A DNA stretch of 52,563 bases, counting the filler, from Bipalium vagum (lineage: Eukaryota), in assembly GCA_037834085.1 (NCBI GenBank). It is 3 parts of 3 records of this genome, joined end to end, with 100 filler letters (N's around TTAATTAATTAA, not from the genome) between each part and the next. Parts side by side here need not be neighbours in the genome. Positions count along the whole stretch, not along the records: positions 35,228 to 52,563 come from JBBMKC010070731.1; 2 more parts are not named here. The stretch is one strand, 5' to 3'. The notes below the pieces were generated by a model. It was given only the letters and a program-made list of their open reading frames with translations. It ran no database searches and was not told where the DNA came from. Shown here piece by piece: positions 1 to 52,563 of the stretch; the first letter of the stretch is position 1, and the number at the start of each line of letters is the position of its first letter. A program made the translations under genes and the position numbers.

Positions 1-955
1 CATTCTCAAATTTGATTGGATTTAATGGATAAAAAGTATTATCAACCTCTACTCTTAACGATTTAATTTGATCATGTTTAAATAAACTATTATTTTTTAA
101 AAGATTGGGTTTATTCTCTCTAAAACCTAAAAAGATATAAATTGGTTTGTTTTTAACGTAAAATAAATGTACATTAACTGATTCTCCTTCAGGAAGAGGT
201 CTTTCTATACAAAGTCTTGATAAATAGTTTATATTAAATGTTTTTTCTTCATTAATAAATGATAAAAACTCGACTTGGGATTCTGTAATTAAAGTTATTT
301 TTGGAATATGTAATTTTAATTCAATCAACTTTATTTTTGGAGTACCTGTTTTACCATAAAAAATTTCTTTTTCCACATTTAGTCTTCTTGTAAATGTTAA
401 TTCTTCTTCCATGTTATAAATAACTCTACCAAAATATTGTAAAAATTCAAACATTAATTTTAATGGAAATAAACCCCCTAATTTAAAAGTTTTTTTACCA
501 TCCTTTTCAACTGTATTGATTGAATATAATTCTTTTCTTTTATTATTTTATTATCCTTTATTATTTTCATATACTTTTTTTTCATCTAATATCCATCCAA
601 ATATTCATCAATCATAAAAAAAATTAGTAATTGAATTTGATGGTCCTAAATATTCAATTCTTTCAATAGGAGCTGATCCTAATGTTAAAATTGCATTTTT
701 AAATAAATATGGGAAGAAATTGTTTTCTAAAGTCATATCATCACCTGTTTTTATATCTTCAATTTCAATTTTATAACTAAATAAGGCTTCTGATAATTCT
801 AAAACATTTGCTTTATTATATAAATTAAATGTTAAAGTGCTATCTATGTTTAAATTTTCTGATATTGCTGTATTTAATGATATAGATGTATAATCTCGTT
901 TTTGTACCATTAAATCTTGGTGGTAAATATTTTTGTTAAAATTTAGTTTTGTCAT
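1..955 (-). pseudogene. Polinton/adintovirus major capsid protein (double jelly-roll, hexon-like), N-terminal part
   Basis: From ATG at 955: MTKLNFNKNIYHQDLMVQKRDYTSIS...TLENNFFPYLFKNAILTLGSAPIERIEYLG, stop at 608-610, then FRGLFPLKLMFEFLQYFGRVIYNMEEELTFTRR...KPIYIFLGF...IKSLRVEVDNTFYP. This resembles the recalled Polinton MCP pattern (LF..I.Y.L...EIE..E.PG; PLK.IFGF...Y.KVIY). Confidence 0.8.
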
Positions 956-1023
956 TTTTATATAAATAAATATAATTAAAGCGAACCTGGTTCTAGAGCC
1001 TTCAGACTTTGTCCTCATTATTT

Positions 1024-1752
1024 TTATTCAAATGCAGATGGTAAAATATTTTCATCATCAAAATTAATAAATAAATATTTATATTTTTCTTTCATATGAA
1101 AATAACACAAACAATCAAATTCATCTTTTTCAATAAAATGGGCTAACATTTTTGAATAAATTTGGTTTTTATCAGATTTTGAAATTTTAAATAAAATTAA
1201 AACATTAGAATTATTTCGAATACTTCTTAATGGTAAATCAAAAAATGATTGTGATAAATATATTACTGAACATTTATTATGTCTTCCTCTGGTAAATACA
1301 TTTCCATAATATGTTGATTTTTTTCACTTATTGCATCATTAAAAATTATTAAATTTTTTCGATTTTTGTCTAATTCTTTTGGTGGAGGAATTTCATTTGC
1401 TTTATTACTTAATGTTACCCTTATTTGTCTTTGTTTATACTCATAGTCTTCCTCATGAAATTTTATTATTTTTTTTCCATAAACATTTGATAAACATCTT
1501 CTTTTGAAAATCCATAATTAAAACAATCTCTTATATATTTAAGTGCTGGTTAAAGTAAAACAGTTTTTGAAAAAATAATTAAGTTATCATAATCATTATA
1601 GTTAGGAGTTAATAACATTTTATATAACAACTCTGTTTTTCCAGAACCAGAAGGACCAATAATTAACATTTTAAATATTGAAGGTAAATTTTTTGATTAT
1701 TAATTTTTATAGAATTATCATTTAAGAAATCAGAACAAAAGTTTTCATCCAT
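1024..1752 (-). pseudogene. A32/FtsK-like DNA packaging ATPase
   Basis: Manual translation across frameshifts: LPSIFKMLIIGPSGSGKT (Walker A, 1634-1657), NLIIFND (degenerate Walker B), TRGRHNKCSVIYLSQSFFDLPLRSIRNNSNVLILFK. These are hallmark motifs of Polinton/virophage packaging ATPases. Missed by the ORF track. Confidence 0.92.
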
Positions 1753-1768
1753 TTTTTAAAATTAAATT

Positions 1769-2573
1769 TTAAACTTGTTTTAAATGAATTGTAAAACTAA
1801 CATCTTCTCCATTAAAATCTATAAATTCCCCATCTTCATCTTTAATTTTAAATCTTATTTCATTAATAATTTTCATTATTAAAGGAAAATAAATTGGAAA
1901 TTTTGGTCTTTCAATTATTCTAGATCCTCTAGAAACATTGTTTGAAGGAAAATCAAAAATATTATTTGTTTTTCTCCCATTAAAAAATTCTCCATTTGCA
2001 ATATTACATTCAATCATAATTCTATTTATTTTTGTAATTTTAACTGTTTTAGATTCATGATTTCCTTCCTTATAAATTTCATTTTATTCGAATCCTAATA
2101 TATCACCTAATTAATTTTCCTTAGGAAATGAAACACTACATCCTTTTTCTATTTTCATTATACAGTTTAAAGAAGTTAGATTTGCTTTTATTTATCTTTA
2201 TCTTTATCTTTTTATCTTTCACTGTTTATCTTTTAAAGGCTCTAAATCTTCATCATCTTTAAATCCATTCTCTATATATTTTGATATTTCAGAAATTTCT
2301 TATGTTCCCGGAGTTAATTTTAATTTCATAGTTTTATTCTTTCCTTTAGAATCTGTCACAGTTACATCTATTCTATTATTTTTTTTCTGTAATATTAAAA
2401 AAAGAATTATAAGTTGAAAAATAAACTACAGCTAATTCATAATTTAAATTTGGATCAAGAATTAGAGGAGATTCAAACGTGTAGGTTATATCTGATTTTT
2501 TAGTTTCTTCCATAAATGATGTTGAAAATTTATTTGATAATTGATTTGATATTTATTTTAAAGTAACATCGAT
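1769..2573 (-). pseudogene. Minor capsid protein (penton, single jelly-roll)
   Basis: FESPLILDPNLNYELAVVYFSTYNSFFNI..NN..., LTPGTxEI, LGDILGF, INRIMIECNIANGEFFNG...IIERPKFPIYFPL...IKDEDGEFIDFNGEDVSFTIHLK. Matches the recalled adintovirus/Polinton penton pattern; broken by frameshifts. Confidence 0.85.
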
Positions 2574-2631
2574 TTTTAAAGAAAAAATATAAATTTGAGA
2601 ACAAAGTCCAAATTTCAAGCAAAGCTCTCAT

Positions 2632-3407
2632 TTAATCAGAATCTATATCAAATTTAACAAGTATTTTTTCATGTGTCTTCAGATTAATTTTATTCCGTTT
2701 TCTTAATTTATTCAATATTCTTAAAATTAAATGATCCAAATTATCATGACCCGCTTTTTTAGAAGCTAAATATTTTCTTAAAGTTATGAATTGGTCAACT
2801 AAGTGTTTTGGTTTATAAACTCGATATCTTTCTCCCTTTCTTTTTAATTCTATATTTTTATTTAATTCGGTTTTTATATTTTTAATGTAAATACTAACTA
2901 AACTATACTTTGATAATTTTATTATTTGAAGATAATTACTCAAATCTTTTATGTTAAATGGTGTTTCTCTATTTGAATTAAATTTACCTTCTATTATTAA
3001 TTTTAAATCTTCAGTTAATTCAAATAATTTTTCATCATTTGGTTTTGGATCAATTGGATTACTATATTTTAGAAATACATTTTCATTTTTTTAATAATTA
3101 AAAAGGGTATTTCATTTATCATTAATGTGTTACATATCATTGATGGATTAATGGATGTCGTTAAATTAGAAGTATTTAAATCCAAAGTTAAAGATGGTTT
3201 ATCTATTATATTTTCTTTATTAACTTTTTCATTTTTTACACTTAGAACATCGGTAGCTGGTTTATGAAAATATGTTAAATCTTGTTCAAAACCTCTTTCT
3301 GCTTTCCACTGATTTAATTGATTAGTTTTAAAATTTATTTCGTGCATCAATTAATTCTTTTAACTTTTTAGATTCTTTTTGTATATAACTTTCATTTTTA
3401 TTCCATT
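2632..3407 (-). pseudogene. Conserved adintovirus/Polinton protein (called gasderminX in adintovirus nomenclature, from memory)
   Basis: The pieces join into one gene: N-terminal VKELIDARNKF...FEQDLTYFHKPATD, middle FELTEDLKLII...KDLSNYLQII, C-terminal HLVDQFITLRKYLASKKAGHDNLDHLILRILNKL (consensus L..RL.LL.ASK.AGN....EI..I..EL). Includes ORFs 3069-3350 and 2632-2943. Confidence 0.6.
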
Positions 3408-5110
3408 CCTTTTTTTATAAAAATAATTAAATATAAGGTAAAGATATTTTGGTAACTTGGTATTTTTAATATTTCTCTCTGTTGGAAAATTTGAGAGTCG
3501 AGGTTCAAGATCTGATGTTACATAATACTAAATTTTAATATTTTCACCTTTAAATTTTCATCTATTTTCGAGTAATTAAAATAATATTATTATTAAGATT
3601 TTCATGTTCTTTTATTTTATTTTTATATGGTTCAAATGTGCAATTATCTATTAACCATAATAAATCTTTAGAATAAGATTTTTAATTCAGATTTTTAAGA
3701 TTTTAAATCTTTTTCTTCTAAGTTATAATTTTTTGCTCTTAAATATATTTCATAATATTTATTTTATGGAAATTTATTTAATTCTTGATTGGATAGGTTA
3801 TTTAAATCGTTTCATTTTTTAAGAAAATTTTGATTTTTTCAGTTTTAAAGTTTTTGACTATTTTTTAATGATTTTTTATAGTAATTTTTTTGACACATAG
3901 TGTACTACTTTGGAAAACACGTTTTTGACAAACGAATGAGTATGTGTCGGGAGGCACTCATATGAGTGAGTGAGGAAGAAAACTTTTGAGAATATTCTAT
4001 TGCTGGCATCCAGATTCAATTAGGTGAAAATTTATGTTTATAACTATATTTTTATTATAACATTCAAATTCAAAATATATTACAGATGATATTTTATTTC
4101 TTAAATATTTTTTAAATTTATGATAATCTTCGTGTAGTGTTTTTGCTTTTTAAATTTCTTGACATAAATTAATGTTTACTTGACATATTTTCTGAATGAA
4201 ATGAAGACAGATAATTATAATAATTAATTTTGTCTTTTATTATTTAAGATTTGAAAAAAATATTCATATTTCTACACAAACCACAATCGTTGTCATATTG
4301 AAAAAAGTTTAAAAAGTAAACAATTGAAAAATTTTAACTCAAAATTAAACAGGCAAATGTAAGACAATATTTCTATTATTCAAGGTTAAATTATAAATTT
4401 CAACTAAATATATATTTTTAAAACAAAGTTTTTTGAAAAAATCTACTGTTGAAGGTGCTCTATATTGTTGCAAATATTGTGAATCTATCTTGTAGTACGT
4501 AAAATTAATTAAATTAGCACATGATCTTAAGAAATGTTATTACAACTCATAAATCTGATAAGTAATAAAAATTGAAAAAAATTCAGAAATAATTTAAGAA
4601 CAAAATAATGACCTGATAAAATAAAATTTTAAATATTAATTAAAATTAGACCCGTCACGTCCTAAATATGTATTGTTATGGAATGCCGGTTCATATTACG
4701 GTAAACATAAATAAATGGTAATTAAATACACATCATCCTAATTCCTAGAGTAGAACATAGCAGAACTAGTATTAAAGTTTGTTTTGTTAGTCAGCCTGTG
4801 AGGAATTCATCATGTAGAGACAAGAACTTCTGTTAACATATTAACATAAGCTAGCATGTAACAACTTAAAATTATAATACTTTAAGTATCAATAATTGTA
4901 TTTTTGGTTTCAAAATTTTCAAAACATTGAATAATTGAAATTAAAATAACATTTCATACAATTATAAGAGGCTTCGACTGAAAATTGAATAGAAACTACT
5001 AAAAGTATAATACAAGAATTTTTCAGAAAATTACTTTTTTTCATGATGGATATCTTGAGAATGGTAATAAAATGTAATAATTAAGAAAAGAGGGCAAGAT
5101 ATTATTCATT

Positions 5111-6517
5111 TCAAGGAAATAAAGTCTCTATAGATCCTATAACAAATTTTGTCTTATCATCAGGTTTTCTTGACATGATTGTCTCACACGAATCGTCCAT
5201 GCTGGTGAGATAGCCAAAACAAAGGCTTGGTGTGGAATGCCCAAAAAATAGATCGATTTTAACTTGGTTGTCCTTTAATGTTTCCTTTCTCAAGCTGACA
5301 ATCCCAAAAGATTTATAAACATCGCCAGTTAGAAAAGCCGAATTCATGAAGTTACTTTCAAGGAAAGACTGAAATTTATCGTGAAAATTATCTTTTTCGT
5401 CAATGGACCAAGAAGAAAGAGCTTCACAAGTTTTCATTGGAAGCATGGTACGCATCAGCTGCTCTCCCAATCCAGTGGAAACTGCCGTCACAGAGATGCC
5501 GTTATCTTTCTGTTCAGAATAACATCCGCAACCAAACATACATGACTGACCCAGCCTACCATCTTGTTTCAAAAATATTCCTCCACTCGAAGTAGCTGAG
5601 ACAACTCTTCCCAGGCTATCGGCAATAATAACCCCAACGGTATCCAATAAATTAGGATTTAATGACAATTGGTTATTGATCATTGACTTCGGCTTCTTTC
5701 TAGGGACTTCGTCCTCACTGTCAATGTCGTCATATGTTTTTTCTTTTTCAAATAACAGCTTTCTATACTTATTACATTTTTTTTGTCTTTCAACTGTGAT
5801 CAACTCTTCCTCATTGACGTGACTGATTTCTAAAAATAACCAAGAGTTGATGGTTACTAACAGTTAGTAAAATTTATTTTTTATTAATACTCGAATTATA
5901 TAAAATATGTACTATCATTATTAATATTATCTGAAAGGATTAAATGAAAAATTATTAGGATTTAAGTTAAATAATAAATCAAATATCATAAGAATTGTAC
6001 AATCAGCTTCAATTTATTTTTTTAAAAACTATTTCATATAATTTTAATTAAAAATAAATTAATAAAATATAAAATTTGTACTTTGAGAAATTGCCCATTC
6101 AGTTGCATCTTTTCCAACCAAAACACTTGGTGGATATCTACCACCACTCAATAAAGAGTGTTCTAATTGTAAATTAAGCAATTTTTCGGCTACAAGAATA
6201 GGATTTTTAATATTACTTAAACATCCCACAGCTCCAAATCTCAGACTTTGTCCACACATGATTGCTGCTTCACACTGTAATTTACCACTAATTGTTAAAT
6301 TGCTACCAATTCCGGCATTAGTACAAGGATCATTTTCTAAAACTTTTACACCTTCTACAGCTGCTCTTGAAAGCTCAGGAAGGGAAACAGAACAATTTTG
6401 TAAAGCAGACTTAACTGCACTACAAGCCTTTTTACAAACATTCTTGTAAATGTTTTCACGTGATAATGAATGATTACCAGCACCGGAATGGCAAATAATA
6501 ACATAGTTATAATTCAT
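5111..6517 (-). CDS. TASP1: Threonine aspartase 1 (taspase-1, Ntn-hydrolase / type 2 asparaginase family); exons 6517-6082 and 5829-5111, 384 aa
   Basis: HSGAG, LENDPCTNAGIGSNLT, CEAAIMCG, FGAVG, NPILVA in exon 1. Autocleavage site LLD/TVG, SATSSGGIFLKQDGRLGQS, STGLGEQL and GHSTPSLCFGY in exon 2. Phase-1 GT..AG intron 5830-6081 joins the exons in frame. Confidence 0.95.
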
Positions 6518-7029
6518 TTTAAAATTTTATAGATTAGTGAAAGTAAGAAATCAAGTTAAAAAATAAGTTATAAATTTAAAAAATTTTAAAGTTCTAAATA
6601 ATTTAAAATTTCACCATATTGAATATTTAAACAAAACCTGATTTAAAATAATTAATAAATAAATTTAATGAATAAATACCATTTTATATAAAATATTTTA
6701 AAATATTAATGGTACTTGTTTCGTTTTTTTAAACCAAAAAGTTTATATAATGTTGCTTTAACGAGAATTTTCGTTAACAGTGTTGTATTTATTATATTTT
6801 CTTATGTTATTGTGAAATGTAGACTTTAGAATTCCAGTAATTTCTGAAATATTTCTAATTGTAAAATTTAGATTAAAAATCTGGATAATTTCAAATGTCA
6901 TTGATAAATTATTCTCTGATAATTCATTTGTGAATTCTATAAAAAAATCAATCCTAGAGTGTCAATGAAACATGTAGCGAGATGTTTATACAAAAAACAA
7001 AAAGATTTACCTGTATCGAGAGAGATACA

Positions 7030-8073
7030 GATGAATTCAGGACAGTGTTTCTGTTGTGGTGATAGTGATCATAGAAGATTCTCTAAACAGTCGTCTTTTT
7101 CAGCAATTATGCAAAGACATGAACGCTGATCACGAGTTTTTTTTTTATTTTACTGAAATGGTCGGTTGTTTTTATGAGTTGAAAGAAAACATCAAAATAT
7201 TCATGGAAATACAAGGAAAATATGAATTTGCGGAATATTTTGATCATCAGTCTTGGTTGTGCAGAATCACTTATCTATCAGATATATTAGAACAATAAAA
7301 TATCCTGAATCTTAGATTACAAGGAACAAATTTAACTATTATTGAATTTCAAAACAATCTTAGAGCATTCATAGCGAAACTGCAAAACTGGCGAAGTAAA
7401 ATGGATACAGGAAACATGGTAATGTTTGAAAAACTATCCAGTTTAATAGAAGAATTTAAATGCGAAACCAATGTCCATTTAAAAAAATAGATCACAAAAC
7501 ACCTCAAATCTCTTGAAAATGAGCTTCTGTATTATTTCCCTGAGTTAACTAAGGAAGAAGCTTTACTAGTACGATATCCCTTTTCTGATTCCATTGATAT
7601 ATCCAGTATTACTGATGATGTGCAAAATGAATTCTTGGACTTTCGGAACGATTCTGCGTCTCGCCACTTATATGACGAAAATCTGCTAACTCAGTTCTGG
7701 TGTGCTATGTATCACTCATATCAAAAAGTAACAATGATTGCGTTTGGAATGTTACTTCCCTTTGCTTCAACATATCTATGTGAGAGTGGATTTTCATTAC
7801 TTCTGCAATTGAAAAGCAAAACAAGAAACCCACTTAATGTTAATGCCGAAATGATGTTGGCATTAAAACAAACGCAACCACGTATTTCAAAGCTAGGCAA
7901 TAAGTTACAATATCAGCAGTCTCATTAAGATTTGGTGATTGAATAAATGTTTTGTTATTAATAATAAATTATTAGTAAAATTAATTGTTATTGTATTTTA
8001 TATATAGTGGGGTCGCCAACATTTGTTTGGTTCAAAAATGGGGTCGCGATACCAAAAAGGTTGGGAAACCCTG
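7030..8073 (+). mobile_element. hAT transposon relic (Buster/Charlie group), 3' half with right TIR
   Basis: WLCRITYLSDI, LNLRLQG and the C-terminal dimerisation motif LLPFASTYLCESGFSLL...RNPLN, with internal stops. The end reads GGTTGGGAAACCCTG (8073), followed by CTTTAAAC (TA-centred 8-mer). Confidence 0.88.
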
Positions 8074-10866
8074 CTTTAAACCATATAAAAATTGATTTTT
8101 GAAATGGTATAAATAAACTGAAATTTCTTTAAAAACCTGTAATCTTAAAATTTATACTTCCCTTGAAAATAAATTCATAAATTTAACGGGGTAAATTAAT
8201 TTTAACTTCCTATAAAATTTATTTAATGTTGTAAAAAATGGACATTTTTAATGAAATTTATAAATACTTCCATTTAATCATAAAAATTCATGAATCATAA
8301 TAATTTTAATCATAATCGCAACAATATTACTGAAATGTATAACTCTTTTTACTTAAATTATTTTTATAACTCTCTGGAATTTCATAAATTTTAATTTAAA
8401 CTTGAACATTCTTAAAACTGACTACAATTAATTACCTTTATCATATTAAATAATAAATCAAAAAATTCTAACTCCAATGATAACTCCGAATTAATAACTA
8501 AAATAACATAAATTAATACTATAAATAAAATTCACATTTTAAATAGTAAAATATAAATAATTTTTTAACTAATTACTTCTTTTAAAAAAATTTTAAATAA
8601 TAAAGCTTTAACTTTTAATTTTAATACTAACACAAATGTATGTCTCACTACATTTAATCTTTTAATTTTTTGTAAATACCAAAAATTTTTCCGATTAAAA
8701 TTATAAATAATCTTTTATAACCAAAAATTAAACTTTAAACTTTAAAATTTTCTTATAAATTTTTAAGTTTTATGTTCATTGCACATAATTTTTAAATTTT
8801 TCTGATTAAACTTATCAAGACTTATGATAATTTTATGCAGAGACCACTATGTCATGAGTAGTTTGACATCCCAAGGCTCATGGGACGAGAACAAAAATGA
8901 TACAAAAGGGTCTCATGAACAAACCAAAGATGAAGAAATAATCCAATATCCACGGCTCACGGCATATTGGAGGAAATAATCTTCTAAGGAATGTTCTTTA
9001 TCCCTAATACTTATCGCCTGGGTAGCCTGAAGTACTATTGCTCAATAGTATGAGGGCAAAAAGTAAATAAGGATTAGGAAACATTGTGTTATAATAGTTA
9101 CCTCTTTTTCTTACATAAAGCGTTGAAGAGGTATTTTCTGGTGGAGGGTAGTATTGTAAAGAATTTTATGGTAAAGGGCATTTTTATAATTTTTCTGAGG
9201 GGGTAATTTCTGAGAACCCTACATATTTTCCAACACTCTTTGCAAATTCAGAGAAATAATTTTAGGCTCTTTTCTTGTTGTTGTTGTGATATATTTTATT
9301 ATTATTTGGACGTAAAGCATAGGATTGTTTTCAGGTAGTTGTCAGGAAATACACCCTCTAGAGTCAGCTAAGATTTGTTTGCTGTGTTTGGATTTTTAAT
9401 TTTCTTGCAGTATTGAAACAAGAATAACGCGACCGAAGAAAGGCAGAAAAGGGTAAAATATATTCCTGTTTTATATTAAGTTCAACGTACCGGGCCTATG
9501 AATGGCAAGAAAGAACACAGGAAACCATTAGTTGACAAGCAAGACAATATTAAAAAGCTAGAAAATTAGAAATTAAACGAACAGGTGCCAGAAAAGTGTT
9601 ATATAAAATAAATGTTGATTTTTTTAATGAAAAATTATGTGATTTGATTTCTTTTGATTTTTTAATTTTAACTTTATTATCCATGTTGTTTATATTTGTA
9701 TCCATTTTATAAATAAAATTATTTTTAATAAAAGAAATGGTTGAAAAACATTTTTGTATGAAATATATTTCTAAACCTAATTTAAATCAACGTAAAAACA
9801 GTAAAAAAACACATTTAAAACCATAAATAATATGAATGGAAAAAGTTTGAAAAGTGTGAAATCAATGAAAAAAAGTACGAATGATAAATTTCAAAATATT
9901 CAAAAGTAATATTCATATTTTCTAAATGATTTACTGATTTCAAATCAGAAATTATTACGGTTTTAGTTTTAAAATTGTTATCACAAAATTAATCCTCTTT
10001 GGTTTCTGTCATTTTTATTTTTAAAATGTTTATTATATAAAATAATGTAGTTCCTAAATTTATAAACTGTGTAATAAAAAAAAGATCATAAAATCAAAAA
10101 AAACTCATAAAATGGAGAAAATCACAAAAATAGAAATAAATAAATAAAATTAACAAAATAAAAAGAAGTTTTGGCTAATATGCTTAACTATTTATACTAT
10201 TTACACACTACTTAATTGAAATTAAATTTAACTACATTTTAAAAAAAAATTCCCAAAATTCATTGTCGTTAACATATCCATTTAAGGAAAAAGTTTCTTT
10301 ATCAATGAAATCAGGTTTTGAGGAAAAGATGAATTTTTGTCAATTTCATTAAGTAGGCTTTCCCACATACATTTTCTTCACCGTAGTATAGTCATGTCAC
10401 TTATTCATATATTTGATATTTAATGGATACATTGTGCACAGCTTTAAAACTGCACCCAAATTACTTAACAGAAGTTCTTTGCGATGCCTCAGATACTTAT
10501 TTATAAACCTGGCTTATTTCGCCTATTTTGTCATTTTCAATCAATGGCCTAGTCTCTTTGAATTTTACAAATATCTTCATTATCCTCACTGTATGAATCT
10601 TTTTTTATTTCAGGTTTTTAAAATACTGTTTGACGTATGCCACTGATTCTACCTTATCTATTAGTAAAAAATTTGCACTCTTTCTTCAATGAAAAAATTA
10701 TTAAAAGAAGAATTTACTGGAATTAAATTCGATAGCATAGACTTTTATATTATTTCAAAGTTAAATATCTAAGTTGATTTTTTGTGATTTGATTACATTT
10801 TATTTTGACATGGCATGAAGGCATTTTTTTATTTAATTGTGAGTTAATTATTTTGTTTACATTTTA

Positions 10867-11895
10867 TTAGTGTACAAGTTGAAAATGATGATTCTTTCAG
10901 AGTGCAATAATGATTTACTTTATCAAAAAAATTTCTTTAATCCAAGTAAATTTCCACCGAGATCTACAACTTTGACCCATTTTTTGGTACTTTAGAATAC
11001 CGTTCAAGAAAAGCTTTTGATCCACTTATCAATCAACTCATCAATCAAATATTTAACATACTCGAATTTTTGAAGAGCTGTTCGAAGAGACAATACATCA
11101 TCCATCTGAACAAGTAATAATCAGATGGATTAATTTCTGGCAAATACCGCGGATGGGGTAAGACATGTTAACCAAATTTATTCAACATTTCCTAAAACTG
11201 TTTCGAAACATGGGGACTAGCGTTATCATGTAACAAAAGACATTCCTGTGTCTTTTAGCACACTCTGGTCGTTTTTCTTGCAATGCATCGCGTAACATGA
11301 GAAATTATTTTTCGACTTTTTGGATTCTATTTTTCATCCCCAGTGACGATAAGATGCAGAAACGATTTTCTTCCGTGCTTGTTTCACAAGTGGTTTTTTG
11401 CTTTTCTTTGTTTCGCTCATTCAATTCACATGTTATCCATTCTCCTTCTTTTTGAATCTTCCCCATTGCTCGTAGTTGGCCAGAAATTGCTTGTTCGCTA
11501 ACATTTAAGGCACCTGCAAGTTGTTTTTGACTTTGTACGGGGTCTTCATCCAACAATGAAACAATTGAAACAATCAAACAAACGTTCAAATGTTTTTTGG
11601 GATATAGTTTTTTAGTTACTATTAGTTTCCAGAATAATATGATAACTCTCCAATGCGTTTTTCGTTTGAAAAGAAAGAAAAATTAATAAGTTCCGAAAAT
11701 GATATTTATTTAGCTGAAATTAAGACACATTAATTGACTAAAATTATACATTATGCTCACTTTAGTGATCTCAGACATTTTTAATTATATGGCGTGAAAG
11801 TATAATATAAACAAATGTATATCAATATTTAAAGGATTCATATTAATAAAGGTGATTATCGTTTATAAATCGTCATTTTCAATTTGTACACATAA
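10867..11895 (-). mobile_element. Mariner (Mos1/mauritiana-like) element, decayed
   Basis: TA-flanked inverted ends TTAGTGTACAAGTTGAAAATGATGATT / TTATGTGTACAAATTGAAAATGACGATT. Motifs GEWITCEL, IVTGDEK, LLHDNASPH, LPHPRYLPEINPSDYYLF. Confidence 0.88.
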
Positions 11896-14800
11896 TAATA
11901 TTTTATGTGAAATAATAATCCATTAAAATTATTTGGTGTAATTAATAAGATTTTTTAAAATAAAAAATTAAATTAAAATAATTTTAAAATAAAATGATAT
12001 TAATATTTACAATAAATAGCACCTTAAATGCTATTGTTAAAAACTAGAAAATAGAGAATAATTTATAGATTCCTGTTAATGTTAATGTATTTTTAAATAT
12101 TATTAAATTAATTATTAATTAATTTTTTACTTTTAAAAATTTGCCAGTTTTCAGAAATTTCATTTGATAAGTTTAAACAATCACAGAATGACGCTACTTT
12201 ATGTAAAACTAACCAAATAAATAAATAAAATTATAAGTGAATTATTATATTTAATGGTCGTTCTGTATAAAAATAGTAAATTTTAATAAATGATTTTCTC
12301 ATCCCCCAGGGTCATTTTTGTTTATCTATTCAAAGTAGATTGTTTTGTAACTTATTTATGTAACTATTTAAATAATTTAGAAAATTTTTAAAATATACTA
12401 AATTTACGATAAATTAGTGACATGAAATTATATTTTTTATTAAAAATATAATAAAGTAACAAATTAAAATTTTAATCACCATTTGATTTTTTCCACAGTC
12501 ACAAAGATATTTACAGACAAAAATCTTAAAATTCATTTATCGTTAAAATGAGTCAAAGTGTACAACGTACATAAAAAGATATTTCATTGTTTCATCATGA
12601 TTAAAAAAAAGGAGTAAAAATGATTGAGATATATTTTATCACAGAAGATCAAAGTTAAATATTAAGGTCTTTTTTTATATTGAACGAAATAAAAACCGAT
12701 GAAAGTTTATAAATAATCGATATCAATACAATTTTATTGATTTTTGATAATGAGCAAAGACCACGAGAAGTGCTTAACAGTGAAACATTAGATCTGCTCA
12801 AAGACTGTGGACATGAATAAATTTGTTTAGGATACCAGCGATTTTCGCTGTTCTTTGACGAATCATTTTCAGATGGTTTTGAATTTTATAAATCGCTCAA
12901 AAATCGATCACATTCAGAAAAGTAACCACTGATACTAGAAGATCACTAGAAGATCAGACATTTTAATTGAAGAAATGTTTATATTTCTTGGTTTTCCCCA
13001 AAGTGACAATCATAAATTGTTTCCATGAAATTTTCATTTTAAAAAGATGTTTACGACCTACTTATGTATCATAAATAAGCAGTTTGGATTGCCACAGTGA
13101 TAAATTTTCTTTATTTGGAATATTTAATGAGCGTATATTGCATAAGTTTTTATTTGTTTTTATTATAATATTGTGACTTAATTAAAAAATTATAAAGATA
13201 TTAAAATTTAAGAATTAAAAAAATCTAGTTATAAATGATTATATTGAAAAATTTAAACAAACCTCACTTTAGGGGTAACGGTAAGAGAACAGTAAAAATC
13301 CAATAAATTTTGTGTACCAAAATTGTCAAAATTTGCAGTCTAATGTTTAATATATTTTACAGTATTACATTTTTAAAATTGAACATTTATCAGGCGGACC
13401 AGAAAGGAACAAGTGATTTAAGAAACTATTTTATTATTAATTTTATTATTCCAAATGACAAGCTAATCAATTATATATACACCATGGTTATCAACTATCG
13501 CTTTCCAAAGCTCTAACATGTGTGGGGGTCATCAGTTGGGAACAAGAAAAGAAGGAGATCATTCATTTATCATCAACTAGTTACAATAGCAATCATGAAG
13601 GTGGAAAAAGTTGTCATAAAAATTTTTACTATTAAAAATTTTATGATTTTATGTGATTATATCTTTATTGTGTAATAAAAAAACATTTATTTTATGATTT
13701 TATATGATTGTACACTGCATCTTTAAAAACATTTTAATTGTTATAGATATTTTTTTAAAAATAAATAATTTATATAATAAATAATAAAATAAAATTATAA
13801 AAATAATAATATTAGAACCTGTAGGAATATCCACTTTGAGTAAAAGATTCTTGAATGTAGGCAATGGGCAAGCTTGGCTTGAATGAGTGCAGAGACAGAG
13901 AGCTAAAAATTAAAAATAATAAATAATAAAAAATATGTGGGCGAATTGAGTGGGAAATAAATTTCCTTATATAAAAATTAATTGAGAGCGAACTCAATTA
14001 AAAAGGGATTAGTCTGAAATGTGGGAGTTGTCGTTATTTATTTATCCCATAAGGACTTTACATAAAAATTTACTTATAAAGAATAATTAAAATAAATAAT
14101 AATGATAACAGAGAATAATAATAATAAATTAATTTCTTAGAAATAAACATGTAATAATAATTTAAAATAATAATAACTGGTAATATAGTGACAATAATTA
14201 CGTCAGAAGTATTTCAAAAGTCATAAAATTTAGTTTATTTTAACTAAAAGTTAATATTTTGAAAAAATAAACGCCTACTAGAATTTATCATAACTCATCA
14301 AATAAAAATATTTAAAGTATATAATATAAATATTTAATTATAAGTGAATTAATATATTCATTTAAATTAATTAATTAAATAAAACAGAACTTGAATATTA
14401 TTTCCCGTTTCTGTCTTTATAAATTAAATCATACTCTCTTCCTTTTGTGTTAATTTCAGATAATTACGGTCTGATAAACTAATTATCAGATTCGATATTT
14501 TAGTTTAAAGCGTCTACATATTTCCTATTGCAGATTGACCTCTGCTTTAATTAAATAAAGTGTCATTTGGATCTCAATTTTAAAAAAATTGTAAAAAGTG
14601 CAAATAAAAAATTTGAAAATCATGTTGTCTTATTTTTGTGATCAGTAAACTACTTTAGGATTCAGATTAGGATAGAATACCCACATCCATTTAAAACCTG
14701 ACACATATATATTCTATTTTCACAAAATTACTATCTTTAGATTCGAAGAAAGCCCTAATCAAAAATTGATATCATCAATATCTTTGAATGATCTATTGAA

Positions 14801-15118
14801 TGATGCTTTATACACCCTGTATAAAATTGATATCACAACATTTAATAATATTAATATACTTTATTTTCAAGGTTCTTTCTGTTATAGAAATTTCAAATTA
14901 TTTTCATCAAATAAATTGAAATCTTAATTTTATATTTACATTCATTAATTTTATATTTAAATGTGATTTTTTTCAAAAATATTATTTTAGAATGACAAAT
15001 AAGTAAGTTTGAATTCACATCCATTAAAAATAAATGGTTTTAATCATAAGAAACACTAAAATTTTTAACAACTATTTTTGTTTTATTTTTTTCGCCATTT
15101 TTTAAATTTAAGTCAATA

Positions 15119-16886
15119 ATGAATACTAATTTGATACTTGTAACTAATATACCGAAAAATGTAAAACATTTTGATTTAATCAAAGAACTTGAAAATAAAT
15201 GGGCTCGTCTTATTTTTCTTGAAAATCCTTATGCAGACTTATTTGATGCATTTATTTACAATCCAACATCTTTGCTCACTCATTTCGAAATGGGTGTTTC
15301 AAGGTTAAGAAATAAAGTAATCAACGGAACCAGACCTCTTAAAGTTTATCATTTATGGTTCCCGCCACCCAATGTTACATTGACTAGTCTGGTAAGTTAT
15401 TAAAATAATGGTTGTTTAATTATAATTTTCAATTTATTTAACTTCTTAAAATATTTTTTTTCAATTAAAATATTAAAGATCTGAATTCCATCACTATTAA
15501 TAAAACAGATACCCGATAATTCTACAATGCTACCGTTTTTGTTTGTGGACAATTTGCCAAAAGATTGTGATTCTTTTGAAGTTATTGGTGATTTGCCCTT
15601 TCAGACAACTGAGGTTAAGCACTGGGATATACCACAGAAAGAAGATAAGTACGAAATTATTTAATCATTGTCACACAGTTGAATTCTCTATTGCATTCAT
15701 TCTGTTTGACAATAAATTTAATATAAAATAGATGTTATTATAATTTAGGATGATTTCTGTGGAATTTTGTAAGTAATGGATATTTATAGTAGTACAGAAT
15801 TAAAAATTAAAATATTACTTCAATCCTGAAAGTATCAGTAACAATTAATGTTTAATTTAATAATTTTTATATTTATGATTTAAAGATTTTTATTGGTTAA
15901 TATTTAGTAAAGTTATTAAATTAACTTCATAAAATCTTTGAAAAAATGTTAAATTACTATATCATCCAGTTGATGAAATTTTGTTTTGAAATTAAATCTA
16001 ATATGAATTAAAGTTAATCAATCAAAACAATATATTAATTCAGTTATAGAAAATGTTTATAAAAAGAACAATTTTACTATAACTAAAAAATATAATAATA
16101 TTATATTGTGAAAATAATATTAGATTTAAACTGACAGCAAAATTATTACTGGTGTGATTTTAGTAATGCATTAATGTTAAAAAGCTAAGAAAAAAAGGTT
16201 AAAGTTACTAAGATTTAGTAGATTAAAAATTTAACTAACTTTAACTATTGAAGTAATATATGTAATATCGACCAATCAATAAAACATTTCATGGAATTAT
16301 TTTGTGATTTTTATTGTTTTGATCAACCGTTTATTATAAATGTAGATGGATGATATTAAGACTGCCTGTTAATCAAGATGAAGCTATACGAGATTATGTT
16401 CTGAAATATATTAGAACAAGACGCTTATCAAATGGGTTATTTCCAAGAGCTCTGGAAGTTTTTGTGTCAGAAGATATTCGTTTATCTAAGAATATGATAC
16501 CTAAATCATTGCAAATTTTGCCAATGTAATTTATAATATATCTGGCGTTATTAAGACGTTTTTCTATTAGTACTTGTTCATATAAATCGAACTTATTGTT
16601 TTTGTATGACTTACCAACCAAGCTGACAGTGAAAGGAATTGCAGATGCATCAAAATCATTGGGTGTCAAGGGTTCAAAAGCATTTTTTATAGATGTTGTT
16701 GATTCACTTCGAGTTGGGTTTTTATTTGTTCCTCGGTCTTACCCAGAAAGTAAATTTGATGCATTTCAAGAAGCATTAAAAGAAAAAGAAATTGTTATCG
16801 ATAATAATCAAGCGGTAATGCTTAATTTAAATGAAGTTTATCTGCAATCAAAAGGAGCTCTTCCACCAAAGGTATTCAAAAAGAAG
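15119..16886 (+). CDS. Unrecognised spliced gene with three degenerate RRM-like units; exons 15119-15391, 15509-15648, 16346-16525, 16571-16886; both ends uncertain
   Basis: Four exons join in frame through GT..AG introns (phases 0, 2, 2; the last intron is 45 nt). RNP2-like starts: NLILVTNIPKN, FLFVDNLPKD, NLLFLYDLPTK. Possible terminal exon from 16919 (VHYMIV*). Confidence 0.65.
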
Positions 16887-17139
16887 GTAAGAAACTTGAT
16901 TTTTTTTTAATAATTTAGGTACATTATATGATAGTTTAAAAAAATTATATATAAGAACTTTTTAAAAATTAGAATTAAGTTTATTCTGAGGTACTTATGT
17001 AGTTTACACTTCACCTGAATAAAATATTTAAAAATTATATTACTCTATTTTATAAGTTTAAACAATATTTATATTTATTAACTTATTTTTGGTTTTTTAG
17101 TATTCTGAATAAATTAACATTTAAGCAATTGTTTGCTAA

Positions 17140-17535
17140 GACCATTACAGAAGAAATCTCTGTTATATTTTCATAAGAACCTGGCCTGTTTCCATATCAA
17201 AAATGTTTCTGTGGTAAAGAAATAAAGTTAAGGTCTGTTCAGAGGACAAATTCAAATTTTTTTCATATGTAATGTTAGGAGATTCCGAAAATATGTTTCA
17301 GTTTTAAAGGGTAGTGGTTAGAAAATAATCATTTTAGCATTTAAAAAATAATTAATCACGTTTTATTTTCATAAGGGACAATCAAACACAAGATAAACTA
17401 AACTTCGAACTCGATATTAGAAGCGATCATAAAGTTGTCGATTGGAAATAATTTTGCTGAGAGGTCATGGTAGAGCAATTTTACGAAATTCAGAAGAGAT
17501 TGGAAGGATTAATCATGTCGTTAAAATTGGTAGAT
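17140..17535 (+). mobile_element. Merlin (ISXO2/IS1595-like) transposase relic
   Basis: KCFCGKEIKL zinc-knuckle-like piece and KVVDWK*FC*EV (17431-17466; consensus TVVDW.NFCREV), followed by a decayed IGG...VVEIDE-like segment. Confidence 0.6.
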
Positions 17536-17594
17536 AAGACTATGTCAACCGAATGGTAGGACAAATGATATAAAATTTTTTTAGTAGTATGATG

Positions 17595-17702
17595 GGTACT
17601 ATTTTACTTTAACAACCCTGTTATAAGCAGACCAATCATAACACAGGGTTATTTTTAGATATTATTTTATATAGATCATTTATGTTAAAGTAAAATAAAA
17701 CC
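17595..17702. mobile_element. Short Merlin-type MITE copy
   Basis: Begins GGTACTATTTTACTTTAACAACCCTG..AGACCAATCATAACACAGGGTTATTTTTAGAT and ends GTTAAAGTAAAATAAAACC; same family as 45822-46081. Confidence 0.75.
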
Positions 17703-17939
17703 TAATTATATCATACAAATCAATTTTCTAATATGGTTCCTTTGAAATGATAACGGGTTGGAGAGCACAGCATAATTTTTTTGGTTCTATTTTACTTTCG
17801 CAACATTTCGCAGCATAAGTCTGTGTACATGGAAAAATCATAATTTTTCTTTAAAAAACCATTGAGAAACATTACTTTAGTAAAAAAATATTTTTTAGAA
17901 AATTTCTTTTAATAACTTTTTAATATTGTTTCAACAATT

Positions 17940-18255
17940 TTGATGAAAATAGAGATCACAAAACACAAACAATTAAATTTTTTTTCATCGATTTATCCTT
18001 TTTTGATGATCCATGAACACAAACGCGGCATTCTTTTCATTTTATTCAATGTAATCGATTCAATTTTATTCATTTTCTTGGAAGTTGCTGTTTTTGGTCT
18101 ACCAGATCGTGGTGCATCTCTTATGCTCACATTTCGATTAAATTCGACAACCTACTTGTAAAAATTTTTTTAATGTGGCATCTTGATTACCATTGGACTT
18201 AATCCTTTAATATTCAAATATTTAATTACTTCTCGTATTTCTTCTTTCTGCATTT
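17940..18255 (-). mobile_element. Mariner transposase N-terminal fragment
   Basis: MQKEEIREVIKYLNIKGLSP...SIRDAPRSGRPKTAT, the mariner HTH and GRP motif. Confidence 0.7.
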
Positions 18256-18648
18256 TATAAAACTGTTTAAATATGACACTTAAACAGCACTATCTATTTT
18301 AATGTGATTTTGATTACTGAATAATAGTTTTTAATATGGCACCGTTTCATATTGCGTTTCACATATTTCTATATCAATATTATTAAAACAACAATAAAAT
18401 TGTCAATATTTAGCAATTAATTTTAACAATCAGAAAAACCTAATATTTATAAATGTTTTGATTTCTAATTGATTTTTTAATAAAACAATTTTTACATTTT
18501 TACTCCGATTTTTGCACGATGTCTGTTCTGCTAGACTCTATATTTACGAATTAAAATGAGGCGAATGAGTTTAATTTGCAGGTTCTATCAAATTGATTCT
18601 AAGGTTATGGTGTATAAAAGTGATATAACTCGTTAATATCAATATATA

Positions 18649-18796
18649 CATGGTTGGGGTGAAAAGTCCTTAGAATGGAACCGAAAAAATTTAAATAATG
18701 AAATGATATTTTGAAATCTGCACAGCATCCATTGACAACCTTATAACAATGGATGAAACAGCTTTGTCATTGTTTACAACAGAAGGCAAAAGAGAA
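18649..18796 (+). mobile_element. Mariner end with internal deletion, truncated by the gap
   Basis: TIR-like GGTTGGGGTGAAAAGTCCTTAG, similar to the 33911 element, followed by DNLITMDET. Confidence 0.5.
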
Positions 18797-18896
18797 NNNN
18801 NNNNNNNNNNNNNNNNNNNNNNNNNNNNNNNNNNNNNNNNTTAATTAATTAANNNNNNNNNNNNNNNNNNNNNNNNNNNNNNNNNNNNNNNNNNNN
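18797..18896. other. Artificial contig-join spacer (N44-TTAATTAATTAA-N44)
   Basis: Exactly 100 nt with a central 12-mer giving stops in all six frames; the identical structure recurs at 35128-35227. Confidence 0.95.
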
Positions 18897-19467
18897 ATAT
18901 ACTATTTGGGACTGATCTTCATCTGGGAAAAATTCTTCAGAAATTCTCAAAATTATTCTTGAAATTCTAAAATGATCATCAAATTTCTAAAATTCCCTAA
19001 CAATTCCCTGAAAATATTTTCATGATTATCCTTATTATTTATTAAAATGCCTCTTTTAGACTGCTTTAAAATTAAAAATTATTTTCGAGGATTTTCTTAT
19101 TTTTTTAAGTATCTTAAAAATAAAAATCCTGGGAAATTCTCAATGATTTTCAAGTATTAATTAATTTTATTTATTAATATTATTAATAATAATATTATTA
19201 TTAGTAGTAGTATTTATAAATTATTTATAATCTTTATCATTTATCTTTCTCCGGGGGTGTCTTGGTAAACCCAACACTTTAGTTATTTTTTAAAGGTTAC
19301 TTAAGTTTTTAAATGAAATATAATTAAAATAATTTTCATGTTGTTTAATTGTACTTCAAAATGAAATTCGTTGAAAATTCAAACTATTTGGTTTGAAAAT
19401 TTCAAATTCAAAAATTTGACATTTTTTTTATTTTTATAATACTGAAGTAAGATATTTTTAAAATTCT

Positions 19468-20055
19468 CCATTTGGGGCTGCTTCAGCCATAAAGGTGTGG
19501 GAGTGCTGGTAAATGTCACAGACAAAAAGATAAATGCCGCATGTTACCAAGAGATTTTGAAGAATTGTTTGCTTCAATCTATTTCTAGACTGCATCCAGA
19601 TGATGAATATCTATTTCAACAAGATAAAGCGAAATCGGTGAAAATGTGGATGAAACAAAAACCGATACCTGTTATACCGGATTGGCCACCACAATCTCCT
19701 GATTTAAATCCAGTTGAACATATATGTGAATATATTGATAGAAGAATTCATGGAAAGTATTATCAACAAAAAAGATCTATGGGAACTGGTCAAGTAAGCA
19801 TGGGAAGCAATTCCACGTGAGTTCATCAATAATCTGTTTGGAGTATACCTATGTGTTTGAAGGAAGTAATCAAATTGCGCGGTGGATCTACCGAAAAATG
19901 CTGAACATATTTTTAATGTATTGCATTGGTAAATAAATATTCCATAACATGCAAAAAACAGATTCTCATTATCTCTACAATTGTTTCTTTTATAGCAGTT
20001 TAAATACTAAATTGTTGAAAAATTTAAGGTATTAACTTTTTTATGGACTGTTGTG
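19468..20055 (+). mobile_element. Tc1 (DD34E-type) 3' fragment with right end
   Basis: WGCFSHKGVG, YLFQQD, DWPPQSPDLNPVEHI; the end reads TTATGGACTGTTGTG|TA. Confidence 0.85.
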
Positions 20056-22229
20056 TACTTTGTTATTGTAATATTGAATTGTATTATAAATTTTTCATTT
20101 GATATTTCTCCTTATATTCATTTTTTTATAAATAAGTTTTGTCCGGAAACTGTTTCCAACCCAAAACAAATTAGGAGTTTTGAAAAATAATTTTATTATA
20201 GTTATAAGATTACAACATGGAATAATTTGTAGAAATAGCAACTGATTAATGATAATAAAATAATTTAAATTATTAAAATATAATATAATAAATTATTTAG
20301 AGATAAAGAAGATCAACCTGTATAATTTTCTTTAATGATAACAATAATTTTCAATAATCCGAAGGAAATTTTGGGACATTAAGGAAGTGTCCGAATTTTT
20401 AATTAATTTTTAAAATTATTAATTAAGATTTATTCCGGCAGTACTCCAAATAATTAATGGCCAGATCAAGACTGGACATTTGGCAAAAAGTGATTTTTTG
20501 CATAAATTGATAAGTATAATAAAAATAACGATTAATTTTCTTTACTCATTTTTAGTTTTAATTGCTTTATAGCAAAATTGGGATCTTCTTAATGGGTAAT
20601 TTTGGTTTCTTTAGTAAAAGGAAACGGTCTATTATTGTTGAAGACAAATGGAAAATGCGTTTTTAAACGAAACTATTGAGAAAATAGCAAACTAACCCTT
20701 GCTATGTACAATAAGGCTTAACAAGATTTTAATTGTCCTGTTTTCATATTAAATTTTCATAGTAAATATTTATAGATATAATTTGCATAGATATATCAAA
20801 TATCCACAAATCTAAGTTCTTTCAATGGAGAATTAATAAGTTTTATTCAAGTGCCATGTATTCATATAAGAGATTGACAGTCTTTGTTAAATAATAAAAG
20901 AATTGTCTTATTTAGTTATTATATTTCCCCTACCTAAATAGTAATGAAATTGATTATGTTTTGCATTCCTATTTTAATTGATAAAGGTGGTTTATTTAGT
21001 GCATAATTAAAGTCAATATTTCTTTCCTTTAAGTTTTAGTTTCCGTCAGGGTAACAGACGGATTTCAATGAACTTCATATTTCGTTATAAAAACTAAATG
21101 TCGGTTTGTAATGCACGAGGTATAGAAAAGTGACCACTTGCATTTGTAAGATATCAAGTTTTCTAAAAAAGATATATTTTATGAAGTTAAAGTAGTTTAT
21201 ATTAAAATTTTGATATTAAAAGTATAATAGATATACAAAAATATGGATATCTTATTAAATTAGATCGATTAAACAACAGAAGTAATATTTCAAATATAAT
21301 TCATTAAAATATTAAGTGAGAAATTTTTTATGAAAATAAGCACATACATATAGAATAATTGCTATTTCAAATCATAAACTCTATATGACCATATATGTAT
21401 TAAAATTTACCAAGGAAGAAATCATTGAAATGCTATTTAGCTTTAGAAAAATAAGATAAAAGTTTAATGTAATGATTTCCTAAAAATATTTTATAACCTT
21501 AAGCGATTTTTATTTTTCCCCCGTATATTTTAGTTAATTTCTTTAACTCGAGGGAGCATACTTTTCTTTAAGAGCACAACGATAATGGATTATTTCTGAT
21601 CAATCAGACTTTAGGTCTGACAATGAATTTCATAGAGATCCTCCGTAATTGAAGGTCAGAAATAGTGGGTTCAAGTAGTAAGTGAATTTGGATATTTCAA
21701 AAATCTTAAATGTTTATTAGAAATAAATCCAAGTAAGACTTTATTAATTTCCTCACATTAAATCAATCAGTACTAAACAGTGAAAAAAAGGTTTAATAAA
21801 ATTTCAACAGAGGTCGGTATACAAAATAAAAAATTGATCCGCAGATTATTATATAAAAATGACATTAATCTGGTGAGGAATCCGAATTAGGTCGTGCATT
21901 GTACTCGATTGATTAATTAGCCGGTTCAAAAAATGATCTTATTTCGATCATCGGTTATCTTTTTATAACAATCAGAGAATGCAAAAAATGAAATTTAAGG
22001 AGCACCTTTATCATAAAAAAATTGATCAGGAAATGATTTGATCAACGAAATTAAAAAACTTATTAGTTATAAAATTAATTATCAGTGGGCAATAATTGTT
22101 TCTTTAAATTTTTCTTTCATCAATATTTAATCTGGATTTTATATGTGAGGAATAAGAAATAAACAAAATGATACTCATTTCATAACAATTAGAATTTGTT
22201 AATAAAGGGTACAAAAAACAATATAAATA

Positions 22230-23778
22230 AAATTTATCAAAGCCTTCGCCGCCAATTGCTTTGGCCAGTGAAATAATTTTTGATGATGTGGTTGTTATTT
22301 GATTTGGTACGCCTTTATTAAATACGCATTCAGGTCAAACTTCTTTCCAACACGCGTTTAATGTGTATGGTTTAATTTCAGCAATTGCTAATGCAACATG
22401 GTTTATACAGTTTAAAATATTAAAATCTTTCCAAACATCTGTAACTGTGATTGATTCAGTTTCTAGCTTATCGAAAATGTAATGAAAGATTGACTTAAAA
22501 TAATATTTTTGAATGCCGAAATAATCCCCTGATCTAATGGTTGAATTAAGCTAGTTGAATTTGGAGGGATAAAAATTATGTATATGTTAAGATGTTCTAC
22601 CTTTTCATGATCTGGTGCATTATCAAGAATTAATAAGATATATTCAATTATATTATATTCTCTTTCATATAAATTTTGACTTCAGGTACGAAGCAGTTAT
22701 TAAACCAATCGCTGTAGTTACCAAAGCTTTTTTGTTAGCCATAAAATGTATAGGTAGCTTATTTCGATCTTTTCCTTTTATTCCACGTGGTTTTAAAGAT
22801 CGATTTACAAGCAGTGGTTTCAATACCCTATCTCCAGATGCATTGCTGCAAACCAGTAAAGTAACTCGATCTGTGGCAGCTTTAAAACCACTTGCAGATT
22901 TTTCGAAACTTGCTATATAGGTACGATTGGACATTTTTTTCTAAAATAATCCAGTTTCTTCAGCGTTGAAGACTTGATTGGCACAATATTCACCATCTTT
23001 AATAATTTTGGAAAATTCTTCAGGGTATTTTTTTAGCGGCTTCTTGGTCTGCAGAAGCGACCTCACCTTTTACCTTCATATTTTTTTCATATTTCTTTTG
23101 ATAAAACCAGTTAGCCATCCCGTAGTAGCCGAAAATGAGGATGTAGATGACTCTGATTCCCTTATCTGTTCGTAAAACCGTAGAGATTTCTCTTTAAGTA
23201 AATATCTATTTATCGGAACTCTTTTTTGAGTCAAATCTTCAATCAAAATTACGAGGGCTTTTTCTGTTTTTTCTTTTTAAGGATCTCTTGAATATGATGA
23301 TAATTTAGAGCTCAAATTTGTACCGGATCTAATAGATTTCTGTATTGATACCTCTTTATTTTAAATTGTTCTAATTGTTGATGCACCCAACTTTAAATGT
23401 TTACCAATTGCTGTAGATTTCTCTCCATTCGTCAAGCGATCAAGTATCATAATTCTGGTTTCTAAGGAAATTGCACTTTACTTCTGGGGTTTAACTTTAC
23501 TGTCACACATTTTACTTAAGAAATAATAAGTGAAGTTTAAATTTAATTAAACACAATTATTTTTGAAAGAGCTTTTTAAAAACTAAAAACTTTTATTTAA
23601 ACAAATTTAATAAAACCGTATACGATTATATACAAAATATATAACAATTTTTAAAAAACGTACAAAAAATCGCATATAAATAGAGTATAGTTTCATTAAA
23701 AAAACCGCATAACTTCAAAATCGCATTAAAAAATTCGCATAAAAAGAGAATTGCGTGTATATAAATAGAGGATGGCTG
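22230..23778 (-). mobile_element. pogo/Tigger transposon, decayed
   Basis: From ATG 23510: HTH (AISLETRIMILDRL..GEKSTAIGKHLKLGASTIRTI), FSATTGWLTGF, SGFKAATDRVTLLVCSNASGD, LDNAP, FIPPNSTSLIQPLDQGII. Tigger-like end CAGCCATCCTCTATTTATA at 23778 with ATGCG subterminal repeats. Confidence 0.9.
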
Positions 23779-23789
23779 AAAATTTCGCG

Positions 23790-24144
23790 CACATTGTCCC
23801 ATTGTTATGTCATCCCATGCATGAATCAGAGCCATTTTGAAGGAATCTGCATTTTGATATGTTTTTCTCCAATATAGACCAAACGGAAAAATCCATCGGA
23901 TTCAGATCTGGTAAATATGAAGGCCAAATATCTTTTCCACAAAAGCCGGAAACAGGTTTTAATTAGTGCAAACTGTAGATTTCGCAGAATGAGCAGGTGA
24001 AACTGTGTTGTCCGAAATACTGCAGTCCAATTCAGGAGTGTGTCTCGAAGAATAAGCTGCTGATAATTTTCCGCATTTATTCTGACGTGTTTGTCAACAA
24101 AATTGTCTGTCTTAAAAATGTACGGGAACTTTTCAGCCACCCAG
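23790..24144 (-). mobile_element. maT (DD37D) transposon fragment
   Basis: FVDKHVRINAENYQQLILRDTL, WPSYLPDLNPMDFSVWSILE; end TA|CTGGGTGGCTGAAAAG. Confidence 0.75.
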
Positions 24145-27100
24145 TATATATACAACATACAATAAATAATAAATGTGAACTAAATAATTTTTCAGCCGTC
24201 TTGTTTCAAAGAATCAAAGACTAGTTTCGGCATTAGAAAATATTAAAAATCTTCACAATAATATGTGGCTCCATACTTATTAATTAACTATGTTTCAACA
24301 TATATTTCGATTTTTTAATAAGATCAAACGTAGTCTAAAAGTCAAAACAAACGCTCAGTTTTGAATTTCAAATTATAAAAATGTTTCATTAAATCCTTGA
24401 AATAGATTTTTTCAAAACATTTATAAAGAAAATCGAGAAACTGAAATATATTAGAGATTAATTTGAACATTTATTAAAAAAATTCAGAAAAACTTTATTT
24501 ATTTATATTTAATTGTGAAAACTTTGGGGACACCCTTTAATCATCAATAATTTATTATATTATTATCTTAAAGAAAATTTAATTAAAATTAATGAAATTC
24601 AGTCGAATTCAAACTGAAATCTTTCACTTTTAATTTGGAGAGCTATTATCAAAATTTCAATCAGTAAAGTCATTTAATAGTAAGGATTCCATTGAAATCA
24701 TTGAGTACAATAATAATAAAGTGCAATATATAAAATTAAACAATATAGAGCGGAAGCAATGTAAAATGAAAAAACTATTCGTATTGACAGGTATAAATAT
24801 AAATAATCAATAAATCTGAGAAGTTAATTTTATAAATTTAATTTAATTTATTAAGGAAAGCTTTTATAGAAAAATAAAATGAGATTTTAGATTGGTATTA
24901 CAACTAAAAATGCATAATTATTCATTTGGCAATATTTAATATTTCCCACTTTACTGTTTTCATTTAATAAAATCGATTATATATAAATAATAATATTTGA
25001 AGCAGAAAATATCATAAATCAATGTATCTTACAGAAGATTAATAATTAAGTTTAAGTATAAATAATAAGTTAAATAAATAAATTAATTAATCGAACTTGT
25101 GAGATTTGGAAAAGGAATTGATAAATGAAAGATATTAATCTTAGTAATTTTATTTAATTTAAAAAATTACCTTAGATTATTTTTAATGTCTTATGAATTT
25201 TTTAGAATGAGCATTTGAAACTATGAGAGGTCTAGTGAATTATTAATTATGCAGGAGAGATTTTAAATATTTAAAAAAAGTAATGTACAATAAATTTAGT
25301 AAATTTATTTTTGATTCACTTTTATTTTGTTTTTTCACAAAAAACTAAATCAACGTAAAGAAAATACAATTTTTTATTTAATTCTTTTATTTATACTGAT
25401 TAAAAATTTAATTTTTTATATGACGCCCAAATCTATACTTTAATTTTATAAATTTTTCCTCATTTCCAAGATATTGCTATGAGATAACTATTTATTTATT
25501 GGTTTGTTATAAAAATTATCATTATAATTTTTTATTATTATTATCATTAATGATTATTATTATTTATATTATTATTTATTTATTAATACTTATATTATTA
25601 TTATTTATATGACAAGCTAAGTTTAATTTAACTTTCAAAAATCGAATATTAGTGAATTTTAAAATATTTTCTTTTAATAAATTTCCTTTCAATTTATAAA
25701 TATATTAAGTCTTAAAACGTCTATTGTGTATGTGTTAAAAATAAGCTTCATCATTAAACTATAAATAAAAAGATACATTATTCAAAGTAGTAGGTCCCGT
25801 TAGCAATGGATTTCTCATATATATGAGGAGCCTGAATAATTAACAACAAAGAAAATGGTAACAGATTAGTCTTGTGAATAAGTCACACTTCTTAACGACA
25901 CTCCTTTAACATTTCCTGGACATCGTTTGTAATATATAATTAAATATATAAAAATAAATAAAAACTACTGAAAGAACAAATGTGAATTTAAAAAAATGTA
26001 AATTTAAAGTGAAACATGTTTAGATAATTTACTGAAAAATATGTTAATAATTGGTTTTAAATGTAAGTTATCATTATTAATGTTTATAAATGTTATAGGT
26101 ATTTAAAAATCTTACTATTATACTATATTAAATTATTATTTTTTGTATTTTATTGTTTTTTTTAATTCAAGATTGATTAAGAATTCGTGGTTAAAATATA
26201 GGATCAGATTTATTCTTAATAGTAATTGTGAAGTACACAGTAAAATAATATAATAGAAAATATCCACTATCATCTTTTTAACACACTGGCAAATTTTGAA
26301 ACAAAATATAATCGGGTAATTATTTATTATTTATTAATATTCAGAGAAACAAAACAAAACTATTCAACAAAAAGTGATAGACCAATAAAAACCAAAGAAA
26401 AACTGCAATCCTACTTGATGGATAATTATTAGCTCGAATTTAACAGGTGCATCCCATAATTGACTACTGTTTCTCCGTTTTAGTATTTAAGAGTGAAATG
26501 ACAATCGGGTTTTATATTTTATATTAATATATTGACTAATTTTATTTGAAGATGAAATCAATATTTTTCCTGCTTTTCGTACTATTCAGCTTTGTCCACT
26601 CTAAATATTTTCAAGACAATGGTATGTTGAACTTATTATTTACATCTTGTTAATTAAATCTCTGTTTTCGTCATTAACAGTACATTAATATGAGAACAGT
26701 CTTTCAAATATTGATGAAATTAGAAATTATTTATTTAATTTAAAAATTGACGAAAAGATAAATTTATAAATTAAAAACTAGTTTCCCGTAAATTTTATTA
26801 TAAGGTTTATAAAGGTTTTTCTACGTGTACTTGGCATTCTTTACATACATATTTCATAATATTTAATAATAATTATTTCAATTATAGGAAAAATTTAATT
26901 TATTATGAATATATATTGAAAAATATTTATGTTGGATGAAAAAATAATTTTATTACTTAGCTTTCTGTTAATTATATTTTAAATCTTTACTAATTAACAT
27001 TGTTCAACTAAATTAATAATATAAACAACAGTTTATGATGAGTACATTTTATAAAAATTATATTTATTATAATACTAATTTGATGTTTCCATCCTTACAT

Positions 27101-27319
27101 TTCAGATTGTCTTTACTAAATTTATGTATATATGAGGTAACGAACTAAGTACTTTAGTTTTTTCAGTTGTTTAAATTTGATAGTCCCTGGGATTCTCATT
27201 TATCTACCGATTTAAATTTTCTTTGTTTTAGTTTGCTGCTTAAACATGTAAGTTTCAAATCTACTGTATAATTAATGTTATTAACCATTATCCTCTGGAA
27301 TAGGTGCTTCAAAAGTTCA

Positions 27320-28342
27320 CTGGACAATGCACAAATTTGAGCAATTATTTATGACGATTGGAAAAATAACACAAGCACAAATGAAACTGTCTCAAAACTT
27401 AACGAGGTGCTTCGTGGAGGAACAATGAAACTGCGAACAGTGCATAGTTGGATCAAAAAATTCAATAGTGGCGATTTTTCATTGGAAGACAAAGAGAGGT
27501 CTGAAAGCCCAAAAGAGTTGGAGGATTATCAAATTATGGACCTTCTTGAACAAAACAGATCAATTAGTGCTAAACAAATCGCTTCTGAGTTAAATATAAC
27601 CGATACAGCCATAAGAAACCAACTGAAAGCGTTAGGATTCACTTGTAAACTCGACCAATGGGTTCCCCATCAAGTAGCTGAAAAAAACAAGTTGGATCGC
27701 ATTGGAATTTGTTCAAGACTTCTCGAAAGAAACCGAAATGATCCTTTTCTCGATAGGATAGTCACTTGCGATGAAAAGTGGATCTATCATGACAGCATAA
27801 CCAGATGAAGATAGTGGTATTTGAAAGGAGAGCCTCCGCACAAAATTGAAAAACGCAACCTTACACGAAACAAGGTTCTTTTATGCATTTGGGGGATTCT
27901 CATGGAATTATTTATCATGAGTTTCTCAAATCCGAGGAAACCACTAATTCTGATGTCTATTGTGACATGCTTGTTCATTGTTCATATTGTTCATGCCATT
28001 ATGAAGGAAAACCGGAGCAGTTTGATAAACCAAAAACAAGTGATTTTCCACCAAGATAATGCCAAGCCTCACAAATCAATGAAGACATTGAAGGTTTTTC
28101 AGGAATTGAACTGGACTCTAATGGAACATCCGCCATATAGTCCCTATATCACCCCATCCAATTTCCGGGTATTACAGAATCACTTGATGGGTAAAAATTC
28201 TAAGAGTTCAGAAGGTATAAAGAATGAAGTACTTTCTTTCTTTCATTCAAAAGATCGAAATTTCTTTAATACTGGGATCAATAAACTTCTAAATAGATGG
28301 GAGGCAGTAATAGAAAAAGATGGAGAATATCTGGATGATTAA
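27320..28342 (+). mobile_element. Mariner (DD34D) transposase pseudogene, near full length
   Basis: QWVPHQ, IVTCDEKWIYHD, KVLLCIWG, FHQDNAKPH, HPPYSPYITPSNF, GINKLLNRWEAVIEKDGEY; stop at 27806-27808 and frameshifts. TIRs too decayed to call. Confidence 0.92.
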
Positions 28343-28485
28343 TTGTTTAATGATGTTTTATGATTAATAAGTTAAATTTAAATTCATTCTTAGTTTAGTT
28401 TTTAATTAAAAAACGAAAAAACTTATATAATATCTTATTAGTAAAATGTTTTTCTTTGTCTGAGTATTTGTAATTTTCGTTAGAT

Positions 28486-28705
28486 CATCGGTTCTCAACT
28501 TTTTTTTCTAGGGTGACCCATTTTCCCATTTCAAGATGTTGGCGACCCCAAAGAAAATCATTATTAATAATAATAATAATAACTCATAACTCACCATATT
28601 TAATAAAACCAATTTGCAACAAGTTAATAATAATAATTCGGCGACTCCTTTAAAAATGCTTGCTAACCCCATTTGGGATCTTGACACCGGGGTTGAGAAC
28701 CACTG
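28486..28705. mobile_element. hAT (Buster/Charlie) MITE, 220 bp
   Basis: TIRs CATCGGTTCTCAAC / GTTGAGAACCACTG, internal GACCC subterminal repeats, degenerate 8-bp TSD CGTTAGAT / TGTTAGAC. Confidence 0.85.
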
Positions 28706-29149
28706 TGTTAGACAATTAAATAATATATAATGTTTGAAACTTTCAAAATATTTTCATAAACTTTTATAAAAATCTGTAGTCACTTATCCACGTTGACTCT
28801 CCAGTTCAACAGTTATTCAAGTTTATATTCATTGAGTTTGTCCTCATCCAAACTTATACTCATCTAACGTAATCACACTAGGGATATATGCTGAGAGTGG
28901 AAGCAGATTTTTAAAACGTTTCATCACCTTTTCCTCATTGAAGAGTGTAATATGGTGAGTTGTCTATTTAGAACAAAACAGCCCAATGAATGTTTTCCTA
29001 CAATATTTCCTTTTATATGATTAATCTTTAACAATAAGTAATTGGTATGATTTTGTTTAGTAATTGATAAGTTTTGATCTTGTATAAGCTTTACATTTTT
29101 CGTCCGCGGAAATTATTAATTTTTTCGGTATCTAAGGTCCACCGTATAT

Positions 29150-29810
29150 GAAATTATGCAAAAGTATTTTGCTTTTAATATGTCCGAAGTAGATCCTGCT
29201 AATCCAGTAAAGAAGATTCAGGTAACAGAGAGGAAGGCAAGGATACAAAAATTTATCCAAAGAACCGAAAACCTAATCAGTCATATTAAACGTCAGTAAA
29301 ACGTCCATGTGTCGAGTGGCTGAACAGGACCTCATATGATTCATAAACTTTAAAAATGCGAAAGATAATACCTGAAGCTATCGAATAGAAAAGAATTATC
29401 CACTGAAAATTGATTTTGTTCTCATTAAAGCACGAAGCTACTTGTCGTCTCAGGTTTTTCTCTGACGAGAAGATTTTTACCTTAGATGCCAAATTGAACA
29501 GACGAAAAAAACAGTGGTTGTTCACGATCCCAAAGTCGCTCTGCAGTAGATCGAACAACATTTTCTGCAAGCCTTCATCTATTAGATCTTATTTAAAGTA
29601 ATATTAATGTAATTCCATCATATTTCTTTGCATCTGGCGAGAAAATTACAAAGGATATCTACCTTGGGGTTCTGGTAACCATAGTACAGGCTTGGATCAC
29701 TGCTGTAGTTGTTGGAAAGTCATGTCTTTCAACAAGATGGTGCATCCATTAAAACCAGAACTTTAGTAAAAATAGTTATGTTAATTTTGACATGTTTTGT
29801 CTTAAGAAAT
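29150..29810 (+). mobile_element. maT (DD37D) transposase relic
   Basis: LRFFSDEKIFTLDAKLNRR, GEKITKDIYLGVL, FQQDGAS. Confidence 0.7.
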
Positions 29811-29974
29811 TAGTAAATCAGATCTTCAAGTAGCTATTTGGACAGGCAGCAGCTGAAGAAAGCTGCTTTTTATATAAATTTTTAAAATAATAAAATATAT
29901 TATCGAAAAAAACATTTAAAAATTTGAAAAAATCAATTGTATATAGATTTTTATCACTTTATGTTTTGAGTTCC

Positions 29975-30360
29975 TTCCAAGGAATACAACTATCATTTCG
30001 ATTGTGTATTGTCGGTAATTGGACAGTTTGAACAAAGCTATCATTCAGACGTCCAGAATTCGTTAACTCAAAAAGAGTTGTGTTCCATCTTGACAATAAA
30101 AAACTATACATAAGTGTGATGAACCGTCAAAAAATATTGCAGTGTGGATGAGACGTGTTGCCACACTAGTCATATTTACCTGACCTTGCGCTATTAGACT
30201 TTTATTTATTTCTCCCTTCAAAATTCTATGTCCGTTATACGGTTCAATTCAGATGAGGCTTTAAAGCAGCACATTGTTCAATTTTTTGACAAAAAGATAA
30301 GTCCTTCTATGAAAGAGAAATTTTGAAGCTTAGCAAAGGATGAGAAAAGGTCATTTAATA
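29975..30360 (+). mobile_element. Mariner 3' fragment
   Basis: VVFHLDNKK, W*DVLPH*SYLPDLALLDFYLF. Confidence 0.7.
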
Positions 30361-30371
30361 AAAAGTAACGC

Positions 30372-31060
30372 ATGAAACTGACTGATTTTGTTTTATTCAT
30401 AGATATATAAACTTAGAAAAATGATAAATCTGGTGTTAAACATTTTCAATTAAAAGGTATTTCGTATACAACAATTTATCGGGTTATCTAAAGATTCAAA
30501 ACAGTTTTACCATGTGAGGAAAAGGAAAAAAACAAATCGTTCACCAGAATTAAGCAAGAAGCAAAACCTAAAAAATGTCATTGCAAGATGTTTGACGTTG
30601 ACATGTATCAAGTAAAAGACATATGCAAGAAAAAATTGAAAGTGCTAGGTTTGTAATATTATAAGCGATAAAATCTTTACATTACGACAAATAAATCGAA
30701 CAAATAAGAAATGTCGAAAAGTACGGTACGAGATAACTGATTACAAAACTTTCATGAATGCGACCGCTTATACCAAAAAATGTTTAACTAAACTAATGAA
30801 AATTTTAAAACATCATGATAATGATAAATATATCACTTGGCCAGATTTAGGCAGCTTCCATTACATCAAAGAAACAAAACATTATTTAAATGACTATAAA
30901 GTACCATTTGTGACAACAAACTCAACCCCCTAATGTTCCCAAAGCTCGACAATCGAATACTTTTGGAGATTCGTGACTAAACAGGTGTAAAGTAGAAATT
31001 GTGAAGTTAAAAATCTGTAGCAGTTAATTAATTAAAAAAAAATCTCCATTGAAGAAATTT
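30372..31060 (+). mobile_element. Tc1/IS630-superfamily relic (possibly DD37E-like)
   Basis: KGISYTTIYRVI HTH, YITWPDLGSFHY, NPPNVPKAR..EYFW. Confidence 0.6.
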
Positions 31061-31395
31061 GTGGAGACTTCCTCCATTTGGCAGACAAGTCCCTACAAAA
31101 GTACAGAAGAACAAGATGAAAGAAACCTAAAAGAAAAAAAACTAAGCAAAAAAGACCCTGTCAAACAAAAAGGCAGAAATAAATAATCTTTCTATAGCGA
31201 AGAATAATTTTAATTTTGACTCGATCCATCCCTTTTTATATTTCATTTTAATCTTTAGTGCTTGCGATTATCAAAATTAATATACACGATGTAGTTATTT
31301 TGTTTTTACTGTGATTTTATTTTTTACTGTGGAATGGTATGTTAAAATTTTTAAGCTCGGAAATAATAATAAAAATCATTAATATAAATAATATA

Positions 31396-32963
31396 CAGTA
31401 TATAGACAATGATGTAAGTACTTGGAAAACGAGATATTATAAATGTTCCTATGATCAAATGATCAACAAGATTAATTCAACTAAGTTATATTACAATTAA
31501 TTTTTTAAGAATTACAAACTTTTAGTACACAGATTTAAATTATGTAAAAATAAATAACGTAAAACAATCAAAACTTGACACATTTATTTAGTTCAGATGA
31601 ACAGTTTTAATATTTTTAAAAAAATATTAACATTTTTTTTTATTTTTAATATTTAGAGTCAAAAGACTCTAATAACAGCTGCGATCCGTTTGGTTATTGA
31701 TTCCAAAAGTTTCTTGAGAAATTCCTGAGGGGTAATATCATATTCTTCCTTAAAAAATAATTTCATTTCTTCAACGTTTCTGAGTCCCCATTTTCCTACC
31801 CTAACTTTAATATTTGCCCAAAAAAGCTCAATAATATTAAGATCAGGTAACTGTTAAAGTCAATCTAATGTTTCAATTTTATTGTCAACCAACAATTTCT
31901 TGTTAATTGCAGCTGTATGCTTCGGATCGTTATATTGCTGGAAGATAAGTCGACGCCTGAGTCCCGCATTACTAGCTGATTGAGCCAAACTCATGACCAA
32001 AATATTATTGTAAAATTCCTTGTCATAATGCCATCTATGAATTGAAAATTATCCATTCCATTTCCAGAAACTGATCCCCAAACTGAAATACAAGTACCTC
32101 CACGTTTTACTGTTGATTGAGTGCATTGTGATATCAATTTGCCAAGTCATAATGATTCCGTCAGATCCTAATTGATTAAGTTTTGTTTCATCGAACCACA
32201 GAACTGCTTTTCACTCTTCTAATATTTATTTGAAATATTTTATTCTCCAAACGTATCTCTTCTTTCGGTTGACACTTCTACTCAGTGGTTTTTATTTAGC
32301 TATTTTATTTGTTAAACCTCCTTCAGCCTTCTCAAAGTTTTTGAACATATGTTAATATTTAACTCAGATGATAACTCTTCTTTTAATTTATGTAGAAATC
32401 ATCGCCTATTAATAACAGTCTTCCTCAGAATGACTTGATCTTGTCTCTCTGACGTGCATCCCAGGCTTTGACTTAATAGCTAGTGTTCCAGTTTTAGTTA
32501 GTTTTTTGCAATATTCTTCGAAGGCATCATATTTTATTTGAAAAATACAATCTTATCGTGAATCTCGTGTGGTATTGGTTTGCCCCTCATTTCGCATATA
32601 TCAAGAAATAATAATAATTATAAAATTTTAAAATATCTACAAAATATGATTTTAAAACGAAATATTACTTACCGATAATTAGTTATATCCTCAATTTTTC
32701 ATAGATTTATAAATATATACTTAGTAAAATCAGTTGAAGTGCATTTTATTAGTTTCATTATTAACACAAAAAACCGAAAATGTTAGACTTAAAACAGTAT
32801 ATTTCTTAAGTAGCAAGCCAAATAAAATATTTAAACTCGCAACATAATTTCACATTTGTTTTCCATTTGTGTGCAACAGATTATAAAATTGCAAGAATTA
32901 TTGTAAGTAGTGAACACAATAGCTTACATTACATAAATTACTTACTTCATTGTCCATATACTG
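31396..32963 (-). mobile_element. Tc1 (DD34E) element with both ends, decayed transposase (ATG 32590)
   Basis: TA-flanked TIRs CAGTATATAGACAATGATGTAAGTA / CAGTATATGGACAATGAAGTAAGTA. Motifs VLWFDETK, TVKRGGTCISVWG, IFQQYNDPKHT, QLPDLNIIELFW. Confidence 0.92.
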
Positions 32964-33910
32964 TAACCATAATTTTTTAATAAAATGAGTAATAAATCAC
33001 AGCGAAGGAAATCAATTTGGAAGAATATATGAGAGACGAAGGGCTAAATATTTTTCAAATTGAGAATGTTATAAACTTTATATATATAGATTATGTGCAT
33101 TATTATAATAAAATTAATTTTTATTAATGAATATTAAACAAAACATGCAGCATTAATAATAAACGGTTAAACTTCGGCTTAGACTCGTTTTGTTTAAGCT
33201 GGTCATTTGTGGGATATTTTATGAATTAATTGGATGAAATAGTTGATGTTCTTGGATATTTTTAGAATATTTTGTCGAAAGAAGCTTTAATGGAAGCATG
33301 ATATTATTTAAATAACAAGAATAAATAATCACTGGAATTAAAATATAAATTAAAATTTTATTCATATTTTATAAATGTATATTTTTTTAATGTACACTTT
33401 CAAAGAACTAGTAAACATGTACAATATAATTAAGTGTTAATTCATAAAGCATGTATACTTTTTAAGATATTAAAATATATTTTAAAATATTTGAATAATC
33501 TGGTATAAACCAAATTTGCTCCTAATAGAGTTATTAAATATTCTTAGTAATATATATATATAATTTAATATATAAATGTTAATAATAAAAATATTTCAAT
33601 TTCAAAATTCTTTTATAATATTCTGTAATATTTCGACATTTCGAAAAATATGAAAGCCTTAAAGTTTCCAAATCTGCAAAAATTAAATATTTTGTCATGT
33701 TTAAGGAAGAATAATAAAATTACTTAAATATTTTGTACTTTGGTCATAATATCAAAATAATTTAATTTTAAAAACGTGAATATAAAGCCAAAAAATTAAC
33801 TATAAGAACATATGTTGTAAATAATTAGAAAAAGTAAAGCATAATTATTAAAATCTTACAAGACTTTCAGAATTTGATATTCACTTCTTAAATGAATGAA
33901 ATTTCATATA

Positions 33911-35045
33911 TGGGTTGCGTGAAAAGTCTTTAGCCTAGAAATGAAATAATCTAAAAAAAACATTTATTATTCAACATAATCTCCTGACAATCCAATAATC
34001 CTATTCACATGTCTAAAATACGAATCTGGAATATCTCGAAAGTATTGATTTACAGCTGTCTCAACTTCCTCATTTGATGCAAAAACCCTGGCACAACGGA
34101 ATTGATTAAGGGGCCAAATCTGGAGAATGTGATGGGTCTTTAATAATTTTGAAATTTAATTTGTCTCGTTTTGTCATTGTCCTGATGAAAAATGATTTTT
34201 TCTTTTTCAATTCAGGTCTTTTTATACGAATGCTTTCCACCAATTGATTAAATAGATAAGTATTATAATTGGAATTGATTTTTTAAAAATTTCTAGATAA
34301 TCGATCATCAAAATACCCTTCGGATCCCATAACCTTCCTCACTGATTGTTCTCTCTTTGGCTGCTTGAGAACGGAGCATCCTGACTTTGCCCACTACAAA
34401 CATTCTTTTTTTAATTTAGGATCTTGATGATAAATCCAAGTCTCATATTCAGTTATGAACCAACTGATAAAATCAGTTTTATTCTTCCTAAATTGATTCA
34501 AAAATTCTTCTGAAAATTTGTTTCTCATGAGTCTTTGTTGCATTATTAACGAATATGGCACTACTTTTCTGAAAATCTTTTTCATATTTAAATCATATTT
34601 CAAAATATGACGTACACTTTCATCAGAGATTCAAATTGTTTGAGCTACTTCACAAGTAGTTATGCTAGATTTCTTCAACAATTTATGTTTTGGGTTCACC
34701 ACTACGATGATCATCTTCAATCGATGTACTACTAGATTTAAATGCAGTGACACAATTTTTACTGTTGCATGGGAAAGAGTACTTTTACCCAATACATCAA
34801 CTATATCTGAATGAATTCCTTTCATGAATAATTCTTTATTGAATAAATTTTCAATCACTGTACGATTTTTCAAATTTTCCATTCTAAAAATAAATAACGT
34901 TATACACATTTAAAAGAAGAATCAATTTATAGATTCATTTGATATTGTACGTGGATATTTTTAATAGATGGATTAATTAATTACACATAGTTTTCCCTAA
35001 AATCACTGCCATTTATGTAAAAGGCTAAACTTTTCATGCAACCTA
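33911..35045 (-). mobile_element. Mariner element with both TIRs, decayed
   Basis: TA-flanked TGGGTTGCGTGAAAAGTCTTTAGCCT / TAGGTTGCATGAAAAGTTTAGCCT. MENLKNRTVIENLF..., FITEYETWIYHQDP, WDPKGILMIDYL, HSPDLAP. Confidence 0.9.
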
Positions 35046-35127
35046 TATAAACAGGGTCTTCCAAAAGAAGCTTTACTACTTTTAACATATTAAATACTAA
35101 GTAGTTTTTGTTTAAATAAATTAATAT

Positions 35128-35227
35128 NNNNNNNNNNNNNNNNNNNNNNNNNNNNNNNNNNNNNNNNNNNNTTAATTAATTAANNNNNNNNNNNNNNNNN
35201 NNNNNNNNNNNNNNNNNNNNNNNNNNN
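35128..35227. other. Artificial contig-join spacer (N44-TTAATTAATTAA-N44)
   Basis: Same 100-nt structure as 18797-18896. Confidence 0.95.
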
Positions 35228-35539
35228 ATTTTTATTTTAATTTTTAATGGCACAATATATTAATTTATTAAGAATGGAAAATTTGTTTAAGTATTATTGT
35301 TTTACGAGTCTTTCAAAAATGTATTGTTCAAAATGACTAACTTTGTTGATATCACAGCTAACAATAATATTAATAATAATAATAATGATAACAATAAAAG
35401 TGATAAGAATAAATAATAAATAATAATAATTATTATTATTATAAATTACTTAAATAAATAAACCAGGGAATTAAATAAGGAAGTGCAACTGTTACCAAAA
35501 TAAATAATGAAACGAGAGACATAAAATAAGTGTTTATTG

Positions 35540-36260
35540 CAATATTTTCCATTGTGATGGGGCGCACTTGCCGATGTCGAATGTTTTGCACTTTAATTGG
35601 TATTGTACTTTAGGACAATTATAATTATCAAAGAAAATTTTAATTAAACGAAGATCTGTGCAGCAGAAAGCAATTATGGAAATGAAGCCAAAGATTGTTT
35701 CGTCAAAAAGTCGTATTTTCTCATTAAAAATTATAACAAAGAGGATTCCGGGAGACAAGATTATCAAATCTTGTCTGAGAGCAGTTTATTCTTCTCCAGA
35801 GTTATGGAAATTTTCTGAGAGCATCTACCAGTACAATCCACAGATGATTCCTAAACACTCCTGAGTACGTGAAAATCATTTCCCTTTCCATCTGTCCCAT
35901 TTTTTTCTTTTACTTTGCTTCTTATGCTTTTCATTCGTCTTATTTTTAATTCCTCCCTAAAATCATTTGAGAATATTTACATAATTTCTGAATATGCAGC
36001 CTTTATTCGTCGTTTACTGAACCACAACTGCCTTACCAAACCAATTATATATTTTGGATTCCTGACAGGTTCCATGCAAACAAAGAGGTCCGATCACTGA
36101 TATACTTATACTTAGAAGATTTTTAACTTTTCATTTTCCCCCTGTAATTATTTATTGGTAGACAATGATTCCTGGTATTTTTATTTCCCAAAGAAGTCTT
36201 GTAAAGAATTCACAATGTGTGACACCTAAACTATATCAAGCCCCTAAGTCGGATATATTA
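35540..36260 (-). mobile_element. Possible Gypsy/Ty3 integrase relic
   Basis: YSGVFRNHLWIVLVDALRKFP resembles the rve start (YAGPF..HMWL.LVDAYSKFP), with RLLWE upstream; very degraded. Confidence 0.4.
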
Positions 36261-36312
36261 AGTTTTGTGAACAAAATCCGACAGTATTATCAATTTTTAA
36301 AAATTAAGAAAA

Positions 36313-36463
36313 NNNNNNNNNNNNNNNNNNNNNNNNNNNNNNNNNNNNNNNNNNNNNNNNNNNNNNNNNNNNNNNNNNNNNNNNNNNNNNNNNNNNNNNN
36401 NNNNNNNNNNNNNNNNNNNNNNNNNNNNNNNNNNNNNNNNNNNNNNNNNNNNNNNNNNNNNNN
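36313..36463. other. Scaffold gap (151 N)
   Basis: Run of N with no linker. Confidence 0.97.
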
Positions 36464-36571
36464 TTAGAAATGAAAACTTTTGTAAAGAAGGTATTTTTAA
36501 AGCTTTTGGACCATTTATTGAACATTTCCCTGTGGATCAAAAAATTAAGAAAACCCCTATTCCTTTCGAAC

Positions 36572-39500
36572 CTGGATCATTGCCACTACTGGAATGGAAG
36601 CACCTTCTCGAGTCAAATCTGGTTTTTTCTTCCAAACCCTTTCTACTGCTCTTCTGGCAGCAATGAAGTTGTCATCTTCAGGATTTCCAAGGAAAGGATG
36701 GCCGTCTTGAAAGGGAATCACTCGCAACGAATTTGGACTGCCTCGGTCCCTAAAGATTTTCTCTATGAAACTCACTATCATTTTTATCACATTATCCGGA
36801 TGCTGATGTGGTACGACTCGTGCTGACACTTTACCAATGACCTAAAACAATGAAAAATTATCATTATTTTTATTATTATGATTTCAATTTGTTTTACACT
36901 TTTTACTCAGAATTGTTTAATTGTTTACTCTCAAATAAATCCCTATCATCAGCAGAGTTGTTGGCCATGGTAATAGTAGCATAGTGATATTACCTAAATA
37001 AATAAGGCCGTATGTTGAACTAAGTTTCCCTGATCAAGGGTCTAACGTTCTGGGGGTTTATGTACATTTTCACAAAAACTTTATAAAATCAGTTTTGTTT
37101 AAAACAGGAAGTTTTTGTGACATCGACAGAATTTCTTTAATATCAATAATATATTAATAACAAAATGAATAATTTATATTTTTAATCATTTAAATTAACG
37201 GAGGTTATTTATAATTTATAATAAATTATAAATTTTGTACTTATTAAGAAATAAATTCTAATTATATATCACAAAGAAATTATAGATACAAAACCTTATG
37301 TGGTATGTTACACTTTCCTCCTGGCTTGTCCCACGAACCTTGGACTCCATGAACAGTTATCCACGGATAGCGCCAACGGTGCAAGAGATTTTCCTCCTTG
37401 GTGTCAAAGAGAAACTTGTTGGCTCCGATGTTACTGGACGCCTTTTCCATATCGAAATCAATGGTTGAATAATATTTCCTGATAATAATTATATATTATA
37501 ATGATATATTAATAATTATATATTTTCGCCACTTTTCATTTAATAATTAAAAATTATCATTTGTCGAGAATTTTAGAGGTTTCCATCTACCAATTCATTG
37601 AAACACATTTTTGTAACCTTAAAAATGTTCTTTTTCATTAAGAGAGGTTCGCAGTTGAGAAACAAATAGCAATCTGAGTGATACATTGTTTTAAAGCATA
37701 TTTTATAACAAAAATATATCAGGGTAGCAAAATAGTTCTTGGAGAAATTAAAATTAAATGTTAGTAAAATGTTTTATTGAAAATATAACATGTATTACAG
37801 GTAATGTGACAAAAAACTGCTTAGTCTAAAATATATGCATCATTGTATTTCACAATCTGTTCCCAACAACCTGTTGAATGTCTTCTTTAAAGAAATCATG
37901 ATCTTTTAACTTTGAAAAGATTGAACTTGTGAAATTGTTTCACCACTCGATTTGAGTTTAGTGCCAGTTAAATTATTCTGCAAACATCCCAATAGGTAAT
38001 AATCTGAAAGGGCTTTGTCCGGAGAGTAAGGGCAATTTTTCAAAACTGTCCAACGCAGTCTGTCAAGCCTTCGTTTTGTTTAATTTGACATATGTGGCTT
38101 TAATATTTTTTAATATTTAAATACTTGTAATTTTAAAATTTAAAGGAACGAATCTGAAAACTCAATTATAAAAGTATTTCGTCGCACAGAATCATTTTTC
38201 ACACATTTTACATCAATTTCATTTCGACGTGAAAAATATAAAACAAACCGTTTTCTGTCTAATTAATGGAAGATTAATTACGAGGGGGTTGTCCTTAACC
38301 AACGAGACGAAGACATGTAAAGTTAAGTTTTTCATGTAAAATTAAGGTTTCTTAATTTTGGTTTTTAAAGTATTTTAAGAAAATATTTAAACTTATTTAT
38401 GATTGACTAAAAATTGTTTGTCATTTCATTAAAGTACTTTAAAAGATACTCCTAGAATATATTATTTCAAAAAATGATCTAAATAATGAAAAAACTTAAA
38501 TGATTTATGTATAACGAAAGAAAAATTTTGGAAAAAAAAACATTTTAAAATCGATACAAATCTGTCAGGAATTTAGAAAAATAAAATATCGAAGCTGTAT
38601 GTGTTCCATGAGTTTGTGGCTCATACACCCTAAAAATGTTTATGATCATTTTTTCCGGAATTGGATCGGATCTGGTATGAAATGCTTGAAATCACTCGGA
38701 TCATTTTTGGAAAAGCATAGAACATTTTATTGATTAACTTTGTTAAGTAGGTCAATCAATCAAGTGTCACGTTATTCAAAAGAAGTATCACCAATCCTAT
38801 GTATAACTGCATAAATATAACTCCACTTGAACTAAAAAATTAGGACACACAAACCGTAATTTTAACGATTCAATTAACGCTGTTTCTCAATCTTATTATA
38901 TAAACAAATAGATTTTAATAATCAATACAAACTGATTTTAGATAAGGATATATTTTATCTACTAATATTAACATTTTCTCAATTATGATCAGCTTTATTA
39001 TTTATGTTAATAAAAGATAGAACATGGTCCAATCCTGTTGGTACTCAGATTAAATAAAAAAATTAAATAATGTAACTTTAATTTTTTTAGTTTTTGTAAA
39101 CTTTAGGTTAAATTTTTCAGTTCCAATGACGACGTTCTTATCACCAGCTTATTAAGGATATTTAATAATTATTTTGGACATTTTTCACATTAAAATTATT
39201 TTCCACAGAATGCTTATTATATCAAACAAACGTTTCGAGAAAAATTTTAAAATCAAAGTTCAAAAAACTGTGAAATAAGTCAAGTGTGAAAAAAAATATA
39301 AAACTTTTCATCTAAAAAAATATGACTGAAGATTAAATGAAATGCGAAATCTGTAATCATACAGAAGAGAGTAAGAAGGGGAAAGAAATAATAGGAAACC
39401 GACAATTACTCAATCATCCAAAAATCCTGGATAAACTTATTTTGGAAAATGGAGACCGAATTTCTATTGAAATTCCCGAAACTGGAACGACATTTCATGA

Positions 39501-42500
39501 AAAATAAGTAATGTAATCTTTACTCGATTTCGGTTTTTGTCAAGGCGTCCACATCGTCATAAAAATGGGGAATTTGGATTTTGCCTTTATAATCTCTCAG
39601 GGAGTTCAATATAAAAACGAGGTCGGCCATCGGTTCGGCGATGCAGCCTCCGTAAACGCCGGAATGTAAATCGTAATTGGAACATTCTATTTCAATGAAA
39701 AAATAAGTCACTCCTCTCAGTCCGTACGTAACGCAAGGTGTCTCGTCCCCCAGCCAATAGTTGTCACTGATAACGATGAAGTCCACGTCCTAAGAATAAT
39801 TATAAATAATTGTTTGGAACAAGTGATTATTTTTCCAACCGATTAGATATTTTTATATTATTCACAGACATTAAAATCGACTTTCAAACTGAACGATTAA
39901 AGTCAGAAAAAAATATCCTATAATGTATACCAGTTAACTTTAGAACCCGTGATAAATTTATTTGCGGAAAGTCTTGTAAGGCAGATTGTAAGTCATTGTC
40001 AATTAATATTTTTATAGTAAATAATAAAAATTCAAAGTGTATTTAAAAGTCCCTAAAAGTTGTTTTGATATCGTCCCATTTTTTGAAGAAGTGAGAAAAC
40101 CCTTTCGAAAATGTTTTCACTTATAAAAGCCTGGCATTTTATTTAGCTGACAGAAAAGTTTGGATTCTCAAAGATTATATTTTCAGTAATGTTTTGTTTG
40201 AATTGAGTCTTGAATTTTAAAGTATTGGCTTTAGAGCTGAACATTATTTCTGCACTAATCTAATATGAATTACTTAACTCTTTGACGAGCGGCAGTTTTA
40301 ATTGTATCACTTTTTTTAAGACTTCGAACTACTTGAGTAATAATAAAACAATTAGGAATAATTTTTATATCCGATTTCGTAATTAATAGAAATGTCTATT
40401 TTGTTCGATTTGCAACAAAATGAAACTTCTGCTGCCTCTAAAATCTAAAAATTCATGTCTATAAAGGGTTAAAGATTGTTACCAAATATATAGGAACTTT
40501 TGTGACGAAATAAATCAATTTTTGAAATTTTAATTTAAAAATATCTTGATAAAAAATGTCAAAAATTAAATTTTAAGTAATCCTTAGGGTAATCAATTCA
40601 TTTATGCATGAAATTTTAGTTTCTAAAATTTAATATATACAAGGTGTCCCATAAGTCCCCGCGGAAAGTAAACTTTAATATTTCTTAAACAGATTGAGAT
40701 ACTTAATCGTTTGCTTTATAAAATTAAAGGCAAATCTTTTATTTTTTATTTCATATAAAAATACAACAATTGTTTGAAATGACTACCATTAACTGATATA
40801 CATAAATTCATATGTTTTACAATATTTAAAAATACACTATTCAAAGTTTCTGTGGTAACACTTTTTATTTCTTCGGTGATTTTTGTTTTTAAATCGTCAA
40901 TATTTTTGATTTCAGATTTATATATCTTATTCCTTAAGTGGCCCTATAAATAGAAGTCAAGAGGAGTTAAATCTCGTAAACGTGGAGTCCATCGAATTGA
41001 ACCATCTCTTCCAATCCACCGGTTCGGAAAATTGGCGTCAAGATACCGTCGTACATTCGCTGAAAAATTCGCAAGAGCTTCATCTTGCTGAAATACCAGA
41101 GATCGTATTTTGTACATTTTCCTCAATTCAAACATAAAATAGTCCTGAAGCATTTATAGATAATTTTTGTCATTAACAGTCTCATCTTCAAAGAAATACG
41201 AATCGATAATTTTTTTTGACATAGCACACCAAGCATTAACCTTCTGAGATTTTTTAGTTATTTCTAAAGTAATATGTGAATTACTTTCTGACCAATCTCT
41301 GACGTTAACTTTTTTTACTAATCCTTATACGTAAAACGTTGCTTCATCTAAAATGAAGATATTTTTCTGAATATCCACATTTTCCAACATTGGGACCAGT
41401 GTTCGCGAAATGGAACATGTGGTTGCAACAGATCGAACACTGCCGGTCACTTTCAATAACTTCACTCATTTTCTGAACTTCATTTTCAGTGATCAGCCTT
41501 GGTCTTCCAGAACGTTCACGATCTTCTACCGACCTAATCTCACAAAAATGATGAAAAGTCTCTCTTATAGCACTTTCACTTGTTGAGGTTTTCCCAAATT
41601 CGGCATTTAATTTCCGTTTAACAACACAAATCTAGTTGAATTTGACCATTATTTTGATTCTTAACTTCAAATCAAGCGGCATTTGTTAAATCTAATTTTA
41701 AAATATTAAAACAAAACTTAGACTTACATACTTTAATATTATATAAATAGAAATTTCAATCGATTGAATTTACTGAAAGATATTTAAGTTTAGTTTCCAC
41801 GGGGACTTATGGGACACCCTGTATAATATAATTTAATTATAAATTAAAAAATCAATACCTGTTAAAGAATCCTTTTTATAAGTCAGTAAATCATTTATAA
41901 AAATAATCGAGAATTATCTTTTAATAATAAAAAACTATTTCAGAAAGAGACCTTTAAAAATTTATGTTTTTCTTCAATCAATAATGCTCTGAAACCTTCG
42001 GATCCCGACTCTTGGTGAGCTTCGAATAGAAATTTTAAATTAACAGGAAATGGAATTTGCAATTTCTGAAGATAAAAGTATAAATAAGTGTTAATTCTCG
42101 ATGACTACTTTATGTTATAATAATAATTATTATTATAATTGATAATTAAGAATATAATTGTGAAGAGAGTTTCTAGATATACCTCGAAGAGGGACTTCCA
42201 GAAACACCGAATCATTTGTGTAACATACATTTTTAGATCAGTTACTTAATATATTGTACACTTAATATTATACTTAATTTTATTTTGTATGTTGTTTAAT
42301 TTAAAATTTTATGTGAGGGACCTTTCGTTCTCATTGAAATGATAGATTTATTCTTAATTTTAATTAGGTTATCAAGGTTGTAATATTTTTATAGCTATAA
42401 ATCGTTGTAGTCAATTGTTTTCATTTTTATTTCAGTCAATTAAAGTCTCTAGGACATGTAAATTTTTGGAGTGAAATTTATTTGTCAGCATCCATTAAAA

Positions 42501-45500
42501 AAGTATAAAAAATAAAATACGGCTTCAGCCTCAAGGAATATTAAACATAACAGTACCAAAGAATTATATAGAAAAATTTTAACAAAACTTTGTTTTTGAA
42601 ATTAATAATTCAGTTGAATTTTTTATTCCATTTTTGAATAACTGGCCATCCACACTTAATTATAAGAACAGAGTAAAAATGACCTCAGGTAGCATTTTTT
42701 ATACTAAAAATCAATTTGATTAAACCTTTATTATTCTTCGTTACTTAACTACTTTATCAGCATGATTTAAAGTTCTCAAATAACATTGTAATTCGAAATA
42801 GATGCAGCATGTTGTTTTTCTTATAAATGACTAATTAAATCTCAAAGTAATAGTAATTTTTATCTTTAATTTTGTAATTATATAGTATATTATTTAAATT
42901 TTTGGAAAATGGTCGATATTAAGGTCGCTGCACTACCATAAAACGCTTCGCTAATTAAAAAAATCACTCTAAGACTGGATTCTAAAAATTATTACAACAA
43001 AAGAAATATAAAATTCATAAATATTAAATTAACCTTGACAAAAGAACAACAGTGATATTAAAGTTCAATCTTAAATACATTATTATAAATTACTTATTAA
43101 ACAATTATATGTTTATGCAAAAATATATAGAAAAATATTCAAAATATATATAATTCTATGCAAAAATATATATAAATCTATTCAAAATATATAGAAAATT
43201 ATTCAGAAATATTTAGAAAATTATTCAGAAATATTTAGAAAATTATTCATAAATATATAGAAAAAAATTCGATTTTTTCTATTTAAATTTGATCACATTT
43301 TAGTCAGCCAAAAATATCAACTGCATGGTTGCTATTAAAATGTCAGTTTTCATTGCTTTGTCATTTGTTTTCTATTAAATCAAATTTACGGGAATTTTAT
43401 GCTTCAAAATCAAAGACGGATCTTTCAATGGACTTTATTAGTGACAAGCTATGCAATCATTTCGATCGAAATCCTGAGGATGTATTGGTGATAGACAAGT
43501 GCAGGTTCCATCAACGCAAAGATGTTATTAAGTTGTTGACAGAATGAGGTATTGCTTACAGATTTCTGCGACCATACTCGCATAAGCTGTAATTCGCAAA
43601 TGCTGTATTATCCTTTATGAGAACCATTATAGATCGGGACGATTGATTACTCAAGTACTCATGCATAACTATATAGATTTAAGTGATTATTTTCGCAACA
43701 TGAGGTGGTTTATAGAAAAATCTTGGCGAGACAATTATTTATTTAGTTTTTATTTCCATTATATATTTCTGAAAATTTTTCTATATATTTTGAATAATTT
43801 TCTATATATTTCTGCATAACCCTGTAATAAACAATAAATTAATTATTTTAAAAGCTTGTTTAATTAATCATAGTTTTGATAAGATTTTTACATTTAATAA
43901 TTTAAAGTTTCTAAATTTATAAAAATCATATTTTACTTGAAAATAATCATTTTTTTGTTTGGATCTACAGGAACTTAACTAATTATTATCTATATTTATT
44001 TACGTATCACATTTCTCAAGACTATCTATTTATTTCATTATTACGGATATCAATATAATTTTATGAAATATAAAAATTAAGGAAAAAAGAAATACATTCA
44101 AAATAAAAGACTATCAAAACGTTTTCTGTATACTTTCTTTTAAAGGAGTTCAAACATTTTAAGAATTAATAATGTTTTTATAAGTTTAAACACGTATTAA
44201 TCTTAACTGTAATTATTCCTGAGATATGAAGTAAAGGACGGTTCAAAAAATTATTTTTATAGATTTCTGAGTTTATCCCAAGACCTGATGTTCGAATTAG
44301 TAAATATTGAGATCTTCAGTACTAATAGATGTCCAAATCATAACTTTTTTTAAAGTTTTGATTTTTTTCAAAATGTTATACCAATTGAAACAGTTTCAAT
44401 GTTGCTGGTAATAGCCATATTTTCTTTACATGGTTGTATTGCATAAAATGAAATAAATTTCACCAAGAATAAATTCTACACAATCGATCACATTTCCGCT
44501 TTGCTTGAGATTGTTGGGTTTCAGTTCATAAGTTTCAGTAAGTATCTTTTCTATCTTATGATATTTAATTAGGTCGACAAAATTCTGATATGACAAGGAA
44601 CACAAAATCAGCATATTTTCCAAGTTTTCAATGATCTTAGGTGCTTCTTCAATAAAAGAAAAAAAGAAATAAATTTCCCATCAATTCACTTTTTTGACAA
44701 AAGCAGATCTACCATCTTTTTATGTACTTTGAGCTTACAGTCCTCTCTGTCATAGGCAGTCGCCGCTGCTGCAAAAGAAAATAAAATAATTTATGCAGCG
44801 CCAGCTGCCTGTTATATAATTATATAAGTCTACTAGTACAAAAATAATCTACTTGAAAATATAATCCACTCAAGCAAAAGAGAAATTAATTAATTACAAA
44901 GAATTAGGAATAAATATTTACTTAAAATGTTTATTAATATTACTTTGAAAGATTTTATTAATATTATTAAGTGTTACATCTAAATACATTAAAAATAAAA
45001 ATAATTTTTAATTTTATAATTAATTTCAATCAAAAAATTTTAAAAAATATAGAATTGAAATGCCACAGTTCGATATTGAATTTATGTTTAGCAATTTCGA
45101 TTTTTTCCAAAAAATAATTAAAATTTACTGACTTCAAACCTCTTGAAGTTTATATGCTTAAGGAAAAATGGGGTGGAATTAGGAACAGGCGTTCCACTGT
45201 AATTTGATTGTAACTGCCTATTTTGAAGTAGATAATATAATTCGATTAATAAATTGGTTATTTGTATGGTGGGATATGAAAGGACCCATTCATTATGACC
45301 TCCTCCAAGCTGATGAAACCCTTAATGCGGAATGTTATAGCAAACAATTTCTGCATTTGGCTAAACAAATTGAGAAAAAGACCTTTTTTCTGGCAAGGAT
45401 CGCGTAAGACCGCATGTAGCGAAACATACTCAGGAAACAATTTTACAGTTAGGCTGGGAAGTTCTTCCTCCAGACCTTGCTCCTACAGATTTTCATTTGT

Positions 45501-46594
45501 TTCGTTCAATGCAAAATGAATTAGCCTGATGTTATTTCAAAATGTTGACCAGATACGAGATTTTGTCAAGAATTATCTTGCGTCAAAACAAATATCTTTC
45601 TATCGTTCCGGAATTCAGCAATTACCAGAAAAATCGCAAAAAATGATTTCCAATAATGGATATTATGTTGATGACTGATTTTTTGAGTCCCTATCGTGTA
45701 AAAATAAATATATTACCTTTTGATAACATTTTATTTTTTTAAAAATGGACTAAAACTTATGCCTACATCTAATAATTATCTGACTATACCCTTCGGGAAA
45801 CTTTTTGATATCAGATAAATTGGTTCTATTTTACTTTAACAACCCTATGTTATAAACCGACCAATCAAAAAATAGGGTTATTTTCAGATTTTTTAAAAAT
45901 TAAACATTTTGAACTTCTTATAAGATGGATCTATTATAATTTTTACCTGTTAAATACATTAAAAACATAATAATTTTAATAAAAACTTGTTAAAAAATGC
46001 GAAATAAAATAAAATCTAAAAATAACCCTGTGTGATGATTGGTCTGTTTATGACACAGGGTTGTTAAAGTACAATAGTACCAATAAATTAATTAAAAAAC
46101 CTGAAAGGCTTCAATGACATTCAGCCAAGTAACACAGGGTCCTTTATCATCCGATGATCCTCTGCCCACAAGATTGCCGGTTACTTCCACCAAATCAAAC
46201 GGATCTGTATCCCAACCCATTTCATCAGCAGGATCCACATCAAGATGGCCATAAACCAGCACCGTTCTTTTGGTCAAATCTCGGCCCAGTCTGCCGATAA
46301 TTACTCTTGGTAAGGGAATGAACTCTCCATTGATTCTCCTTTCCACTCCAACTTTTCGCAATTGAACCTCAACATTAAGCCTGAAGTAAGTGAAAGTTTA
46401 CTTTCACACAATTCTCAGTTAAAGTCTTACTCTGTTAATCGAGTGCCGAACCAGTTGATCATTTTGTCGCAATCCTCTCGAAACTCTTTCAAGTTAGAGA
46501 TGCTCTTGTAGTCACACGCGCATGCCAGACGGTTACAGTAACGTTTTTGCCTCGAATCAAAATAGTCAAAAAGATGGGACAGCTTATAGTTCAT
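36572..46594 (-). CDS. CNDP2: CNDP2-like M20A dipeptidase family protein; exons 46594-46431, 46380-46101, 42065-41952, 39789-39524, 37478-37295, 36841-36572; terminal exon(s) not visible
   Basis: [85 protein letters not shown]. All six exons join in frame through GT..AG introns. Orthology versus paralogy to CNDP2 is not resolved. Confidence 0.92.
37720..38080 (-). mobile_element. Mariner 3' fragment (intronic)
   Basis: Decayed [23 protein letters not shown] and [11 protein letters not shown] motifs. Confidence 0.6.
40640..41821 (-). mobile_element. DD41D (rosa-type) Tc1/mariner element with both TIRs, in CNDP2 intron 3
   Basis: TA-flanked TIRs CAAGGTGTCCCATAAGTCCCCGCGGAAAGTAAACT / CAGGGTGTCCCATAAGTCCCCGTGGAAACTAAACT. 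FQQD and LTPLD are separated by exactly 41 residues; NRWIGRDG motif; RSGRPR. Confidence 0.9.
43108..43824 (+). mobile_element. Non-autonomous IS630/Tc1-like element whose TIRs consist of tandem ~21-bp units
   Basis: Units like AAATATATAGAAAATTATTCA in tandem at 43120-43265 and inverted at 43760-43815. Right end TGCATAACCCTG|TA. Internal [11 protein letters not shown]...YRFLRPYS (DDE_3-like). Confidence 0.75.
45260..45772 (+). mobile_element. Mariner 3' fragment with right end
   Basis: [47 protein letters not shown]; end AACTTATGCCTACATCTAA|TA. Confidence 0.85.
45822..46081. mobile_element. Merlin-type MITE, 260 bp
   Basis: About 70-bp TIRs beginning GGTTCTATTTTACTTTAACAACCCT / GGTACTATTGTACTTTAACAACCCT; 8-bp TSD GATAAATT / AATAAATT. 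GG termini with an 8-bp TSD fit Merlin. Confidence 0.85.
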
Positions 46595-47719
46595 TTATGT
46601 TGTTCACGATAACTCCTTCAAGAAAATAAATGGACAATTATTGGAAAATTAAAACAAACAGCATTTCAACAGTGTCATTAATTAAATGGTTTACATGAAA
46701 TCAGTTTTATGAACAAGATATTTTTTGGTTGGTACAATTAAATAGACATTAAAAAGTTTAACTTTCTTGCTTATAAAACTTTTATTTTTATTTTTTTAAG
46801 CTTTTTTTAAGTTTCATCACGTACCTGTTATATATTTATTACATAAAAATATTAAATATTTAACTAATTATTAAAATATTTACATTAATTATGTATTAAT
46901 AAAATTAATAATTATTTTGTGACGTGAGACAAATTAAATTAAATTCTGAAGAAATGAAGAATAAAAATAAAGCGGCACAAATTCGATGAGGGAAATATTA
47001 TTTATACGTCACATAAATTTTTATCTATTTAAGGGTAATAAATTTTATTACGAATAGTCTTATATAACTTTATGGGATTTTGGGAAACCCTTATTTCAGC
47101 ATGATAATAGATTATAAATTTTGATAATAATAAGACTGAAATCTGATATTTATTTTATAAACAATTTATATTTCTAATATTTTTTTCATTTTATCATTTC
47201 TATCGGAAAAATATAATTCTAAAAAATTAAAAACTGAAATTCAAACTATCTCGAGCAATTAAAAAACATGGAGAAAATATGTTAAAATGAAAAGAAATTC
47301 AGAAAATTAAATGTATAAATTATAAAGGCCCAAAGACCGACATACAGGAGAAATATCCGACTCATTTTGTGAAACATTCAAATAGAACTTTTACGTTAAA
47401 TTTGGTTTAGTCAGTTGAACTTGGAAATTTGATTTGAACAATAAACGAAAAAATCGATCGGGCATCGAAGTTGATAATGAGAAAATCAATGCATTGCACT
47501 TAATCTCTATGGGTTTTCGTGGGAGTCGATAAATGCCACCCAAATAAAAAAACAGGAGTCCATACTCCTCTCTTGAAAGGGATCAAATTAAAGAGGTTTT
47601 AAAAGGTCTTGTGTATTATTTTTCAAAAAACGGTTGACATGTGTAATTTTGTAAAACTTCAACTCAGTAAGGTGAACATAGACAAATACCCTGATATCCA
47701 TTTAAAGAAGTGATTTATT

Positions 47720-48200
47720 ATATTAGCTGTTTCCTTATGAAGTTGTCGACTTACGACCAAACATTTAAATTTACTGGTTTGAAAGGCATACAAAATGTAA
47801 CTAATTGAAATATGTACTCATATTGTTAATACATTTCTGCCATTTAAAAGGAAACCTTTTTATAACGTTCAACATGAAGTCCCGGAATACTTTTCAGTGT
47901 TTTCCTGTGTTCTAAATTGTTTCCTTGAAAAAATGATCCAAACTTCGAAAGATATGAAAGTCTACCGGAGCAATATCAGATGAATATGGTCGAGGAGGGT
48001 GTTTAAGAGTTTCCTATTACATCTCCTGCAATGTTGATAGTCTTTCGGGAAGTGTGAAGGCTAACATTATCGTTTGGAAGAATAGGTGAAGATCGATCAT
48101 TCAATTTTCCGTACTTCAGTGCAAATTTATCCATAAAGATTTTCAGTTCCATCCAATAAGTAACAGATGTAATTATTGTGCTTGGTTCTATAAAACTATA
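47720..48200 (-). mobile_element. Mariner 3' fragment
   Basis: SPILPNDNVSLHTS, KHPPRPYSSDIAPVDFHIFRSLDHFF. Confidence 0.75.
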
Positions 48201-48253
48201 CTAAATAAGATCGCGCAGATGACAACCAATCACTGACCAATAATTTTTGACCA

Positions 48254-48568
48254 TTGATTGAAATCAATTATGATATTGTTAAGGCAACACTTGAAGAAGA
48301 ATTTTTACCTTCATATTCCCCGTTCCTCAATCCCATTGAGAATATGTTTTCCAAATGCATCCGACGAGAAAGACCGGATAACGAAAAGTGTATATTTGAA
48401 TTAATTGAAAATGTAACAATTACCGCTGATGATTGTACAGTATATTTTCAACATATGCTTGTATTTCTTCCGAAATGCATAAAAAGAGAACTAATTACGG
48501 AAGGCTAACATTTTATGTGAAAAAATATAATTGAATGTTAAATATTTGAAATGTGAGGTTAAACCCTG
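48254..48568 (+). mobile_element. IS630/Tc1-like (DDE_3) 3' fragment with right end
   Basis: EFLPSYSPFLNPIENMFSK, ITADDCTVYFQHM; end GGTTAAACCCTG|TA. Confidence 0.8.
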
Positions 48569-49034
48569 TATCTTCACACATTTCCGGTTTATTAGGAACC
48601 ATTTTGAATGGCCTGATAATAATAGGCTAAAAAATTATGTATCTATTACTCGATAATTTACATTAGTAAAATACTCAATGCATGTTTCGATTTGTAGGCT
48701 TAATTGCCAACCAAATGACTGTAAAATATAATATTTTCGAAATCATTTCTTCTTATTTGAATAGGTTGCAGGTCTGTTTTTGAGATAGGTATAAGTAAAA
48801 CAATTTCAACTTGGTCACTTGACAAGTTCAACTTGGCAATATTCTGTTGAACCCTGATAAACCGAGAGTGTTTTGTTGAATTCGTGAGTAGCCCACTGAA
48901 ATGGGTCCACATAAGTTTCGTGTAACGTAAGGTCATGTAGGAAGAGGAAATGGATAATTGATACATAAATAAAATCAATATAGAAGTATAAATTGTATTC
49001 ATTAAAACAAAAATCTACATTTAAAATATTTTTG

Positions 49035-51322
49035 CTATGGCATTTCTCTTTTGTTCTTTCCAATATTTTTAAAATATCTCCAAACAAAATTAGGCTTTTT
49101 ATTGTTTTGCATTTGTAAGGTATTTCTGAGTTTGGTTTCTTGGTGGGGATCCTTGAATGGATTAAATAGAGGTACTTCATGTTCTGAATTGAACTTAACC
49201 ATGGGATCCATATCCCTTGACTGGAAGCAGACAGAAGAAGAATGTTGATTAATGTTGGTCTCGTTTCTCTCATTCATTCTAAAATTTCTGCTGTCTGCGG
49301 ATCCATCTAGATCGGAATTCAAGGAGATTTCCTCAGAGAGATTAACTCTGGCTTTATGTTGCTGCTTAATGTCACCTTTTCCCATTATAGGAAAGATAGA
49401 ATCATATTCCATATCATTGGTCATTTCCATGGTTAAACGACCAAGGCTTTCATCATTGTAAGCTAAGCTGGAAGAATAATATTTAATTTCCATTCCAGTT
49501 TCTCTAGGTGAAATGAGCTCAACATCATCATTTCTTATGGAATTACATAACTTTTCGGAGAACCGAACTAGATCTTCACTTTGTGGTTTTTCTTCCAAAG
49601 GATTGTAGAAGGACTCATTCGACGAAATATCACTTTGTAACCAGGAATCCTCGGTCGAATATAGAACAGATTCAGAAGACGCAGTGAGGGTTTTCGGAAC
49701 ATCTTTGCTTCCCAAATCCTTTTCACCTATAATATTTAAAGGTGCAAGAGACTGTATCAATAAATTATTATCGACATTTCTTTCAGGCAGAATTGGTGGA
49801 TCCATGGAAGGATTCACAAACCTCACGATGTCCTAAAGGTATCGGAACAATTAAATCAGTGTCTTTGTAAATGTTTATTTATATAAATAAAGTGATAATA
49901 TATAAAATGAGTCTTCAAAGGATAATTTTAAGTTATAAAACAGCGAGGAACTTACAATTGGTCTTTCTGGAAGCGCAGATATGATGAAGGACTTTTTGTT
50001 CTTTTGAATCATTCTAAAATTGAATACCCGATATTAATCTTTTTACTTTCATTTGATGTCGACCCTTACCTGTAAGCGTATTCGTTTGTTTTGATCAGAT
50101 CAATCAGAAACTCATTATCTGATGTCTTGAGGGTCTTGGACTTTTTCTCTCCGGAACTGTTAACGAATACAATTCTAAGGTTTCCAAATATTTCATGGCA
50201 GTCTCGGAAATCGTTCCACTTGAAGGTTTTGGTATTCTCTTTGCAAATTGATATTCCCACAGGAGAAATTCCTATTTGAAAATTTTCCGTCTTCGTAGAC
50301 TGAAATAGAGTTATTGATTGGTCAAACACTGAGCAAGAATACTTACCCTTGCATGATACCGCTCCTGTCCGTAGTCAGGAAGATCTGAGACGTCCTTGAT
50401 GAAATCGAGATCGGCTTCGAAAGATGTATAGTAACTAAATGATAAATTATTATAGTATTCATTTAAGACAATTCCGAAGTACCTCAGTGATTTATAAACC
50501 TCAATGAAGTCCCTCTTCAGCGATTTATCATTCATGATCTCAGTGTTGAGTAAGATTTCCTTTCCAAGGTGAAGCTTTTCCAAAACACTCTTTTCGAAGC
50601 CTCCAAACTGACCATAAAACAACTTGGCAGACAAATAGTTACTGAGATCCTGAGAACATTTGATTCTATATAAATAAAAGTAACAATAATAACATAAAAT
50701 AATAAATTCCTCATACTTTTTATGTCGAACATCGTTCTTGAGCTGTTCGATGAGATAGTACATGGTCATGTAGTCCTCCAGGTATGCACAGTTCGGAGGA
50801 TAAAACTGGAACATGAAGATGAATGTTATATTTTTTATTCCTTCTAAATGAGAGAAACATAATATTTTCTATTTATTTATTTATTTCTTACTCATTGTCT
50901 TCAAGATATTTTCTTCACTGCTTATCCATCTCTAAAGGTATCATTATAAAAGTTGAGAGTTCCATTGAAGACTTACCTTATTCCCACGAGACTTGGAAAG
51001 GTACTGAAGGCCGAAGTATTGTTTTTCAATAATAAACAGATCTTTGCAAACCTTGGTGATCAAGTCCGACCCTTTATAAAATTTCTAAAATATATATTAA
51101 ACCAATATTGATAAAACGGCACCAGCGTACATTCAATGTATAAATTTTGACCTCTTCGTTAAAGAGTCGAATATGACAGGTGTACTTTTTAGCGTTCATG
51201 TTATCCAAGTTCTCATGGAAATACAATTCTTTGGTTCTTCTTTTTTCCATCGCTAAATCCTTATACCTCTCAAGCCGTGGAATGTCAATGGAGGAGTAAT
51301 ACGTATATTCATCTGAACTCAT
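49035..51322 (-). CDS. Divergent FERM-domain (band 4.1-like) protein, 9 exons: 51322-51131, 51084-50977, 50931-50892, 50843-50717, 50665-50483, 50434-50347, 50299-50070, 50013-49956, 49832-49035
   Basis: CHIRLFNEE, KGSDLITKVCKDLFIIEKQYFGLQY, FMFQFYPP, YYLIEQLKNDV, EADLDFI...LPDYG, IGISPVGISI, TFKW span FERM lobes F1-F3. Seven introns of 45-56 nt and one of 123 nt keep the frame. The tail is Ser/acidic and low complexity. Confidence 0.9.
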
Positions 51323-52113
51323 TTTCTTAAAGAAATAAATGTGCGAAATTTTTTAAACGTTTCTTATATACTTTTTTACGGGAAAAAATTACGCAACTTC
51401 AGTAAGTATCCGAACGGACTTTATCCGTAATTTAATATTTAGGGAAATGATGAATTTGAGGGACAACGTGTACATCGTTAGTTCTAGTAATGGAAGGACG
51501 TTCAATGAAACGAGACAATATTTAGAATAGTTTATCTTATAATTATGTAGTAGTAGAACGATTCATTAACTTAACTCAAGTAGTAACATGAAAGAGTCAA
51601 CTAAACAGGTTCCGTAGTTTTCGTATACACCATATGAAGAATTGGAGAGTAAGAACGAAAACAAATGTGAAAAGGTAATCTTCATATAGACAAATGATGA
51701 AGAAATGAATACTTGATGAGTGTTGAAAGTAGTAAAATACAAATATGTAAGATCTCAATTTAAAGTTTGATTGGTCTCTGTTAAATGATCGTACTGAACC
51801 AAATCTGTAGAAATTACAGATTTATACGATCGCAGATTTTTTGGCATTGTTGAATAATGTCATAACATGAAAGTTTGCTAAAAAAATGTTAAAGCAGAAA
51901 TCAACGAAACTTAAATATTTTTCATAAACAAATCAGCCAATCAAAATTGACAAGTCAAATAATAACGAGATTTTTTAAAATATGTAAGTGAATCTTAAAT
52001 ATCCCGAAATGTTTAAAAAAAAAGGGAAATATTTTTCCTGGATAAATTATTATTAATTACATAATAAAATTAAATATAAAGACATTTTGACAAATGAAAA
52101 ATAACTTAGAAAT

Positions 52114-52547
52114 ATGACCGATACTGAAAATTACTATTATTTCAATCTACTCAACAATTCCAGATTTGAAAGGTATCAAGCCTCGGCGATGGAAACCAGA
52201 AAGACCTCCAAATTGCATTGCAATGAGGACCTGGATCAAAAGAAGACAAAGACGTTTACCTGTGAGGTTCGACTCTTCAATGAGGTTGTCAAAATGTATG
52301 AGTTCAATGTAAGCTTCTATCGTCTTATGAATAAAGGTTTAATATTTCCCACAGAAATCGTACAAGGGATCCGATCTGATCACTAAGATTTGTAAGGACC
52401 TCAATATCATAGAAACACAATACTTTGGCCTGCAGTACCTTTCCAAGTCTCGTGGGAATAAAGTAAGTCTTCAGTGGAACACTCGTCTTTTATAATGATA
52501 CCTTTAGAGATGGATAAGCAGTGAAGAAAATATCTTGAAGACAATGA
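52114..52547 (+). CDS. Second FERM-domain paralog, divergently transcribed, runs off the window; exons 52114-52308, 52355-52462, 52508-52547
   Basis: CEVRLFNEVVK, KGSDLITKICKDLNIIETQYFGLQYLSKSRGNK, RWISSEENILKTM. Same intron positions and lengths (46 and 45 nt) as the minus-strand copy. Confidence 0.9.
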
Positions 52548-52563
52548 GTAAGAAATAAATAAA

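Follow-up and report, generated by a model that had tools for sequence, protein, structure and literature searches.

The left end of the window, the 52,563-nucleotide stretch of Bipalium vagum DNA analysed here, is occupied from position 1 to about 3830 by four broken genes set close together on the minus strand and transcribed in the order gene 1, penton (minor capsid protein), packaging ATPase, major capsid protein (MCP). The gaps between them measure approximately 58 nt (gene 1/penton), 16 nt (penton/ATPase) and 68 nt (ATPase/MCP). Only four stop-to-stop pieces of at least 100 aa are present on the minus strand in 1-3909, in keeping with the initial annotation's view that the virion genes are largely hidden from the ORF track. 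For each region we counted the fewest stops and frameshifts that a read-through has to cross and compared this score with 200 shuffles. The MCP requires 3 breaks (shuffle mean 16.7), the ATPase 5 (12.8), the penton 7 (14.6) and gene 1 9 (21.4+/-2.5), and for none of the four did a single shuffle do as well (0/200 each); the control flank at 3910-5100 requires 15 breaks against a shuffle mean of 16.9, with 54 of 200 shuffles as good. The MCP and penton genes are intronless, since they read as single or abutting tblastn HSPs, and length and spacing suggest the same of the ATPase gene and gene 1. The earlier description of four co-oriented pseudogenes in this order is borne out. No second copy of the element, the MCP or the penton was found elsewhere in the window, and an Rfam search returned 0 matches.

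The MCP gene begins at 955 on the minus strand and runs past the left edge of the window (<1), so that about 95 residues, judged by its relatives, are absent. It carries 4 in-frame stops in 318 codons and no net frameshift, and an 18-bp tandem repeat at 539-577 lies inside the disrupted stretch. The gene matches the Pfam DJR-like family PF21738 (E=2e-14, 54 bits, cut-off 27). A full HMMER search yields 117 relatives at E<=0.001, the best being P0003 (413 aa, 45% identity, E=1.4e-51), whose residues 5-315 align in one single-frame tblastn HSP; all nine of the 117 relatives that were tested match PF21738, eight of them above the cut-off. In a quick tree of 62 of the 117 matches, from which 55 under 380 aa were left out and whose rows include no named references, P0001 pairs with P0003 (SH-aLRT 97) inside a seven-row clade (99). 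A word-index search with the MCP read-through retained 0 of 852 candidates, PDB sequence searches with the MCP gave no credible match, and its profile matched none of the PBCV-1, virophage and adenovirus capsids by sequence; PHROGs and NCBIfam are without an MCP or penton model. The Pfam match, the relatives and the HSP point to an MCP pseudogene of the Polinton PY/hexon type, encoding a predicted double jelly-roll capsid protein.

The second gene of the cluster (1769..2573, minus strand) shifts frame once near 2383, is interrupted by 8 in-frame stops and contains a 14-bp tandem repeat at 2197-2233. It is 61-65% identical to the intact 258-aa protein P0120, which aligns in two abutting tblastn HSPs (residues 5-64 and 64-258). 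Taken together, P0120 and P0121, both intact, are 52-64% identical to the window gene, and the five closest pentons are 46-66% alike among themselves. By eye, the family's pattern agrees with that of PX proteins published for Polintons, the closest rows being Nematostella P-4, Nasonia, Tribolium and aphid (PMC4028283 suppl. 3). The fold was predicted on the approximately 60%-identical relative P0120 rather than on the window's own sequence; a first penton model, built from a 3-sequence alignment, reached pLDDT 36 and was unusable, and its fold search was disregarded. The AlphaFold model of P0120 has pLDDT 88. Its top Foldseek match in the PDB is the mavirus penton (E=1e-11), followed by adenovirus penton and capsid entries, and giant-virus and virophage pentons are also among the structure matches. 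Global TM-scores to solved pentons are low, at 0.33-0.39 with an rmsd of about 13 A (Foldseek), although VIA superposes 129 residues of the jelly-roll core at 2.9 A. At Z>=8 VIA retrieves 7 of 48,161 chains, every one a virus capsid entry. In the ESM Atlas, most of the clusters around intact P0120 are viral (feature score 0.98, TM 0.87). Sequence searches say less: a 30-sequence penton profile has PBCV-1 P1v1 as its sole, weak match in the PDB (E=0.42), a PDB search with the penton piece gives nothing credible, and none of the 30 penton relatives matches a Pfam penton family beyond scattered weak matches. We find that this gene sits one gene from the MCP, as pentons of Polintons commonly do (PMC4028283). 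Its similarity to P0120, together with the P0120 model, argues for a penton pseudogene of the Polinton PX type with a predicted single jelly-roll fold. The initial annotation had named a failure to match jelly-roll folds and A32 ATPases as the outcome that would speak against it; this was looked at for the MCP and the penton, and both matched.

Between these two genes, at 1024..1752 on the minus strand, lies a pseudogene of about 240 codons that probably encoded an FtsK/A32-type genome-packaging ATPase. Its motifs are spread across three frame changes and comprise a Walker A (1657-1634), a degenerate Walker B-like strand (1352-1335), an Arg motif (1290-1276) and a hydrophobic strand ending in Gln (1263-1249), all read on the minus strand; these correspond to the four types of motif that PMC11703096 names. 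Two pieces match Pox_A32 (PF04665) colinearly along the gene, the N piece at profile 12-42 (E=0.0024, 17.8 bits) and the C piece at 114-189 (E=0.0041, 17.1 bits), each below the cut-off of 22.8. The middle piece has no A32 match. The N piece also matches 13 P-loop-type or chance Pfam families, among which AAA_29 ranks first, and both pieces are matched by a PHROG annotated as terminase large subunit; a PDB sequence search with the C piece produced nothing credible. The earlier ATPase call is backed by the motif set and by the colinear matches, each match staying under the Pfam cut-off, and the third gene is likely, from its sequence, to be an FtsK/A32 packaging ATPase.

Gene 1 (2632..~3830, minus strand; about 390 codons, 5' end uncertain) is decayed. 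Its break score is coding-like and its final 152 codons are open. The initial annotation had the gene order right, but its label of conserved protein for gene 1 was not supported, as no credible homologue was found in Pfam, PHROGs, the ESM Atlas, NCBIfam, the PDB or by phage tblastn. Going by motif resemblance alone, we take it to be possibly a PZ-like conserved protein of Polintons. One candidate Pfam DUF number for PZ-like proteins had no support in the literature and was dropped. The gene starts only about 80-100 nt from a candidate element end at 3904..3909, (ACT)2 on the plus strand and (AGT)2 on the coding strand. ACTACT is the commonest Maverick end motif (PMC8097293); since the plus strand of the window holds 13 copies of it, the copy at 3904-3909 is weak evidence by itself. 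Within the element T exceeds A, and by about 4200 this skew has reversed. The folding of 3840-3990 is unexceptional (z -1.72, 14/200 shuffles), and the partner terminal repeat and target duplication lie outside the window. An end of the element at 3909 is likely.

Taken as a whole, the segment is very probably one end of an integrated Polinton/Maverick-type (adintovirus-like) DNA virus, decayed in the germline of a host whose genome is AT-rich, transposon-rich and animal-like. The earlier reading is upheld as to a decayed stretch of provirus whose MCP is of the double and whose penton is of the single jelly-roll type, together with a probable A32/FtsK ATPase. The claim that such a capsid set defines Polintons or adintoviruses was overstated, as they are defined by protein-primed DNA polymerase B (pPolB) and rve integrase (PMC8502044, PMC11161782), and adintovirus-type virion genes are also paired with other replication genes (PMC11071296). 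As the initial annotation noted, pPolB, integrase and protease are not in the window: none is found among 104 ORFs of at least 62 aa to the right of the element. A leftward location of the three fits the geometry; the polymerase and integrase genes would lie left of the window or have been deleted. By analogy with the known family, MCP trimers of the intact virus would form the icosahedral facets and penton pentamers the vertices, the ATPase would pump the linear genome into the capsid, the polymerase would replicate it from its termini, and the rve integrase would perform insertion. Gene 1 probably supplied another conserved structural or core protein, the least certain step of the scheme. 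The present copy would make no functional virion protein and would drift neutrally. More speculatively, and at rather long odds, the seven-row MCP clade may represent a Polinton-type lineage of its own, with the order gene 1, penton, ATPase, MCP at a very short terminus, an unrecognised structural gene, fast-evolving AT-rich invertebrate hosts without described Polintons and possibly a non-canonical replication module or none. Two GTDB scans for relatives returned 116 and 375 pattern matches, none of them confirmed, and phage tblastn was empty for all four queries.

A question arises, does the virion module belong to a canonical element? It may instead be part of a chimeric or non-autonomous one, either a polinton-like virus that replicates and integrates by a different module or a capsid-only derivative, internally deleted and mobilised in trans. 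Adintovirus-type virion genes do occur joined to a primase-helicase and a tyrosine recombinase, or to RepE1 (PMC11071296), no replication or integration gene is in view, and an end-to-gene distance of about 80-100 nt is at the bottom of the 100-1500 bp range given for the repeats (10.1101/2023.08.22.554363). However, the end motif is of the Maverick type, and the missing replication genes are to be expected, because only 3.9 kb of the element are in view before the window ends within the MCP gene, compared with the 13-25 kb of Polintons. We consider such an element unlikely.

It is far less probable that the copy is intact or active, its breaks being assembly or sequencing errors, or that its genes were domesticated by the host. 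The assembly is a draft, other parts of the window have N-linker gaps, indel errors are more likely in AT-rich homopolymers, and the genes have kept high identity to their intact relatives; but in-frame stops and tandem-repeat insertions, not single indels, make up many of the breaks, and all four genes are broken whereas the adjacent taspase exons stay open over 155 and 250 codons. It is scarcely credible that the cluster is a piece of a virophage or of a giant virus (Nucleocytoviricota), or that host pseudogenes came together by chance. The Atlas clusters nearest P0120 are labelled mostly Nucleocytoviricota and the structure matches include pentons of both virus groups, yet these labels rest on few labelled members, the penton matches are fold-level (9-19% identity), and the lack of sequence matches between the MCP profile and the PBCV-1, virophage and adenovirus capsids speaks against such an origin. 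A chance origin of the cluster is excluded by the MCP relatives, the tblastn HSPs and the break shuffles. A decayed Polinton/Maverick-type provirus remains the preferred reading.

Host genes in the window encode taspase, M20 peptidase and FERM proteins and have GT-AG introns; Tc1/mariner and pogo remnants are also present. These genes and remnants fit an animal host. Most genomic Mavericks are degraded (of 3,913 vertebrate candidates 134 are intact; PMC8097293), split MCP genes occur in 13 of 72 reference Polintons (PMC4028283), and broken ends of such elements are already common as genome fossils. The value of the element is mainly for annotation: it marks a viral fossil missed by ORF-based gene tracks and records past Polinton-type infection of the host lineage. 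Because every gene is broken, it is uninformative on whether Polintons form virions. Its significance would be greater if the clade turned out to be unnamed, if intact relatives had their genes in the same order, or if pPolB and integrase were missing from the left part.

Like Polintons/Mavericks (class Polintoviricetes; PMC4028283, PMC8097293, PMC11161782), the element combines an MCP of double jelly-roll type, a single jelly-roll penton one gene away, a probable FtsK/A32 ATPase, intronless and tightly packed genes and a candidate (AGT)2/(ACT)2-type end in an integrated, degraded state. Polinton ends carry terminal inverted repeats, (AGT)2//(ACT)2 or (AG)3//(CT)3 termini and a 6-bp target duplication. 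Unlike Polintons/Mavericks, the element as seen in the window shows no pPolB, integrase, adenain-like maturation protease or paired repeats, and its first gene lies very close to the candidate end; unlike the vertebrate two-module Polinton layout, it has gene 1, penton, ATPase and MCP right at its end. Adintoviruses have been proposed to be recognised by an OTU-domain PolB, a chromodomain rve integrase, a hexon that matches reference adintovirus hexons reciprocally in BLASTp, and an animal host (PMC8502044, PMC11071296). The window element resembles the virion module of their Alpha (Mayetiola) class, with hexon, penton and FtsK in an animal-like genome (PMC8502044), and the insect and Nematostella PX rows, which the window penton resembles by eye, may belong with that class. 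For one Alpha example the figure text of PMC8502044 gives FtsK, PLA2X, Penton, Hexon, whereas Pfam gives no PLA2 match in the window, and named adintovirus proteins in BFVD are only 9-12% identical to the P0120 penton model. The penton also resembles that of the mavirus virophage (PDB 6g41/6g42) and the adenovirus penton base in having a single jelly-roll with an insertion domain (Foldseek E=1e-11, VIA Z 12.6), and with at most 13-14% identity to the P0120 model these are fold-level kin only. The nearest database proteins, P0003 for the MCP and P0120-P0124 for the penton, are intact, unlike the window genes.

The capsid and penton genes at the left end of the window form a decayed pair within a compact, operon-like cluster, which is likely also to hold a packaging ATPase gene and the end of the element. 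Four decayed coding remnants lie on the minus strand, gene 1 at about 3830-2632, the penton gene (gene 2) at about 2573-1769, the probable ATPase gene (gene 3) at 1752-1024 and the major capsid protein (MCP) gene (gene 4) from 955 to beyond base 1, with spacings of about 58, 16 and 68 nt; GC content is 21% in this first 3.9 kb and 27% in the remaining window. When we count the minimum stops and frameshifts needed to traverse each region, genes 1 to 4 require 9, 7, 5 and 3 breaks, whereas base-shuffled versions require on average 21.4, 14.6, 12.8 and 16.7, and for every one of the four genes 0 of 200 shuffles equal the observed count. Given that the flank at 3910-5100 is ordinary by the same test (15 breaks, mean 16.9, 54 of 200 shuffles), all four are genuine decayed genes. 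The element holds only four minus-strand pieces of at least 100 aa, so the ORF track overlooks most of these genes. Thus the initial annotation, which saw four co-oriented remnants in this transcription order, largely hidden from the ORF track, is borne out on both counts.

By its sequence, gene 4 is a decayed major capsid gene. Read in a single frame with stops entered as X, it carries 4 stops in 318 codons and matches Pfam PF21738, a double jelly-roll-like domain (E=2e-14, 54 bits, cut-off 27). Searching all 1.84 billion representatives with HMMER yields 117 relatives at E<=0.001, led by P0003, an intact protein of 413 aa (45% identity, E=1.4e-51); PF21738 is found in all nine of the relatives scanned, eight of them exceeding the cut-off, and a sequence search of the PDB with gene 4 gives nothing credible. 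P0003 aligns to the window by tblastn in a single frame and as a single HSP that covers residues 5-315, indicating that gene 4 has neither intron nor net frameshift and that about 95 residues lie off the window. Gene 4 pairs with P0003 (SH-aLRT 97) inside a seven-row clade (99) when a quick maximum-likelihood tree is built from the window protein plus those 62 of the 117 relatives, all unnamed, that reach 380 aa.

Gene 2 is identified as a decayed penton gene through the predicted fold of a relative. Its first two relatives are intact (256-258 aa, 64% and 52% identity), and a profile search extends them to 30, none of them named. One of these, P0120 (258 aa), aligns as two abutting HSPs of 65% and 61% identity; there is a single frameshift, near 2383, and of the 8 in-frame stops several fall in a 14-bp tandem repeat. 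An AlphaFold model of P0120 from an alignment of 30 sequences (pLDDT 88, pTM 0.72) retrieves 39 PDB matches at E<=0.001 with Foldseek, where the mavirus penton takes ranks 1-6 (E about 1e-11) ahead of adenovirus penton-base and capsid entries, and the named top matches in BFVD are minor capsid or penton proteins. With VIA-align, 7 of 48,161 chains reach Z>=8, all of them virus capsid entries: a PBCV-1 chain is best (Z 13.3, 2.9 A over 129 residues), and the mavirus penton and Sputnik score 12.6 and 12.0. Whole-chain TM-scores against solved pentons are low (0.33-0.39), which may reflect an altered angle between jelly-roll and insertion domain. The penton identity proposed initially is upheld by these matches. 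By eye, the family resembles published Polinton PX pentons in its pattern and is closer to the Nematostella P-4, Nasonia, Tribolium and aphid rows than to those of Ciona, urchin, frog and turtle.

Gene 3 is probably an FtsK/A32-type packaging ATPase. Its motifs span three frame changes and are ordered as in FtsK/HerA packaging ATPases (PMC11703096): Walker A at 1657-1634, a degenerate strand resembling Walker B at 1352-1335, an arginine motif at 1290-1276 and, at 1263-1249, a strand with terminal glutamine. Pox_A32 matches the N piece (profile positions 12-42, E=0.0024) and the C piece (114-189, E=0.0041), both under cut-off, and is the sole family at E<=0.1 for the latter. Against the A32 call, the N piece matches 13 families with AAA_29 on top, the N and C pieces are both matched as well by a PHROG labelled terminase large subunit, and the middle piece has no A32 match. 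Gene 1 is a coding-like remnant. Of its initial description as a conserved protein, the coding signal stands and the conservation finds no support: Pfam, PHROGs, Atlas (best 0.76), NCBIfam, PDB and phage tblastn searches give nothing credible. In its last 60 residues and in two motifs upstream of them, it may resemble a conserved insect-Polinton protein, possibly PZ.

The element likely ends at ACTACT (3904-3909), in agreement with (AGT)2//(ACT)2, the end motif most often seen in Mavericks (PMC8097293). The element's T>A skew flips by about 4200. ACTACT occurs 13 times on the plus strand of the window, about a 7% chance per any 300 nt, and no partner terminal repeat is found within the window. 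Just past the candidate end, 3910-3975 holds a small hairpin and a short stretch that matches 3893-3902 imperfectly in inverted orientation, so the true end could lie slightly right of 3909; folding there is unexceptional.

The host, an AT-rich and animal-like eukaryote, has genes and transposon remnants to the right of the element. A minus-strand taspase-1 (threonine aspartase) gene at 5111-6526 has two long exons with Asparaginase_2 matches, separated by a single GT-AG intron some 250 nt long (top PDB match threonine aspartase 1, E=2e-24); also on the minus strand are an M20 peptidase exon (46092-46397, E=1e-8) and a FERM-domain gene (48815-50868), divergent and read by eye, with introns of roughly 50-60 nt and a long low-complexity tail exon. 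Tc1/mariner remnants with HTH, Transposase_1 and DDE_3 matches lie at 11305-11682, 19446-19820, 27341-28342, 45183-45404 and 48251-48505, and a minus-strand pogo/Tigger-type remnant (HTH_Tnp_Tc5, DDE_1) at 22466-23276. Broken plus-strand ORFs at 7035-7928 have no Pfam match; we take them to resemble the C-terminal part of a hAT/Buster (ZBED-like) transposase. A small MITE-like element, its ends inverted, is present twice, at 17577-17807 and, inside an M20 peptidase intron, at 45798-46099. Two inverted-repeat pairs resemble non-autonomous DNA transposons, one at 40627-41834 (55 nt, 85%, 1.1 kb apart) and one at 50876-52563 (398 nt, 79%, 0.9 kb apart), and a 22/43-nt tandem array at 43099-43271 has an inverted copy about 550 nt off (43760-43828). 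Gaps in the assembly occur at 18797-18896, 35128-35227 and 36313-36463; two are 100-nt linkers in which two blocks of 44 N enclose a 12-nt spacer with stops in all frames, and these are scaffolding artefacts.

From what is described for the family, MCP trimers would build facets, pentons would occupy vertices, the ATPase would package linear DNA, pPolB would replicate it and rve would integrate it (PMC4028283, PMC11161782). This copy is unable to make virion proteins and is most simply, and very probably, a neutral fossil. None of the 104 ORFs (>=62 aa) right of the element matches the pPolB, rve or adenain families, as expected from the initial statement that pPolB, integrase and protease are missing from the window. 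That the cluster belongs to a chimeric or non-autonomous element is unlikely; an assembly error or domestication is a good deal less probable, and derivation from a giant virus or virophage is hardly credible.

We find that the fossil cluster functions like a Polinton virion module whose membership is incomplete; among the defining features tested, none failed. The claim that the capsid set defines Polintons and adintoviruses is contradicted by published definitions, which rest on pPolB plus integrase (PMC8502044, PMC11161782), and adintovirus-type virion genes are also described beside other replication genes (PMC11071296); therefore the capsid set alone is not enough to define the family. 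Otherwise the initial reading is real and broadly right, and the element is an ordinary example. Degraded Mavericks are reported to be far more numerous than intact ones (PMC8097293), and 781,111 endogenous dsDNA viral regions are reported from 7,103 assemblies (10.1101/2025.04.19.649669); the element adds one more degraded Maverick-type copy to an already common kind. It is doubtful whether the element comes from an unnamed clade that has a gene order of its own. The penton lies one gene from the MCP, the typical Polinton layout (PMC4028283), whereas the gene order is unlike that given for vertebrate Mavericks (PMC8097293) and unlike the labels on one Alpha adintovirus map (PMC8502044).

Follow-up and report, generated by a model that had tools for sequence, protein, structure and literature searches.

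A CNDP2-like gene of Bipalium vagum with glutamine in place of the general-base glutamate: a candidate pseudo-peptidase

A CNDP2-like gene of the flatworm Bipalium vagum encodes glutamine at the position of the catalytic general base, Glu166 of CNDP2, within a conserved and open reading frame. The gene lies on the minus strand of the window, the stretch of 52,563 nucleotides (filler included) joined from three parts of assembly GCA_037834085.1 and analysed here at its full length. Our preferred interpretation, to which sequence comparison lends about an even chance, is that the product is a conserved, non-hydrolysing pseudo-peptidase that is predicted to hold two metal ions and a dipeptide-like ligand. 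Members of the CNDP2/Dug1 family carry the general-base glutamate almost without exception. A conserved natural E166Q would point to a selected non-hydrolytic role of this fold or to a second chemistry.

The initial annotation reported that the EGMEES loop of the canonical enzyme is replaced by EAHQES, and both the minus-strand reading (GAA GCT CAC CAA GAG TCG, 42023-42006) and the alignment to CNDP2 bear this out. When human CNDP2 (4RUH) is aligned via the relative P0127, which has the same loop, Gln stands opposite Glu166 and the next Glu opposite Glu167. The codon was also checked against sequencing data. A Logan contig from run X1 covers 41802-42899 at a depth of 24 and, among the rows listed, shows 0 other letters and 0 gaps, so that exon 3 is reproduced with 0 differences. 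Run X1, the one run in which the sequence was found, is genomic, because introns are covered, and its contig is not independent of the assembly because X1 may be the assembly's own sample. No RNA run was listed as containing the sequence, which speaks neither for nor against expression. A sequencing error or simple assembly slip behind the CAA codon is thus ruled out as far as contigs go. An alternative exon 3 bearing Glu-Glu was also sought, and none is present within the window.

Six exons, all bounded by GT-AG introns, provide 426 open codons with no stop or frameshift (Table 1). Exon 2 matches Peptidase_M20 (E 1.5e-08), and the best matches of the gene are CNDP2, CNDP1 and Dug1, which places it in the CNDP2/Dug1 (M20A) family. 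A signal-peptide-like extension is absent from exon 1. The third-position GC content of exon 3 is 0.24, compared with 0.38-0.56 in the other exons, though its protein sequence is the most conserved; this exon comprises 38 codons only.

Table 1. Positions of the CNDP2-like gene and of its active-site codons in the window
Feature	Position	Strand	Remarks
Exon 1	46431..46594	minus	aa 1-55; ATG aligns with canonical CNDP2 N-terminus
Exon 2	46101..46380	minus	aa 55-148; preceded by 50-nt intron
Exon 2, His99-equivalent ligand	46247-46245	minus	
Exon 2, Gln103 to Asp	46235-46233	minus	Asp101 also in exon 2
Exon 2, bridging Asp132	46151-46149	minus	
Exon 3	41952..42065	minus	aa 149-186; EAHQES loop
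Exon 3, His165 codon	42017-42015	minus	
Exon 3, Gln codon CAA	42014-42012	minus	general-base position, Glu166 of CNDP2; residue 166 of spliced frame
Exon 3, ligand Glu167 codon	42011-42009	minus	
Exon 4	39524..39789	minus	aa 187-275; ligand Asp195, Tyr197 and trans-acting His228 kept
Exon 5	37295..37478	minus	aa 275-336; lid/dimerisation domain; Thr330 to Cys
Exon 6	36572..36841	minus	aa 337-426; Arg343, Glu414, Ser417 kept; His380 to Gln, Gly416 to Ala
Run of 151 N	36313..36463		starts 108 bases past exon 6 donor, behind pyrimidine-rich stretch

The description of these six exons as free of disabling mutations holds, and the gene model is nevertheless incomplete: a seventh exon carrying His445 is needed. 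This metal ligand is uncovered in the window because the six exons end approximately 50 residues before the family C-terminus. The last exon (at least some 50 residues, His445 included) was not found in the called bases of the window by tblastn with seven homolog C-termini or with the C-terminus of the relative P0142 as query, and a hidden Markov model built from 48 C-termini gave a best window match with E 0.32, inside a taspase gene. The missing exon may reside in the run of 151 N or in one of two further N-containing gaps downstream. An acceptor-like site at 36530, which would imply an intron of 42 nt, would lead to a stop after four codons and before His445.

Homology searches illustrate how rare the substitution is. 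The exon 2 search returned 120 hits among 272 candidates, only canonical EE proteins; Glu-Glu is present in 119 of these 120 when aligned, the remaining one being a short and misaligned fragment of 177 aa, and Gln is present in none. Glu166 is likewise found in 48/48 full-length eukaryotic homologs, a set in which four are animal-type (44-48% identical to the window protein) and the rest are fungal or group on the fungal side. The searches with exon 3 and exon 6 produced one hit each, among 41 and 144 candidates, respectively. When exon 3 was compared by phmmer with 1.84 billion representatives, nine hits were obtained, of which one carries Gln, seven carry EE and one, a fragment from a fungal cluster, carries Gly. 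A metagenome scan added four loci at 38-71% identity, and a search of Rfam gave no match. Other departures from the canonical site were seen in passing. P0016 (Chironomus) and P0134 keep EE and have Arg at the Tyr197 position, and P0131, a fragment from a fungal cluster, carries two tandem copies of the loop, both with Gly where the general base would be.

The single hits for exons 3 and 6 are the basis for judging whether the Gln form is conserved, and the evidence accordingly comes from one relative represented by two fragments. P0127 (131 aa, from MetaClust, found with exon 3) has the same EAHQES loop as the window protein, identical across a stretch of 11 letters, and P0142 (221 aa, from the same kind of source) was found with exon 6 as query. 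We assumed that they are two pieces of one orthologous gene, which could instead be a paralog. Identity between the window protein and this relative is 35/37 in exon 3, 68/89 in exon 4, 37/52 in exon 5 and 72/90 in exon 6, or 212 of 268 residues overall (79%). Exon 3 exceeds the rest in conservation (177/231 for exons 4-6; Fisher p=0.009), a value that is biased toward significance because exon 3 had itself served to find P0127. The predicted fold of P0142 has a mean pLDDT of 73.6. This fragment keeps the fifth ligand, His445, together with Asp442 and Glu449; it differs around the ligand by G443K, A444I, S446H and N448D, and ends in a Ser/Thr/Pro-rich tail of approximately 30 residues with low model confidence.

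A tree of 27 rows (21 of the 48 canonical sequences, three bacterial and three Gln-type; LG+G4; P0134 omitted) unites the three Gln-type rows in one clade (100/100) within the animal-type group (92/96, not starred). The clade has a stem of 0.81 and tips of 0.07-0.19, and the end branch leading to the window sequence is 0.09 (0.07-0.19 for the relative). A quick tree of 57 rows has the same shape; its stem is 1.18, P0134 joins the clade weakly by a long branch, and the grouping with animal CNDP2 receives an SH-aLRT of 100. The animal-type group comprises only four or five rows in these trees. A long stem followed by short tips suggests a burst of change and then renewed constraint, and part of the stem length could come from a lineage that evolves fast in general. 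The proposal that the altered gene has been maintained, for which orthologs with HQE were to be sought, thus gains support from a diverged relative that carries the identical EAHQES loop and all of the ligands that its fragments cover, and from the shape of the tree.

Much of the active site is retained. Residues are numbered as in human CNDP2 (positions in P0012 plus 3, by gapless alignment), and the list of pocket residues was taken from PMC12655758 and PMC11626516. According to PMC6271292, the CNDP2 metal ligands are His99, Asp132, Glu167, Asp195 and His445, and Glu166 is the catalytic glutamate. The window protein keeps H99, D101, D132, E167, D195, Y197, L210, H228 and R343, as well as E414, G415, S417, I418 and P419. 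The visible ligands had been described as kept, and all four in the window are, while the fifth is seen in P0142. Within the set that binds the carboxylate of the substrate, R343, S417 and H228 of the partner subunit are present and T330 is replaced by Cys. Both the window protein and the relative carry G164A, M165H, E166Q, T330C, H380Q and G416A; Q103D is present in the window, at a position outside the fragments of the relative. The changes Q103D, T330C, H380Q and G416A extend the initial description, and G164A also occurs in P0134, which is an EE-type protein.

Two further candidate signals were considered and rejected. A statistically remodelled pocket is not apparent, as site residues are changed at 4/20 positions compared with 36/144 conserved columns (p=0.78, no enrichment), and cysteine content and pI fall within the canonical range or at its edge. 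The relative shares the non-canonical residues of the window protein at conserved columns (21/28) about as often as at variable ones (44/63), which likewise cautions against reading too much into the changes. Of the family-invariant columns, 10/69 are changed in the window protein, and no canonical sequence exceeds 5 of about 86, which favours a special history.

Replacement of the corresponding Glu by Gln abolishes activity in other M20 and M28 enzymes; our literature search for such inactivation found no paper. In the M20A mechanism, the glutamate takes a proton from the metal-bound water and afterwards delivers one to the leaving nitrogen (PMC11511702); with an amide side chain in its place, turnover should therefore be blocked. 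Mutation of E166 also lowers the synthesis of Lac-Phe and BHB-Phe by CNDP2 (bioRxiv 2024.09.09.612087). The name pseudo-peptidase is apt in one respect and predictive in another: a catalytic residue is replaced within an intact and conserved reading frame, as in pseudopeptidases (PMC11266112), which are in addition expressed proteins with a non-catalytic function and no activity, and the expected inactivity derives from the role of Glu166 in the literature. Active CNDP2 is a Mn2+-dependent, homodimeric dipeptidase with Glu166 as its defining general base, a position at which both the window protein and P0127 have Gln.

Such a protein might have arisen by duplication of CNDP2 followed by loss of the general base in one copy, which would have kept its metal site and its grip on the carboxylate (Arg343, Ser417 and, from the partner subunit, His228). 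It would fold as a cytosolic CNDP2-like dimer, load two metals and bind a dipeptide or N-acyl amino acid without turning it over, much like an engineered Glu-to-Gln substrate trap. The protein could then bind or sense such compounds in the cytosol or, alternatively, pair with an active paralog and supply that paralog with His228 in trans. The replacement of Thr330, which helps to hold the carboxylate, by Cys weighs against the pseudo-peptidase reading, as do the lack of enrichment among site changes and the possible early stop after exon 6. A bolder and unlikely version is that an animal lineage has made the CNDP2 duplicate into a metal-centred receptor devoted to a dipeptide or an N-acyl amino acid of the Lac-Phe class. 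It would be a natural substrate trap, its pocket retuned and its tail used for signalling, and the first such M20 sensor. CNDP2 currently attracts interest because it makes Lac-Phe and BHB-amino acids; a natural trap or sensor, if real, would open non-catalytic functions of the CNDP2 family to testing.

The closest known proteins are CNDP2 itself (human 4RUH; mouse 2ZOF and 2ZOG; M20A), with which the window protein shares domain order, length, metal ligands, Asp101, His228, Arg343 and the Glu414-Pro419 frame, and from which it differs by the substitutions given above, G443K to N448D and the C-terminal tail being additional in the relative. CNDP2 is the best PDB match for exon 2 (mouse and human) and also for exon 4, whereas CNDP1 (serum carnosinase, 3DLJ) is slightly better for exon 5 (57 vs 50-52 bits), exon 6 (58 vs 53-56) and P0142 (164 vs 150-152). 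Exon 5 also has a 9-residue run that is identical in human CNDP1 where CNDP2 differs. This likeness, which we treat as a lead only, may reflect convergence or old paralogy. CNDP1 ancestry is not shown, because the snail CNDP2 P0012 is closer still in exon 6 (41/90). CNDP1 keeps EE, unlike the window protein, whose N-terminus aligns with that of cytosolic CNDP2.

Yeast Dug1 (4G1P) is a fungal member of the same family, and the nearest in-family precedent for loss of catalysis is yeast Dug2, which has a non-catalytic Dug1-like domain. Dug2-type proteins are WD40-M20A fusions of fungal origin with an extra N-terminal domain. Unlike Dug2, which we compared by description only, the window protein groups with animal CNDP2 and is without this extra domain. 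A (Dug2p-Dug3p)2 complex of yeast has been described (PMC6508711). Outside the family, ADAM7 (HQLGH), Ecm14 (E270K) and Shh have intact zinc ligands and a substituted general base (PMC11266112), which is the same logic as in the window protein but in other folds (M12, M14 and M15). The tables of that 2024 review of pseudo-metallopeptidases cover M1, M12, M13, M14, M15, M16, M24 and M41; no characterised M20 pseudo-peptidase appears in them. No description of a Gln-type CNDP2, from flatworms or otherwise, was found in the literature searched, which excluded most subscription journals.

The main rival to a pseudo-peptidase is an active bimetallic enzyme with a different chemistry, which has this standing because H165, D103 and H446 are near the site in sequence. 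We consider it fairly unlikely. Such an enzyme might act on an ester, thioester or lactone, whose good leaving group requires no proton donor, or might use an acid/base at another place, for instance His165, Asp103 or the His adjacent to His445. All five ligands (the fifth in the relative) and Asp101 are kept, the exon with the changed loop is the most conserved, and new ionisable residues are present in both sequences (H165), in the window protein (D103) and in P0142 (S446H and N448D). The idea that the new adjacent His acts as the base found no positive support in our analysis. A His preceding an intact EE pair occurs in M18 peptidases, and therefore His165 need not be a substitute base. Non-peptidase hydrolases already exist among M20A proteins, but those described keep the catalytic Glu (PMC11511702), and some pseudoenzymes have turned out to be active (PMC11266112).

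A structural or scaffolding protein, in which metal would only stabilise the fold and the pocket would be disused, appears rather improbable. The finding that site changes are no rarer than background is consistent with a scaffold, as is the Ser/Thr/Pro-rich tail of P0142, but the retention in both proteins of R343, H228, E414, S417, Y197 and the whole altered loop is above what a disused pocket would be expected to show. It is quite improbable that the gene is simply the sole, fast-evolved CNDP2 of its lineage and still a slow dipeptidase. The protein is diverged throughout, as its identity to the four animal-type homologs indicates, but it has changed more invariant columns than any canonical sequence, most activity would be gone without the base, and the Taspase-1 N-terminal piece in the same window is still identical to human at 65/141 positions (hand count). 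Finally, a truncated or decaying window copy that has lost its last exon, even if the copy of the relative is functional, is very improbable, since the absence of exon 7 from the called bases and the early stop behind the possible 42-nt intron are opposed by three separate N-containing gaps downstream, by an intact frame and splice sites, and by an end branch no longer than those of the relative.

The window as a whole is AT-rich (GC 0.21-0.33 per 2 kb), with spliceosomal introns and many remnants of DNA transposons. Together with a Taspase-1 gene and a FERM-like gene, these features indicate an animal, and such a composition may be similar to that of triclad flatworm genomes. A multi-exon gene directly upstream of the CNDP-like gene (approximately 49038-52340, minus strand) has a weak match to the FERM central domain (E 0.0003, below the cut-off) and a Ser-rich last exon of 265 aa without a Pfam match. 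The Taspase-1 (threonine aspartase) gene at 5114-6526 (minus strand) consists of two long coding pieces that differ sharply in GC3 (0.15 vs 0.37). At 2-3350 (minus strand) resides a Polinton/adintovirus-like endogenous element with its genes in several broken frames, including a double-jelly-roll capsid piece at 2-547 (Pfam DJR-like, E 2.4e-13) and an A32-type ATPase piece at 1027-1323 (E 0.004). Broken transposon remnants are located at 27341-28339 (plus), 6923-7925 (plus), 22107-23276 (minus), 40574-41941 and 42626-43993. They include mariner elements, with Mos1-type HTH and DDE matches, and others that we take to be hAT-like and pogo-like. In run X1, the elements in the introns of the CNDP-like gene have a summed depth of 12,000-38,000, compared with approximately 25 for unique DNA, and their copy number is therefore very high.
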